From Dipteris shenzhenensis (taxonomy: Eukaryota), in assembly GCA_047967505.1 (NCBI GenBank), contig CM106538.1: a stretch of 64,000 bases of DNA; one strand, given 5' to 3'. This document shows, piece after piece, positions 1 to 64,000 of the stretch. How positions within the stretch are numbered: the stretch's first letter is position 1; each line of letters begins with the position of its first letter. The notes under the pieces are model-generated. The model worked only from the letters and a program-made list of their open reading frames with translations, searched no databases and was not told where the DNA came from. A program made the position numbers and the translations under genes.

Positions 1-150
1 ATTGATGCAACACTTGCAAAAGCTAGGATGGCTTATTCTAAGTCTCAAAGAATAAATGATAGCATTGGAGATGAGGAACATAGCCTAAAGTAGAAGTTAC
101 ATGCATCTTATTCTCAATTTGAGAATTGCCATATAATGGTATTTTTGATA

Positions 151-956
151 GAAAACGAGATTATAAAGGGAGATAAGCTTGATGAGGGAGAATATGGGAA
201 TGCTTATAAAGTCAAAATCACAGGAAATCCATGGCTTATGGATTTTGCTTGGTATGTAAGAAAACAATTCAAGGGTCAACCAACAATTCAAGACTCAAGC
301 TATTGAAGGAAGATGAGAACAATCGATGCAAATTATGCACCCTACTCTTGTCCATGTGATTGCAGCCACTAGTGTAAGACCTTTTTGAAACATTACCATT
401 GTTTAATGGAGTAAACTTACACCAATTCATGCTTAAATTTCCATTCAACAAGGGGAGCTACACCAGATACATTCATAGAAAAGGAATTGAAAAAAGAAAG
501 TTTGAAAGGTCTCAAGGGAAGCTTCCTAAACTGTAGATCGCATCAAAGGACCTTGAAAAAATTTGCAATTTTGGTAAGGCTTTACCAAGATGCTTGCATG
601 CCCTTGTATAGGGAATGCATGCACTACATGATGGACAATGGATGCATACTGATTTGCATACAAGCAACATCATCCTTGACTTCACTTCTAGTGGGGACTC
701 TAGAATAAGCATCATAGACTAGGGAAGCACACTTGATGTCACAGAGGATAGAGTGGCATTTGATGTAATGAGAAAGAATGAAAAAGAGAGTGATGAAACT
801 TTCCAAGCTCGAGTTGCAGTAGAAGTACAAAGGAGATGTGCAATGAAGTGGATAACACCAAAATTACATAATCCATTGAGAAGTGTACACTATTCTCGAG
901 CAACGGATGTCTATGCATTAGGTTGGATTCTAAAAGATCACGTGTCTCTTTTATGA
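151..956 (+). pseudogene. Degenerate protein kinase domain
   Basis: Hand translation across frameshifts and stops gives kinase motifs in order: EGEYGNAYKV (Gly loop, ~184), HPTLVHV (~338), WMHTDLHTSNIILD (catalytic loop, ~639), IID*G (DWG with a stop, ~711) and ATDVYALGWIL (~900). Confidence 0.75.
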
Positions 957-1023
957 GAATTCTAGATACCTTCTTGAGAAGGTGTCTAGAATTCCAGATA
1001 TCCAAGTATAAAGAAGGTCAAAG

Positions 1024-1756
1024 AATGGATTATAGACAATGTGATGAATGTCCACGTGTTCATTACTGTTTAGAACAAGTGGACAACTTCTTTATAGGTC
1101 TTGGTTTCAAATGGTTTCTTGCCATGTGTCCTCGACATGAAATGGATCTTGCAATGGTTTTGGGAGAAAATACACTCTTGGAAGTCCAAAGAGCAAGCTA
1201 TAAGACCTTGCAAGAAGATCATGATAGATGTTTTCACGAGCTTGCCATGGCTTTTGACAGTTATGAAAAGCAGTCGGTTGTCTTGAGAGATTTCCAAACT
1301 AGAGTGGAAGTCTTGGAAATGGCCCATGAAGATGTTTTTCAGCAATTTACATAGCTACAACAGATGCTGAGGGACTCAGATGAAGTTGTTGCATAGAGTG
1401 AGCAAAAAGTGGAGGAGATGAAGGAGAACATCCACAGCCTTAGGATGAGGGAAGAAGGAATCAATAAGAAACTTCGTCATGTACAGAGCAAGACTATGGT
1501 ATTGATGGCTACAATAGTTAAATCATATGCCTATCATGTTATGTAGCAGGGTCTAAAATGCATGGTCTGCCATACCCCCATCATAGATGACTATTGTAAC
1601 CAATGGCCTGCGTGCCATCGCCCTATGTATATTTTTTTCTTTGGAGTGTTTGAGCATACAAAATCGCTATATGTAGAGAATGCCATTTGCCATTGCCCAG
1701 GTCATGGACAGATCAAATGTGCCTACTTGCTACAACTATCTAGGATGAGAAAGTAG
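1024..1756 (+). pseudogene. Coiled-coil-like stretch followed by a Cys/His-rich, possibly RING-like, remnant downstream of the kinase
   Basis: ORF 923..1354 is rich in E/Q/L/K and continues through stops. It is followed by KCMVCH...CNQWPACH...CHCPGH (1555-1710). Confidence 0.3.
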
Positions 1757-2167
1757 ATGCTATAGCTCAATTTGCCATTTGGGCAAAAGATCTTAAATAC
1801 AAGGTGCTCAAATTGAAGAAGGCCAAGACCTAGCCTAATTGTGAGGAAAAGGAGCCTGAAGGGAGGAGCCAACCCCCTTCAGGAAAGGCGTAAGAAGGGC
1901 CGAGCTTGCAACCAGGAAGCTCAAATCCAGGAAAGAGGAAGCAGCATGAAGGGAGGGGCTGGGGCCCCTACAGGAAGGAACCAGGCCCATTCTGGAAAGG
2001 CGCAAGGAGGGCCGAGCTTGCAATCAGGGAGCTAGTCTTTGAGATTGTAATCTATGTAATCTATGTGTAAACTATTGAATTGTTAATCTTCTCTAGAGTT
2101 TACTTGGGCAATGTTGCCTCAGCTATGTGACTAGATAGTGTCCTTTAATCCACACCAACATGGTGAT

Positions 2168-2310
2168 AATAATGAGATGAAAGATTTTGATTTGACAAGT
2201 AATGTGAGAAGAAAGATTTTGATTAGATCACTAATGTGAGACTGAAAGTTTTTGATTAGTGAAATAATGTGAGATGAAAGATTTTAATCAGACAACTAAC
2301 ATGAGACTGA
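2168..2310. repeat. Degenerate ~31-33 bp tandem repeat, about 5 units
   Basis: Recurring unit core aatgtgaga-tgaaagattttgatt. Confidence 0.7.
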
Positions 2311-2772
2311 AGAATGAGAAGGCCGGGCTTAATGAACTCTCTCCCTATTTAAGTGTAGTGCAAACACAACTAAGAGCCTATAATGAAATCTAGCCCCAAA
2401 ACTCTATACACTGATCTACCTACAATGAATATATGGCATACCCAAATAACTTTGGAATGTTGTTGTTCTATCTGAAAACGACGTTGGATGGCATCCTTGC
2501 AAAAACAGACTTGGAGACGAGGAAAATAGCTACAAGGAGAACATGCTTTGATGGTGGGTGTATTACTTGGAGTCGGCACAGATGGTGAATATTAACTTTC
2601 CTGGCTATTGTTTTTCCTACTCCTTTAAGGTACTTGTCAAGATCATGATGTAGGTTTCTTTTGGCAGGACATGATAGAGGCGCGAAGATGTATGGAGCAT
2701 AAAGATTGGGATGAAGAGGACCCCCAATGAAAGGAAGAGTTGCTATGGGTGTATAATCGGCAGCAAGCACTA

Positions 2773-3116
2773 TGTAATCCAAGTGTGTGAAGAGGTCTGC
2801 CATTGTGCAGCAGACAGGCCTAGGAGATGCTTGCCATAAAGAGGCTGTTAAGATAGTTGGGACTCTGGAATTTCCTTGAAAAATCAAAATGTCATTGTGT
2901 TTTGAAATAATAAATACCTTGCAAACATTTTTGTACTTGTGGATATTCTCATGGTGCTCGCAATACCTGATTTTGCATCGACCTACTTCCATGTTAGTAC
3001 TTAAATGTTTTAAGTGGCCCGGTGGTTGAAATCTAACAGCTACCGATAACCAGTCCAAAGGGCACTATCACTGTGCAACAAATTTTAGGATAGCATGGCA
3101 ATAGTGTAGGGATAGC
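2773..3116. repeat. ~345-bp diverged direct repeat, copy 1 (copy 2 at 7870-8225)
   Basis: tgtaatccaagtgtgtgaagaggtctgccattgtg...aaattttaggatagca is shared with 7870-8225. Confidence 0.85.
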
Positions 3117-6100
3117 TGCAAGAAAATAATACAACATTTGTGCTCAACAGATAATAGGATCTCGTATGCAAGAGAGAAAACAATAGTATGGAGAATCAAA
3201 AATTTGATTACTGTAGTACTGATACAATAGATGGCGCTGTCTCCCAACCGTGCGCTCCTGTGAAAGAAGCTTCGATGGCATGCTAGAAGCAGTAGAAGAC
3301 AGAGGCTGGATGCTAAGGAATCAGGGTTGCTGTAGCCAGTGATGAAATGGGATTCACGGGCTTGCTCTTATATAGCCACCAGTCGTAGTCGGTTAGGCTC
3401 AATTGGGTGACCGACCCAGTCCGCCCAAAACGGTCGACTGGGGATCGATCCCAAAATAGGTCACCGACCATACGATAGAACCAATGCACAAAACAAAGCC
3501 ATCCGAGATCATTTGAGGCTCCAAACGAACCCCGCAACCTAAGAGTGGGCTACCTCGAGAAATGCTCCGTCTATCGTCAGTGCGATCAGTCAAGGGACGC
3601 CTTCTTGCACTTGCATGTAGCCTAGTTGGTGGTGTGCCAACTCTATCTAAAGCTATCCAGCTATTAGGCCACACATGGCCCCCATCTGGTGTCCCCAAAC
3701 TAGGACCTACCGGATAACCGAGCTACTCAAATGTCTTCTCCTCATATGGGGGGCTTACAAGTAGAGTTAGCTGGTTCTGTCGTAGTTACATGAGAGTGGA
3801 GCATTGATATCTAATAACACCCCTCAATGTCCACCCACAAGTGAACTTACTTCTTCGGCCCACAATGCCAAGTCGATAAAGATGCCACTCTAGCAAGTCT
3901 CTTCCAAGAGCCTTTGTGAAGATGTCCACAGCATTCTCTATAGTCGGACAGTACACCAAGTCGACCTCTCCATCATGATGAGCTCGCGTACAAAGTGATA
4001 TTGAATCTCAATGTGTTTTGTGCGAGCGTGGAACGCCGGGTTCTTTGCAATCGCCATGCAACTCTGATTGTCACATGATAACTGCATATAGGCTTGTTTT
4101 GCACTGCACCCATGTCCCCCAAAATCCTCCTCAACCACACTGCCTCGCAAGAAGCAAAGCATGCAGATTTGTACTCGGCCTGGGTAGAAGAAAGAGCAAC
4201 TGTGGGTTGCTTCTTGCTAACCCATGACACAACTCCAGATCCAAGTGAGAAACAGTACCCTGTCACTGATCTCCTACTGTTCACGTCTCCTGCCCAATTC
4301 GAGTCACAGAATCCGATCAAGATGTTGCCCTTGGTATAGGTGATGCCATAATCAAGTGTGCCTTTGATGTGTTTCAGCATCCGCATCCCTGCCCTCCAAT
4401 GGTTCTCTCGGGGCTTATTGGAAAACTTGCTTAGTACACCAGTCGCAAAACTGATGTCGGGCCGTGTGTTGCATAGGTAAATCAAGCTGCCCACAAGCAT
4501 TATGTACTTTGCCTCATCCACCAGTGGTGATGAATCCTCGTTTGAGATCTTCGCGTCAACCTCCATAGGGGTACCAACTGTCTTGCACTCAACCATGCCA
4601 AATGCCTTCAACATACTTCAGCTATGAAATGAAGATCTGTTTTGGCTCCTGCCAAACTTCAATCCCCAAACGGAAATGCATCAGTTTGAGGTCTATCATT
4701 TCAAACTCTCTTCCTAGAAAATGCTTCGTCTGGGAGATCTTCTCTTCATGGTTCCCTATTATGACAAGGTCATCCACATAAAGGACCATGATCATACACC
4801 TGCCTCCTTCTCTGAAGATATACAAATTTGCATCAGATGGGCTCCTCCTGAACATGTTTTATAGAAAGTAGGCATCAATTCACTAGTATCACACTCGTGG
4901 GGCCTGTTTCAGCCTGTAAAGTGCCTTCTTCAGTTTGCAGACTTTACCTTCTAAACCGGGGATCTCAAAACCTGGTGGTTGTTCCACATATACCTCCTCC
5001 TTGAGATCTCCATCCAGAAAGGTAGATTTCACATCCATCTGAAACACGGGCCAACTTCCCTAGGCAGCTAAAGCCAATACGCTGCAAATTGTGGTAAATT
5101 GAGCTGTGGGAGAAAAAGTATCTTGATAATCAAGACACTTGGATTCATCAGCACGGATCACTTTTGTCATCAAAGCATAGTTGACCAAGTGTTCCTGCGC
5201 CCTTCTTTGCTCCTCTAATCTCTTGGACCGGCATTGTTTGGATGGTTCCTCCTCAATGGCTGGAGGTTCTCTGCCATCCAAAAGCTGCTTTACCCACTTC
5301 AGGAATGGCCATTGCCGTTGTGGTTTTGAAGGCTCTTCTTCATCTTCTTTGTCTTGAATCCTCCCAAGAACCATTGGGGGAGTTCCGTCTGCTATTGGTG
5401 GTGGTACTAGATGGATATCCTAGTCCTGGTTGTCTGGGAAGGAAGCATCCTCCTCCAATTGATGTAGTTGTTCTGAGAAGACCACATCGCGACTTACAAT
5501 TACCTTCTTGGTAATAGGGTTATAGAGATGGTAACCCTTCGCCTCTTCATTGTAGCCCAAGAAAATACACTTTTGGCTCTTCGGTTCCCATTTGCTCCTG
5601 GTAGCATTAGTGACATGCACAAAACAATCACATCCAAAAACTCTGAAATGTGCAGCTGAAGGTTTCTTACTAGAAAAGGCTTGCAGTGGAGTCATCCCAT
5701 TCATAGCCTTCGTGTAGCTATGATTAGGATGTAAACTACAGTGTTATATGCTTCATCCCAAAAAGTCTTTGGCAAATCTTTCCCTTTTATCATACTTTAG
5801 CCCATTTCATAGATGACGTGCATCTTGCATTCTGCTACTCCATTTTGGTGTGATGTATGTGGTGGGGGTTTCTGACTCTTGATTCCGTGACTTTTGTAGT
5901 AACTTTTGAATTCAGTTGATGTGAACTCTCCACCTTTGTCTGATCTCAACTTCTACACCTTCCTCCCCGTTTCTTTCTCCACCATTACATGCCATTCCTT
6001 GAACCTACTAAAAGCCTCATCTTTAGTCTTCAAGAAGTATATCCATACCCTTCTACTGTAGTCATCGATCAGCATCATGAAGTAGTAGGAACCACCCAAA

Positions 6101-7784
6101 GCTTTCGTCTCCATATTTCTGCAAAGGTCCGTGTGAACGAGCTCTAGAGGAGCCTTTGCCCTGCTGGCCTCTTTAGGAAAGGGATGCCGATGCTACTTGC
6201 CCATCATGCAAGCTTCACATACGTCGGGTAGATCTAAAATTTTTGGTGATCTGCAATCATTCCACTTTTATGCATCTCCTTCAAAGAACTAAGGTTTAGA
6301 TGACCAAACCTCTCATGCCACAGCTTAGTGTTCTTCACATCCGCTCGAGCACTGAAACTTGAGAGTTCGTAAATGTTGTTGCGTTGTGTACCCTTACCAA
6401 TGACCTTTCCTTTAAGATCCAGGATCTATGCACCATTCTTATCGAATTGAACTTTGAGGTCTTGATTTGTGATCGTGGAAATTGACAACAAGTTCCTCTT
6501 GATATCTAGCACATAAAGAACATCTAAAAACTGTTTTACAACTCCATCTGGCTTGAGAGCAATCGTACCTTTTCCTTTGCTGGATATTTTGCATCATTGC
6601 CAACTGCTATAGTTGAGTCTCGAGATTCTAAATCCGTGTCTGATTCGTGGTCTCATATTGATTTTTCAAGACCGTCCATGCCTCCTTTGCTGTGGTGACA
6701 TGTTGAATTAACGCCATGATGGAATCACTAACACTGCAGACAATAGAACACAACGCATCTACATTTCTTCTTATCCACGTGAGAATCTCATCCGCAGTTG
6801 GTACTATGTGTTGTCTTGCATTGGTTGGGATCCAATCTTGCAACCAGCCTCACGTCCACCCCAGTAGCAGTGTCCCAAAGCTCGTATGTGCTTAGGATGG
6901 TCTTCATCTTGAACTTCCAAAGTGGATAGTTAGAGTCGTCCAACTTTTCGCTTTTGCTGAACGGTGGGATTCACAGTCTTGCAGGCTAGGCCATCTCTCA
7001 CAATTTGCTCACAAATAGAAACACACTACCAAATATTCTTGCTAGAGTCGAGTTCTGATACCATGTAAGAAAATAATACAACGTCTGTGCTCAACAGATA
7101 ACAGGATCTCATACGCAAGAGAGAAAACAAGATAGTATGGAGAATCAAAAATTTGATTACTGTAGAACTGATACAATAGATGGTGCTGCATCCCAACCGT
7201 GCACTCTTGTGAAAGAAGCTTCAATGGCATGCTAGAAATAGTACAAGACGGAGGCTAGATGCTAAGGAATCAGGGTTGCTGTAGCCAGTGATGAAATGGG
7301 CTTCACAGGCTTGCTCTTATATAGCCACCAGTCGTAGTCAGTTAGGCTCAATTGGGTGACCGCCCAGTCTGCCCAAAACGGTCGACTGAGGGTCGGTCCT
7401 AAAATAGGCCACCAACCATACGATAGAGCTGGTGCGCAAAACAAAGCAACTGACCTATGATCACCGTTCGGCCCAGAACCATTCGGGATCATCTGAGGCT
7501 CCAAACGGGCCCCAAAACTTGAGAGTGGGCTGCCCCGGGAAATGCTCCATCTACCCTCAATGTGGTCAGTCAAGGGATGCCTTCTTGCACTTACATGTAG
7601 CCTAGTTGGTGGTGTACCAACTCTATCTAAAGCCGTCCAGCCATCAGGCCACACATGGCCCCCATCTGGTGTCCAAACTAGGACCTACCGGATAACCGAG
7701 CTACTCAAGCCTTCTCCTCATATGGGGGGCTTACAACTAAAGTTAGCTGGTTCTCACACGAGAGTGGAGCATTGATATCTAACA
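3117..7784 (-). mobile_element. Ty1/copia LTR retrotransposon A; both LTRs present, internally deleted and decayed
   Basis: LTRs 3117-3816 and 7064-7784. TSD ATAGC at 3112-3116 and 7785-7789. tRNA-iMet PBS TGGTATCAGA at 7063-7054. PPT next to 3817. Domain order gag-PR-INT-RT(YVDDL)-RNaseH on the minus strand, with stops and frameshifts. Confidence 0.95.
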
Positions 7785-7869
7785 ATAGCATGGTAGTAGT
7801 GCAGGATTATCACAGATTAGTGGAGGAGTTACTATCGACATATAAGTTGCCAGAGTTAAGCAAGGAGTG

Positions 7870-8225
7870 TGTAATCCAAGTGTGTGAAGAGGTCTGCCAT
7901 TGTGTAGCAGATAGGTCTCAAGAGCTAGGAGATGCTTGCCATAGAGATGCTGATAAGATAGTTGGGAGTTTGGAATTTCCTTGAAAAAGCAAAATGTCGT
8001 GTTTTGAAATAATAAAAATATTGCAGACATTTCTTGAACCATTGGATATTGTCATGGTGCTCGTAGTACCTAATTTTGTATTGACTTGCTTCCATGTTAG
8101 TACTTAAATGTTTTAAGTAGCCCGGTGGCTGAAATCTGATGGTTAACAATAACCAATCTAAAGGGCACTAGCACTGTGTAACAAATTTTAGGATAGCACA
8201 GCAATAGTATAGGGATAGTGCAAGA
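7870..8225. repeat. ~345-bp diverged direct repeat, copy 2
   Basis: Aligns with 2773-3116. Confidence 0.85.
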
Positions 8226-8395
8226 TAAGTTATCTCCAGCATGGTGGTTGGTTGCACTAGGATATGAATAGCCACCAGCATGGTGGTTTGCTTCTATTAT
8301 TACAAGATGAATGGTTTGTAGGATGTGTGGATTCATTATGGGAAATTAGCACGGTGGTTGTTGGGATATACTAAAAGCAAGCATGGGATGAAATC

Positions 8396-8642
8396 CACGG
8401 GGGGCTCACTCATCATATGTAACCCTATCACGTGAGTTCAACAGAAGGAATTTTTTTATTTCTAAAATTTACAAAAATAAATATACATAAGGGACTATTT
8501 TAAATAGTATTGGAAAAAATTTACAGATTTGTATAGAAAAGGGGTACATTTTATTAATGAAATTCTTTACAGATAAGGGATTTTAAATATAGGCCTTGAA
8601 CGCACGTGATATAGAGAGTTTATACATAGTGACCCCCCCGAG
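8396..8642. mobile_element. MITE, probably hAT-derived (247 bp)
   Basis: Imperfect TIRs cacggggggctcac / gtgacccccccgag, extended by tatcacgtg.gttcaa. Perfect 8-bp TSD ATGAAATC at 8388-8395 and 8643-8650. AT-rich non-coding interior. Confidence 0.85.
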
Positions 8643-9017
8643 ATGAAATCTAACAGTTAACGAAACGATAAACAATCCAAAGGGAGCTATTTTCCTTATG
8701 GGAAACCAGCGTGGTGGTTGTTGGGATATACTAAAAACAAGCATGGGTTTTACCGTTTGGGATTTACAAAAACAATTTAATAAAACCAACATGGTAGTTG
8801 TTTGGGATATACTAAAAAGAAGTAGTCTCAAATACAAATTCCATTTTGTAGGACAAGTGGACATATTGTTTTCTTGTAATGAGACTACATACATTTTCTT
8901 AGTACTATCTCAGTCGTCCTTGTCCACTACTCCAAGACACCCCAAGATGCACTCATGTGTGTCTAAATCCAATTTGAAGACACTCTTGCCCTTCTTTCAT
9001 TGTGGCATAGGTTCCAT

Positions 9018-10452
9018 CTAGAACTTAATAGCTCTTACTGGATGAGAGTACACACATGTTTGTTGACTCTTATGTAGCAGCTCGTAATGGTGGTCTCTCT
9101 TGGATGCTTTTTTGTACGAAAAAGCTCTGACTACTACATTCCACTTCTCATAGGTTGTTCCCCAATTATCCTTAAATGTTTCCTTAACCTTGTACTTATG
9201 TTTTGTGCACTGCAACAGGAAGTATGGGTCATCTTCCTCGTTCACCCTAGAATCTGTGACAACTGCAAAGTTATCCCCCTCTTCCAAACAGTCAGTGAGG
9301 TCATCGAAACTCTCCCCAAACTGTGGTGAGTCGCTTGTCTTCCCATTTTTTGCCACTCCATCTGAACGTAGAGGGAAAACTTGAACTTGCTCCCATGTCT
9401 TCACAGTTGCAATGTTCTCACAATCGTGATGATCCTCTGTGATGCACATACTACATCAATTGGTTGTTTGAAAAGCCCCATATGTTGTGTAGACCACGAA
9501 CTCCTTTAATTTTCTCGCAATCGTGCTGGCTTATCCTTTGCATTTCATCCACTTTCACTTTATGGAACACTCTGCATACTACAATATTATTATGGCTTTG
9601 TTTACTATATGTTGAATGCACGTCTGTGGAGAGGTTGGGTGTACACCATGTTATAGCATCATGGGCATCATTAAGTTTTTCTTGAGGGCATGCTAATTGG
9701 TGTTTAAATATATATTTTTTAATTATAGCATGGCATCCATCATGTTCAGCCTTGCCATGGCTAGACCTAAAGAAATTCCACATCATGTCTAGAGTTAGAG
9801 ATTTGAACCTTACCAATGAAGTAGAATCCACATGCTGATTTAAATTGAGAGGTAGCACCATTTGACCACACCCAATGTTGTTTTATATTTTTTGCATGGG
9901 GATTTTCCTTTTTCAGCCATTACCAATGTAGTAGAAAAGCATGCTACACAAATAGGGTGTCATGTCCCCTATCATCTGAAATGTAGAAATGGTACATGTG
10001 TTGCACTGACCTGGACTCTTGTGAGTCAGCAAGTAGATTGGCATCAAGCGAGGAAGAATCTAGCAAATGATTGTATGTGATATGCACAAGGATTGTTATC
10101 TTCTTGTTGTACCATTAAGCACTTTGTATCTCATCTTGTTCTTAAAAAGAATAATTTTTTGCAAAATCTATGACAGATATAATAGTGTCACGAGGAAAAT
10201 TGGCAAGGCACATCCTAAACTGCTTATCCTACTAGCTGACCGCATGAAATTGTGATGCACATATTTTGGGATGGATTGAACCACATGACCTACAAGCTCC
10301 CTCGAGTGGGTGCTCTTATATATGATAGTAGCCATCTCTTTTTACCGAATCCTTCAAGATTGACATTTTCAAATCTCCTCCATTTTAGAGCAACGTGATT
10401 GTGTTCCCTCATTTCATTTGGATAGACATTGAATGTCTTCTTCTTCAGTTTC
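9018..10452 (-). pseudogene. DDD/E transposase, catalytic half, Sola2-like
   Basis: Minus-strand motifs in order: VIDFAKNYSF, QDEIQSA*W, HFYISDDRGHD, WSNGATSQFKS, WNFFRSSHGKAEHDG. I recall this motif series from Sola2-type transposases. Confidence 0.7.
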
Positions 10453-10483
10453 TGCCTACCGTGTGTCTCTCTCATGGAGTTTC

Positions 10484-13400
10484 TGTAAGAAAATAATACA
10501 TCTGTGCTTAACAGATAATAGGATCTTGTATGCAAGAGAGAAAACAGAGAGTATGGAGAATCAAAGATTTGATTACTGTAAAACTAATACAATAGATGGC
10601 GCTGCCTCCCAGCCGTGCACTCCTATGAAAGAAGCTTCGATGGCAAGCTCGAAACAGTAGAATACGGAGGCTGGATGCTAAGGAATCAAGGTTGCTATAG
10701 CCAGTGATGAAATGGGCTTCATGAGCTTGCTCTTATATAGCCACTAGTTGTAGTCGGTTGGACCCAATTAGATGATCGACCTAGTCTGCCCAAAACAGTT
10801 GACTAGGGGTCGGTCTCGAAATAGGCCACTGATCACACGATAGAACTGTGGCATAAAATAGAGCAACTAACCTACGGTCACTGTTCGGCCCACAGCCATC
10901 TAGGATCATCTGGGACCCCAAATGGGCCCCGTAACCTAAGAGTGGGCTACCCCGAGAAATGCTCTGTCTACCCTCAGTGTAGTTAGTCATGAGAGGCCTT
11001 CTCGCACTCGCATGTAGCCTAGTTGGCAGTGTGCCAACTCTATCTGAAGTCATCCAACCATCAGGCCACACATGGCCCCCATCTGGTGTCCAAACCAAGA
11101 CCTACCAGATAACCAAGCTACTCAAATGCCTTCTCCTCATATGGGGGGCTTATAACTAGAGTTAGCTGGTTCCCGCATAGTTACATGAGAGTGGAACATT
11201 GATATCTAACACCCCCCCTCAATGTCCACCTGCAAGTGAACTTACTTTTTCGGTCCAATGCCAAGTAGATGAAGATGCTTCTCCAGCAAGTTTCTTCGAA
11301 GAGCCTTTCTCTATAGTCAGATAGTACACCAAGTCGACCTCTCTATCCATGATGAGCTCACGTACAAAGTGATATTGAATCTCATTGTGTTTTGTGTGAG
11401 CATGGAACACAGGGTTCTTTGCAATCGCCATGCGACTCTAATTGTCACATGATAACTGCAAGGCTTGTTCTGCACTACACCCATGTCCCCCAAAATCCTC
11501 CTCAATCATACTACTTCGCAAGAAGCAAAGCATGCAGATTTGTACTTAGCCTCGGTAGAAGAAAGAGCAACTATGGGTTGCTTCTTGCTGACCCATGACA
11601 ACTCTCCAGATCCAAGTGAGAAATAGTAACCTATCACTGACCTCCTACTATCCACGTCTCATGCCCAATCCGAGTCACAAAATCCGATCAAGATGTTGCC
11701 CTTGCTATAGGTGATGCCATAATCAAGTGTGCCTTTGATGTATCTCAGCACCTATATCCTTGCCCTCTAATGGTTCTCTCAGGGCTTATTAGAAAACTTG
11801 CTTAGTATACCAGTCACAAAACTGATGTCCGGCCGTGTGTTGCACAAGTAAATCAAGCTGCCCACAAGCCTTCTGTACTTCGCTTCATCCACCAGTGGTG
11901 ATGAATCCTCGTTTGAGAGCTTCGCATCAACCTCCATAGGGATACCAACTGTCTTGCACTTAGCCATGCCAAATCCTTCACATCTCTCCAGCATACTTTA
12001 GCTATGAAATGAAGATCTAGTTTTGGCTCTTGCCAAACTTCAATCCCCAAACAAAAATGCATCAGTCCGAGGTCTGTCATTTCAAACTCTCTTCCTAGCA
12101 AATGCTTTGTCTGCGAGATCTTCTCTTCATGGTTCCCTGTTATGACAAGGTCGTCCACATAAAGGACCACGATCATACACCTGCCTCCTTCTCTAAATAT
12201 ATACAAGTTTACATCAGATGGGCTCCTCTTGAACCCATTTTGTAGAAAGTAGGCATCAATCCGTTGGTACCGTGCTCGTGGGGCCTGTTTCAGCCCATAA
12301 ATTGCCTTCTTCAGTTTGCAGACTTTACCTTCTGAATCAGGAATCTCAAAATCTGGTGGTTGTTCCATGTATACCTCCTCCTTGAGATCTCCATTCAGAA
12401 AGGTGGATTTCACATCCATCTGAAACATAGGCCAACTTCCTTGGGCAGCTAAAGCCAAAACACTGCAAATTGTGATTAGTCGAGCTATGGGAGCAAAAGT
12501 ATCCTGATAATCAAAACCATGTACCTATGTGAATTTGCGATGAGCCGAGCCTTGTGCTTATCCAACGTGCCGTCGAACTTGTACTTGGTCTTGTACACCC
12601 ACTTGGTGCCAATTACCTTGCATTTTGGTGGTCGATCCACAAGGTCCGAAGTGTTGTTCTTCATTATGGAGCCATACTCTGACTACATAGCCTCCATCCA
12701 CTTATCATCACCATGTGCCTCTTCAAGACACTTGAGTTCTTCAGCACGGATCACCTCTGTCATCAATACATAGTTGTTCAAGTGTTCCCGCACCCTTCTT
12801 TGCTCCTCTAATCTCTTGGACCGGCAGTGTTCGGATGGTTCCTCCTCAATGGCTGGAGGTTCTCTACCATCCAAAAGCGGCTTTACCCACATCGGGAATG
12901 GCCATTGCTGTTGTGGTTCTACAGGCTCTTCTTCATCTTCTTTATCTTGATTGAATCCTCCCAAGAACCATTGGGGGAGTTCGGTTTGCTGTTGGTGGTT
13001 GTACTAGATGGATATCCTGGTCTTGGTTGTTGGGGAAGGAAGCTCCAATTGATGCGGCTATTCTGAGAAGACCACATCATGACTTACAATTACCTTCTTG
13101 GTAATAGGGTTATAGAGACGGTAACCCTTCGCCTCTTCACTGTAGCCCAAGAAAATACACTTTCGACTCTTCGGTTCCCATTTGGTCCTGGTAGCATCAG
13201 GGACATGCACAAAACAGTCACATCCAAAAACTCCAAAATGTGTAGCTGAAGGTTTCTTACCAGAAAAGGCATGCAGTAGAGTCATCCCGTTCACAAACTT
13301 CATGTAGCTACGATTGAGAATGTAAACTGTAGTGTTACATGCTTCAGCCTAGAAAGTCTTTGGCAAATCTTTCCCTTTCATCATACTCCGGCCCATTTCA

Positions 13401-14965
13401 CAGATGACGTGCATCTTGCATTCTGCTACTCCATTTTGCTGTGATGTATGTGGTGGGGGTTTCTGCCTCTTGATCCTGTGACTTTTGCAGTAACTTTCGA
13501 ATTCAGTTGATGTGAACTCTCCACCTCTGTTTAATCTCAATTTTTTCACCTTCGTCCCTGATTCTTTCTCGACCATTACATGCCATTCTTTGAACCTACT
13601 AAAAGCCTCGTCTTTAGTCTTTAGGAAGAATATCCATATCCTTCTACTATAGTCGTCGATCAGTGTCATGAAGTAGTAGGAACCACCCAAAGCTTTTGTC
13701 TCCATCTTTCCATAGAGGTCCATGTTAACAAGCTCTAGAGGAGCCTTTGCCCTACTGGCCTCTTTAGGAAAGGGTTGCTGATGCTACTTGCCCATCATGC
13801 AAGCTTCACATACATTGGGCAGATCTGCAATTTTTGGTAGGTTTGCAATCATTCCAGTTTTATGCATCTCGTTTAAAGAACTAAAGTTTAGATGACCAAA
13901 CCTCTCATGCCATAGCTTAGTGTTCTTCACAGTAGCTTGAGCATTGAAAGTTGAGAGTCCGTAGATGTTGTTGCACCGTGTACCTTTACCAACGACCTTC
14001 CCATGAAGATCCAAAATCTGTGTGCCATTCTTATTGAAGTGGACTTTGAGGTCCCGATCCGCGATCGCAGAAACAGACAATAAGTTCCTCTTGATATCTG
14101 GCACATAAAGAACATCGGACAATTGTTTTACAACTCCATCTGGCTTGAGAACAATCGTACCTTTTTCTTTTACTGGACATTTTGCATTATTGCCGACTGC
14201 TACTAGGATGTCATTCCCTACCGGCTGTAGAGAGGTATACCAATCCTTGCGATTGGTCATGTGGCGTGATGCACCACTATCAATGATCCAAGGTTCATCC
14301 ATAGGTACATGAACTGCCTCCATGCAAATCTCCTCAATCGCTATGAACAGCTCTACTGGTACTACCTATGTGCTATTGTTGAACTCTTTCTTTACTCCGT
14401 TCTTCTCATCTGCAATCTTCTTTCGGCACTCATTCTGCTTGTGCCATGCCTTGTTGCAATAGAAGCACTTGATCTTCTTCTTTCTTTTTTTATCATCAGA
14501 AGAAGATGGGTAACTAGAGTCCTTACCCTTACCTTTCTTTGATCCAGCGTAGAAAGCTGAATCTTCTCCAGTCCTTGTCTTTTGACACATCTCCTCCATA
14601 AGCATTGCACTGAAATCCTCAAAGTTAAGGGGTGGATTTCTGTTTTGCATATTCAGTGCCATAACAAGACCATCGTACTTTGGTGGGAGAATCCATATGC
14701 ATCTTCGTGCTAGATTCTCACTGGTGATGGTGATGCCAATTGCAGTCATTTGATGGCAAAGATTCTTCACCCTGGTGATGAACTTCTCTGCCGCTTCAGA
14801 ATCAGATAGTTTCTCGTTTGCAAGTTGAGTCTCCAGATTTTGAATCTATGTTTGATTCGTGGTCTCGTACTGATTTTTCAAGACTGTCCATGCCTCCTCC
14901 GTTGTGGTGACATGTTGAATTAACACCATGATAGAATCACTTACACTGCAGACAATAGAACATAG
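10484..14965 (-). mobile_element. Ty1/copia B (same family as A), 5'-truncated
   Basis: 3' LTR 10484-11211 matches the LTRs of A. PPT (cccccctc on the plus strand) lies just right of it. RT (QMDVKS, YVDDL), INT, PR (WIIDSGAS) and gag zinc knuckle (CFYC) are present. The 5' end of gag and the 5' LTR are missing. Confidence 0.93.
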
Positions 14966-15328
14966 TGCAGGCTAAGGTATGGTATAGGAAAGAATTAAAG
15001 TAGCCACCCTAGGATGTGGACTACATGATGTGGAGATGTGGATCAAGGATATCCACAAGGAGAGATGTGGATGAGACGGTCCCACAAGTGTTGACTATTC
15101 AAAGGGCGCTCTCTATATAAGAGGCCTATCATGTATTGTTGAGTACACACATTTTGAATAGATTGAGTATTGCCTACAGTGTGTCTCTCTCATGGATTTT
15201 CTTCTATGGTTTGATCCTCCATGAACTTTATGCTCATTGAGTGATATATTAGGCTAAGTACAATCTGCACTTTGTCAATGGTCTCCCTTTGGACAAACCA
15301 CTAGCTCCCACAAAGCCCTTAGGCTACA
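14966..15328. mobile_element. Isolated LTR of an unrelated family (X)
   Basis: TG...CA ends with an imperfect terminal inverted repeat (tgcaggctaagg / ccttaggctaca) and an internal ctctatataa TATA-like box. A 31-bp piece recurs at 10453-10483. No matching TSD. Confidence 0.6.
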
Positions 15329-16126
15329 AAACCTTCCCTCCCTTGCAACACATGATGAGGATCCAAGTGGTCTATAGACTTTGCATTCATTCGGGAGGCA
15401 TGTGCATCGATCCGACCAAATCTCAAGTCATTCATAGGCTTGCTGGGCCAAGTCAAAGTCTATGTGCATTTTGCAACAATAAACATTCCTATCTTTGAGT
15501 TTCTTGATGTACTAGGGCTTATAATGCTCAAAGCTCCTCTGCTCAATTGAAATGTCCGAATTCTGATGCACAAACTTGAAATACAACTCCGTCTATTGAC
15601 CCAACATGCGAGAACAATAGAATAATGAGGCCCCTTTTTGCTACTACTAAAAGGGGATGAGCATTTTTCGAGTGATCTTCCGAGCATCTGAGCGAACCAA
15701 AAAAAAGCCTTCCAACTATGCAAAAATATGGCAAAAATGGATTGGAAGAAAACATAGTTTCACTTAGAAATATGCAAAGTATTATAGTAATGCCTATTTT
15801 ATACACAAATCTTTATGTGAATATTTGGGAATGGTGAGAACATAATGGGATGGATTTTGAAGAAACCCACATGTAGAGTAGACTCTGTATGAAAACTCCG
15901 TTATGATCCTTCTTACAACTTTTACTTCATAGGGGGTGACATTGAAAAACTCTCTCAACCTATCTTCATGAAAGGGTTTCTCCAAACAAAACTCATTGAA
16001 GCAAGCCATCAAGGTAGTTTCGCCAGTGAAAACCCTTTGAAGTAGGTCTTCCAAGGTAGTTTTGATGGCGAAACTACCATGGACAACACTTTTAAAAATG
16101 ACATAACTTTCACATTCAATGTCCAA
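15329..16126 (-). pseudogene. N-terminal half of the Sola2-like transposase
   Basis: Minus-strand translation TELYFKF...SIEQRSFEHYKP*YIKKLKDRNVYCCKMH at ~15460-15590. Same strand as the catalytic half and upstream of it. Confidence 0.55.
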
Positions 16127-16735
16127 ATATAGTCATTCAGCCACCCAAATTGATAAAAAAATCCAATTTGAGCACATCTATCGAGTTATATTTTGGAAAA
16201 TCTTGCATATATAGTATTAAATATTATGTGTATTTTATGAGAGTGATATATAAGCCCAAGTTAAAACTTATTTATTGTAATTTAAACTTTTTAGAAACAT
16301 GTCCATAAATATGTTGTTATTTATGATAAAAACACTAGAAAGAGATTGCCATATGATATAAATGTGTTTAATAAGCAATTATATGTATAATATTATTACA
16401 TTGAGAGTGATTATGAGGGATGTTTCTTAAATGAATTATTTTTCAACACTTTTTTTAGGTAATAACAGGGGGACAAAGGGATGTCTATGAATAAGAAAAT
16501 TTATGTTATGTAAAAATGAATGAGTGACTAGTCTATCTATTTTTATGATAAAGGGATCTAGTTCTAGTGAAAATAAACATGTAAAAACCACTTCCTAAAG
16601 AAATACAATTTTTTGAATCTCTTGAAAAACACGCTTATATAAACATGCTCATAGGTTTTTGCTCGTAAAATTGATGCACCTCTACTAAAAGAACACAAAA
16701 CATAGTATGATTAAAGTATATAATGAAGCAAAACA

Positions 16736-17064
16736 ATTTTCAACCACCGCGCTAGTTAAGGATAGTGACAATTTCAATTACCAGGCTAGTCTAAGATACA
16801 TTTAGGATAGTCACAATTTCAACCACTAGGATGGTTTAGGACACTGTCATAGTTTTAACCATTGGGATGGTTTAGCTTGACGGTCTCAACTTCACATATT
16901 AGACAATAACAAGTATATTGCTTGAATTCCACAATTTAACAATGGTACATAACCTGAATACCAAGAAATTAAATTTAATGAATTTAATACTAAGAAACAT
17001 AATAATTTCAACCATCGGGCTAGTCAATAACTAATGTTTATTTAGCCATGCTAGTTCAAGACAC
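16736..17064. repeat. Degenerate short repeats (atttcaaccacc/atc-gggctag), putative subterminal repeats of the DNA transposon
   Basis: About 6 copies. The reverse complement matches gcccggtggttgaaat at ~3018 and ~8120. Confidence 0.55.
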
Positions 17065-18990
17065 TGTGATGCCAAAAATTGATATTTTTTATTTGGCATT
17101 GGTATTGTTTTCTTCTATGTTTGATAAGAGTTTGAGTATCAAGTGATAGCCTAGTGGCTCTCACTTATTTCTATTTTCTAAGATATTGTATGGGATTGAG
17201 AGGATGAGTGGAATGGATCATTGTAAAATACCATAAGTATGAATTATAAATACCTTGGTATGGGGTGAGAGTTATTTGTGTATGGGATATTATGGGGTTT
17301 TTAGAAAATAGGAAGAGTGAGTCATATAAAGAGGTGAACTCATGTCCATGTGTTCCAATAATATAAGAGAGGCCACATGCCAAGCACGTGGAAGGCATGT
17401 GGAGGAGTGTGGAGTCAAAAGGAATCCTTCTAGAATTCCTATGTGGAATAAGGAGGATGTGGACATATGGAAAAGAGAGGGTCCCTATGGGCTCCACGTG
17501 GGGAGACTCTTGACTTTCTCAATATTTTAAGAGTATTGAGCATATCTTGATGGGACAAATGGCAAGAGTAGCCAAAAAGGACATGGATGGTGACATACAG
17601 GCTTATGTGATTGATGGGGAAAAGAATGTATAGGCAACAATTGTAAATGATTGAAGGAGGGTGATAAAATCTCTATAAAAAGAGCCCTCCTCTCCCTTGT
17701 TCATCATCTCTTCCACCATTAGGCCTCATGTTGCTATAGCTCTAGTTTCCTCAAGCCTCTTCCATGAGCCTTCTCTCCCTCTTGTAGATATTCTCTTATG
17801 TAGACTCTTGAGTCCATCTCTCTCTAGTTTATTCTCTCTCTCTATGAGTAGTCTTGGAGCTTCCGCTCTCTCTTGTATGTATGAAACCTCTTCTTCTCCC
17901 TTGTGTTTGTAGTATTTTGAGTGTATTTGAGTGGAGTCTTACTCTCATGGCAATGAAAGTCACTTCTCATCATTTTCCTTGAGTCTCCATTCCTATGTCC
18001 TTTTCCCTCTCTCTATTCAAGTCTCTAAAGTAGTTGTTGTTCGGCCGCTCACTGTGCACACATGGTCCATTCTTTTCCCAAGCCACCATGCAAGCTTCTT
18101 CCTATATTTTAGGCAAATTCTAAGGGTATTGGATGGTTGATAATTGTGGAGCCTTGAGGGAGTAGTTTGCTCAGGCGAAATTAGCATGGGTGGAGGGTAG
18201 TTTTTTATGACAGTTTGACCCCTTGTTAGTGTTTTACTCATAACGTTCTGCTAAATAGTCCAATTTTAATAAAAATTATATACTACAAAGCTCTCTTCAA
18301 GGCGCATGTTCTTGTGTGATTAGATCTTGAATCAAATACTACTGTAAAAAGTTATGAGTCTCTGTGTTTGACAATCTATTTTCATGATAGTTTTTACCCC
18401 CTTTCAGTAAACTATCCATATCTCTTCAAGCAGTTATCTGTTTTCAATGAAACTTATATCAATACGAACTCACTTCAAGGCACATACTTGTATGTACTTT
18501 AATTTATGATATCAGTTTTTTGCTGGAAGTTATAGACCTCTGTGTTTTCTAGCAGTTTGTAGAATGATTTGAGCCATTTCTAGAGGTTTCTGTGAAGGGG
18601 GTGCCATGTTTCCCCGGAATTTACCCATCCAGCCAAATTAGCCCCTTCAAGCCCCTAGATATATATTAGCTCATGTTATGTTGCACCAAAATATATTCTT
18701 CCAACAATGCATCGCTCTTCTCTTTGGTGCTAACTGGCTTGGTGAGATAATGGCTTCTGTAGATCCTTTTCTTCTCCCGATGCTAGACTACAACATCACT
18801 TGGGATGTTACCATATTCATTCTCCTCTGAGGGAAGCAAGGACAAAGATATATTGTGGTTTTCTTTGCATGAAAATATTTTCTTCATCTCTCTTTGCAAG
18901 TGATAAGGGTCCCTATTATTAAGATTGGGAAGAGCAAGAAGCTAAGAGGTGCGTGAAGTTTCATTACCCCCAACTTCATGCCACATCTTT

Positions 18991-19006
18991 TGGTGGAGAT
19001 GCCGGG
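18991..19006 (+). promoter_or_regulatory. Primer-binding site of gypsy C, tRNA-Ala-like
   Basis: TGGTGGAGATGCCGGG lies 5 nt after the LTR end ...gccaca. It is complementary to a tRNA-Ala-type 3' end recalled from memory. Confidence 0.7.
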
Positions 19007-19110
19007 TACATTTGGTATTGGATTCATCCCACCTTAGTAAATGGTCTCGTGTGTACTTGATTGCATGTTATGCCTAGTATAGGCATGTGTTTTCTGATGT
19101 GATAAAGAAG

Positions 19111-19260
19111 ATGCCTAGAAGAACTCCATTAGAAGAGATTACAGCCCGTTTAAGAGAACTAGAAGATTGTGAAGGTGATGCTCAAGCTATTTGCACAGTC
19201 ATCATGATCATATCCTTTATGTTTGCACTCTTGAATATGTTGGTGAATCGACAATGCTAG
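19111..19260 (+). CDS. 49-aa micro-ORF upstream of gag (charged N-terminus, hydrophobic C-terminus)
   Basis: MPRRTPLEEITARLRELEDCEGDAQAICTVIMIISFMFALLNMLVNRQC*. Homologous to 43802-43966. Confidence 0.75.
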   Translation: MPRRTPLEEITARLRELEDCEGDAQAICTVIMIISFMFALLNMLVNRQC

Positions 19261-19664
19261 CAGTAGGCACAATCATAGATTGGGGATTGTTTCATGCATT
19301 GACAGCTTGGTGTGAAGAAGAGTTGAGTCTTTGGGTAGTTTTTGACTATAACAATGGAGTGGTGATTCTCAATGCTTTCAACTTCTTTTGCTATGAAAAT
19401 GATGGAGTACAATATCTTGAAGCTGTTATGTGCACTTCCAATTGTGAGAGGGGTGATTCTTAAATGCATGTATACACAATGTTTTCATGGTGCTAGTTGG
19501 TCACTTATTTTTGAAGATTTTGTTGAGGATCACATTGTGGAGGGTTTTCTACAAGTGGTTATGCATAATAAGTTGGTCTTGGTATACTAAGGCTCTGTGG
19601 GATCTTGTTTGGATCTTGTTTGGGATATTATTTGGATCTTGTTGTTTCCCTTTTGTGTTTCATC

Positions 19665-22576
19665 ATGGTGAAGATTCCAGTGTTTTGAAGGACCCAAGGG
19701 GAAGACCCAGAGTCTTATCTTTGGGATTTTGTTCAAGGATGCTGGCTTTCTGGATGGTCCATGAAGGATTTGGGTGGAGATTTTGCTTGATTTTCTTGAA
19801 GGAGTAGCCTTGAGTTGGCATGAGGCCTTGCCAGACTCTACCAAGGAGGACTAGGACCAAGTGGTGGTAGTAATGAGGCGAGGCAGAGATTTGGGGTATT
19901 GGAGTCACCAAATGCTTTGATGTTGCAGTTGGACCGGTTCTATCAAGGAGAGGGTGAGATGGTCTCTGCGTTGGCAATCCAATATGAAACTTTATGGACA
20001 AAGTATGAAAGGGCAGCTTTGCGAGCTATGGCATCTGCATCATCGGCCACTCAAAGTCTCTCAAGGATGGAGCACTTAAAGATGAGCAAATTTGTTATGG
20101 CTTTGGATCCTCGTCTTTGCTCACAAGTAATGAGTAAATATCCAATAACATATGTGGAGGCACTTCGCATTGCAACCAAGAAAGAAGCTTCTCTAAAGAT
20201 CGAATCCTCTTTTGTGTCTTCAACAACTTCAACTTCTAAGGTGGAGGTAATGGGCACTCCTCAGGTACCAAAGTCCTTTGAGTTAGATCATAATATCTCC
20301 CAATTGATGGAAGAGTTTGCTAATTTGAAATTGCATTTGGTTAATGCATGACAACCTAGAGCACCAAAGAGTGAAGATAGGCCTCAACATAAGAGTGGGG
20401 TCACTTGCTATGAATGTAATGAAAAAGGTCACTATCGCCCCAAGTGTCCTAGATTGAGAAAGAAGGAAAAAAAACAAGTATCCTTGTTAGAAGCTTCTTT
20501 AGGTGATGAGGAAAGAGAGGTAATGATGGCTAAACGGGGGCGTGGTAAAGCAAAAGAAGAAGAAGAAAGCAAGGAAGAAGTAGATGAGGAACATCAGAAC
20601 GAGGAATGCCGTAGTAAGAAAAAGAAGGCATCTAGAAGGAGAATTAACCAGTCAAACTTTCCTTTAGGACAAGGAATTGGAAGCTATTACTTGTTGTTCG
20701 ACCTTAAAGAAAAGGAAGCTCATATCACCTTTGGTCAATTACTTTCTTTGTCTCCAAAACTACGGAAAGAATGGGAAAAGCTAGCAAGCACAAGAGTGTC
20801 AAAGAAGAAAAAGAAGAAAAGTTCCATTCCTATTGTTCAAAAGGTAGATATAGATGTTGGTGATGATGTACTTATGGTTGATGTGATCACTGATGGTCAA
20901 GTGATTTCTAATGTTTACATTGATGGAGGTGCATCGATTAATGTCATGAGTGAGAAGACCATGATAGATGTTGATTTAAAATACTCTAGTACTACCTCAC
21001 CTTATCGCATCAAATTGGCTGGCAACACTAGGGTTAATACCTTGGGAGTTATGAAGAATCTAGAAGTGGATGTATGTGGAATTTTTGTGCCAACTACTTT
21101 TTAGGTGATCCCTACCAAGCCAGATGCACGTGCCTATCCATTGATTTTGGGAAGGCCTTGGCTATCCAAGGTGAAGGCTATTCAAAAGTGGGATATTGGA
21201 GAATTGATTTTGCAGGGAAATGATAAGAAGGTGCGCTACAACATTAGAAGACACAAAAAGGAAGTTGTTAACGAGGAGTCTTCAACATTAGAGAGTTTGA
21301 GCTCTGACTTAACTGATGAAGAAGAAGAGACAGGGTGTAGCTCTAAGGAGTCCAGCTCAGAGGGTGAGGTGGAAGGAGTGGCCTTTGGTCTTTGTCTTAT
21401 TGCTGATTGGGATGAGTCAGGAAGGAGGAACAAGGTGGTGCCGTAAGAAGATCTTGTAGAGACACTTCATGTGAAGGATGTGAAGCACACTAAATGACAC
21501 CAATGCAATGAAGAGCTTCTTGGTGATTCTCTATCAGGTAGTGAGAAGCTCCAGTACTTAGATATGTTAGATGATATTCCATGTCTCGTTGCAACAAGCT
21601 ATTCACAGGTTTGACCAGCCTCTCTTGTGGAGCACAAGATTGAGTTGAAGCCAGAAAGCAAGCCAGTTGTGCAACACTTAAGGTGATTGGGGGTGATCCG
21701 AGGCACTAAAGAAAGAGGTAACACAACTACTTGAGGCGGGATTCATCTTTCCTATTGATGATTCAGAATGGATATCTCCTGTAGTTATCACACCAAAGAA
21801 AGGAAATAAGTGGCGGGTTTGTGTGGACTTTCATCCTTTGAATGCATGCACTAAGAGGGATCATTTTCCTTTGCCATTCCAAGATGAAATACTAGACCAA
21901 GTAGCAGGGCATGAGATGTATTCTGTATGTGATGGGTATTCTAGGTACTTTCAAATTCGTATTCGGGAGGAAGATCAAAAGAAAACATCATTTGTCACAG
22001 CTTGGGAAGTTTTTTCTTATAGAGTGATGCCTTTCTGGGTTGACCAATGCACCAGCTACATTTCAAAGGTTCATGAGTCAAGTGCTGAAGCCTTACTTGG
22101 GAAAGTTCATAAGGGTGCTTGTGGATGATTTTTACATTTATTCTCGATGCATAGATCACATGGAGAAATTAAATATGGCCTTCGCTAGGATTGATGAAGG
22201 AAAAGGGTGTCTAAATCCTAGAAAGTGTCATTTGGCTAAAAAAAAAGTAGTCTTGTTGGGCCATATTGTGTTTGAAGAAGGCCTACAAATGGATCCTGAC
22301 AAGGTTCAAGCAATCATGGCATTGCCAAATCCTAAGAGTGTCACTGGTGTTCACAGAATTCTAGGAAAGAGCAAGTATTATCAACGATTTTGTGATGATT
22401 TCATAGAGATAGTGCATCCCATGAACTTGTTGACAAGAAAAGGAGTTTCTTTCCAATGGGGTGTGTAGCAACAAGAGTCTTTTCAGCAACTTAAGGAGGC
22501 CATGAGTAAGGGCCCGATATTGAAGCCCCCTGATTGGTCTCAAGACTTTTATGTAAATCACTTTGGAGCCTATGCA
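19665..22576 (+). pseudogene. gag-pol: Gypsy C gag-protease-RT
   Basis: Gag start MVKIPVF, zinc knuckle CYECNEKGHYRPKC, protease IDGGASINVM, RT motifs DHFPLP, DGYSRYFQI and VLVDD. Many stops and frameshifts. Confidence 0.9.
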
Positions 22577-23280
22577 TGTGTAAAGCCTTTGTGGCTTATT
22601 ACTGAAGACTTGTAAGCCTCCACAACAAACACAGTAGTGATGTGTGGAGGCTCTAAGTATTTCCTAAGATTAATATAAAACTTTCGACTCAATTTTGTGC
22701 TATTATTTTATGTGTTGCTCACTTTTGCTAGCTTGCATCTCTAATTGCCAACAAGTGGTATCAGAGCTTGGTTTAGTAGTCTACATTTGAGAGTATTCGG
22801 AGATTATCATCTATGTCTAAGAGAGTGCTGCGTAGTCAATCTTGCGTGTGTCAAATACCCATTGTACCAAGGAAACTAAGAAGGCCGCAGAGCATTCAAA
22901 GTGGCACTGCTGCTAGACGACACTCACCATTGGTATTGCTAGCAGAGGTGTGTTTTCTTGAGATCTTGAATCGGTAAAGTATGGATATGCCTAAGAAAGG
23001 CCAATCTAAAACAAGATCTATTTGATCTACAGATGGAGGACTCAGAGTCCCTTGGAGTCTTCCTCAATCGCATGCAAGCATTGTTGCACCAACTTAATGA
23101 CTTGGGAGCTTAAGTAGAAGACAATGATAAAAAGGCCATATTACTGAAGAGCTTACCGGTCGAGCAATATGGAGATACAGTGAAGATATTACGTCTAGAT
23201 GACAGCATGGATTTCCTTGACTATGTAGGTATGCTTCTCAGTGAGGAGAAAAAACGAATGCACTCATCTACGACTATTCA
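22577..23280 (+). mobile_element. Ty1/copia fragment (partial LTR, PBS, gag piece) inside the RNase H of C
   Basis: LTR-like end ...gccaaca at 22753, PBS TGGTATCAGAGC at 22756-22767, and gag-like LLKSLP. The RH of C (FYVNHFGAYA | VGAVLLQ) resumes at 23281. Confidence 0.8.
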
Positions 23281-23940
23281 GTTGGTGCTGTATTGCTACA
23301 AAAATGAGAGGCAGGTAGAATGAAACCCATCTATTATGCCAGCCGATAGCTTATAGAGGTGGAAACAAGGTATGAAGAAATGGAGCAACAAGCTCTCTCT
23401 TTGGTGTTTTCAGTCAGAAAGTTTCACTCCTATTTAGTAACTCGACCATTTTCTTCCTTACCTCTCAGTCTATATTAGCATATCTAGTTCGTAAGCCTAA
23501 TCCTTGGGGGAGATTTGCAAAATGGTTGTTAGAGCTTCAAGAGTTCTCTTTCTCTTTTGTCACTGAAAATACCACTAGGTCCACTATGGCAGATTTGCTC
23601 ACAAGACGGGAGGATCTAGGAGAAGAAAAGAAATGTAAGGAGAACATTAAAGATGAAAGAGATACACCACCAACAGCTTTTGTTTTGTATTTTGATGGGG
23701 CTTTTAGTCCTTTATGCCAACAAGGAGCCGGGGGGATGGTCTTGAAGAATTTTGAAGGTCAAGAAGTATGGGCAAGAGGACAAGAGTTTCTAGGTATCAC
23801 AACTAACAATGCAGCTGAGTATAATGCTTTGATTCTTCGTTTGGAGGGTTGTCTTCAAAGTCAAGTTAAAGAATTGGAAGTAAGAGGAGATTCTCAGCTT
23901 ATTATAAAGCAAATGCAAGTGCATTACAAGACAAGAAGTC
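23281..23940 (+). pseudogene. Gypsy C degenerate RNase H plus archaeal-type RNase H (aRH, N-terminal part)
   Basis: PIYYASR...WLLELQEF, then LYFDGA...TNNAAEY...VRGDSQLII. The aRH is split by copia E and resumes at 37424 (NQRADELA). Confidence 0.9.
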
Positions 23941-26900
23941 TATTGAGAGTTCACGCTCAACATCATGTGATCATGTGTGCATAGCACCATCACGTGATCA
24001 TATGTGCATAACACTAACCTTATAGAGTGCTATAAAGGAAAGGGTTAGATCCTCTAACCCTAACCTTAAGAGGGTTTGTATATATTCTATTTTTTCAACT
24101 AAATCTACTGTACAGTTAGTCATTTGTGGTGTGCTCTCTAGTTGTGCCCTCTCTCCTCATGTCCACTCTTCTCCTCTCCCCTCTTCATATTTTGTCATGG
24201 TATCAGAGCATGGTTCTACCTTCCGCTGAGGTGCCATCCACCTTGTGAGAGTGAGATAGAGATTGAGATCGAGTTTTCTCTTCCGTGAGAGAAACTTCCG
24301 TTGAGTGAGCATTCTTTCATTTTGTTGATGATAGAAATTTCCATTCATTGAGAGAGATTTCCATCTATGTGAGATTGAGTGATTCCTTGTATTGTTCTTC
24401 GATTTCAGTTGAGGGAGAGAGATCCTTTGAGAGAAAGTTCTTCATTGAGAGAGTTTGTGTGAAAGTGAAAGAGAGATTTCTGCTAGCTGGAGGAAGAGAT
24501 TTCCATCCATTTTCATCTATTCATTCAGTTCTTTGAGAAAGGTTTCATTTGATGAGTGATTTTTCCATTCTATCCTTCTTGTATTGAGAGCTCTATTGCA
24601 AGATTTCTAAAGTACCATTTTGGAGTACTAAGAGAACTATAGTAACATCCGAGAGAGAGAGAAGACAATTATTCTCAGTGGCTAAGTGCATAGGGAGCTC
24701 CAACAACTAAAGCTCAGCCACTCCTCTAGCTCCAGCCAGCACTCGACTCTACAACCAGCTCAGTTGCAACCAACTCTCACTCCACGGCTCAACGAACTCA
24801 GCAAGAGATCACCTAATGTGCCGCTCCCATGACATCGGCTCCTCCGTGCATAGACAAGCTTCATAGCTGCCAAAGACGCCCGCAACCCAAGCTCCAAACT
24901 CCCAAAGTGGCACCTCCATCCTTAGGAGCTTTAGCCTTCTCAATGAGCTTCTGCCTCTAGCTTGCTCAACCCGATGATCCACCTGCAACAAGGCTCTTCC
25001 AAAGCTTTAGCATCGACCTACATCCTTCAAGATGATGGCACCCAGAAGAAAGAACTCCAAAAATTTAACACACATCCTAGTAATGCCTCCCCTGATAGCT
25101 CTTCCTGACGACTTACGGGACCCCATACCCTGTGATGCTAGCGATACCCTATGCCAATCGACCTCTCGACCTTTCTGCAACGACTAAGCAAAACTGCAGC
25201 TGCAAGGTGCCATCTCCATCATTCAGTCCGTCGCCTCCGTCGACCAAGATACCTGCATCTCTTTTCTGAGAGAGAAACTGCCATGTGGTAGATAAGGCCA
25301 CGTGGCACTCTTCAAACCACACCCACCTTGGGTCAAGGTAACCCGAGTAGCATCACTCTGGTTAGAAGTGGATAGGGTTGGTCAGCCTAACCCTAGTCAG
25401 TGAACCTGATAAGGTTGGCCCCTAGCTATTGTTAGACAATTGTGGGTAAGTCAAGTGAACCACGGTTAAATTGGTTGGTTAGATTGTTGCCATGTGGCAA
25501 TCTTATCTCTGAAGCTACAACATCATCATCTTATCTTCAGCTACCATGTCATCAGCCACATCAGCACAAACACATCATCTGGCCATGTCATCAACCACAT
25601 CAGCTATCCACATCACTTCTACCATGTCATCCTACCACATCATGCTGCCACCTCAGCAGTGCCACCTCAGCTGTCCCCTGCAGGCACAGTTATTTCATGT
25701 GACCACTTCTGCCACCTCAGCACAGGGCTTCATAGGCACACCTCTTGCTAGGCACAATGCCACATCATCACTGCATGTGACTCACAGTGAGACATCATCA
25801 TTGGGCACATTTGCACTCCTTCTGCCCCTCCACCTAGATCAAGTCGTATCTCTTGATCCAGGAAGAATTTGAGGGCGCTTCAAAAAGGAAAATCGCTCAT
25901 TTTTTTATGCTCTACACACTCATCACATCACATGCACATTTTGGCACAAGTTACACTCACATTTTAGCCTCTCTGTCAAAACCACTTCCTTCATGCACAT
26001 TTGCCTCTACATCGATGCATCTGACCCAGCACTTAAAAGGAACAAAAGAAAAGGAATTATTTGCTGTTTTTTCATCGATCGATGGCTGTTTAGATCTAGA
26101 TTAGAGTAGACTAGATCGCCATAGAGGGGACGCTTTGAATTTCCCCAAGTTTCCAATCTAAGCCATGCCCGAAATTCTCGACTAGTACCTACTCGGAGTT
26201 AATCCATACACTCACATATGGTTTCACATCATTATATTACCTGAAACCTTACGTTCATCAGTTCAGTGAGCAGACTTCAGAGGTCATAGGCATTGCAGAT
26301 TGATTCAATGGGCAGATAACATTTGATTTCACAAACACATGCCACCATTCTAAAGCCTATTCGGCTAATTCACGGCATCGTGCACATCATTTCAGCCTTG
26401 TAAAGCCTCTTGGCTATTCCTGGCATCATTGCCACAAGCCTTGTAATACAGATCAGATTTTATATACTGTAGCTCTATCTTCACTGACAGTATAGAGATT
26501 TCACTTGGCATAGACAGTGTATTTGTAGTTGATTCATACAAAGATTTTCATGACACTTTTTGAGTAATTTCTTGCACCATATCGACTAGCAACCTCAATT
26601 TGTATGCATCGGCTAAGTTAGACAGCTCTAATTATGGTACATGGAAATACCGAATGGAGACCATTCTTGTACTTCAGGACAAATGGGAGTATGTCGATGG
26701 GTCTACACCTAGACCATTAGCTGACCTAGCTACCAGTAGCTCTACTCCATCTGTTGTCATAGCACTAACAATGGGATCTACATCTACACAAACAGTTTAT
26801 GCACCAGTAGCAGATCCTGCCATTGCCCAAGCTCAAGCAGAATGGGATAAGAAAGACAAGTATGCCTATCACCTGTTCAAGCAGAATGTGCAAGATGTCA

Positions 26901-27472
26901 TGCTAGGACAACTCAACACAGTCAAGACATCAAAGGAAGCATGGGATATGTTCATAGCTCTCTATGAGTCCAAGAACACATCCATGATTCTCACCCTGAG
27001 AAACTAGATCAACCAGAGTTTTCGCAACAGCAGTGAAACCATTCATGCTTATGTACTCCGCATAAAAGACTACAACAATCAACTTGCAGCAGTAGGAGAG
27101 ACTATGAACCTCATAGAAATGGTTCAAGTAATCCTGAATGGAGTAGGAGAGGGATACGAGAATCTAGTCCAAACTATTTTCATCCAATGGCTAATTCCAA
27201 CACTGAAAGAACTTCAGTCAGTTCTACTTGGTGAAGAACTCAGGAATCAGGCCATTCAAGCACGTAAAGGTCATTCTAATGATTAGGCATTCACACCTTT
27301 AGATAGAAGCAAAGGCAGAGGCAAAGGCAGAGGTAGATCATATAAAAAAAATGGTCATCATCAACAAAATCAGTCAGCATCAACATCAACATCAACATCA
27401 TCCTCAGCAACATCAGAATCAGCAAAGAGGAAATGATTCCAAGCGAGGAAGATTTCAAGGACGAGGGAATGC

Positions 27473-30400
27473 TATTGAGATATTGAGCTCCACTCATGAT
27501 ATGCCAGGGTGACCATTGTGCATTTATGTCATCGACTTGTTAGCTGCAGATGCAGTTGGTACACCGCCCATGAATAATAGCTGGATGACAGCTATCCTTA
27601 TGTACTCTAGTTCGTGACTCAATTAGTATGCCACCTTAGTTAGCTGAGTTTGGTTTGAGACCCACATATAGGGTTCTTCTATTTCTTTGTACTAGAGTTC
27701 TTTTGGCTTACACAACTAAGAAGAGGAAAACTGTTTTCAGCCTCCACCTTTGTGTGTATTCCCCCATTGTGTATGTGAGAAAGCCACAAGTGAGACTCCT
27801 TCCTTCTCTTCCACTATCTTCACATGGTATCAGAGCCTGGTTCATGGTAAGGAGCTCAAAAAAGCAAACCAAGTTTGCGGTGTCCTAGTAAGAGGACCAG
27901 TGTTGCTTTCCTTTTTCGAGTTTGGGAGCAAACCTCTGTAGGTAGCACAGCCAGAAAGTGCAAGAGTGCATTGTCTCAGATTGAGACACCCTTGGCGGTG
28001 TGGCGAGAGGGCAATATATGCTGCGGGACAATGCAAAGCCCTGGGTGACTTTATTTTTCTGATTCGAGGCCATTTGGGGCCTATTTTGGAGGCGGAAGTT
28101 CTCCGCAAGCACTGAGAAAAAGGCCCTGTTTTTGCTGTGCGACCACTGCTCTACAGGTCGGTGAAAAGTTGCCACGGAACCCCACAAAAATTGCATCGTA
28201 TGCCTATGCATCAAGACATTAGGAGTTGCAGAATCATCCTTATTGCCTATTGATGAAAAATCATCACTAGGAAGTGACTGTGTGGTCAAATACCACTTTC
28301 GTCAATTTTGCAAATTTTGCCCGTGTGAGGCAGAAGTTGTGTTTTTGGCAGTGATAGAATATTTTGCAGTGTTCTGTAATGGCGTCTGATTCTCTTTCAT
28401 AGATTGTCACTGAAAAGCTTGACAAGAACAACTTCCAAGCATGGAAGTTTAGAATGATGAATTTCCTTATGGGAAAAGGCTATTGGGAGTTCATTACAGG
28501 AAATGAAGAAGAACCAGTTCTTTTTAATGTTCCCAATCAACAGGAAATGCAGGCATTTAAAGGATGGCATGAGAGAGCCAAAAAAGTTATGTATTGGCTA
28601 TCTATCAGTATTTTGGATTCTATAATTGTGCATATTCAGGATGCAAGTACGCCAAATGAGGCATGGGATACTTTGGCAAAAATGTATAGCACAAATACGC
28701 AAGCCATGAAAATGCAGCTCAAGCAAGAGTTGCACAATGTGTAGAGAGAAAATATGAGCATTAATGACTACCACATGAAGGTGAAGAAAATTGTAGATGC
28801 ACTTGCTTCCATTGGGTCGCTAGTGGAAGATGATGATCTAGTTTCTGTGAGCTTGAATGGTCTAGGAAAGGATTATGCACAGTTTCGGACATCCATCGCC
28901 GTCCGTGAAAAATTTTCTGATTTTGAGGAGTTGTTTGCTCTTCTAATTTCTGAAGAGCTGAGAAATGGTGGTGCATCTTCTTCAGGAGGAACTTCAAAAG
29001 AAACTGTCTTCTACTCAAATGCTGGAAGAGGTAGAGGCAGAGGTAGAGTAGGCCACCAATCTGGAGGCCATGGTAAAAATCAGAATGTGTAGCAAACTCA
29101 AGAAAACCAGCCTATGGAGGAGGACGTGGTAACTCTAGAGATAGGGGGAACCAAAGAGGTCATGGTGGATGGCAGAGAGGCCAAAATGCAAACAGCAATG
29201 TTGAATGCTACTACTGTGGTAAAATGGGTCATATGGCTAAAGACTCTGCTACAAAAAGTAGAATGACATTATGAATGGAAAATTACAGCAAGGCAATTAT
29301 GCATCCTCTAGTAGACAGGGTGATGACAGAAATGAGCATTTATTTATGGTGCAGCACATGACCAATTCTGTGACAAGTACAGAAGAAAGCAATGATGTGT
29401 GGTATGTTGACTCAGGTGCGTCAAACCACATGACAGGTCATGCAAAATGGATGTAGGATGCAAGGAAAATAGAAAGACCAAGATTTGTGGAGATTGGTGA
29501 TGATACTACACACCCTATTGTGCAGATTGGTGATGATACTACCCATCCTTTGTCTATGTAGGATGGGAAAAAGAAATACCTGTCCGATGTATTTCATGTC
29601 CCGATTATCACCAAGAACCTAGTTTCTATTGGTCAAATGGTTGAGCAGGGCTTGCAGGTCAGATGTAATCCTCATGGATGCTTTGTTGAGGATATGAAAA
29701 ATAATGGTCGCTTGATAGCAAAAGGAAAGAAGAAGGGTAGGATGTTTACGTTGGATGCGGACATGCTTGAATTGAGTGTAACAATGTTTGCACATGGGAC
29801 CAGTGTAGTTGCAGATATTGATATCTGGCATAAACGCATTGGTCATGTTAATGTACAATGACTTAAATCAATGCAGGCCCAAAATATTGTTGCAGGATTG
29901 CCTAAATTCAAGGTTGCAGAAATGCATAAGGTATGTGAAGCCTGTCAATTCGGAAAATAGGCAAGGAAACCATTTCCTAGACATGTTCAAGAGAGTAAGA
30001 AGCCATTGGAATTAATCCACTCTGATGTGTGAACTACTAAACCTGCATCTATTGGAGGCTATCATTATTTTGTCACTTTTATTGATGACTACAGTAGAAA
30101 AGTTTGGGTGTATTTTATGAAAAAGAAAAGTGAAGTGTTTGGGCATTTCAAAGCTTTCAAAGCTATGGTTGAAAAAGAAACGGGCTTGCAAATAAAATGC
30201 CTAAGGTCAGATGGAGGGGGAGAGTACCTCTCAAATGAGTTTGCAAGGTTCCTATAGGAGCATGGCATAAAGCAGCAATATTCATGCAATCATACCCCAC
30301 AGCAAAATGGACTTGCAGAAAGGAAAAACAGGCATATTGGAGAGGTATCTCGGCCATGTTAAATGAAAAAGACCTACCAAATTATCATTGGATTGAAGCA

Positions 30401-33008
30401 GTTGCTACAGTAGTTTACATAATAAACAGGACTCCCACTGCAGCAATACTTGGCATGACACTAGAGGAGATGTATAATGGTAGAAAACTAGATATTTCTC
30501 ATTTGAAAATTTTTGGTTGCATTGCCTATCTTCATGTGCCAGATGAGTTGAGGTCCAAGTTGGATCCAAAAGCTGATAAGTGCATCTTTATTGGTTATTC
30601 TCTGCAGCAAAAATGGTATAGATGCTATAACCCTTCTACTTGTAAGTCTACAGTGAGCAGAGATGTTGTTTTTGATGAGATGAGCAGCTGGTATAAACTA
30701 GTAAATGTGATTGATGATGTAGATGCACAAAATGGTAATGCTACACAGAATTCATTGCAGCAATCACAAAATATTAGTGGACTTCCAGTGTCCTCTAGTA
30801 GTGGTTCACATACTTCACCATGGATAGGCAGATTGAGATCAGGAGAATCTCCTCAAAGCAATGCAGATAGTGGTATGCAGGTATCACGAAAAGGAAAAGA
30901 GAAGGTAGATCAGCCCATGTTTGATGTGAATGCAGGTCACTCTTATGTGGATGGTGAATCCAGTTGCTCAAAACAGAGCATTGATGATGAGTTGGGTATT
31001 CCTTCTCTTGTTACACCTGGAGTAAGGAAGACCAGGGATGTTTTGAGAGCTTTTGGAAATGAGCCTATTTTGTGCAGGTCTAGCAGAGCTAGAACCCACT
31101 TCTTTTGAGCAAGCCATGGGAAAAGAAAAGTGGGAGAAAGCCATGGATGAAGAAATGGATGCCATGGAAGCAAATGCTACATGGGAATTAGTGCCTTTGC
31201 CTAAAGACAAGAATGCACTTGGCTGTAAGTGGGTTTATAAGGTGAAGCACAATGCAGATGGTTCTATGAACAGATACAAGGAAAGATTAGTTGTCAAGGG
31301 TTATGTATAGACATATGGCATTAATTATGAAGAAACATTCAGTCCAGTTGCAAGGATGGCAACTGTAAGAGTAGTCATTGCTATGGCTACATCAAAGGGA
31401 TGGTCTTTACATCAGATGGATGTGAAGAATGCCTTCTTGCATGGTGATTTGCAAGAAGAGGTCTTTATGGAGCTGCCACCAGGTTATGTTCATGCTGTTC
31501 ATCCTAAGTTTGTTTGCAGGTTGAAGAAAGCCTTGTATGGCTTGAAGCAAGCACCTAGAGCATGGTCTGACAAGATAGGACAGTATCTTGTCACTATTGG
31601 CTTTCAGATTTCCAAGGTAGATTTCTCACTTTACGTGAGAAAAACAGAGAAAGGTATTATGCTGCTTGTCATTTATGTTGATGATTTGATCATTACAGGT
31701 GATAGTGATGAAGATATCCTTCATGTGAAAATGCTATTGAAGCAAAAGTTTGAGATGAAGGATTTGGTAGAGCTGTGTTATTTCTTGGGCATTGAGGTGA
31801 TTAGATCATCAAGTGGGATACGGCTCTTGCAGAGGCAGTATGGATTGGACATGTTGTCCAAATATGGGATGATAAACTGTAAGCCTATTTCAGTTCCTTT
31901 GGAGCAGAATGTGAAGCTGAGCGCAGATGCAAGTGAGCTTCTGGAAGACCCTACTATGTACAGACGCATAGTAGGAAGTTTGATTTATAAGACTATTACT
32001 AGGCAAGATTTGAGCTATGCTGTTGGATTGGTAAGTCAATTTATGCAGGCTCCAAGGAAACCGCATTTGGATGCGGCTAGATGCATACTCAGGTATGTGA
32101 AGTCCACATTGTAGTATGGACTATTTTGTGAGGCTGGGGTTCAGATACAATTGCATGGATACACTAATGCTGATTGGGCTAGTAGTATTTCTGATAGACG
32201 ATCTACCAGTTGATATGTGTTCTCTTTTGGGAGTGCTGCAGTCACTTGGAGGAGCAAGAAACAGCTTACAGCTGCCTTATCGAGCACAGAGGCTGAGTAC
32301 AGGGGTGCAACAATGGCTGCATGTGAGGTAGCTAGGTTGCATAAGCTACTTTATGATATGCATTAGTCTACAGATGGGCCAGTTATCATTTATTGTGACA
32401 ACATGAGCAGTATACACTTGGCATATACACTTGGCAAATAACGCAGTCTATCATGGTAGAACAAAGCACATTGAGGTGCATTATCACTATGTGTGGGAGA
32501 AGGTTTTACTAGGTCTTATTGATCCAGTTTATGTCAGCACATAGAATCAGGTAGCTGACATATTCACGAAGGCATTGGGCACAGAGAAATTGCACAAGTT
32601 TAGAGACCTGCTTGGTGTGCAGGAATTGGGATTGAGCTCATGGGGGAGTGTTGAGATATCGAGCTCCACTCATCCACTCATGATATGCCAGGGTGACCGT
32701 TGTGCATTTATGTCACTGACTTGTTAGCTGCAGATGCGGTTGGTACACCGCCCATGAATAATAGCTAGATGATAGCTATCCTTATGTACTCTAGTTCGTG
32801 GCTCAGTTAGTATGCCACCTTAGTTAGCTGAGTTTGGTTTGAGACCCACATATAGGGTTCTTCTATTTCTTTGTACTAGAGTTCTTTTGGCTTACACAAC
32901 TAAGAAGAGGAAAATTGTTTTTAGCCTCCACCTTTGTGTGTATTCCCCAATTGTGTATGTGAGAAAGCTGCAAGTGAGACTCCTTCCTTCTCTCCCACTA
33001 TCTTCACA
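27473..33008 (+). mobile_element. Ty1/copia F nested in the gag of E; full-length but decayed
   Basis: LTRs 27473-27824 and 32649-33008, TSD AATGC, PBS at 27825, PPT ggggga. Motifs WYVDSGAS, LRSDGGGEY, HQMDVKNAFL and IYVDDL. Confidence 0.96.
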
Positions 33009-36000
33009 AATGCATCCACCAATGTGTCAAACATTTAGTGCAACTACTATCAGAAGTTTGGACACTATGAAAGAGATCACCGCAAGAAGCAGTACGACCA
33101 AGGTGGTCAATCCAGTAGCAATCAAGGGAATTCCTAAGGCAAAGGAAATCATCATGGCGGACATTCTAGTCACAGTCATTTTGTAAATGAACATGGAAAT
33201 ATGTTTCTTGCAAGCGAGAAATTGCATCAGATTGATACAGTGTATCTAGACACTGATTTCAATCCCAAAGAGGATTACAGCTATCAAGTCGACCAAGTGG
33301 TATAGGATCCTTGGTACATCGATAGCGGTGCATCATCTCACATGAGATATCATCAGGAATGGTTCATAGAAATGAAACCATTAGAAGGACAGAAAATTGT
33401 CATCTACACAGCAGACAATACACTAAATCCGGTACAAGGGACAGGTGCTATCCCTATGAACAATTTCACTGGTATGAAAGGATTGGTCAAAGATGTTCTC
33501 TATGTTCCGAAGCTCAGCAAAAACCTCTTGTTAGTAGGTCAAATGACTAAACACAATTACAAAGTCATCTTCGATGGTGATGAATGCACTATCAGAGACA
33601 AATCCAAAAGATGTCAGCTAGTAGCAAAAGGTGTCAAGGAAGGATGCTTATACAGAATGCTAGCTATAGTACTAAATAAGCATGCCATGTCAGCTCAACT
33701 GCAACAAATGCCACTATCTGCAAAATGGTACAAGAGATATGGTCATGTCAACTTCAAGTACTTGTTAGATCTCAGGAATCAGAATATGGCAATTGGGATT
33801 CTGAAGCTATAGTTTCTTGGAAAAGTTTGTGAAGCATGCTACTTCGGCAAACAAAAGCGAACCAACTTTGTCAGAAGTACCTCTCGTGCATGAGGTATTC
33901 TTGATTTGATACATACAGATGTATGGGGTTATGCCTAGACCCGCAACATCAATGGTTCACTTTACTACTTGACTTTCATCGACAACTACAATAGATATTG
34001 TTGGGTCTACTTTTTGAGAGAGAAATCTAAAGTGTTTTTTAGATTTCAAGAATTCAAAGCCATGGTAGAAAACTAGACAGGCAGAAAGATTAAGGTCATG
34101 AGATCAGATAGAGGAGGTGAATACATGTCTTCAGCATTCATGAACTTTTGCAAAAGTCACGGCAGTCGAAGACAATTCACATGTGCAGATACTCCTTCGC
34201 AGAATGCAAGAGCTGAAAGGAAGAATGGAACTTTAGTAGATAGTGCTAGAGAAATGCTTAGTGAAAAGCATCTTCCAAATCAGTATTGGGTAGAAGCAAT
34301 AGCTACAGCAAACTACTTGCTTAATCAGCTTCCTACCAAATGGATACAAGTTATGACTCCTTATAAAGCATTCAGTGGACACAAGCCACACATTGGGCAT
34401 CTCCGCATATTTGGTTGCATAGCATATGCCCACATACATGATGATCATCGTAGGAAATTGGATGTGAAGTCACGTAAATGCATCATGCTTGGCTACAGTG
34501 AAGAAAGCAAAGCATACAAATTTTATGATCGCATCAACCGCAAAATCATTATCTCCAAAGATGTAATCTTTGATGAGGAATCAGAATGGAAAACCTCACC
34601 TACACAGGAGATAGAGGCATTGACTTCACAGTCATCTACAGAATAGGTTGATGAAGAAGAGCAAGAATTGACAGCAACACCCCAAGCAGAGCCACATCAG
34701 CTCAGACGGTCTACTAGGGAAAGCAGACCTCCAGCCAGATTGACATATGCTCAGAAAGGCAAAGCAATTCAGGTGGAAACCACCAATTATGCTCTTATGA
34801 CTACCATCATGGCTACAGAAGAGCTAGTGTACTTCAAAGATGCAGTAGACAAGCCAGAATGGCAAATTGCTATGAATGAAGAAATGGATGCTTTGTATAA
34901 GAATAATACTTGGGAATTATGCGACCTTCCACTAGGAAAGAAGGCCATAGCAAACAAATGGGTATACAAAGTGAAGTACAATCCAGATGGCAGTATTCAA
35001 AGATATAAATCCAGATTAGTTGCAAAAGAATTTGCACAACAATATGGTTAGGACTATGATGAGACTTATGCTCCAGTAGCAAAGATGGATTCCATATGGT
35101 TCTTGATATCACTAGCGACACTCAGTAAATGGAATGTGTATCAGCTCGATGTCAAGAATGCATTTCTCAATGGTTATCTAGACGAGGAAGTCTACATGCA
35201 ATAACCAGCAGGTTATGTTGAACTAGGAAAGGAGAATAAGGTTTGCCATCTCAAGAAAAGTCACTATAGCTTAAAACAAGCACCCAGAAGTTGGTATAGC
35301 AGAATCAACAAGTATTTTGCTGATCTGGGATACATGAAGTCCAATGCAGATCATACTCTCTACTTCAAAGTTCAAGGAGAAGACATTACTATTGCACTTT
35401 TGTACGTAGATGATCTGATTGTGATAGGAAGTAAGGATAGCTTCATCAAAAAATTGAAACAAGAATTATTTGTAGAGTTTGACATGACAGATCTTGGACT
35501 TATGCACTATTAACTTGGAATTGAGTTCTGGAGAGATTCAAATAGCACATTCATGAGTCAGCTCAAGTATGTTGACAGTCTCCTGAAGAAGTTTCATATG
35601 GCAGATTGCAAGATTGCAGCCACTCCCATGGAACAGAGTTTGAAACTTACTAAAGATTCAAAAAAGCCTACATTCAATGACAGATACTACAAGTAGCTCA
35701 TCGGATCTCTTATATATCTAACATTCACACGGCTAGATATTTGTTACGCAGTAAGCTCACTAGCATAGTTTATGGCAAATCCAAAACAGTCTCACTGGAA
35801 TGCAGCCAAAAGAGCCTTGAGATACATCAGAGGTACAAGACAGTTTAGGATAGAATACAGAGGAAGTCATCCATGGTTGCATAGATACTGTGATAGTGAC
35901 TATGCTGGAGATCATGAGACCAGGAGATCGACACAGGGATATGCATTTTTCCTTAGTCAAGATGCTATATCATGGTTGTCAAAAACAAACAGCCAACTGT

Positions 36001-36316
36001 TTCTTTGTCTTCGACTGAAGAAAAATATAGAGAACTCACTACAGTTGCATGTGAGGCTATATGGCTCAGAAGACTATTGTCAAAAATAGATTACTTTGAT
36101 GAGTCTAAGCCAACAACAATATACTATGATAATCAATCGGCTCAAGCATTGGCCAAAAATCTAGTATATCACTCCAGGACAAGCACATTGATGTCAGAGA
36201 GCACTTCATCAGAGAAAGAGTGTTACTTGGCGACATCACACTGCAGCATTGTGATAGCAAAGAGAATGTTGCAGACATCTTTACCAAACCACTCGGTAAA
36301 GAGCTATTCGAGAAAC

Positions 36317-37012
36317 TGTTAGAATCCAAGAGCATGTGCCTAGCGTGCCCCCCGCCAAGACCGCTAGCACCTCATGGAAGTGCACAACCTTCATGGCCAC
36401 TATGGAGGCTCTGGCATGTGTGTATGGCAGGTCCCCACCCCTGCCATAAGGCACCCTTGCCTAGCCAGCCCTCCAACCTCCACAAAAGGCAAGCTTGGGG
36501 GAATTGAAGATAGGAGGGGCAACTTGGACTATTTATGTCCCTTCATCTTCCACACACCTTTGTATGTGGGATAATTCAACCCTTTCTCCTTCTTCTTATC
36601 CCCTTTGTCCATGAGAGATTTGCACCTCCAACACCCCCCTCCAATCGATCATGGAGAGAGGTGGCCGGGGATCAGACCCGGGGGCTCTGATACCATGTTA
36701 GAATCCAAGAGCATGTGCCTAGCGTGCCCCCCGCCAAGATCGCTAGCACCTCACGGAAGTGCACAACCTTCATCGCCACTACGGAGGCTCTGGCATGTGT
36801 GTATGGCAGGTCCCCACCCCTGCCATAAGGCACCCTTGCCTAGCCAGCCCTCCAACCTCCACAAAAGGCAAGCTTGGGGGAATTGAAGATAGGAGGGGCA
36901 ACTTGGACTATTTATGTCCCTTGATCTTCCACACACCTTTGTATGTGGGATAATTCAACCCTTTCTCCTTCTTCTTATCCCCTTTGTCCATGAGAGATTT
37001 GCACCTCCAACA
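36317..37012 (-). mobile_element. TRIM (terminal-repeat retrotransposon in miniature)
   Basis: Two 317-bp LTRs (36317-36633 and 36696-37012). The 62-bp interior holds little beyond the PBS (TGGTATCAGAGC, minus strand) and the PPT. TSD GAAAC. Confidence 0.95.
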
Positions 37013-37423
37013 GAAACACCGACTAGCTCTTGGTTTGATGCAGAGGAAGGACATTCTCATTAAAGGGGTGTGATGGAATGTAATGCTCAGTCCTTCTTTG
37101 ATTCCCCAGAATCATCATCTTGAGGGAAGACATACTTCATGATGTTGATCTTGAGAGAAGGTGTTGAGAGTTCACGCTCAACATCATGTGATCATGTGTG
37201 CATAGCACCATCATGTGATCATATGTGCATAGCACTAACCTTATAGAGTGCTATAAAGGAAAGGGTTAGATCCCCTAACCCTAACCCTAAAAGGGTTTGT
37301 ATATGTTCTATTTTTTCAACTAAATCTAGTGTACAATTAGTCATTTGTGGTGTACTCTCTAGCTGTGCCCTCTCTCCTCATCTCCACTCTTCTCCTCTCC
37401 CCTCTTCATATTTTGTCAAAGTC

Positions 37424-38826
37424 CTCATTTAAAGGAGCTTAATCAAAAGGCTATGGCACTATGTAGTCAGTTTGATTTTTGCAAGTTTGTTCATATAAAC
37501 AGATAATAAAATCAAAGGGCAGATGAGTTAGCTACTCAAGCCATTGTAGTACAAGACCAGGGGGTGGTTTCTTTAGTAGACACTGGATGACCATAACTGC
37601 AAGATGTTTAGCAATATGTGGAAGAAGGCATGTTTTGTCGAGGGTTAACTCCAAAACAGAAGCAAAGATTGGTGAGGAAAGCTTGTCCCTATACTATTGT
37701 TGATGACATTCTTTATAAATTGGGAAAAGATAAGGTGCTCTCTCAGGTGGTCCATCCCATGGAGACTAGGAGAATCCTAGAAATGTGTCATGAATGCTCT
37801 GGTCATTTTGCTTTAGCAAGCACAACTAGGAGAATTCTTAATGTAGGTTACTTTTGGCCATGCCTCCATATATGAATGGTGTCGAAGTTGTAAAGTATGC
37901 CAAAAGTTTGGAAGGCGACAATTGATTCCTGGGCCCTTGAAGCCTATTCCAGCCATAGACCACTTGAGAGGTGGGGGTTGGACTTTGTGGGACCACTCCC
38001 TCGCTCATCTCAGGGCAAGCATTATTTATTGGTGGCCACAAATTATGCGACTCGATGGGCAGAGGCCAAGGCCATAGTCAATAGTAAGGTAAGCACAGTT
38101 GCAAAATTTCTCTTTGATCAAATTTGTTCACGCTTTGGTTTTCCTTTGGAAATTCTCACTCATGGAGGAACCTCTTTTAGAAATGAACCAATTGAAGATG
38201 TGGTGCATAAGCTAAAGATAAATCATAGCATGTCCATGCCATACTATCCCCAATGTAATGGCTTGGCTGAGAAAACAAATGGATTGTTGTGCAATTCAAT
38301 GGGAAAGCTTGTAGCCACTAAGAAAAGGCATTGGGATAGGCACTTGGCAGAAGTTTTATGGGCTTACAGAACCACACACAAGCTAGCTATTAGGTTTACA
38401 CCATGCCAACTAGTGTATGGAATAGAAGCCATTTTGCCCATTGAATCGGAGATACATAGTCTTCGCACTGCTTTTGCAAGAAAAGAAGGACAGGAGGATG
38501 CCTATGCTCAATGCTTGGTACAACTAGAAGCCTTGGATGAATGCAGATTATAGGCCTTACAAAACTTGGAAGCTTCTCAAAAAAGGCGCAAGGCCTACTT
38601 TGACACCAAATTATGCAAGAAGAAAGATATTGTAGAAGGAGATTTGGTTATCAGATTTGATAGCTGTATAGACAAGCGGCTAGACAAAAAGTTTATCGAC
38701 CGATGGGAGGGACCATATGGAGTCAAAAAGAAGTTCACAAATGGAACCTATCCATTTGAGGATGTTGATGGCATGGTGATACTCGGGTGCACCAATGAGT
38801 ATCACCTTAAATTCTTCTATGCTTGA
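37424..38826 (+). pseudogene. Gypsy C aRH C-terminus and integrase
   Basis: CHECSGHF zinc-finger region, WGLDFVGPLP, YYPQCNGLAE and the WEGPY (GPY/F) motif. Confidence 0.9.
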
Positions 38827-39215
38827 CCACCTTGAGGGCCAGCAGACCCTCTTTATCACTAGAGAGGATCTGCTGGGGGGAGAAAGATGTGATGCCAAAA
38901 ATTGATATTTTTTATTTGGCATTGGTATTGTTTTCTTCTATGTTTGATAAGAGTTTGAGTATCAAGTGATAGCCTAGCGGCTCTCACTTATTTTTATTTT
39001 CTAAGATATTCTATGGAATTGAGAGGATGAGTGGAATGGATCATTGTAAAATACCATAGGTATGAATTATAAATACCTTGGTATGGGGTGAGAGTTATTT
39101 GTGTATGGGATATTATAGGGTTTTTAGAAAATAGGAAGAGTGAGTCACGTAAAGAGGTGGGCTCATGTCCATGTGCTCCAATAATATAATAGATGCCACA
39201 TGCCAAGCGTGTGGA

Positions 39216-42200
39216 TCTCTGTTTGATGTAGTGCAAGGCGTCGGGTCTCATCTAACTTCTCAAGTTGTACCAATCTGGCCTCTACATGTTCATCTTCTAT
39301 CATCCTTTGTTCCTGTGCCAATCTCAAGGCTGGAATCTCTATCTCTAGTGGTAAAACTGCCTCAGTACCATACACCAACTCAAAAGGGGTGTGACCTGTA
39401 GATGTTTTATGAGTGATGTTGTAAGCCCACACTACTTCAGTGACCTTCTGATCCCATTGGCTCCTATTCCCTGCGGCCATTTTTCCCATGGTTTTACAAA
39501 GGAGGCCATTGGTCCGCTCTGTTTGACCCATGGATGCTAGATAATAGATGCTAGAAGTGTGATGATCAATGCCCATGCGATCCATGAGTAACTCCACTGC
39601 TTCATTTAAGAATGGACTCCCATGGTCAGAGACTATCTCCATGGGTGTCCCAAACCTTGTGCAGATACGTTCAAAGATGAAATTTGAAACTACCTTGCCA
39701 TTTGCAGCAGAGAGGGCGATAGCTTCAGCCCACTTAGTGACATACTGAGTGGCTACCAAAAGATACTTCTTTTTGCAGGCAGTCATGGGCAAGGGCCCGA
39801 CAAAATCTATTCCCCACTTCTGAAACGGATGGATGGACATCACTGGGTGATGTTGCCCGGGACGCAAATCTTTCTTACCGAAGAATTGACATGGTTCACA
39901 GGTTTTGCAATACAAAGTGACATCCTTGAACAAGGTCGGCCAATAGTATCCAGCATGTAAAATCTTCTTAGCTGTATAGTCACTGGCATAGTGGCCTCCA
40001 CAAAATCCATCATGATAATGCTTCAATACCTTAGGCACTTCATCTGCATCAATGGCCCGTCTGAGTACCCCATCCATGCCTTGACGGTACAACACCCCAT
40101 CAAGGAGGGTGTAGCGTCTACTATCTCTGTGGATCTTCTTTCTCTCATAGCTTGTACTTCCTGAAGGAAAGGAGAAAGCGGCCAAAAACTTGTAGATACC
40201 ACCATACCAAGGATCCCCAACTTCTATGGCTGCTACAAGGGTTACATCAAGGCACTCCTCTAAATCAATCAAAGCATTCTTCAAGTTGGACTAACCCCCT
40301 TTTACAATTTTGAAAGAAAAATCATATTCTTGTAGAACTGCCAACCATTTGGCCAACCGGCCCATGGGATTTGGTGATTGAAGAACCTGCTTTGCAAGAC
40401 CAGTGCCAATTTGTATAAAGAAGGACTTTCCAGCCACATAATGCTTAAATTTCTCAATGCAAAACACCAAAGACAATGCATGCTTGTCAGCCTCTGAATA
40501 GCGTCACTCAGTGTCGAGCAATTGTCGAGAAGCAAATCGAACGGGGTACATGAACCGATCCTCCCCTTGCTGGAGAAGAATACCTGCCAGAGTGTGCTCT
40601 CCAAACCCAGGATTGATATAGAAGGTCTTTGACCAGTCTGGATTGCGTAGAATGGGTTCTGAAGCCAGAGCCTTCTTGATTTGTGCAAACCCATGATCAC
40701 AATCCTCATCCCAAGAGAAATCAACCCCATCTTTTAATAGCATAGTCATGGGCCATGTCAAAGTAGCATACTGATCAATGAAGCAGTGATAGTATCCTGC
40801 TAGATTGACAAATGAGCGTACCTGACGTTTGGTTGTAGGTGGGGAGAGTTTGAGGATGGCTTCTACCTTCTCAGGGTCACGGTTGATGCCCTCGGATGAG
40901 ACAACATGTCCCAATAACCTCCCTTGAGTGGCTCCAATGGTGCATTTCTCAGGGTTGAGACTGCCATTTGCATCATTGACCCTTTGGAAGGCCAATCTAA
41001 CCTTCATGATGTGCTCCTTACGTGATGAGAATATACAGAAATCATCTAAAAACACCTCCAAGAAATCCCCCAAATAAGGAGAAAACACCATCTGCATAAA
41101 TCTTTGAAAGGTGGCAGGAGCATTGGTGAGGCCAAATGGCATTACTTTGAATGCAAATGTCCCCCAGGGTGTGGCAAATGTGGTTTTAAGCACATCTTCC
41201 TCGGCAATTCTGATTTGATAAAACCCAGAGTAACCATCACAGAAAGTATACATCTCATGACCACTTACCTTCTCAAGAATGAGGTCTTGAAAGGGTAGAG
41301 GATGATGATCCCTCTTGGTGGCAGCATTGAGCTTCTTATAGTCGCGATGCAGACCCGCCACTTGTTGTTTTTCTTTGGGATGACTACCACTGGTGAAACC
41401 CATTCAGTATTGTGAACCGGAACAATAAACCCAGCCTCTATAAGCTTCTGCAACTCTGAGTGCAAAGCGTCGCTCTGTAGGGGCCCTAATCTTCGATACT
41501 TCTGAGCCACAGGCTTTGCATCAGGCTTCAGCTCTATCTTGTGCTCTATGGCAGTCACATGGCGAAGGTGGTGGTAGCTAGTTGCAAAGAGGTCAGGGAA
41601 ATCTTTGAACATTTCAAGAAACTCATCTTTCTCACCTGGAGTGAGGTCTGGAGAAAGCATTGATTCGAGCTGTTGAGGACTAGCTGTTATCTTTTTTGCA
41701 GGTGGCAGGGTCGGAGACACCCCCATCATGTAAATTTCCTCCTCTGAGAATTCGTCCCCCCCGTCTGATTTTTCCATGGACTCAGACACTGAAGATGAGA
41801 TAGTATCACTGTCATGCTTCTCTTCTTCTTCCAGTTCCATGGCACCAGGTTGCATAGGGATTTTCTCCTTGGAAGCACCAAAAGACATGTGTCCTGTCTT
41901 CCAATAGCTGACTGCATCACTTTTTCTCAACCATGGTCTCCCCAGTATGGCTGGGTAACTTCTGCCTGTATCTTCAATGTCCACTACATAGAAATTGATA
42001 GTGGTGGTCAACCCGTTGACAGTGATGGGCAAATCCTCAATGACTCCCATGGTGGCGAGTCGTCGACCATCTGCTACCTTGATTCGAGTGGAGGAACACC
42101 TTGTACATTTCAAATTCAATTTCTTCATGATGTGGGGCACCATGATATTACATGCAGCTCCCCCATCAACACACACATTTTTGACATGGCAATTATCTAT

Positions 42201-43586
42201 GATGACATCTACTGTGTGTGGGTGCCGATCAATTTCTTCAGAGATAGAAGATACCTCTCGTACCTTTCTCTTTTTCTTGCTCTTCCTTGTTGAGAGACCT
42301 TGCTGTATCTCACGTCTCACCTTAGGGCTTAATGCTATTAGTTGAGGGAGTGTGATGCTCAAAGACCGATGAGCAAGGTCCTGAACGACCGAATAGTCCT
42401 CTTGCCCTGAGCCGATGGGAAAATCCGAGGGTGACCACTTACTCCTGCGAGATCTTTTAGTCTTCTCTGTTGGTGGGTCTGCCATCTCAGCATCTGAGGG
42501 CTTTGAGAAGGACACCTTCTTCTTGGGGTGGCCCGTTCCACGGTTTGGAGAGGGGTCCGAGGTAGCACGAGTTCTTTTCCCGAGATCAAGGATCTCCACA
42601 TCAGAATCCTCAGTGCCCGACTCACTTAGAAGATTCACCCTTGGAATATTGGGGCATTCTGTGCGATAATGACCCTTCTGGTGGCACTCGTAGCATACAA
42701 CATTAGCACGATCTCTTGGAGGGCAGTTGGCTTGATTTCTGATGCCCACCATCTCAAGCCGAAGATCATTCAGGGCCTTGGCTAAGTCATTGACTCCAGG
42801 TTCGGTTGCAAGGGGGGCCTCTTTAGTTGGAGGGGCCATGGGAGTAGAGAGGAGGGGGGATCATGGGCGAGGCTGGGGAAATCTTCGAGGCGGAGGATGA
42901 GGATATCCACCTTGTTGAGGGTAAGCATCTAAGGGAGGACCATACATCTGAGGTGGAGGCGGTGGATACATCCTTGATGAGGGGTGGGGGTATGCCCCTG
43001 AGTTAGACCCCCCAGGTTGTTGTTGCAGGAATGGAGGGGGATGCGGAGGGACAATCGTCTTCTTTGAGGCGGGGTCAGACTGAACTTTATCAAACTTTTG
43101 AGCAATCTCATGTGCTAGCACCATAGTTTTAGGATTCTCCCATTTAAGCTTGAGGCGGAATTCATCACTCGCTCCTGCTACAAGGTAGCCCAGCACATGC
43201 TGAGTCATTCCAGCTTGAAACCCGGCATTGTCCTCCTGTGTGGCAATCAAACGGTCCAGGAGCACGGCCGCTCGATCCACATATCGACGCGCCATCTCAC
43301 CTTCTAACTGCTTCAAATTTGCCACCTGTAGGTACACATTCTCCGGCTCCTCTTCTTTGCCGAAATACTCAATCATTGCTGCTATCAACCTTGGCCAGCT
43401 TTGGCGAACATCTTCGGCTTGCTTCTCATACCACACTTGAGCCAAACCTTCTAGAAATGTGGGAAGAACCAATAGCCATCTATCTTCAGTAAGAAAGTTG
43501 AGAGAAACACAACGGCGCTTGAAAGCCACAAGATACTCATTTGGATTTTCTTCTACCCGTCCACAAAACACGAGAATGTCAGCCAT
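39216..43586 (-). pseudogene. gag-pol: Gypsy D gag-pol (gag-PR-RT-degenerate RH-INT), with few lesions
   Basis: ORFs 42861..43586, 41265..42839, 40504..41403, 40291..40476 and 39163..40284. Motifs CYECHQKGHYRTEC, VDGGAACN, FLDDF and WGIDFVGPLP. No aRH between RH and INT. Confidence 0.93.
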
Positions 43587-43801
43587 GCTTGGAAGATGGA
43601 AAAGAGGGGCTTATCTATGGACGAACAATAGTAAGAGGAAGCTTGAACTGAAAATCGGGTGAAGATACATCCAAAAAGCACACATAGGCAGGGTAGGGTG
43701 TGACTGGTGTAGTGTGAAATATTACACGAGAAGAATCTTCAGCATAGAATAGCACATAGACAATCTTAAAAGGACCAACCCTCATGATATCACATCGATC
43801 A

Positions 43802-43966
43802 TTACAAGCGAGGGTTAGAGGCACAGCGTTGCATGAGGTTGTTCATCAAGGCAAACAAGAATACCATGACAAATGTCAACAGTTGGAGAGCTTGCACATC
43901 ACCTTCAGCTTCTTCCAGTTCTTGTAGTCGCCATGCTGTTTCTTCAAGGGGTGTGCGGTCTGGCAT
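43802..43966 (-). CDS. 54-aa micro-ORF upstream of gag, homolog of 19111-19260
   Basis: MPDRTPLEETAWRLQELEEAEGDVQALQLLTFVMVFLFALMNNLMQRCASNPRL*. Confidence 0.75.
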   Translation of the reverse strand: MPDRTPLEETAWRLQELEEAEGDVQALQLLTFVMVFLFALMNNLMQRCASNPRL

Positions 43967-44079
43967 TCTTCTTTTGAGCAATGTCCTTGAGAACCCTCCT
44001 GATGATCTGCCGAAGTCGGTAAACTCATATCAAGTATGCCCAACACTTAGTTTCATGATGACCACAACCTCTGCATTCC

Positions 44080-44544
44080 TTACAAATGATCACCCTCCTT
44101 CGTGGCTTGCGGCTTTGTTGGGGTGGCGCTTCCACTCGCGTCATGCGTGATTGGAGTACAAGCTTCACGTGCCAAGAAATCAGCAACTAGATTTTGAGCT
44201 CGAGGGATATGCTGAATTTTTACCTCTTCAAATTGGTTGCAAAGTTCCAAGGCTTGTTGATGTCGTGGAACCAAGCCTTTGCTCCGCACCTTCCACCTTC
44301 CACTAACTTGTTCACATACTAGTTGAGAATCTCCTTGCACCTCCAATTGCTTGGCATGATGTTCTTGTGCCTTTTGTAGCCCAAAGATGAGCGCCGAGTA
44401 CTCAGCTTGATTGCAAGTACTTGCGGGTGAAGACTTGCTGTAACAATACTCCTCACCACCCGGTGAAGTGAGCTTCACACCCATGCCAGCCGCCTTGGTC
44501 GAAGGTTTGTAAGCTCCATCAAATTGAAGAATCCAAGATGTCAT
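44080..44544 (-). CDS. Free-standing archaeal-type RNase HI (aRH)
   Basis: MTSWILQFDGA...CNQAEY...VQGDSQLV...HIPRAQNLVADFLA, with all four acidic catalytic positions present. A CCHC knuckle follows in another frame (44090-44025). Confidence 0.9.
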   Translation of the reverse strand: MTSWILQFDGAYKPSTKAAGMGVKLTSPGGEEYCYSKSSPASTCNQAEYSALIFGLQKAQEHHAKQLEVQGDSQLVCEQVSGRWKVRSKGLVPRHQQALELCNQFEEVKIQHIPRAQNLVADFLAREACTPITHDASGSATPTKPQATKEGDHL

Positions 44545-45383
44545 CACACCAAAACTAAAATTCGGACATCCCAAGTTTCTCGGTAGTCCAAGATAGGTAG
44601 GAGGAGAGGGTGGGGAGAATTCAACACTTGAGCCAAACGTTCAGCACCAAATAAACTTGCAATCCTTTGTTGATAGTTTATCTTAAGACCAAAAAGAATT
44701 ACAATTTGAAGCTCGAAATGAGGCACAAAAGGCTGATTAGGTATAAATGGATTCCTTGGTCAAAACATTACCAACCATAGTCGAGGCCTAGAAACCTTTG
44801 TAATGAGATTGTGAATAAACCATTCAGGATGAGCTTTTCCACAGGAATCAACAAGCAGATGCGCCAAATCTCCCCCCAAGCTTGGGGAGCATCCCACCCT
44901 TCGATGAAGGATACCGTTTTAATTATATCTGAAGTAGCAAGTAGTTCGATCACCGCACAATGAGTAGAAGTAAGTAAAAATCCTCCCAGCGTATCAGTAG
45001 TTCGTCACCATGAATCATCCATGGTGTATCATTCCACCCATCATCACCATCAATAATGCACTGGACAATCAGCCGTTGAAGGTCGACATGAAGATCAAGG
45101 AAGACATCTCGTGCATTGGTAGCCGTAAGGTGCAGAGGAACAGGCACCAATTCCTTAAACGCGTCGAGAAGTGACATAAATGTCCACCCTTCTTGTGAGG
45201 CGTGTGTCCATGAAGTGAGCTTGGAGAAGTTCTGAATTGGCAATCTAGCAAGAGATGTGGATAGAGCACATAAAATGAAATATTTTTGCTTTTTACAACA
45301 AGAGCAAACTCCTTACGGTTAGAGAGTTACAGCTCCCGTGATTTCAATATATGAACAAAAATCATTACATTTTTACCACTTCC

Positions 45384-45454
45384 AACTTGTTGGCCCAATG
45401 ATAAGACTTCCTTTTGTGAAGGGGGAGGTCTTGGATTCCAATCCTACTCTTTAA
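45384..45454 (+). other. tRNA-like sequence (SINE head or tRNA pseudogene)
   Basis: A-box-like TGGCCCAATG, stem TCCTT/GGGGG around the 7-nt loop TTGTGAA, variable loop AGGTC and B-box-like GGATTCCAATCC, all at canonical spacing. No acceptor stem. Confidence 0.4.
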
Positions 45455-45766
45455 TAAAAAGAGAAAGAGAAAGAGAAGGAGAAGAAGAAGAAGAGAAGAG
45501 ATAGGGGGGGGCGCGGGATCTGTTGTTACTCTTTTGCAGAGGCTCAGAAAACAATAAACTGTCCTCAACCCGAAGTCATAGCAGTCCAGAGAACTGGAGC
45601 GCAGAAAACTGTCCGCAACCAGAAGTTGCAACAGTCCAGAGAACTGTCGCGCAGGAGACGCACGAATCGAATGCATGCACAGTAGCTTAGAAAGAGCACA
45701 GATGGTATAGTTTTGTTGATGTAACCCGTACGAATAGAAGATTCGCCACCAGCCATGGAGATTCGC

Positions 45767-45784
45767 ATCCCAGCAGCCACACCA
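45767..45784 (-). promoter_or_regulatory. Primer-binding site of gypsy D, tRNA-His-like
   Basis: The plus strand reads atcccagcagccacacca, matching the plant tRNA-His 3' end plus CCA as I recall it. Confidence 0.7.
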
Positions 45785-46778
45785 AAACTTTTAGCCGGAA
45801 AATTTATCGAGACCAGAGGCTAGAGGCTAAATATGGCGACGCTCAAAGGCCATAGAGAAAAGGAGATCATGAGGGCGAAGGGATGCCATAGGGGTGAAAA
45901 AGGAATTAGAAGTGGAGGGAAGGAAAAGGGAGACTATGACACAAGGGGAAAGGGAGAGGGGGAAGAGAAGCATGTACATGATAGGAGGAGGAATGTGGAG
46001 ATGTAGACATCAAGGGAAGAGAATCATACTTTATTTGAAAGAAAGGATGAGAGGGAAATATCAAAATACTAGCTAGGTGGCTTTACAAGAATGAGCGTGT
46101 CTCATCAAGGAATAGCCCCTTCCTTTTATAGCCAAAAGAGGGGGTCTCTCCACATTAATGTATCCTCCCACATGCATGGTGTGTGTGGAAAAGTCTCCCA
46201 TGTGGGCTAGGTGGGTACGCACTCTCAATTGTGTGCGACAACCCTTTGCCTCAATTTTCCACATAAATCAAGCCCCATATCTCAAGTCTATGATACTCCC
46301 TTGGTCTCTTTCCAATTTTATAATATGTTCAAACCTCTAGGAGGACAAGTGGAGGGTTGGCACAAGGAATCTTGCCACCTCATCCTACTTTCCCCATTAT
46401 TTAACTAGCTCTCTTGGTCCTTCTATACCTCCCCCACATGGGCCTATCCCATATGGAGGGAATACCTCAATATAATATCTATCTCCACCTATTTTATATT
46501 GCTTCTCCCATGGACTTTGAGCCATATCTCACTAAATGTAGCCTAGGTGGAGGGGTGGCACATGGAGGAGCATGCCACCTTGCATTTTATATTATTACTA
46601 TTATGGATTATGTACAACACACCTTATGGGTCCTCTTACATGGAAGGGTGGCACATGGTCATGCCATGCCACCTCAACCTTGGGCCCTATGCACACCATA
46701 TTTTATTATACTATTGCCACATATACAAACACACATACATATTAATGCCTTTTTCCTTAGACAATTTTATCCATAACA

Positions 46779-49700
46779 GTAGTTATTTCTCAGCTTCCTA
46801 GTGCAGTGCAGCATCGTGTCTACATGCTCGATGCTCTCCTTTCTTCTATTCTTAGCTCTCCTCAAAAGACTATAGAAGATGTTTGTACCTGGTTAAGCCC
46901 TTTGAATTTAGATAGGGTGCGAGTCATATTAATGCCTTATCATGAGGTGTAAGTATCAACTCTAACCTTATTTTTACTATTTCTTTGGCAAGTTTGTGTA
47001 AAACAATAATCGTTTTTATTTTGGTCGTGTAGCTCACATTGGAGTCTGATCTTTTGGGACCTTGAACTCAACCGTTTATGGTTTGTGAATTCAATAGAAG
47101 GCTATCATGCCAACTCCCCAAGGTAATTATTCTCTTGATATTTTTGATACTTTCTTATTTTGTATCTTATGATCATGACATGTTAATATATTTAATATGT
47201 CATGATGGACAGTGCTGCATATCAGCTAGTATCTGCTATCAAAACAACCATGGAGCAACAAGATCAAGTAGAATTCAAAAGACATCTGCCAGTGGAGCAA
47301 AAAGATGGACACAGATGTGGGTGGAGAGTTGCCTACAACTGCATGTTTCTTAGAGAGATTTTTGATTTGGAGTTACCAATCAAAATGGAATCATATACAA
47401 AAGCCGATCTGCTAGCATTTCGGGCTGAGAGTATTCAGCATCTAATTACTACCATTGGGAAACAATCTGAAAATATGACTACATTGCAGCATGTATAAAA
47501 CCTTATCTTTATACTTGTATGCTTGTTCAAGCCTTTAATTGGGATGTGTAAATCTCATAACTTTTTTTTTATATTTTCCTCCAAGAGGAGAAGAGACTGA
47601 GTCTAATGAAAGCATGCTATTTTTATACTTCTATGATTATTTAAACCATTATTTTTATTTGGGATGTGTAAATCTCATAACTTTTTAAATTTTTCCTCCA
47701 AAACGAGGAGAGACTCACTCTAATGAAAGCATGTATGAAACCTTTTTAAATTTTTGCTCCAAGCGGAGGAGAGACTCACTCTAATGAAAGCATGTATGAA
47801 ACCTTATCTGCTTGTTTAAGCCTTTATTTGGGATGTGTACATCGCATAACTTTTTTATATTTTTACGGCAGAAGGAGGATGTGGAGGACATAGCAAGTGA
47901 AGAAGAATACGATGTAGACTACTCTCTCAATAATATGAGTCATGAAAATATTAATCTATTGGAGCAAATTGGAAGTTCATTCACTGCTATGTTGTTAATT
48001 CGACAACAACCTCATTTTTTTGAATTTGGTGAAGAAGAGATTTCAATCCTCTTGAATCCTAAGAAAGAGGTTAATGTCAAAGTCATTACAACCATCCTCA
48101 GGTTTGATGTAGCCTTTTCCTTGGCTTTATACTTTGCTTATTTTGATTAAACCCAAGAAGCTAATACTTTTTTTTTTAAATATAGTAATGTTATAGCAAA
48201 TTTTCCGCAAAATATACCAAGCGTTTCATATATGCTCGATCCTCGTATTTCGGAAGTGCTTAGCAACAAAGAAGAAACCATAGAGGATGTTTGCAAGTGG
48301 TTGAAGCATGTTCCTATGACTGATGCACGAGTTATTTTTACAGCATATTATGAGAAGTAAGCATCAAACCCTACTTGTTTTTTCTATTGCATTGCTAGAA
48401 TTGTCTCAAACACAGTAATTATTCTTTATTGATAATGCAGCTCACATTGGAGTCTGGTAGTCGTGGACATCCTTACGAAGAAGTGCTTCTTTGCCAACTC
48501 AATGACATCCATTCATGGCAATGTGTTAGAGTAAGTATAGACTACACTTATTGTCACTTCTTGACATGTAGATTGATATGCAATGCACATATTCACCGTT
48601 GTTATATGTTTTGATGTGTAGATCAGCTCAAAAGTTAGTAGGTGCTATCGACATAGTAATGCGGCAATGTGACTTGGCACAACAAATATAGTATATAACA
48701 TGTCAGGTATCACATCAAGAGAATAGCCACATCTATAATTGTGGATGGAGGGTGGGCTACAATTGCTTTTTGGTACTTGGTCAAATTTTTGAGATACAAA
48801 ATGACACCACACTGTCAACATATACGGATTTGCATCTCTATGCATTTATAACATGTACCATTCGAGCAATCATTGATTGTGAAATGAATGCCATCAAAGA
48901 GTCAAAGAGGATAGAAGACCTCAACTCTACAAACCTCCTACAAACATGGCTTCATTGGAAGAATTGGGAAGCTCTTTTAATGTTAGGGTTATGATTCAAC
49001 ATAGACCTCAGTATCTTGAATTTGGGGGAGAGGAGATTTCAATTCTTTCTAAAGCTTTAAATGAGGTCAATAACAATGTTATGATGGCCATTATCAGGTT
49101 TGATACAAACTTTTTCTCCACTTGATAATTCAATATTTTGATTAAATCTTATAAGCTAATATTCATTTATTTGTTGGTGTAGTATAGTTATCTCATGATT
49201 TGGTAGAGCCGTACAAAACCGTGTGTATGTGTTGGATTCCCTCCTTTCTCCTATACTTAGCGATAGCAGAAAGACAATAGCCGATGTTTGTAAATTTTTA
49301 TAGCCTTTACATTTACATGGCGTGCGAGTCCTATTTATGGCATATCACGAGATGTATCATGGCAACCTTTATTTTCATCTTATACTGGCAACATTGTGTT
49401 AAATAATAATGGTTCTTAATTATTCGTGTAGGGAACATTGGAGTTTGGTGGTTTGGGACCTTGAAGACAACTATTGTTGGTTTGTTAACTCGATTGCAGG
49501 CTTTCATGGCTCAGTGCAAACGTAAGTATTCTATTAATCTGTTGTTACTTCTATATTATGTACCTTATGTAATAGACATACTAAGTTTTTTCAAAACGTC
49601 ATGATGAGCAGGTCGATTGAGAAGTTGGTATCTGCTATCAGAGAAATAGGACAGTAGAAAGACTCGGTAGACTTCCAAAAGCATTTAGTAGTAGAGCAGG

Positions 49701-49910
49701 AAGATGGGCATAATTGTGGGTGGAGAGTTGCCTACAACTACATGTTGATTTTCAAAGAAATTTTCTCACTTAAGCCACAGATCTCATCGGAAGACTCTTT
49801 GGAGCTCAAATATTCAGAGGAGGATATACAATTGTTTAGGGCTGAAATCATTCGAGACCTAGTTGCTGCCATTAGAATACAACGTGCAATTGAAGCAATA
49901 TCAGAGCTTG
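46779..49910 (+). pseudogene. Intron-containing Ulp1/C48-like cysteine peptidase region with three tandem domain copies, probably transposon-borne
   Basis: HWSL exons follow AG acceptors at ~47035, ~48443 and ~49435. EQKDGHRCGWRVAYN at ~47295 and EQEDGHNCGWRVAYN at ~49694. The GT-AG layout repeats, and stops are present. Confidence 0.7.
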
Positions 49911-50190
49911 CATTTAAGGAAGAGGAGACTGAGTCTACTATGAAAGCACTGCACACTACAGAAGAAGTAGAGACCCAGTGTACACCTACAGCACCACAGC
50001 CTCCACTGGAAGCATCAGAAGAGTTGCCACAGCCTCCGCTTGCATTTAAGGAAGAGGATACTGAGTCTACTCTGAAAGCACTACATACTACAGAGAAGAA
50101 GTAGAGACTGAGTGTACATCTAGAGCACCACAGCCTCCATTGGAAGCATCAGAAGAGTTGCCACAGTCTCTATTAGAAGCATCGGAAGAG
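49909..50190. repeat. ~130-bp tandem duplication in an acidic coding-like tail
   Basis: tgcatttaaggaagagga...gcatcagaagagttgccacag occurs twice. Confidence 0.8.
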
Positions 50191-50279
50191 TGATGTTGTG
50201 TTTGTAGTTTTTGTTGATTATACACCAATTTGTGACTTATTACTTAAGTGGCATTTACTGATGATATTTACAAAATTAT

Positions 50280-50709
50280 TTCATGCACACAATTTTATGA
50301 TATGAATGTGTGATGATGTGATTATTTGGAAATAAATCCTTGTGTGATGAGAATTTTGATATGAATATGTGATGATGTAATATTTGTAATATATTTCTTC
50401 ATGCACACAATTTTATGATATGAATGTGTGATGATGTGATTATTTGGAAATAAATCCTTGTGTGATGAGAATTTTGATATGAATATGTGATGATGTAATA
50501 TTTGTAATATATTTCTTCATGCACACAATTTTATGATACGAATGTGTGATGATGTGATTATTTGGAAATAAATCCTTGTGTGATGAGAATTTTGATATGA
50601 ATATGTGATGATGTAATATTTGTAATATATTTCTTCATGCACACAATTTTATGATATGAATGTGTGATGATGTGATTATTTGGAAATAAATCCGTGTGAT
50701 GAGAATTTT
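50280..50709. repeat. 118-bp tandem repeat, about 3.6 nearly identical copies
   Basis: Unit starts (tcatgcacacaattttatgata) at 50281, 50399, 50517 and 50635. Confidence 0.95.
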
Positions 50710-50719
50710 ATTCAGTTGG

Positions 50720-51370
50720 ATAGTCTCCACTCACTTAAAGTAGAGCATTCCCAATGCTTCTCTCACTTTATTCCAACCCTTATCCTTATCATCTCCACTC
50801 ACTTAAAGTAGAGCATTCCCAATGCTTCTCTCACTTTATTCCAACCCTTATCCTTATCATATCGCTCTCTCTCTCTCTCTCACTTGTAATATATTTCACT
50901 CATAAGTATCAATTCCCAATGCTCCACTCACTTAAAGTATATCATTCCCAATGCTCCGCAAAATTTTATTCAGTTGGACAATCTCCACTCACTTAAAGTA
51001 GAGCATTACCAATGCTTCTCTCACTTTATTCCAACCCTTATCCTTATCATAGTGAACACATCGTGCCTCTCACTTTATTCCAACCCTTATCCTTATCATA
51101 GTGAACACATTGTGCATTAGTGCACTTGTATTCTTTCATCCTAGTCCTTCCACAAACACTCTCTTATTTCTTACATCCTAGTCCTTCTGAGTAACTTGTA
51201 TTCTTCTATCCTAGTCCTTCCACAAACACTCTCTTCTTTCATCCATCCTGATAACTTGTATTCTTCTATCCTAGTTCTTCCACAAACACTCTCTTCTTTC
51301 ATCCATCCTAGTGCTTCTCATTAACTTGTATTCTTCCGTCCTAGTCCTTCCACAGACACTCTCTTCTTTC
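50720..51370. repeat. Two patchwork minisatellites (~68-bp and ~60-bp units)
   Basis: ctccactcacttaaagtagagcattcccaatg...ccaacccttatccttatc repeats, then cttgtattcttctatcctagtccttccacaaacactctc repeats. Confidence 0.85.
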
Positions 51371-52439
51371 TTGCATCGTAGTCCATCTCCCTTTCTTTAT
51401 CATCTCTCCACCCATGGATGTCCTTGGCATTGTCGAAGACGTGGAGTTAGGAATTAACAATCTCAAAGAATGGATTGCTGACCAAGGAGCACAGAGAGAG
51501 GCCAGAATTTGACAAGGTTCTCCTTTGACACACATGGAGAGAGAGGAATTTGATGCACAAAGGCACGCAGAGAGGGAGGAGACTCTCAAGATAGCAGAAA
51601 GTGAAAGACTTTTAAGACGTATGATAAAAGCACGTTAAGATCTCTTAGACTTCTTAAGTAACCTGCGTTATCGTAGCTCTCGTCATGGGCGATTTGATGC
51701 AGATGCTGAGAGAACAATAAGAGCCTCTTAGAGAAATTATAAAGAAACAATTTGTGATTGCTTAAATTTCTTCTTTGCATGTAATTATGTTGAGGATACA
51801 GTTGTGGAGGCAGTGAAAGATTGGGTTGTTGAGAAGATAAGAGAGACCAATGATGAGATCTTCTAGACTTTGGGTGATTAAGAAGATATGAGACATTGTA
51901 TTAAGGTGTTTTTTGACACCATATGGCTTTGAGTTATATGATCTACTTCTTGTACAAATGTGATGTGCTCTTTTTGAAAAGTACTCTAGTTTTAATAACA
52001 TGTCACGCCATTTTTTCTAATTTGATTTCTTAAAATCTTACTTTTTGTCTCTTTTAACAATAGTTTTAATAACATCTCACGTCATTTTTTCTACTGTGAT
52101 TTTTTAACATCTTCCTTTTGACTCAATGTTTTGTTTTATAAGAGCCTGTTTTTTGTAAATGTTTAATCCAAAATTATCTCACAAAATGACTTTGGACAGT
52201 GTACGAGTCCAAAATTAATAAAATAGGTGTTTATCTACAATGGCATTGCCAACACCGTGGTCTATAAGGCTTGCATGTCAAGAAACAAACCAATGTGCTA
52301 GAGAAAAGCTTGGAGGATACCATTGTGTAAGTGGCACAATGACTTGGAAGAGTAAAAAGAAATTTGGTATCCAAACGTTTGAGATGAATGCTTTTAATAA
52401 TGTTTACATGGATGTACAGAATTTGCAGAGAGCCATGGT

Positions 52440-54443
52440 TAAATTTTATAGGATGAGACTCATGTATCACAAAAACTAGATAAATAAACTATCCCTTATC
52501 TAGAATGAACATTTGTCATATTCATTATAATAATCTTTTCCTTGTTGCAAGCCTATTCCATTGCACATTGCATCTTGATTCCCACAATGTAAACATTATG
52601 TATTTCTTGTGAACATCAAATAACTTGAGTTTATGTATCATAAGACATGGATATCCTAGAACAACAGTATAGGTTTCCAATATCCAAGCATTTCTACACA
52701 TAATACATGAGCTTATTGATTGCATTTTTTATAAGAACCAATCTCTCATAAACTCACTAAGAAATAAATAAAACTATTTTGGCAACCAAGTAGAAGGGAA
52801 AAATAAAACTATTTTGGCAACCAAATAGAAGGATTTATTTTAAATATTGAATCAATTCACTAGCTCGGAGCTCCGTATGAAGTATTGAAACTTTTTAGTT
52901 CTCCAGCTTGGTGATCTTGTATACTTATGTTCTTTAAAGTATTGAAAAAGTTTGAAATGGAAAAAAACAATCAAATATTAAGACCACCCAATAGAAAAAA
53001 TGTCCCTAAGTGAAATATCCTATTGTTATCCTCTTTTAGGCTATGTATAGCTTCTATATGAGACTTTAAGGTCCCTCATGGTAGTTCCTCTTTTTTGTGT
53101 CATTACTTGCATGATACTTGGAAATGCTTATGCAAATAAACTAATATCCCTAGATTGATCAAACCAATATCCTACATGAATGTTTGAAGTCTTTAACATA
53201 ACATTTGAAGTCCCACATACAAGAACTTTAGGACTCCCATATAGGGGTTGATCAATATTCCACATGAAACATTTGAAGTCCTAAACATGATATTTAAAGT
53301 CCCACATACGAGTTTAGAAGCCCACCATGGAAGTGAATCAACATCTCGCATGGAATATTTGATTTTTGAAATGGGATATTTAAAGTCCCTTGTAGGAGTT
53401 TGGTGGTCCCTTATGGAATTTGAAGTCTCCCATGGGAGTTTTAAGGTTCCTTATGGGATTTAAAGTCCTTTGTCAGAATTTTCTAGCCTGTTATGGGATT
53501 CGAAGTACCACATTGGAGTTTTAAGGGTCTCTTGTAGGCTTTGATCCATGTCTCACAAGGGAATTTAAGCCACATTTAGGAGTTTAGGATCCCTTATAGG
53601 ATTCAAAATCCCACATAGGAGTTTTGGAGTCCCTATTGAGATTTTATCCATGTCCCATAAGGGATTTGAATGCCATATAGGAGTTCAGGGTCCTTAAGGT
53701 ATCAGATCCATGTACGACAAGGGATTTGTAAAGTCCCATGTGCAAGATAGCAAGTTTTTATGTAAATTTCTTTGACATGATATGAAATTACATTTCTAAA
53801 GAATTAATTTGAGATTTATGAACTTAAATAGTATGTAAGAGTTTTTTTTAATAAAAACCATGTAGAAAAAACCTGGGTTATAGTAGCATCTTAAGTCCAT
53901 TTGATATGATGCTATTGCACAATAGCTCTAATGATACTAGCAACATTGATGCAATAAAGGAAGCTATACAGAGATGACGGATTTCTAAAAATTTTGTTGT
54001 GGTGAGAACTATGTTGCGATCAATGAGCATGTGTGTCAGTCCACATCATCATGTCCCACTTGTCAATTTGATTCTAGTGATGCTACGATTGATTAAAGAA
54101 TGGAGGACTACATTTATAGAAAATATATTTGGTTATGAAAACATATGTATTTGATTCTATTATTGCAAGGTACAAGGTGACACCCACATTGTCCAAAATT
54201 GCCACCAATGGTTAAGGTTCTTACAAATTATCGATGCTTTTTTTTACTCTTTTTTTTCCAGATGCAATATCGACTCTAATATCAACATTTGCTAGAGTAT
54301 TATTAATGCCCATACTGATGGTAATATATACCATAATAATATGGATGAATGTAACTATTGCATTAATGTCGATGATATGGTCTTGAGAAAAAACCTGAAG
54401 AAAAAGCATTCATAGGAAACATTGATATTGGTGTCCACGATAG

Positions 54444-54497
<54 letters not shown>

Positions 54498-55051
54498 CTT
54501 CAATTGTTATACGAGGAATCTCTTGGTCATAAATTAACCATTATAAGAAAAGAAAAGAAGAAAGCCACTTATTGACAAATGAAATAGACAATGTCCAAGA
54601 TGAGATGCTTTCTATTGTAGCTATTTCAAGATGATATGATTATTAACAATATAAATCAAGAGATTCGACATTTGGTATAAAAGAATTTTATTATGTTTGT
54701 TAATTTCACAATACTATTAAATAATGTGCAATTTTTTAATTCCAATTATGTTCATAGTATGGACATCAAGTTGTTTGTGATAAAAGATGGGGAAATCAAT
54801 TATTGGGAAGGGAGCCATACCAGAGAACATTTTAAGGGCAGGCTACAAGAGTAGGTAGGGCCTTTGTTACATGTTTAACTATCATCAAAAGTTGGAGAAA
54901 CTCTTCAGTAGCTAAGATATAAGAAATTTTGGGTGGAGGATGGTCCACCTAATAGGAGACAATGAGCAAGGGAGTTAATTGGATGGCTAGACAATCTAAT
55001 GGCCCATGTGATGCCTTCCAAAGAGGAACTAATAATTAGCTAGCATGTTTA
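52440..55051. repeat. ~2.6-kb segmental duplication, copy 1
   Basis: Nearly identical to 59181-61813. Paired ORFs in the track: 52525/59258, 53248/59993 and 54221/60967. Confidence 0.97.
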
Positions 55052-56740
55052 TGTGAAGATAGTGGGAGAGAGGGAAGGAGTCTCACTTGAGGCTTTCTCA
55101 CAAGCACAATGGGGGAATACACACAAAGGTGGAGGCTGAAAACAGTTTTCCTCTTCTTAGTTGTGAAAGCCAAAAGAACTCAAGTACAAAGAAATAGAAG
55201 AACCGTATATGTGGGTCTCAAACCAAACTCAACTAACTAAGGTGGCATACCAACTGAGCCACGAACTAGTGTAGATAAGGATAGCTATCATCCAGCTATT
55301 ATTCGTGGGCGGTGTACCAACCGCATCTCCAGCTAACAAGTCAGTGACATAAATACACAATGGTCACCCTGGCATATCGCAAGTGGAGCTCGATATCTCA
55401 ACACTCCCCCTCGAGCTCAATCCCAATTCCTGCACACCAAGCAGGTCTCTAAACTTGCGCAGCTTCTCTGCGCCCAATGCCTTCGTGAATATGTCAGCTA
55501 CCTGATCCTCTGTGCTGACATAAACTAGATCAATAAGACCTAGTAGAACCTTCTCCCACACATAGTGATAATGCACCTCAATGTGCTTTGTTCTAGCATG
55601 AAAGACTGGGTTCTTTGCCAAGTGTATGCTGCTCATGTTGTCACAATAAATGACAACTGGCCCATCTGTAGACTGATGCATATCATAGAGTAGCTTATGC
55701 AACCAAGCTACCTCACATGCAGCCATTGCTGCACCCCTGTACTCAGCCTTTGTGCTCGACAAGGCAACTGTAGGCTGTTTCTTACTGCTCCAAGTGACTG
55801 TAGCACTCCCAAAAGAGAACACATATCCACTGGTAGATTGTCTATCAGAAATACTACCAGCCCAATCAGCATCAGTGTATCCATGCAACTGTATCTGAAC
55901 CCCAGCCTCATAAAATAGTCCATACTGCAATGTGGACTTCACATACCTGAGTATGCATCTAGCCGCATCCAAATGCAGTTTCCTTGGAGCCTGCATAAAC
56001 TGACTTACCAACCCAACAGCATAGCTCAAATCTGGCCTGGTAATAGTCATGTAAATCAAACTTCCTACAGCATGTCCAGTCCATACTGCCTCTGCAAGAG
56101 CTATATCCCACTTGGTGATCTAATCACCTCAATGCCCAAGAAATAACGCAGCTCTCCCAAATCCTTTATCTCAAACTTCTGCCTCAATAGCATTTTCACA
56201 TGAAGGATATCTTCATCACTATTACCTGTGATGATCAAATCATCAACATAAATGACAAGCAGCATAATCCCTTTCTCTGTTTTTCTCACATAGAGTGAGA
56301 AATCTGCCTTGGAAATCTGAAAGCCAATAGTGACAAGATACTGTCCTATCTTGTCAGACCATGCTCTAGGTGCTTGCTTCAAGCCATACAAGGCTTTCTT
56401 TAACCTGCAAACAAACTCAGGATGAATAGCATGAATATAACCTACTGGCTGCTCCATAAAGACCTCTTCTTGCAAATCACCATGCAAGAAGGCATTCTTT
56501 ACATCCATTTGATGTAAATACCATCCCTTTGATGCGGCCATAGCAATGCCTGCTCTTACGGTTGCCATCCTTGCAACCGGGCTGAAAGTTTCTTCATAAT
56601 TAATGCCATATGTCTGTGCATACCCCTTGACAACTAATCTTGCCTTGTATCTATTCACAGAACCATCTGCATTGTGCTTGATCTTATAAACCCACTTACA
56701 GCCAATTGCATTCTTGTCTTTAGGCAAAGGCACCAATTCC
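55052..56740 (-). mobile_element. Ty1/copia G (family of F): 3' LTR plus RT-RNase H only
   Basis: LTR 55052-55403 is the reverse complement of the F LTR, with the PPT adjacent. ORFs 56101..56742 and 55364..56059, with a small deletion near 56068. Confidence 0.93.
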
Positions 56741-57309
56741 ACTCTATTTGCTCCATACTCAAAGTGAATATGTCATCCACTAGAAGAAGAGGATCACCAA
56801 AACATCTGTCATATTTGCCTTCATGTGTATGAGGTTTCTTTCGACCAACACACAACTCTTCCATTGGAATATTTTCAAGCATTAGAGGTGCAAGTCAATG
56901 TAGTCAATAGGTCAGGTAGGATTTTTATCTAGGGGGATAGGAACTCGAGCAAATTGCCTTAGTTGTTCCACATTCACCCCTTCAGGTACTCAGTGGCATC
57001 TTTCTCCATCAGAAGCATGGCACTCTTCTTGTTTGTTGATTCTTTGGCCATCTGCAGTGGCTACTCTTCTTCAGTCATACCTTTCTCGATGACTAGATTC
57101 TTCGTGAAAATCAGTTGAGAATTAAAGTAGTCTTTCTCTTTGTTGATTGGTGTGGTCCTCATGTTCATTTGGATGATCCAAAGAGGAAATGGCCAACCAT
57201 TTGAAATCCAAACCCTTTATAGAAGAATGCTCAGACTCCACTTGCCATGAGAGTCATGGCGAACTTCAGACAAGATAGCCAAGCAAGTGCTTCAGATACC
57301 GTATCTTCT

Positions 57310-57520
57310 CTCCTCACAGTTGGATTATTGTGGAACCACACACGAAATCTATGAAGTTGATTTCAGACGATTTAGTATTTTCATTCTTGATGTAAAATGG
57401 TTTAGAACTATTTACAACGGTCCCCATGCAACAGTGAGAAAAGACAGCAGCGATTTCTTTGCAATAGACTCCACCAAACTTTGGACCGATGAAAGTGATA
57501 CTTTTAATTTGTTCTTCCCG
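57310..57520 (+). pseudogene. CACTA/En-Spm transposase C-terminal (DUF4216-like) fragment
   Basis: DYCGTTHEIYEVDFRRFSIFILDVKWF...DSSDFFAIDSTKLW resembles the YG.I.EI.ELD...KWF pattern. Confidence 0.6.
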
Positions 57521-57522
57521 AG

Positions 57523-57692
57523 AACTAAGGTGGCATACTAACTGAGCCACAAACTAGAGTAGATAAGGATAGCTGTCATCCAGCTATTATTCGTGGGCGG
57601 TGTACCAACCGCATCTCCAGCTTAACAAGTCGGTGACATAAATACACAACGGTCACCCTGGCATATCGCGAGTGGAGCTCGATATCTCAACA
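57523..57692 (-). mobile_element. Partial LTR of the F/G copia family
   Basis: Matches 55235-55403 and ends ...gatatctcaaca. Confidence 0.9.
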
Positions 57693-58339
57693 ACATGTAC
57701 TTAAGCATAATTTCATATATATAATTGATGGCATTTGGCACCCATCTTCAATATAGGTGGTTTTTCTTCCGGATCATTCTGATCCAAGATGGTGGTACAT
57801 GATCCAAGTTGCACCATGAAGTAAGCAAAATTTTGAAAATAGAGATGTGGATATGGAGATGCCAATACCAATGCCAGATCCAATTCATCCAGATGAGTCT
57901 AGCGAAGAAGATGAAGATCACAATATGAGCCAAGAGGAAGATGTGCATAATGACATCATATGGGAGGAAGATGGAGATCATGATATTAAGGAAGAAGACG
58001 AAAATCATCAAGAATCACCACACTTTATTAAAGAAGATGATCAAGTACTCTTAGGTGAATGTACGATGATGATATAGGAGATCAACTCGGTATAGAGTTA
58101 GAGATAGACTTGTTTGGCATGTTAGACTTGGTTCAAGATGAAACGGTTGATGTAAATGCTCTTCATTGAATTTTTTCATCTCAAACTTAGACATGAGTAT
58201 AGGTGCTTCAAAGGCTTGATGTATATGCTCTCATACTTTTATTCTCTCAAAGGATCAAACATGTATGAAAATATAAAAAAATTTGTCATTGGAAAAAACT
58301 ATATTTTAAGGTTGGTATGGGAAAAAAAACTCTTTGTAA

Positions 58340-58567
58340 AATGTCGCTATAAAAAACTATCTCAGTGTCGCTATATAACGACCATTACCAATCTGATAAA
58401 AGTCGCTATATAGCAACTTTAGGCAAATGTCGCTATATAGTGACATTTTACTAAAGTTGCTATATAGTGAGTCTTAACAAACCCCACTTCCAATACTGAC
58501 GATTAGCGCCCCGCGCATGCTAAATGTCGATACTTAAGCATCGCAATAGGATCCGTGTGTAGTAGTG
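58340..58567. mobile_element. CACTA element terminus with subterminal repeats
   Basis: Ends gtagtagtg (reverse complement CACTACTAC). It is preceded by about 5 copies of gtcgctata. Confidence 0.75.
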
Positions 58568-59180
58568 GTAGTGGGACGAGCGATCCACCTTTAGACGATG
58601 ATTTTGTAGTAATTTAGAAAAGCATTGTAACAAAGAGGAGGGAAGAGAGTGACATTGCGAGTTCACACTCTCCCTCTCACCTAGCTTGCTAGGTTAGGAA
58701 GCCTATCACTGAGTCTTCATTGAAAGCTAAGGTGGCTTGGTTGTATCAATTCCTTCAATATATACAAATGTAGTTTCCTTTTCTCTATCAATGGTGTGTA
58801 TACTCAATGGAGTGTTGAGTTTCTAACTATTAGTTACTAAGTTCTCCTATCATCATATACTTTCTCCATCGATTCCATAACAAACCGACCTCTATTATCT
58901 CAACACCTACCTTCTACACTCAAAACTTTTAGCTACAACCTACAACATACTCACATCAAGGCAAATGAGAACCCATGAACTATCATACTTTGGGTCTAAA
59001 ATGCCATTATGAGAGAGTAATTGCTAAGAAATTGAAATGAACCCTATAGATGATGACAAATAATGTGATGTAATGTAATCATGAGAAGTATTTCCATCAT
59101 AGTAGCTAAAATATGATTTTATTTTTAATAATTGAACTTATAGTACAATAAATTGCATTGTGCATTTGATTTCACCATAT

Positions 59181-61199
59181 TAAATTTTATTCTCATGTAT
59201 CACAAAAACTAGATAAATAAACTATCCCTTATCTAGAATGAACATTTGTCATATTCATTATAATAATCTTTTCCTTGTTGCAAGCCTATTCCATTGCACA
59301 TTGCATCTTGATTTCCACAATGTAAACATTATGTATTTCTTGTGAACATCAAATAACTTGAGTTTATGTATCATAAGACATGGATATCCTAGAACAACAG
59401 TATAGGTTTCCAATATCCAAGCATTTCTACACATAATACATGAGCTTATTGATTGCATTTTTTATAAGAACCAATCTCTCATAAACTCACTAAGAAATAA
59501 ATAAAACTATTTTGGCAACCAAGTAGAAGGGAAAAATAAAACTATTTTGGCAACCAAATAGAAGGATTTATTTTAAATATTGAATCAATTCACTAGCTCG
59601 GAGCTCTGTATGAAGTATTGAAACTTTTTAGTTCTCCAGCTTGGTGATCTTGTATACTTATGTTCTTTAGAATCTTGCAAGTATTGAAAAAGTTTGAAAT
59701 GGAAAAAAACAATCAAATATTAAGACCACCCAATAGAAAAAATGTCCTTAAGTGAAATATCCTATTGTTATCCTCTTTTAGGCCCTGTAATATAGCTTCT
59801 ACATGAGACTTAAAGGTCCCTCATGGTAGTTCCTCCTTTTTGTGTCATTACTTGCATGATACTTGGAAATGCTTATGCAAATAAACCAATATCCCTAGAT
59901 TGATCAAACCAATATACTACATGAATGTTTGAAGTCTTTAACATAACATTTGAAGTCCCACATACAAGAACTTTAGGACTCCCATATAGGGGTTGATCAA
60001 TATTCCACATGAAACATTTGAAGTCCTAAACATGATATTTAAAGTCCCACATATGAGTTTAGAAGCCCACCATGGAAGTGAATCAACATCTCGCATGGAA
60101 TATTTCATTTTTGAAATGGGATATTTAAAGTCCCTTGTAGGAGTTTGGTGGTCCCTTATGGAATTTGAAGTCTCCCATAGGAGTTTTAAGGTTCCTTATG
60201 GGATTTAAAGTCCTTTGTTAGAATTTTATAGCCTCTTATGGGATTCGAAGTACCACATTAGAGTTTTAAGGGTCTCTTGTAGGCTTTGATCCATGTCTCA
60301 CAAGGGAATTTAAGCCACATTTAGGAGTTTAGGATCCCTTATAGGATTCAAAATCCCACATAGGAGATTTGGAGTCCCTATTGAGATTTTGTCCATGTCC
60401 CATAAGGGATTTGAATACCATATAGGAGTTTAGGGTCCCTTAAGGTATCAGATCCATGTACGACAAGGGATTTGTAAAGTCCCATGTGCAAGATAGCAAG
60501 TTTTTATGTAAATTTCTTTGACATGATATGAAATTACATTTCTAAAGAATTAATTTGAGATTTATGAACTTAAATAGTATGTAAGAGTTTTTTTTAATAA
60601 AAAACATGTAGAAAAACCCTGGGTTATAGTAGCATCTTAAGTCCATTTGATATGATGCTATTGCACAATAGCTCTAATGATACTAGCAACGTTGATGCAA
60701 TAAAGGAAGCTATACAGAGATGACGGATTTCTAAAAATTTTGTTGTGGTGAGAACTATGTTGCGATCAAGGAGCATGTGTGTCAGTCCACATCATCATGT
60801 CCCACTTGTCAATTTGATTCTAGTGATGCTACGATTGATTAAAGAATGGAGGACTACATTTATAGAAAATATATTTGGTTATGAAAACATATGTATTTGA
60901 TTCTATTATTGCAAGGTACAAGGTGACACCCACATTGTCCAAAATTGCCACCAATGGTTAAGGTTCTTACAAATTATCGATGCTTTTTTTTACTCTTTTT
61001 TTTCCAGATGGAATATTGACTCTAATATCAACGTTTGCTAGAGTATTATTAATGCCCATACTGATGGTAATATATACCATAATAATATGGATGAATGTAA
61101 CTGTTGCATTAATGTCGATGATATGGTCTTGAGAAAAAACCTGAAGAAAAAGCATTCATAGGAAACATTGATATTGGTGTCCACGATAGGGGAGATAGC

Positions 61200-61259
<60 letters not shown>

Positions 61260-61813
61260 CTTCAATTGTTATACGAGGAATCTCTTGGTCATAAATGAAC
61301 CATTATAAGAAAAGAAAAGAAGAAAGCCACTTATTGACAAATGAAATAGACAATGTCCAAGATGAGATGCTTTCTATTATAGCTATTTCAAGATGATATG
61401 ATTATTAACAATATAAATCAAGAGATTCGACATTTGGTATAAAAGAATTTTATTATGTTTGTTAAATTCACAATACTATTAAATAATGTGCAATTTTTTA
61501 ATTCCAATTATGTTCATAGTATGGACATCAAGTTGTTTGTGATAAAAGATGGGGAAATCAATTATTGGGAAGGGAGCCATACCAGAGAACATTTTAAAGG
61601 TAGGCTACAAGAGTAGGTAGGGCCTTTGTTACATGTTTAAATATCATCAAAAGTTGGAGAACCTCTTCAATAGCTAAGATATAAGAAATCTTGGGTGGAG
61701 GATGGTCTACCTAATAGGAGACAATGAGCAAGGGAGTCAATTGGATGGCTAGACAATCTAATGGCCCATGTGATGCCTTCCAAAGAGGAACTAATAATTA
61801 GCTAGCAAGTTTA
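59181..61813. repeat. ~2.6-kb segmental duplication, copy 2, containing (GA)n at 61201-61257
   Basis: Aligns with 52440-55051. The GA tract is longer than in copy 1. Confidence 0.97.
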
Positions 61814-62038
61814 GATGTACGAAACTTTGAAAGTTGGTGATATGGGTATGCTAATGGCCATTACTGCAAAGTAGGAAGAGATAAAGAGCAATTGCCTTAG
61901 TTCTACCTTTAGTTGAAAGATTAGTGACTACTAATTAGACCCAATGAACCTTCAACCAAGGAATGTAAAGGTAAAATAATTGAAGAGCAAATGCCTATTT
62001 GGAAAGAAATTAGATGTTCTTTGGATAAACTTGGATGG

Positions 62039-62671
62039 CTAAGTGTAAAGAGGGCAATGGGATGCACCACCATTAGAGCCCGAAAGCGCACAAGAGGCAA
62101 GGGGGCAATGGTCAGAGAATTTTTGGGCACCCCACCAGACAAGGCCCTTGCCACGAAACCCGATTGTCAGACTCAAGAATACACCCATGATTGCAGTGCC
62201 TGCATCCAACGCAGCCGATAGCACATAGTTGTAGCGCTTCCACCAGTCTTTTCGATATCGTAAAATATAGTAGTTAAAGACCATGCCCACCACAAACCAA
62301 GATGTGTAGTTGATAGTTCCTGCAGCTGGCATCCAACCCACGGCCCCGAGCAACACAGGAACATTTATGAGCTTGATCCAAGGTGCAGCTCGAGGGAAGG
62401 CTTTTGCTAGCAACCACACTACCATGGGACCCACTAGCCCAAAAATTAGCACCCAATACATGAGATTCTTGTAAGGGCCTTGACTTCCAAAAGTCCTATC
62501 AGGACCCAACACCCCCCACACTATAGTGGTGTCATAGGCCACAACATCCCAAGGGCAAGTCCATGGACTTGATTTCTCAAGCTTTCCATCCACATTGCAC
62601 ATGTGGGGTATTTCATACAACCACCATGCCGTACCGAGGTCCACTGTCCCTGCGACTATGGTACCTATCAC
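62039..62671 (-). CDS. OPT: Oligopeptide transporter, last exon
   Basis: Acceptor ttgcag|GTG. SPWTCP, WGVLGP, WWKRYNYVLSAALDAG and DHCPLASC, ending in TAG. Confidence 0.95.
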   Translation of the reverse strand: MIGTIVAGTVDLGTAWWLYEIPHMCNVDGKLEKSSPWTCPWDVVAYDTTIVWGVLGPDRTFGSQGPYKNLMYWVLIFGLVGPMVVWLLAKAFPRAAPWIKLINVPVLLGAVGWMPAAGTINYTSWFVVGMVFNYYILRYRKDWWKRYNYVLSAALDAGTAIMGVFLSLTIGFRGKGLVWWGAQKFSDHCPLASCALSGSNGGASHCPLYT

Positions 62672-62756
62672 CTGCAAGATCCTAGGTTAGCTTTGTATTG
62701 GCCAGATTTATGTGTGAGTAGTAAGTTATTATACGTTAAGAAGCAAAGCAACTCAC

Positions 62757-62939
62757 CTGGACCAAGAACATGCTCCGAGGAGGGATTTTCATATAATGTC
62801 CGAGCTTGAAGTCTACCAAGAAATATATGGCCTGCTGCATGCTCATGTGTCCGAACAACTTGAGACCCTGGTTTGCGATGGGATTCCCAGGAAAGAGGTA
62901 ACCCCCCACGAACTGCATCGTTACCATCAACGACGGCGT
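62757..62939 (-). CDS. OPT: Oligopeptide transporter, penultimate exon
   Basis: Bounded by gggcag|ACG and CAG|gtgagt. Contains the OPT signature DFKLGHYMKIPPRSMF. Confidence 0.92.
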
Positions 62940-63036
62940 CTGCCCACCACACAGATACCCACATCTTTACCTATTCATCTAGAGTATATACACAATCAAT
63001 CAAACCAAAGCAAGAGAAACCAATTAGACCACGTAC

Positions 63037-63283
63037 CATGTTTGTGGTCGCTGCGATCACCCCGATGGGTAGCGTAAAGGCTGCAGCTATGGCGCAGCCC
63101 ACCACAACTCCCCACCATGGAATGCCTACTTGAGCCTTGAACTGCACACAAATCACCATAACCCCCACCACGCACATCAACAAGAGCCCCATAAACCATC
63201 TGGCTGGGATATCCGGGTAGTGGCTCATCAATCGGGTATGCACATCCGGACGCCGCTTCCCCGCGTAGTGGTGCAGGGTTTCC
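63037..63283 (-). CDS. OPT: Oligopeptide transporter internal exon
   Basis: Bounded by catcag|G and ATG|gtacgt. Contains DVHTRLM, PWWG and FTLPIGVIAATTN. The acceptor was chosen for phase compatibility; an alternative AG exists near 63323. Confidence 0.85.
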
Positions 63284-63403
63284 CTGATGTTCAAAACATA
63301 AGCTTTAGAAGCGTTTCTCAAGCTAGTGAGAACCCGTTTTAACGCTGCAAATGATCCTCAGACAAGGCCTTACGCTCGACAAAGACTGATATTAGCTACT
63401 CAC

Positions 63404-63955
63404 GTGCCGTGAAAGAAAACGAAATGAGTGATCGTAGCCAATGGAGCTGCGAACCATAAGGCGAGGCTAATTGCAAAGAAGGTACTCAAGTACAAGTCTC
63501 CTTGCGTGAGATCTCGTCGCAAAGCAGCTGTGACGTTGTATGGACCCCCGGCTGCCGTGAAGAGCCCCGACGAAATGATTGGAAAATTCTGAGCTTTGTA
63601 GGCGTTTTTCCAGTAATACGCAAGGGGTGTTACTATGTAAACTACGGCTCCAGCTCCTACCGCCATATTAACGAGGACGGACGCAGGGTACACGAGTGGG
63701 CTACCTAAGAACGACGCAACCGCAGCCCAGTCTAGTGTGAATGCCCCGATTCCGAGTCCTGTGTACCCGGAACCTATCTGTTGGGCCTTTATGGACCGCG
63801 GCCAGATCAAGCATGCCAGTGACATGCAAGTAAGGAACGGCATAAAGTAGCCCGGGAGAACGTAGTATGCAAAGCTCACGATCGTCATGATGTAGAAGCT
63901 TTGAATCCGCGACAGGCCCGATCTTGCTTTCTTTTCATCGGGTTCATGCAATGTC
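63404..63955 (-). CDS. OPT: Oligopeptide transporter internal exon; the gene continues beyond the window
   Basis: Bounded by ctgcag|G and AC|gtgagt. Contains TLHE, AQQIGSGYTGLGIGAFTLDW and FLGSPL. Confidence 0.92.
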
Positions 63956-64000
63956 CTGCAGGCCATCACACCCAGATATTTACTTCCATTCGTCCAAAAC

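Follow-up and report, generated by a model that had tools for sequence, protein, structure and literature searches.

Candidate accessory genes and a single stop-start overlap of interest upstream of gag in a degenerate, probably Tat-clade retrotransposon

Introduction

When small open reading frames (ORFs) follow one another through overlapping stop and start codons upstream of a retrotransposon gag gene, are they the cistrons of a single RNA, or do only some of them encode proteins? The question is raised by an element, here called element D, on the minus strand of the window (the whole 64,000-nt stretch of Dipteris shenzhenensis DNA that was analysed; its numbering is used throughout), where an earlier note had described an operon-like chain of such ORFs and suggested that several proteins may be made from one polycistronic RNA. 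A layout in which an archaeal-type RNase H (aRH) forms its own ORF before gag has been published for Tat retrotransposons as "structure #4" or "pre-capsid" (PMC10508981; PMC13468544, 2026), and the portions of these papers that deal with it ask how the aRH could work from a separate ORF. Families with structure #4 occur in mosses and in Selaginella tamariscina according to PMC10508981.

Element D and its leader

By its sequence, element D is a degenerate, 3′-truncated Ty3/gypsy retrotransposon, probably of the Tat clade, and its layout is the one that the structure #4 portions of PMC10508981 and PMC13468544 describe: domains in the Ty3/gypsy order, an archaeal-type RNase H ORF before gag and no aRH in pol. 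Its parts outside the small ORFs are the following:

42861..43586, minus strand: gag of element D (weak Pfam match to Retrotrans_gag, E 3.2e-4, under the curated cut-off; resembles the gag region of element T, below)
39163..42860, minus strand: pol of element D (zinc knuckle, protease, RT, native RNase H and integrase, from Pfam matches)
44043..44129, minus strand: +1-frame relic resembling a CCHC zinc knuckle, lying across the aRH ORF's 3′ end and the spacer that follows (tblastn)
46122..46130, minus strand: TATA-like motif TATAAAAGG with a CT-rich stretch after it, read directly; putative promoter of element D

Pfam finds PR-RT-RH-INT, in that order, in the minus-strand ORFs 42860–39163, and the aRH ORF (44544–44080), which lies 494 nt ahead of the gag ATG (at 43586; context CCAAGCATGG), matches RVT_3 with an E value of 1.2e-26 and a score of 93.5 bits (cut-off 21.6). 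The RT and native RH of an angiosperm Tat polyprotein, P0010, align to 41346–40297 of element D and its INT to 40215–39199, so that in the pol of element D the native RH (to 40297) runs directly into INT (from 40215) without an aRH between them; the aRH part of P0010 aligns to the element D leader, at 44559–44140. In pairwise tblastn, identity to five Tat polyproteins is 31–35%. The pol region is interrupted by frameshifts and stops and ends abruptly near 39215, and by eye its native RH appears to lack acidic residues at three positions which we take to be those of the Ty3/gypsy RNase H motif.

The region upstream of gag is called a leader by analogy with element T, another Tat element of the window, which has a similar TATA-like motif and CT-rich stretch at ~17670. 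Self-BLAST found no LTR pair for element D within the 64,000-nt window, and the promoter proposed from its TATA-like motif is a putative one; the leader would then be ~2.5 kb long. A match at 38888–39215 was considered as an LTR of element D and discarded, since it belongs to the plus-strand element T and shows no target-site duplication, and no tRNA-Met primer-binding motif was found near element D. The tRNA-like look of 45370–45445 (by eye) was supported neither by ARAGORN nor by Rfam at E≤1, the sole Rfam row there (sR20, E 0.55) being a chance match. The CCHC relic matches the gag knuckle of element T (20361–20447) with an E value of 2.5e-5 when the T region is searched and 0.005 when the whole window is searched, and the gag knuckle of element D itself (42719–42654) with a tblastn E value of 0.008; it has no Pfam match at E≤1.

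Overlaps among the leader ORFs

Seven small ORFs lie in the leader:

44950..45243, minus strand: ORF1, TTG start (stop-to-stop 45312–44950); no coding evidence
44768..44953, minus strand: ORF2, GTG start; no coding evidence (Pfam, element T, rest of window)
44544..44768, minus strand: ORF3, conserved small ORF of ~74 codons (protein matches, shared C-terminal end, copy in element T)
44080..44544, minus strand: aRH, archaeal-type RNase H, stand-alone 154-codon ORF upstream of gag (Pfam RVT_3)
43802..43966, minus strand: ORF54, conserved 54-codon ORF (tblastn and codon-position pattern against element T)
43782..43802, minus strand: MIDVIS*, micro-ORF of 6 codons present in the sequence; probably a chance feature
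43615..43785, minus strand: ORF6, the last ORF, 56 codons; no coding evidence (Pfam, element T, rest of window)

These coordinates agree with those of the earlier note, whose "micro-ORF" is ORF54 (43966–43802, 54 aa), and so do the five stop-start junctions (GTGA, TAATG, TGATG, TAATG and ATGA), the TGA at codon 3 of ORF3 (44762–44760; M-F-stop) and the 28 nt between the ORF6 stop and the gag ATG. The operon-like chain stands only in part: its five overlaps are present, but it is discontinuous, a gap of 113 nt separating ORF54 from the aRH stop. The starts of ORF1 and ORF2 belong to the bacterial table and are not eukaryotic.

The overlaps clearly exist, but are they more frequent than in shuffled sequence? 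The region 45312–43587 was compared with 500 dinucleotide shuffles. With ATG, GTG or TTG starts and ORFs of at least 2 codons, it contains 25 overlaps versus 20.1 ± 3.7 in the shuffles (a count reached in 13% of them), and its longest overlap chain is 6 versus 3.7 ± 1.3 (10%); with ATG starts only, again at 2 codons or more, the count is 5 versus 4.1 ± 2.0 (38%). When only ORFs of 30 codons or longer are counted, with liberal starts, the value is borderline (4 versus 1.2 ± 1.2, 5%), which we attribute to real coding remnants being longer than shuffled ORFs. Stop-start overlaps counted with bacterial start codons are what chance is expected to produce in any decaying sequence.

These counts weigh on the fullest form of the earlier note's reading, in which each of the seven ORFs is a cistron on a single polycistronic RNA and every overlap acts by termination-reinitiation. 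The overlaps are real, three of the ORFs are conserved (below), and overlaps of this kind are described as driving reinitiation in caliciviruses, influenza B, a hypovirus and the SART1 retrotransposon (PMC10275272; PMC2699510). Against it stand the shuffle counts, the TTG and GTG starts, the 113-nt gap, and the lack of kin for four of the ORFs: no relative of ORF1 of 66–210 aa was found among 5.8 billion proteins, ORF1, ORF2 and ORF6 have no Pfam family at E≤1 and no match elsewhere in the window, and element T lacks counterparts of ORF1, ORF2, MIDVIS and ORF6, though it has those of ORF3 and ORF54. In addition, the stops of the ORF3-like and ORF54-like ORFs of element T are free of overlaps, and no ATG lies over the second of these stops. 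Only the ORF3/aRH overlap links two conserved ORFs, and the view that all overlaps are coupling junctions is not borne out. We consider this reading largely refuted and scarcely credible now; chance features of a decaying non-coding leader probably account for ORF1, ORF2, MIDVIS, ORF6 and for all of the five overlaps but one. What survives of the proposal that one element expresses several proteins is the conservation of aRH, ORF3 and ORF54 as separate ORFs upstream of gag, without the overlap-joined chain as a whole.

Four substitutions listed for ORF6 in related contigs fall at codon positions 2, 1, 3 and 2. An impression by eye that ORF2 resembles a LINE zf-RVT domain found no Pfam match at E≤1.

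Conserved leader ORFs

The aRH has 14 relatives that are likewise exactly 154 aa long and have the same start; relatives at 84–85% identity, also 154 aa, fall in clusters of 25 and 8 members. All 15 aligned sequences are free of indels, with D9, E48, D72 and D122 invariant, and to judge from its sequence the active-site residues of the element D aRH are intact. Its closest long relatives are Tat-type polyproteins.

Thirty-one proteins match ORF3 at E≤1e-3, six of them at E≤1e-10; one of the matches, P0125, is an ARM-repeat protein by Pfam and was treated as due to chance. In the alignment of this family 23 of 31 sequences end at the same residue (21 of 23 in a second alignment), and those with the common stop include sequences only 30–45% identical as well as the element T copy, which has no aRH behind it. 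The stop position and a C-terminal motif are the best-conserved features, and conservation spans ~50 residues. Nine small members of the family have no Pfam family (one has a sub-threshold AceK match, E 0.12).

The comparison with element T involves these two ORFs:

18606..18830, plus strand: ORF3-like ORF in the element T leader, with one in-frame TAG (18639–18641, codon 12)
19111..19260, plus strand: ORF54-like ORF of 49 codons in the element T leader (tblastn, codon-position pattern)

Between elements D and T, ORF3 is ~51–52% identical in amino acids, with identities by codon position of 0.55/0.75/0.38. ORF54 is 51–53% identical to 19111–19251 by tblastn (E 1.5e-13), with codon-position identities of 0.57/0.73/0.37 and a dN/dS of ~0.17, its conservation being that of this one pair. 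Read from the sequences, both patterns are of the coding type, and the identities of ORF3 (52%) and ORF54 (51%) are similar to that of RT (43–51%) and higher than those of INT (38%) and aRH (37%). Both copies of ORF3 in the window are broken, by the TGA at codon 3 in D and the TAG at codon 12 in T. Since element T has both ORFs though its aRH is located inside pol, ORF3 and ORF54 are probably accessory genes of the lineage that are independent of the aRH. The N-terminal half of ORF54 is acidic and its tail is hydrophobic and helix-like; the Kyte-Doolittle 19-residue maximum is 1.91 in D and 2.55 in the T counterpart, and by this measure the tail is a single stretch resembling a membrane helix.

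Could ORF1, ORF2, ORF3 and aRH rather be frameshifted pieces of one ancestral protein, with the junctions left by decay? The earlier note had named one long ORF in sister copies as the sign of this, and such an ORF is present in one of nine close aRH relatives, P0047, where ORF3 and aRH are read as a single frame; the separate state is therefore not universal. In a few Tat polyproteins the alignment reaches upstream of the aRH ATG by up to 27 codons, and one extra base behind 44971 in three X1 contigs and one X4 contig related to element D shifts ORF1 into the ORF2 frame and so yields 181 open codons. This explanation nonetheless has to contend with the 14 full-length 154-aa relatives that begin at the same place, with the common stop residue in 23 of 31 ORF3-family sequences, including the 30–45% identical ones and the T copy, and with the failure to find any 66–210 aa protein similar to ORF1, and we judge it very unlikely.

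A different account would make ORF3 a conserved-peptide upstream ORF (uORF) whose nascent peptide stalls ribosomes at its stop and thereby tunes aRH or gag, with no working protein being made. ORF3 does lie in a 5′ leader, and a conserved stop together with a conserved C-terminal motif is typical of plant conserved-peptide uORFs. Its conservation extends well beyond the C-terminus, however, over ~50 residues; some family members (P0105, P0106) have the domain twice in tandem; and AlphaFold2 models ORF3 as a compact beta-alpha-alpha-beta-beta domain (pLDDT 85.1, pTM 0.60). The uORF account seems unlikely to us, and the product of ORF3 is probably, as modelled, a small folded alpha/beta protein of ~74 codons. 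Foldseek against the PDB gave no match to the model at E≤0.001 and the best Z in a VIA wide search was 3.3, so these searches establish neither a new nor a known fold.

Several wider searches returned little. Neither ORF3 (best 0.85) nor ORF54 had a usable match in the ESM Atlas; none of six window ORFs was present in an exact look-up in the sequence collection; scans of viral contigs gave no match to ORF3 or P0110; and of two metagenome scans for sister-copy DNA one was empty and the other gave only relatives at ≤43% identity (80 loci kept).

Taken as a whole, the locus is probably best explained, from its sequence, as a decayed Tat copy in which ORF3, aRH and ORF54 are genuine cistrons before gag-pol, the other ORFs and four of the five overlaps being chance.

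The ORF3/aRH junction

The ORF3 stop TGA (44546–44544) and the aRH ATG (44544–44542) have one base in common (UGAUG), and this overlap could couple translation of the two ORFs. The distance between stop and restart is within ~20 nt, as described for TURBS-type reinitiation in the corresponding part of PMC10275272. Two related contigs (X1 record 4 and X2 record 11) bridge the junction without gaps, and from these and the conserved protein ends we infer that the overlap is conserved in sister copies. Only a single other ATG lies between the ORF3 and aRH starts. No RNA element with structure was found upstream of the junction (121-nt fold, z-score −0.77). The pentamer UGGGA, which we take to be the 18S rRNA-complementary sequence of TURBS, occurs at 44573–44569, 22 nt upstream of the ORF3 stop; it forms Trp-Asp codons of ORF3 and is also present in element T.

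In intact copies, ribosomes terminating at the ORF3 UGA would restart at the overlapping AUG and translate aRH; alternatively, aRH might be reached by ribosomes that scan past a weak ORF3 AUG. Scanning from the cap cannot reach gag because 53 ATGs precede it in the leader, and for this reason gag would have to be reached through splicing, shunting or internal entry.

The same 53 ATGs, and the missing structured element, also fit a scheme in which the genes are those proposed above and aRH, ORF54 and gag are each expressed from subgenomic RNAs that are spliced or begin internally, UGAUG being a by-product of the site at which aRH was inserted. Related plant elements, Ogre and Bagy-2 among them, are known to be spliced. 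The related contigs (which are not on record as RNA) show no intron-like joint in the leader, however, and the aRH start falls exactly on the ORF3 stop, which a rough estimate makes improbable if the insertion was random within a spacer like that of element T (~280 nt). We regard this scheme as somewhat less likely than not.

Discussion

The placement of aRH before gag is already known, and what appears new is the conservation of two small ORFs in the same leader. The portions of PMC10508981 and PMC13468544 on structure #4 describe the aRH ORF alone and mention no ORF3, ORF54 or stop-start overlap, and no description of ORF3 or ORF54 was found in the literature searched.

Plant Tat, Ogre and Retand elements, of the same clade, have extra ORFs (eORFs) at unconventional places, including upstream of gag, according to the eORF portions of PMC4408406 and PMC6317226. 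Tat eORFs carry PMD or Transposase_28 domains (PF10536, PF04195 or PF03078, including Athila ORF-1), whereas ORF3 and ORF54 (74 and 54 codons) have no Pfam family, nor at E≤1 does any other leader ORF besides aRH. Earlier surveys could not have seen them, because the one described in PMC6317226 (Neumann 2019) restricted its search for extra ORFs to those of 250 codons or longer; according to Ustyantsev 2015, eORFs seemed to be absent from early lineages and from moss Tat-like elements (PMC4408406).

The UGAUG junction, a candidate for reinitiation, resembles the TURBS of calicivirus and influenza B, the hypovirus UAAUG and SART1 (PMC10275272) in that an upstream ORF longer than 70 codons has a stop that shares a base with the next AUG; it differs in that a structured upstream element was not detected (z-score −0.77). 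The polycistronic pregenomic RNAs of the pararetroviruses CaMV and RTBV, as outlined in part of PMC5902531, likewise combine a long leader, many upstream AUGs and consecutive cistrons in a plant reverse-transcribing element; in element D neither a transactivator gene nor a shunt structure came to light, and the likeness is by analogy only. If aRH is indeed made by termination-reinitiation, the published question of how it works from a separate ORF would be answered, and the ORF3-stop/aRH-start overlap offers a concrete, testable answer to the form in which it was put in 2023, namely how an RNase H that is encoded separately comes to the reverse-transcription complex.

The closest parallel for the two small ORFs is in the Drosophila MDG1 group (412, mdg1, Stalker and blood), for which the pertinent sections of a preprint (bioRxiv 10.1101/2025.03.14.642691) likewise report two conserved small sense-strand ORFs (sORF1 and sORF2) before gag, one of them a short membrane protein. 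FAST-like sORF2 proteins are defined there by a length of 60–210 aa, one transmembrane helix, an N-terminal MGxxxS/T and a basic patch after the helix. ORF54 has a helix-like stretch, as sORF2 does, but it is 54 aa long, starts with MP, lacks MGxxxS/T and a basic cluster, and has only 9–13 residues behind the hydrophobic stretch; the likeness of ORF3 and ORF54 to the MDG1 sORFs is one of analogy and not of membership, and a sequence relation is not expected. As a speculation that goes beyond the conclusions above, Tat leaders of non-seed plants might carry two unnoticed accessory mini-genes, a ~74-residue alpha/beta protein without a clear structural match and a ~50-residue membrane-anchored peptide, both conserved like reverse transcriptase and a counterpart of MDG1 sORF1/sORF2, with the pre-capsid aRH placed on the stop of the first and translated by termination-reinitiation. 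If ORF3 and ORF54 are real proteins, they would be Tat accessory genes on a par with the ones through which Drosophila MDG1 elements achieve cell-to-cell transmission.

Element D and the reading frames of its leader

Element D, a decayed and 3'-truncated Ty3/gypsy element of the Tat clade, has reading frames that are interrupted at several places, and its end near 39215 adjoins a 328-bp repeat (38888–39215) that matches 17065–17392 at 95% and is part of T, the second Tat element in the window. No second LTR of D was found in the window, nor any target-site duplication at the boundary between the T 3' repeat and the truncated D integrase. A TATA-like motif (46130–46122, minus strand) followed by CT-rich sequence, an arrangement mirrored in T near 17670, suggests by analogy that D transcription starts near 46095, which would give a leader of about 2.5 kb. 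The earlier note had described an operon-like chain of small ORFs in this leader, and all of its ORFs and junctions were found on the minus strand as follows:

45243–44950, minus: ORF1, TTG start
44953–44768, minus: ORF2, GTG start, overlapping ORF1 (GTGA)
44768–44544, minus: ORF3, overlapping ORF2 (TAATG); M-F-TGA, then 71 open codons
44544–44080, minus: aRH (additional archaeal-type RNase H), overlapping ORF3 (TGATG)
43966–43802, minus: ORF54, 54 codons
43802–43782, minus: MIDVIS*, overlapping ORF54 (TAATG)
43785–43615, minus: ORF6, overlapping MIDVIS (ATGA), ending 28 nt upstream of the gag ATG (43586)
43586–42861, minus: gag (weak Pfam match)
42860–39163, minus: pol, with zinc knuckle, protease, RT, native RNase H and integrase (Pfam, Ty3/gypsy order)

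The overlaps are present, but the chain is not continuous, since 113 nt separate the aRH stop from ORF54. D gag and pol share one frame with a single TGA between them (42861–42863, minus strand, QPRP*SPLL), which is either decay or a read-through stop. At 45560–45690 and 45449–45502 (minus strand) the leader also contains a tandem duplication with a unit of about 57–60 nt that is skipped or repeated in related contigs, and an adjacent CT-rich low-complexity run.

Stop-start overlaps and chance

Overlaps of the same two kinds were counted in 45312–43587 and in 500 dinucleotide-preserving shuffles. With ATG, GTG or TTG starts and ORFs of at least 2 codons there are 25 junctions (20.1 ± 3.7 in shuffles, 13% of which reach 25) and the longest chain is 6 (3.7 ± 1.3); with at least 6 codons there are 16 overlaps (14.0 ± 3.4). 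ATG-only overlaps number 5 at both minimum lengths (4.1 ± 2.0 for at least 2 codons, 2.7 ± 1.7 for at least 6). The sole borderline class is that of liberal starts and a 30-codon minimum length, with 4 overlaps (1.2 ± 1.2; 5% of shuffles reach 4), an excess that arises because real coding remnants are longer than shuffled ORFs. When bacterial start codons are allowed, three of the four possible bases before TGA create an "overlap". The reported overlaps thus exist, yet they are no more frequent in the D leader than chance predicts.

Contigs from four runs were aligned to 42600–46200, and the differences given here are from among the best supported; 554 further substitutions and 33 further indels exist in the alignment, so that a difference missing here is no proof of its absence. 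In set X1, 275 contigs aligned (35 at ≥99% identity, 114 at 95–99%, 96 at 90–95% and 30 below 90%). Among the best-supported differences, three contigs of X1 (depth 19.1 of 57.8) and one of X4 (6.14 of 10.2) carry an additional A behind 44971, which merges the ORF1 and ORF2 frames into 181 open codons. A protein search found no ORF1 relatives of 66–210 aa. The ORF3/aRH junction is bridged without gaps by two contigs, X1 record 4 (44492–44714, 5 differences) and X2 record 11 (43658–44684, 42 differences).

The RNase H gene upstream of gag

The aRH ORF matches Pfam RVT_3 (E 1.2e-26), and the long proteins closest to it are polyproteins of Tat type (35–43% identity), whose similarity to the D leader is limited to 44625–44116. 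The angiosperm Tat polyprotein P0010 aligns through its RT and native RNase H to D 41346–40297, through its integrase to 40215–39199 and through its aRH part to the leader at 44559–44140, so the extra RNase H of D sits before gag and not in pol. In T it lies inside pol:

17065–39215, plus: T, Tat-like, split by a copia element
21697–22465, plus: T RT
23376–23981, plus: T RVT_3 RNase H, within pol
37894–38550, plus: T integrase
23943–24197 and 37164–37418: LTRs of the copia element splitting T (primer-binding site 24198)
27489–27824 and 32673–33008: LTRs of a second copia element nested in the first (primer-binding site 27825)

Elsewhere in the window are a 2.6-kb direct-repeat pair of 97% identity (52459–55051 and 59192–61813), likely to be LTRs that belong to a further element, tandem repeats of 118-nt period (50264–50709), and OPT oligopeptide transporter exons (Pfam PF03169; 62042–63999, minus strand), the only host gene seen.

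Nine proteins are close aRH relatives (73–85% identity), two of them 154 aa long and heads of clusters of 25 and 8 members. When the window aRH was aligned with 14 full-length members, all 15 were 154 aa long and free of indels, with D9, E48, D72 and D122, which we take to be the catalytic residues of the RNase H motif, invariant. Seven of the eight close relatives that include the N-terminus have the same start methionine. The aRH ORF is thus real and conserved; the separate aRH cistron before gag is the only part of the earlier interpretation that stands, and it is already published, this layout being known as Tat structure #4 (PMC10508981) and called "pre-capsid" by Prokopeva et al. 2026 (PMC13468544).

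In the +1 frame, a motif resembling a CCHC zinc knuckle (44043–44129, minus strand) overlaps the aRH 3' end; it is similar to the knuckles in the gag of both T and D, and may be a relic of aRH relocation. Read by eye, the native RNase H of D (40291–40560, minus strand) has no acidic residues at what we presume to be the three acidic motif positions of Ty3/gypsy RNase H. This apparent loss fits the "tether-like" decay published for Tat.

ORF3 and ORF54 are conserved

A full HMMER search, in which the 71-codon open stretch of ORF3 was run against cluster representatives at the 50% identity level, gave 31 proteins at E ≤ 1e-3, including 6 at E ≤ 1e-10. One, the ARM-repeat protein P0125, is probably a chance match, and the others are mostly 63–118 aa long. 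The window ORF3 and 30 matches were aligned, and 23 of these 31 sequences end at a shared column directly after a hydrophobic motif, 6 extend beyond it and 2 are cut or divergent; in a cleaner alignment 21 of 23 share the end column. ORF3 and aRH are fused in one frame in P0047, one of the close aRH relatives, with Arg in place of the codon-3 TGA of the window, and P0105, P0106 and P0112 carry the conserved ORF3 domain twice in tandem. A Pfam scan of ORF3 and its family proteins gave no fitting family. AlphaFold2 run on the family alignment predicts a beta-alpha-alpha-beta-beta domain (pLDDT 85.1, pTM 0.60), to which Foldseek found no structural match at E ≤ 0.001; the best Z in a VIA search was 3.3.

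A tblastn search with the ORF3 family located a second copy in the T leader (18606–18830, plus strand), with first residues and end as in D and one in-frame TAG, and ORF54 has a counterpart at 19111–19260 (53% identity, E 1.5e-13). Blastn gave no match between the small ORFs of the two leaders, their DNA being too diverged.

Comparison of ORF3 and ORF54 between D and T
ORF3: 71 aligned codons; 52% aa identity; codon positions 0.55 / 0.75 / 0.38; pN / pS 0.35 / 0.77
ORF54: 49 aligned codons; 51% aa identity; codon positions 0.57 / 0.73 / 0.37; dN/dS about 0.17

These codon-position patterns reflect protein-coding constraint, and ORF3 is a conserved small gene. By comparison, identity between the two elements is 43–51% for RT, 38% for integrase, 37% for aRH and 31% for the gag/protease region. 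The 19-residue hydrophobic stretch of ORF54 has a mean Kyte-Doolittle value of 1.91 in D and 2.55 in T. ORF1, ORF2, ORF6, the frame upstream of ORF3 and the frame 44046–43879 have no match in T or in the rest of the window. No ATG overlaps the stops of the two small ORFs of T, so the TAATG that follows ORF54 in D is not conserved.

Expression of the leader cistrons

Three conserved cistrons thus precede D gag, and the one meaningful overlap is the single base common to the ORF3 stop and the aRH start. The spacer between ORF3 and ORF54 is about 280 nt in T and in D contains aRH, whose start lies exactly on the ORF3 stop, which suggests that aRH was placed, or selectively kept, at a point where a ribosome finishing ORF3 could restart on the overlapping aRH AUG. 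Such termination-reinitiation is documented in caliciviruses, influenza B and the SART1 retrotransposon, where a structured upstream element is used (PMC10275272); none was detected upstream of the D junction (z-score −0.77). Alternatively, aRH could be reached by leaky scanning past the ORF3 AUG, a route that appears equally open, since this AUG is flanked by G (−3) and T (+4) and the stretch from it to the aRH start holds a single further ATG, against about 4.7 expected from the leader average. We propose tentatively, with rather less than even confidence, that aRH is coupled to ORF3 through one of these two mechanisms. Counted from the putative transcript start, 53 ATGs come before that of gag; gag would be out of reach by scanning, and splicing, shunting or internal entry is assumed.

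Comparison with known systems

On sequence grounds D belongs to Tat structure #4, with four of its features present. In the literature that we searched, no such small ORFs were described for the leaders of plant Tat elements; Neumann 2019 considered only ORFs of at least 250 codons (PMC6317226), and Ustyantsev 2015 reports no eORFs for early lineages (PMC4408406). ORF3 and ORF54 differ from the PMD and Transposase_28 eORFs of angiosperm Tat elements. They resemble sORF1 and sORF2 of Drosophila MDG1 in arrangement but not in sequence; MDG1 sORF2 is a short membrane protein required for cell-to-cell transfer (bioRxiv 10.1101/2025.03.14.642691), from which ORF54 departs in length, N-terminal motif and basic patch. 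What is worth keeping is other than what was originally flagged, namely the overlap of the ORF3 stop with the aRH start and two conserved mini-genes in Tat leaders.

Follow-up and report, generated by a model that had tools for sequence, protein, structure and literature searches.

The question raised by this locus is whether a very short open reading frame (ORF) standing in front of gag in two Ty3/gypsy elements of Dipteris shenzhenensis is a gene and, if it is, what its product might do. In what follows, the window is the whole stretch of DNA that was analysed, 64,000 nucleotides long, and the two elements are called C and D. Their small ORFs are these:

43802-43966, minus strand: the small ORF in D (54 codons and a stop), with 15 relatives that are 70-93% identical
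19111-19260, plus strand: the small ORF in C (49 codons and a stop), whose nearest database relative is P0016 (64% identity)

Translation of both frames bears out the initial annotation of this DNA in its positions and reading (54 amino acids in D, 49 in C) and also in its alignment of the two peptides, which runs without gaps over the first 47 codons and holds 25 identical residues. At 15 of these 25 shared residues the two copies use different codons, and all five of the codon pairs that had been pointed out are among them. When each peptide was searched against the window by tblastn, the other copy was recovered at an E value of about 3e-13, and the next best match had an E value of 0.09 or worse. 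The nucleotide alignment of the ORF pair scores z=13.7 relative to shuffled sequences, whereas the flanking leader segments of C and D score between z -0.7 and 0.6 each and are unalignable. The match between the two small ORFs is therefore well above chance, and the small ORF is an island of conservation within the leader. Both of its shifted sense frames contain stops in C and in D, and any ORF of at least 45 amino acids on the opposite strand of C shares no more than a few bases with it.

Within this island, selection has worked on the encoded peptide and not on the RNA. Over the 47 aligned codons, C and D differ at 21 first, 11 second and 29 third positions (chi-square p=9e-4), such that identity is 77% at second codon positions, 38% at third positions and 57% for nucleotides overall. 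The Nei-Gojobori method gives a pN of 0.35 and a pS of 0.74, a value at which synonymous sites are saturated, and the resulting estimate of dN/dS is that of the single pair C and D. Shuffling of the alignment columns produced a mean of 13.5 identical amino acids compared with the 25 observed, and none of 5000 shuffles reached 25. Protein-level selection follows from these results taken together: the codon-position pattern, the lower pN, the shuffles, the different codons used for shared residues and the unalignable flanks. Purifying selection on a small accessory protein, as had been proposed from the sequence alone, is thus supported.

Judged by their domain content, C and D are both Tat-type members of Ty3/gypsy, because each has the extra, archaeal-type RNase H (Pfam RVT_3) that is the mark of the Tat clade. 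The Pfam matches lie at 44080-44640 in D (E 1.2e-26) and at 23376-23984 in C (E 5.6e-10). Neither Pfam nor tblastx found an RNase H domain between the reverse transcriptase and the integrase of D. The parts of the two elements that surround the small ORFs are as follows, and a further leader ORF, ORF-X, is described below:

17065-18985, plus strand: 5' LTR of C, with a TGTG start and a CACA end
18991-19006, plus strand: primer-binding-site-like motif of C, 16 bases from TGG, lying 5 nt beyond the LTR and 105 nt ahead of the small ORF
19665-23984, plus strand: gag-pol of C up to and including the extra RNase H within pol (23376-23984), with stops and frame breaks
38888-39215, plus strand: 3' LTR remnant of C, 95.4% identical to 17065-17392 and cut off where D begins
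39163-42860, minus strand: protease, reverse transcriptase, RNase H and integrase of D, with a frame break in the reverse transcriptase and a truncated 3' end
42861-43586, minus strand: gag of D, with 215 nt between the small-ORF stop and its ATG
44080-44544, minus strand: separate archaeal-type RNase H ORF of D, 154 amino acids, between ORF-X and the small ORF

The 5' LTR of C starts with matching sequence to the 3' LTR remnant, which begins at 38888 behind a purine tract (38875-38887), and the end of the 5' LTR was inferred from its inverted termini and from the adjoining primer-binding-like motif. This motif has one exact match in the window, and a 41-nt stretch around it is 88% identical to L001, a relative of C on a metagenome contig, although the leader of L001 is otherwise unalignable. 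We take the motif to be the primer-binding site of C, presumably complementary to the 3' end of a cytosolic alanine tRNA. The TGG sites of D include no convincing candidate for a primer-binding site, and no tRNA genes were found in the window or in the metagenome loci. The order of parts in C is ORF-X (in the LTR), primer-binding site, 105 nt, small ORF, 405 nt and gag. In D, it is ORF-X, RNase H ORF, 113 nt, small ORF, 215 nt and gag.

Both copies in the window are dead elements. The gag-pol of C is interrupted by nested copia elements, and its gag, which starts at 19665, meets an in-frame stop early on and changes frame further along, as read from the sequence and from tblastx frames. Because of this damage, the N-termini of the two gag proteins had appeared to differ when the locus was first annotated. 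That claim is refuted by L001, whose gag matches the gag of D from the first residue (37% over 110 amino acids, E 7e-18), and so the N-termini are homologous. Element D is without a 3' LTR, and its integrase frame continues directly into the truncated 3' LTR of C (about 39163-39215), and therefore C and D have been joined by deletion or rearrangement. Two Tat layouts adjoin in the window (17065-39215 and 39163-44768), one with the extra RNase H in pol (C) and the other with the RNase H in a separate ORF before gag (D).

A collection of 5.8 billion proteins contains 15 relatives of the D peptide, at the identities given above, of which 11 are exactly 54 amino acids long and the others 45, 55, 68 and 81. 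One cluster of this family has eight members (seven of them with 54 amino acids), and one identical sequence occurs on 13 contigs. The intact length of these database relatives is biased and is no evidence of selection, because the hits are predicted ORFs. Many of the substitutions in the D family turn Arg into His, Cys, Gln or Trp, which is the kind of change expected from CpG decay of dead copies. A full HMMER pass with the C peptide over 1.84 billion representatives returned two proteins, namely a member of the D family and P0016, a protein of 52 amino acids that constitutes a third lineage of the small ORF.

The limits of the ORF are conserved in these three lineages (the D family, C and P0016), which have the start methionine in common and a stop that falls three to eight residues past the hydrophobic helix. 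Their common pattern consists of RTP-[LI]-EE, ELE, GD-x-QA and a hydrophobic segment, about 20 residues long, that includes FAL-x-N-x-L; the short C-terminal tail after this segment varies between lineages in both sequence and length. The existence of a third lineage with the same start and the same architecture adds support to the proposal of purifying selection.

No known domain was recognized: Pfam has no family for the small ORF at an E value of 0.01 or better, and for P0016 it gave just two chance-level rows (E 0.1 and 0.25). A search of the ESM Atlas with the small ORF gave no usable match. For DNA copies of the small ORF, there were 272 pattern matches among JGI metagenome contigs and 114 in IMG/VR, with none confirmed in either set. 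A metagenome scan based on reverse transcriptase produced 554 relatives, from which 80 loci were kept. L001 alone is close, and the small-ORF HMM had no match among the six-frame ORFs of these 80 loci (best E 0.45). The metagenome locus L002 has a differing layout, with an ORF of 467 amino acids before gag. Contigs of sequencing run X8 extend over part of the region, and for these an origin from RNA is indistinguishable from an origin from DNA.

What kind of peptide is being conserved can be judged in part from its predicted architecture. AlphaFold2, given an alignment of 15 sequences, models the small peptide as two helices at residues 6-21 and 24-50 with a break at a Gly-Asp pair (mean pLDDT 79.6, pTM 0.47). 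The first helix is acidic, and the N-terminal 24-25 residues have a net charge of -3 to -6. In the second helix the maximum of Kyte-Doolittle hydropathy over 19 residues is 1.91 for D, 2.55 for C and 2.06 for P0016, and the hydrophobic helix takes up approximately residues 26-45 of the 49-54 present. There are one to four Arg or Lys residues in the tail (four in P0016, three in P0003, two in the window copy of D and one in C). The hydrophobic segment of P0016 also contains one Arg and one His.

The charged helical N-terminus and hydrophobic C-terminal part described at the outset are consistent with these two modelled helices and with hydropathy maxima of 1.9-2.55, and the membrane anchoring suggested at the same time is a prediction only. 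We read the small peptide as a predicted single-pass membrane peptide, which would be either tail-anchored or oriented with its N-terminus outside, the membrane segment having been called purely from hydropathy and composition. The asymmetry of charge between the N-terminal part (-3 to -6) and the basic tail would fit a topology with the N-terminus out and the C-terminus in.

The small ORF is not the only conserved coding segment in these leaders. A tblastx comparison of C and D reveals one further conserved block, ORF-X, at 18606-18830 in C and 44768-44544 in D:

44544-44768, minus strand: ORF-X of D, 74 codons long and interrupted at codon 3 by a single in-frame stop
18606-18830, plus strand: ORF-X of C, 74 codons long and interrupted at codon 12 by a single in-frame stop; in the 5' LTR, 155 nt before its end
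855-1079 of L001: ORF-X of L001, intact

ORF-X, the RNase H ORF of D and the insect precedent discussed below were all absent from the initial annotation. In C, D and L001, ORF-X has kept its start and its stop (codon 75) and is free of indels. Pairwise differences among the three at codon positions 1/2/3 are 29/18/50, 36/22/48 and 36/21/45, and pN is 0.31-0.40 compared with a pS of 0.71-0.91. Three database proteins have ORF-X intact, and their cluster has 34 members (74 amino acids in 10 of the 15 members listed). ORF-X is more widely kept than the small ORF. Pfam gave no PMD or transposase-28 match for ORF-X, the ESM Atlas returned only unnamed matches below threshold, and the AlphaFold2 model is uninterpretable (pLDDT 46). 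In D, the ORF-X stop codon overlaps the start codon of the RNase H ORF by one base (44542-44546, minus strand), an arrangement typical of termination-reinitiation coupling.

The contig region L001 (1-4530), which is 68% identical to C in nucleotides over gag-pol, has ORF-X (HMM E 1.3e-17) and the same primer-binding motif as C, and the small-ORF profile found no match in it. The gag ATG of L001 lies about 88 nt past the primer-binding motif, in a place and start context like those of the small ORF in C. Because it is without the extra RNase H and most of the integrase, L001 is a derivative that arose by deletion. Copies free of the small ORF therefore exist, but the autonomy of an element that is without it does not follow. 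A contig of run X3, from a diverged relative, matches in turn the last part of ORF-X, the beginning of the small ORF and gag, and skips the RNase H ORF (joint 43966 to 44553). Relatives that are without RNase H at that place therefore exist in the data of another organism.

Given this evidence, we favour with moderate confidence the view that the small ORF is a protein-coding accessory gene in one branch of Tat-type elements: it lies in the RNA leader, behind the primer-binding site and ahead of gag, its product would be a trans-acting membrane peptide made from the full-length RNA, and its presence would also lower gag translation. The small ORF would belong to a leader set together with the 74 codons of ORF-X, and it would be translated from full-length element RNA. 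The peptide might then insert into a host membrane and act in trans, for example by taking particles or element RNA to membranes or to cell-cell contacts. As an upstream ORF (uORF), it may in addition damp the translation of gag. The small ORF is preceded by five AUGs in C (counted from the primer-binding motif) and by three in D (counted in the spacer), and between six (D) and twelve (C) further AUGs come before gag. Plain scanning through leaders this crowded would therefore serve neither the small ORF nor gag well, and the AUG load favours shunting, reinitiation or internal entry over scanning.

An alternative is that the small ORF functions exclusively in cis as a conserved-peptide uORF, in which the nascent peptide stalls or releases ribosomes and thereby sets the output of gag-pol (and in D also that of RNase H), with no role for the free peptide. 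We consider this unlikely, if still worth keeping in view. The small ORF resembles regulatory uORFs in that it sits in the leader of the RNA for gag-pol and is conserved at the level of the peptide, a leader full of AUGs suggests regulated or non-linear initiation, and the defective relative L001 manages without the small ORF. However, in examples from plants, stalling peptides are most strongly conserved at the C-terminal end beside the stop. This feature is absent from the small peptide, in which conservation extends over residues 1-46 and fades in the last three to eight residues beside the stop, which vary across lineages. Moreover, stalling would not need a two-helix design, amphipathic and then hydrophobic, with an asymmetry of charge.

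It is improbable, in our judgement, that the small ORF supplies only part of a larger product, being either spliced or recoded to ORF-X, the RNase H ORF or gag, or left over as a remnant of a larger, ancestral Ogre-like ORF before gag. ORF-X and the small ORF are conserved together in C and D, with the frame of the small ORF one base further along in both, and Tat elements of seed plants can have larger additional ORFs in front of gag, according to the available part of PMC4408406. Nevertheless, in three lineages ORF-X is free of indels and retains both a separate start and a separate stop (codon 75), and the small ORF likewise has its own ATG in three lineages. In C, the end of the LTR and the primer-binding motif separate ORF-X from the small ORF. 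In D, an entire RNase H ORF intervenes, and the spacers are unequal in length and unalignable. The initial annotation had allowed that the peptide could turn out to be a fragment of a longer ORF, but longer relatives are limited to one domain-free read-through of 152 amino acids among 7999 candidates scored, which is weak evidence on this point. A check by eye of the C and D sequences revealed no splice junction that would consistently connect the small ORF to gag in frame.

Retroelement leaders carry packaging, dimerisation and shunt signals in the region where the small ORF sits, but it is very improbable that the ORF is a nucleic-acid signal of this sort with an incidental open frame, given identities of 38% at third positions versus 77% at second positions and 57% for nucleotides overall, and an excess of frame-specific amino acid identity that was unmatched in 5000 column shuffles.

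Among published systems, the one that comes closest is the pair sORF1/sORF2, which lies before gag in the Drosophila MDG1 group (412, Mdg1, Stalker and Blood; bioRxiv 10.1101/2025.03.14.642691). As described in the available part of that preprint, sORF2 is a FAST-like membrane protein of about 70 amino acids with a basic stretch after the membrane segment, the sORFs have low dN/dS, and some family members have lost one of the two. The screen for sORF2 in the same source looked for a sense ORF before gag of 60-210 amino acids with a single transmembrane segment by both TMHMM and Phobius and an N-out/C-in topology. It also looked for a myristoylation motif, MGxxxS/T, and for at least three Lys or Arg residues within 15 residues past the membrane segment (bioRxiv 10.1101/2025.03.14.642691).

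Insofar as the available part of the preprint permits the comparison, the likeness is one of arrangement. Both systems have two small sense ORFs before gag in a Metaviridae element without env, the second ORF is short and helical, with a hydrophobic segment followed by basic residues (predicted in the plant case), dN/dS is low, and one ORF is lost in some members. There is, however, no demonstrable sequence similarity. The position and orientation of the plant ORF are those sought in the screen, its topology is plausibly the same, and the basic stretch is present in part, although the plant tail after the hydrophobic helix has only four to nine residues. At 49, 52 and 54 amino acids, the plant peptides are shorter than the range of 60-210 used in that screen. 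They also have no MGxxxS/T motif: none of the 17 aligned sequences starts with MG, whereas 13 start with MP and the rest with ML, MS, MA or MI. Because length and myristoylation differ and the other properties agree in part, we do not file the small ORF as a member of sORF2, which it resembles in outline only. The two systems differ further in that the first plant ORF, ORF-X, lies inside the LTR (in element C), and in that the host is a walled plant cell, for which cell-cell fusion is no obvious route.

Extra ORFs of plant Tat, Ogre and Retand elements were reportedly described by Steinbauerova in 2011. The small ORF is like them in being an additional sense ORF upstream of gag within the Tat clade. 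Those ORFs, as far as the available accounts go, are large and show similarity to a plant-mobile-domain or to transposase-28, whereas Pfam finds nothing for the small ORF, for ORF-X or for the read-through. In its available part, the review PMC7264820 treats the larger extra ORFs of plant elements, and PMC4408406, likewise as available, describes early Tat lineages and moss Tat-like elements as apparently without extra ORFs.

A separate extra RNase H ORF before gag has been described as the 'pre-capsid' Tat layout, or structure 4 (PMC10508981, PMC13468544, available parts). As defined there, element D has exactly this layout, and element C has the 'retroviral' one. The available parts of these two papers describe the order of domains and leave the small ORF and ORF-X unmentioned. 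The available part of PMC10508981 also reports the 'pre-capsid' layout only from mosses and one clubmoss, and the layout with RNase H in pol not from mosses. The occurrence of both layouts in the window would accordingly suit a non-seed plant as the host. Our full-text literature searches brought up no account of a conserved small ORF in the leaders of plant Tat elements, and the supplements of Tat papers may list relevant structures.

Among cellular proteins, the predicted peptide has the design of tail-anchored membrane proteins, with one hydrophobic helix within about 30 residues of the C-terminus, a short basic tail and no signal-like segment at the N-terminus, which is acidic. The likeness is one of design only, there being no homology, and insertion of the peptide is a prediction.

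The small ORF is a real feature that is conserved as a protein, and within the reach of our literature searches it has not been described. Together with ORF-X, we regard it as a plant variant of the small accessory ORFs before gag that have so far been shown only in insect Metaviridae. Little is understood of the accessory genes that plant LTR retrotransposons carry, and those that are known are large ORFs. An ORF of the present kind, kept by selection between the primer-binding site and gag, is missed by routine annotation because its size is below the usual ORF cut-offs. The small ORF offers a concrete candidate for how plant retroelements without env reach the germ line, a question newly opened by the insect sORF2 work. 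A bolder proposal, which we treat as a long shot, is that early-branching plant Tat elements have a two-gene leader cassette, consisting of an LTR-encoded protein of 74 residues and a membrane peptide of about 50 residues, that is the counterpart of MDG1 sORF1/sORF2 by convergence or very old descent. Such a cassette might move particles or RNA between cells, for example via plasmodesmata towards gamete-forming cells. If true, it would represent an envelope-free transmission route for retroelements in plants. The presence of ORF-X in the LTR of C and the overlap in D between ORF-X and the RNase H ORF raise the further question of how three or four ORFs would be translated from one retroelement RNA.

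Elsewhere in the window, at 52459-61507, a pair of direct repeats, 98-100% identical and about 6.7 kb apart, stands around a copia-type reverse transcriptase (56101-56772) and looks like a young Ty1/copia insertion. More nested copia elements are present at 1-16000 and 24000-37400. At its edge (62039-63999, minus strand) are three pieces of ORF that were assigned to the family of OPT oligopeptide transporters (E 1e-15 to 1e-29), probably exons of a host gene. A tandem array with a period of 118 bp occupies 50264-50709, its units being 95-99% identical.

Follow-up and report, generated by a model that had tools for sequence, protein, structure and literature searches.

Within the 64-kb window analyzed here (the whole stretch of 64,000 nucleotides), the minus-strand retroelement that we call D is very probably a degenerate, 3'-truncated copy of a Tat Ty3/gypsy element of the structure #4 or "pre-capsid" type, organized as (LTR-PBS)-aRH ORF-gag-PR-RT-degenerate gRH-INT, in which an archaeal-type RNase H (aRH) is encoded ahead of gag and the native RNase H (gRH) follows the reverse transcriptase (RT). 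D is thus one more family with a pre-gag aRH layout and not a new architecture. The copy itself is dead: it carries one frameshift and three in-frame stops, its integrase is cut at 39215, it has no 3' LTR, and it cannot transpose.

A predicted archaeal-type RNase H upstream of gag

Upstream of gag lie a short ORF and the sequence that separates the two.

44080..44544, minus strand: standalone aRH ORF of element D (ATG 44544-44542, TAA 44082-44080, 154 codons)
43587..44079, minus strand: 493-nt spacer from the aRH stop to the gag ATG, containing 16 ATGs and closed by stops in all frames

The ATG at 44544 is held in a minus-strand stop-to-stop frame running from 44640 to 44080, and of the span first given for the aRH, 44025..44544, the right-hand limit coincides with this ATG and the left-hand limit overshoots the stop by 55 nt. 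The product matches Pfam families RVT_3 (PF13456, E = 1.2e-26) and RNase_H (PF00075, E = 3.8e-8), and its catalytic carboxylates, which the initial annotation had described as intact, are indeed all present (D9, E48, D72, and D122) and invariant in 49/49 aligned sequences. A PDB sequence search with the aRH returned six distinct sequences at E ≤ 0.001, all of them archaeal-kind type-1 RNase H: the N-domain of Rv2228c, Halobacterium RNase H1, Sulfolobus tokodaii RNase HI, and LC11. The 49-sequence alignment also yielded an AlphaFold2 model (mean pLDDT 88.4, pTM 0.81), in which the C-terminal tail (residues 134-154, 21 residues) is disordered; its best fold matches were the same proteins, with target-normalized TM-scores of 0.82-0.90. 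Against 4e19, the Halobacterium salinarum RNase H1, the TM-score normalized to the target was 0.89-0.90, with an rmsd of 1.4-1.8 Å and 36% identity, and the model also superposed on Sulfolobus tokodaii RNase HI. Compared with these archaeal-type enzymes together (4e19; S. tokodaii 2ehg/3aly; Rv2228c N-domain, 3hst; LC11, 3u3g), the D protein is alike in fold and DEDD core at 30-36% identity and TM-scores of 0.76-0.90 (target-normalized), whereas they are cellular enzymes and it belongs to a retrotransposon cistron and carries the disordered 21-residue tail. Judged from sequence and model, the upstream ORF of D encodes an archaeal-type RNase H1 with both the DEDD core and the RNase H fold intact.

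The first gag methionine of D, at 43586, has A at -3 and G at +4, a strong context, and the aRH ATG lies 958 nt upstream of it, in keeping with the earlier description of an ATG of its own about 1 kb before gag. Given this distance and the shift of frame between the two ORFs (958 mod 3 = 1), the aRH forms a cistron of its own, as opposed to a product of read-through. Examination of the spacer (43587..44079) found no LTR, PBS, or TSD signature.

Coding region of D and degeneration of its native RNase H

Downstream of the spacer, Pfam and tblastn matches follow the Ty3/gypsy order, with gag upstream of PR-RT-RH-INT, from 43586 to 39216 on the minus strand.

42861..43586, minus strand: capsid part of gag (Retrotrans_gag, E = 3.2e-4, below the Pfam cut-off)
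41346..42860, minus strand: CCHC knuckle, aspartic protease, and start of RT, in the gag frame and ending at a frameshift near 41345
40294..41345, minus strand: RT (FLDD motif) and degenerate native gRH (RVT_1, 1e-23; RT_RNaseH_2, 8.8e-13)
39216..40290, minus strand: integrase (H2C2 zinc finger and DDE core), directly after gRH and cut at 39215/39216

The gag ORF ends at an in-frame stop (42863-42861) upstream of the CCHC zinc knuckle. ORF 42861..43610 is followed without a gap or a change of frame by ORF 41265..42860, and since the gag frame goes on past this stop through the CCHC knuckle and the protease into the start of RT, the stop is a premature nonsense codon. Further in-frame stops are found in the RT-gRH region at 40506-40504 and 40293-40291.

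The native RNase H of D reads FYINPGFG where the aRH-less relative P0088 has FHVTLDASG, and QIGTGL where P0088 has HTDHNSL, so that glycine replaces the first Asp and also the third. Whether pol holds an aRH of its own was read from tblastn with five related polyproteins, four of structure #1 (P0066, P0068, P0093, and P0074) and the aRH-less P0088. With P0066, residues 700-1056 aligned to 41343-40261 and residues 1222-1556 to 40263-39229, while residues 1083-1214 were absent at the D junction and matched the pre-gag ORF instead (44538-44149). The same held for all 4/4 structure-#1 queries, whose aRH block is missing at the gRH/INT junction of D and maps to 44607-44107. P0088, for its part, aligned continuously from RT to integrase across the junction (41346-39220) with no domain-size gap. 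The gRH and INT of D are therefore contiguous at 40261/40263, with no aRH inside pol, and this, together with the FYINPGFG motif, bears out the earlier observation of a degenerate RH (FYINPG) running straight into the integrase. No remnant of an excised aRH was seen when the junction was examined.

Termini of D and the neighboring element C

Upstream of the aRH ORF lie a long leader and candidate 5' signals.

44545..45759, minus strand: leader from the candidate primer-binding site (PBS) to the aRH ATG (1215 nt, with 23 ATGs)
45760..45784, minus strand: candidate PBS, which begins TGG and resembles the complement of a tRNA 3' end
46123..46130, minus strand: TATAAAAG box (TATA box), in the presumed 5' LTR of D

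The last ~220 nt of the leader are conserved in the family member P0009, whose N-terminal extension matches the leader translation. The candidate PBS (45784-45760) is the only match within the 64-kb window to a PBS pattern based on the tRNA consensus. The methionine-tRNA PBS motif was also searched for and was rejected for D, its 4 exact matches lying in nested copia-type elements. Pfam searches of ten neighboring ORFs, including the 120-aa and 141-aa ORFs in the leader, detected no families, and tRNA and Rfam scans of the window gave no matches. Neither repeat searches over 33-50 kb nor a self-BLAST of the whole window paired the D upstream region with another sequence; D is thus without a recognizable LTR pair, and the position of the aRH ORF inside an LTR-bounded unit is for this reason presumed. 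The missing LTR pair, polypurine tract, and TSD of D reflect the truncation of one copy and not a feature of the family. Neither the defective, 3'-truncated state of D nor its want of an LTR pair had been recorded in the initial annotation.

The second element, C, lies on the plus strand. Its 5' LTR starts at 17065 and its gag at about 19824, followed by PR, RT, and gRH.

23673..23940, plus strand: aRH of element C, between gRH and INT (resumes at 37424-37557)

The aRH of C, previously placed in pol between RH and INT from 23680, was recovered there in two pieces, 23673-23940 and 37424-37557, of which the latter carries two in-frame stops. It is split by a nested copia-type element at 23941-37418 that has 255-bp LTRs at 96% identity, the TSD AAGTC, and a PBS at 24198. 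The position of its aRH between gRH and INT makes C a structure-#1 ("retroviral") element. The C integrase runs to 38826 and is followed by a polypurine tract and an LTR stub, with 17065-17392 matching 38888-39215 at 95% (328 bp). It is this 328-bp stub of the C 3' LTR that the cut D integrase adjoins. An insertion of C into the D integrase, with D continuing to the left of 17065, was considered and rejected, as no TSD is present in the flanks and no integrase C-terminus is found there; the junction at 39215 is better read as a deletion breakpoint.

Published Tat layouts

Biryukov & Ustyantsev (2023, Genome Biol Evol, PMC10508981) define five Tat aRH structures. Structure #4 is described there as Tat B in the mosses Pleurozium schreberi, Calohypnum plumiforme, Ceratodon purpureus, and Syntrichia caninervis, and as Tat C in Selaginella tamariscina, with Cpur_2, Cplu_2, Psch_2, and Scan_2 (mosses, Tat B) and Stam_3 (S. 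tamariscina, Tat C) as representatives in its Table S3. Prokopeva et al. (2026, PMC13468544) use the name "pre-capsid" for this layout, naming the 2023 paper and Wang et al. (2021, New Phytologist) as its discoverers. The initial annotation had suggested that an aRH ahead of gag may be an undescribed architecture; the layout had in fact been published under these two names, and is already the one defined for known Tat clades, namely Tat B and Tat C (PMC10508981). Its background on the positions of aRH in Tat elements agrees with the three-position scheme (PROT-RT, after INT, and RH-INT) in the corresponding part of Neumann et al. (2019, PMC6317226), and has been outgrown by the five structures published since. 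The equivalent passages of Ustyantsev et al. (2015, PMC4408406) give in-pol aRH positions only.

D is like structure #4 in its separate aRH ORF (44544-44080), which precedes the gag ATG (43586) in another frame with stops between, and in combining a degenerate native RH with a pol that holds no aRH. D moreover shares its genome with a structure-#1 element, a combination also seen in S. tamariscina, for which PMC10508981 reports structure #4 (70.8%) alongside structure #1 (20.8%). The D copy differs from the published structure #4 elements in being broken and without a 3' LTR, and its nearest named RT relatives are from a fern, whereas the nine fern assemblies surveyed in 2023 showed structure #1 only.

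Structure #1 (the "retroviral" dual RH) is that of Ogre/Retand in angiosperms and Tat D in ferns, and here of C, P0066, P0068, and P0093. Elements of this type share with D a common RT clade (SH-aLRT 99), a native RH degenerated alike, and an added RNase H of RVT_3 type, and differ in that their aRH forms part of pol, where it is joined to gRH on one side and INT on the other and acts in cis, whereas D encodes its aRH in a distinct cistron further upstream. Structure #3 ("post-integrase"; conifers, Cycas, and Ginkgo) is like D in keeping its aRH outside the main pol array, reportedly as a separate ORF, and in PMC10508981 it raises the identical question of how an aRH would act in trans; there, however, the aRH lies 3' of the integrase and not 5' of gag. 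The same paper describes the native RH as degraded in all aRH-bearing Tat structures and as intact in the aRH-less Tat Z elements.

The 154-aa ORF as a multi-copy family

A near-length protein search with the D aRH scored 58 candidates, 42 of them at E ≤ 1e-5. Nine of these 42 matches were 73-85% identical to the D aRH and the next best reached at most 44%, mostly over short alignments. The homologues fell into two main clusters with 25 and 8 members. Among the 23 cluster members listed, 14 are exactly 154 aa long, all distinct, and 83.1-86.4% identical to D. Across these 14 sequences and D (15 in all), invariant columns make up 100/129 of the domain and 10/25 of the tail (Fisher p = 4e-4), the pattern that would be expected of a protein kept by selection while its family spread. 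By the same sequence comparisons, the 154-codon ORF is conserved in many copies and belongs to a multi-copy family.

One member of this family, P0327, is on a contig of 8,128 nt. Among the proteins searched, no second copy was recovered in which the aRH ORF accompanies D-type gag or pol: a search for longer proteins with the D gag found no match among 1,943 candidates, and none of the pol proteins of at least 525 aa exceeded 61% identity to D. A representative search with the aRH gave its top scores to host-like proteins in which the RNase H domain is repeated two or three times, and among the best 23 representative matches 5 had a SAP domain, 1 was a TE pol fragment, and none (0/23) had a gag domain.

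Phylogeny and the origin of the pre-gag aRH

The RT-gRH tree was a quick IQ-TREE analysis of 85 of 114 rows, with 8 of 120 listed hits dropped for short alignment and 29 outgroup-like rows dropped. In it, D, C, and all proteins with an aRH after gRH form one clade (SH-aLRT 99), whose Tat name rests on domain content, the tree being free of curated Tat, Athila, or REXdb references. Within that clade D splits off first, as sister to all other members (SH-aLRT 94), and C next (93), an order that is not secure because both window rows have long branches; the aRH-less liverwort-type proteins, including those of Marchantia and Riccia, fall outside. The nearest named RT relatives of D are proteins of the fern Adiantum nelumboides, at about 42-50% identity, and an atlas search with the D RT pointed to Streptophyta in general. 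Between C and D themselves, identity is 49% over 249 RT-gRH columns, 67% at the nucleotide level over the sole alignable stretch of 498 bp, and 36% over 99 aligned aRH residues, which makes them old separate lineages that record no recent relocation, a conclusion to which the sister position of D to C and the structure-#1 elements also leads. The contrast of C with D, which the initial annotation expected to capture either a relocation of the domain or a second acquisition, thus does not capture a recent event. The separate RT and aRH trees that it proposed differ in what they settle, with the RT tree placing D as above and the aRH tree leaving relocation and recapture unseparated. In the aRH trees (46 rows), the D family lies among free-standing RNase H proteins, apart from C and the in-pol Tat aRHs, with weak support (SH-aLRT 82-89 in one tree and 87 in the other), and by the AU test a tree that unites every element-borne aRH in one clade is not rejected (lnL difference 1.10, p = 0.43). 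With this p-value, the aRH tree is compatible with relocation and with second capture alike, and its non-decisive outcome agrees with the aRH phylogeny of PMC10508981, which is given there as unresolved, with one acquisition followed by inter-element recombination favored.

These trees bear on two alternative histories. That D arose recently within this host genome from a C-like element, its aRH moving from pol into the 5' leader, would suit the presence of both layouts in one 64-kb window and in one RT clade, but we consider it extremely improbable: the identities between C and D are too low in RT-gRH, in nucleotide sequence, and in the aRH, D lies outside C and all structure-#1 proteins (SH-aLRT 94), and the gRH/INT junction of D holds no remnant of an excised aRH. 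It is also unlikely that the D lineage made an independent second capture, taking its RNase H from a host or prokaryote-like gene and not from a structure-#1 aRH. The placement of the D family in the aRH trees would favor such a capture, as would the 36% identity of its aRH to that of C, which is no closer than its likeness to free-standing unnamed homologues (reaching 41-50%). However, the AU test leaves a single element-borne clade standing, the aRH domain is short (~130 aa) and its branches long, and the 2023 authors favor one acquisition with later recombination between elements. The immediate sister relationship of D to the structure-#1 clade on the RT tree, moreover, fits rearrangement within one lineage.

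A chimeric origin, in which the aRH ORF and leader came from another repeat or a host RNase H pseudogene and in one copy ended up beside a 5'-truncated, aRH-less D gag-pol, would explain several features of the locus, and we nevertheless rate it as quite improbable. Such an origin would sit well with the lack of an LTR pair and with the heavily rearranged surroundings, where the C LTR stub adjoins the D integrase at 39215 and insertions are nested, and also with the database result that no copy linking the aRH ORF to gag was found and that close aRH homologues are mostly on short contigs of 0.6-1.8 kb. Yet gag follows the aRH on one strand in the expected order, after a 493-nt spacer free of LTR, PBS, or TSD signatures, and the G+C contents of aRH (0.48), gag (0.50), and pol (0.46) are similar. 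The aRH ORF exists in many copies and shows the conservation of a TE gene, and the exact layout is documented in five species in PMC10508981. The native RH of D, furthermore, is catalytically dead and its pol is without an aRH, whereas aRH-less Tat Z elements keep an intact native RH in that survey, and it follows that D needs an external RNase H. Against our preferred reading of D as a structure #4 element we count the want of an LTR pair in the window, the weakly supported position of the D-family aRH apart from the in-pol Tat aRHs, the 16 ATGs of the spacer, and the result that no gag-linked second copy was recovered among the proteins searched.

Proposed mechanism and significance

An added RNase H has taken over from the native enzyme in retroviruses and, independently, in plant Tat elements. 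For the D family, we consider it likely that the native RH after RT would have lost its catalytic carboxylates and would survive only as a connection or tether domain in functional family members, with the 154-aa aRH supplying the RNase H activity of reverse transcription in trans (template degradation, polypurine-tract primer generation, and primer removal). The genomic RNA would carry the aRH as an upstream ORF translated in its own right, and this upstream cistron would be the sole source of active RNase H in intact family members. The enzyme would presumably act in trans inside the particle, where RT/gRH, Gag, or the RNA:DNA hybrid could be the binding partner that recruits it, and gag-pol could be translated behind the aRH cistron by splicing, reinitiation, or internal entry. 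The 16 ATGs in the pre-gag spacer argue against simple reinitiation, although the D copy is decayed.

Layouts with a separate cistron raise the question of how a free RNase H reaches the reverse-transcription complex, and how the aRH works from a separate ORF was posed as an open question by the 2023 authors (PMC10508981). Tentatively, and with more doubt than confidence, we suggest that D may extend structure #4 to a plant group without a record of it or, more boldly, that the aRH of the D lineage was captured independently. If true, the former would be a modest extension of the range of structure #4 beyond mosses and Selaginella tamariscina, and the latter would make the "pre-capsid" layout a convergent solution and not a rearranged one. 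The conserved 154-codon ORF could be used for tests of expression, activity, and interaction.

Position and termini of the element D RNase H

Published accounts of where the archaeal-type RNase H (aRH) lies in moss Tat elements appear to be inconsistent: in section 2.4 of a 2026 text (PMC13468544) the Tat B cluster of mosses is given as "post-integrase", with aRH 3' of integrase, whereas Table S2 of a 2023 study (PMC10508981) assigns all moss elements to structure #4, with aRH upstream of gag. In element D, a minus-strand, 3'-truncated Tat copy whose aRH has an ORF to itself upstream of gag, two features border the aRH domain:

44083-44145, minus strand: C-terminal tail, residues 134-154, predicted disordered
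44545-44640, minus strand: open aRH frame upstream of the ATG, ~32 codons

The tail varies more than the domain itself. A D/N-H-L terminus is present in all four complete family sequences aligned (D, P0001, P0002 and P0008), and the last residue is invariant in 15 of 15 full-length sequences; this terminus might act as a short motif for docking or processing. At the other end, the database homologue P0009 has a predicted 74-residue N-terminal extension that reads through the same leader as that of D, and the leader is therefore conserved between copies.

Insertions in element C and its junction with element D

Element C, a plus-strand Tat element, has its aRH in pol, and its aRH and 3' end bear the following:

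23941-37418, plus strand: copia-type element inserted in the aRH, with LTRs, target-site duplication and primer-binding site (PBS)
39215/39216, opposite strands: junction of the 328-bp stub of the 3' LTR with the truncated integrase of D

The 255-bp LTRs of the inserted element (23943-24197 and 37164-37418) are 96% identical; its target-site duplication is 5 bp long (AAGTC), and its PBS, of the Met-tRNA type, lies at 24198. Nested within it is more copia sequence, which carries ~350-bp LTRs of its own (27475-27824 and 32651-33008; 94%). The LTR stub is preceded by a polypurine tract at ~38875-38887. The flanking sequences contain no target-site duplication, and D does not continue left of 17065. 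The junction has the appearance of a breakpoint left by a deletion rather than of C having inserted into D.

Between RT and the native RNase H, C also carries ~700 bp (22577-23274, plus strand) with no counterpart in related polyproteins. An exact TGGTATCAGAGC lies within this stretch at 22756, so the stretch may be left over from another small LTR element.

Other repeats in the window

46799-50170, plus strand: repeated segments, ~70-76% identity
47196-47498, 48692-48994 and 49658-50104, plus strand: three ORFs in these segments with a common ...GH(x)CGWRVAYN... motif
50264-50709: tandem array, 118-bp unit, copies 95-99% identical
52459-55051 and 59192-61813: direct repeats, 2.6 kb each, 97% identical
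2762-14962: two ~7.5-kb units, 84-90% identity
3117-3817, 7064-7785 and 10484-11211: ~720-bp repeat common to both units

None of the three motif-bearing ORFs matched in a Pfam search. The 2.6-kb direct repeats and the ~4 kb between them, which includes minus-strand copia-type RT/RNase H ORFs (55364-56772), probably constitute another LTR element, and portions of it are copies, in inverted orientation, of the nested copia sequence at 31184-33008. The 2762-14962 region looks like tandem LTR elements with an LTR in common.
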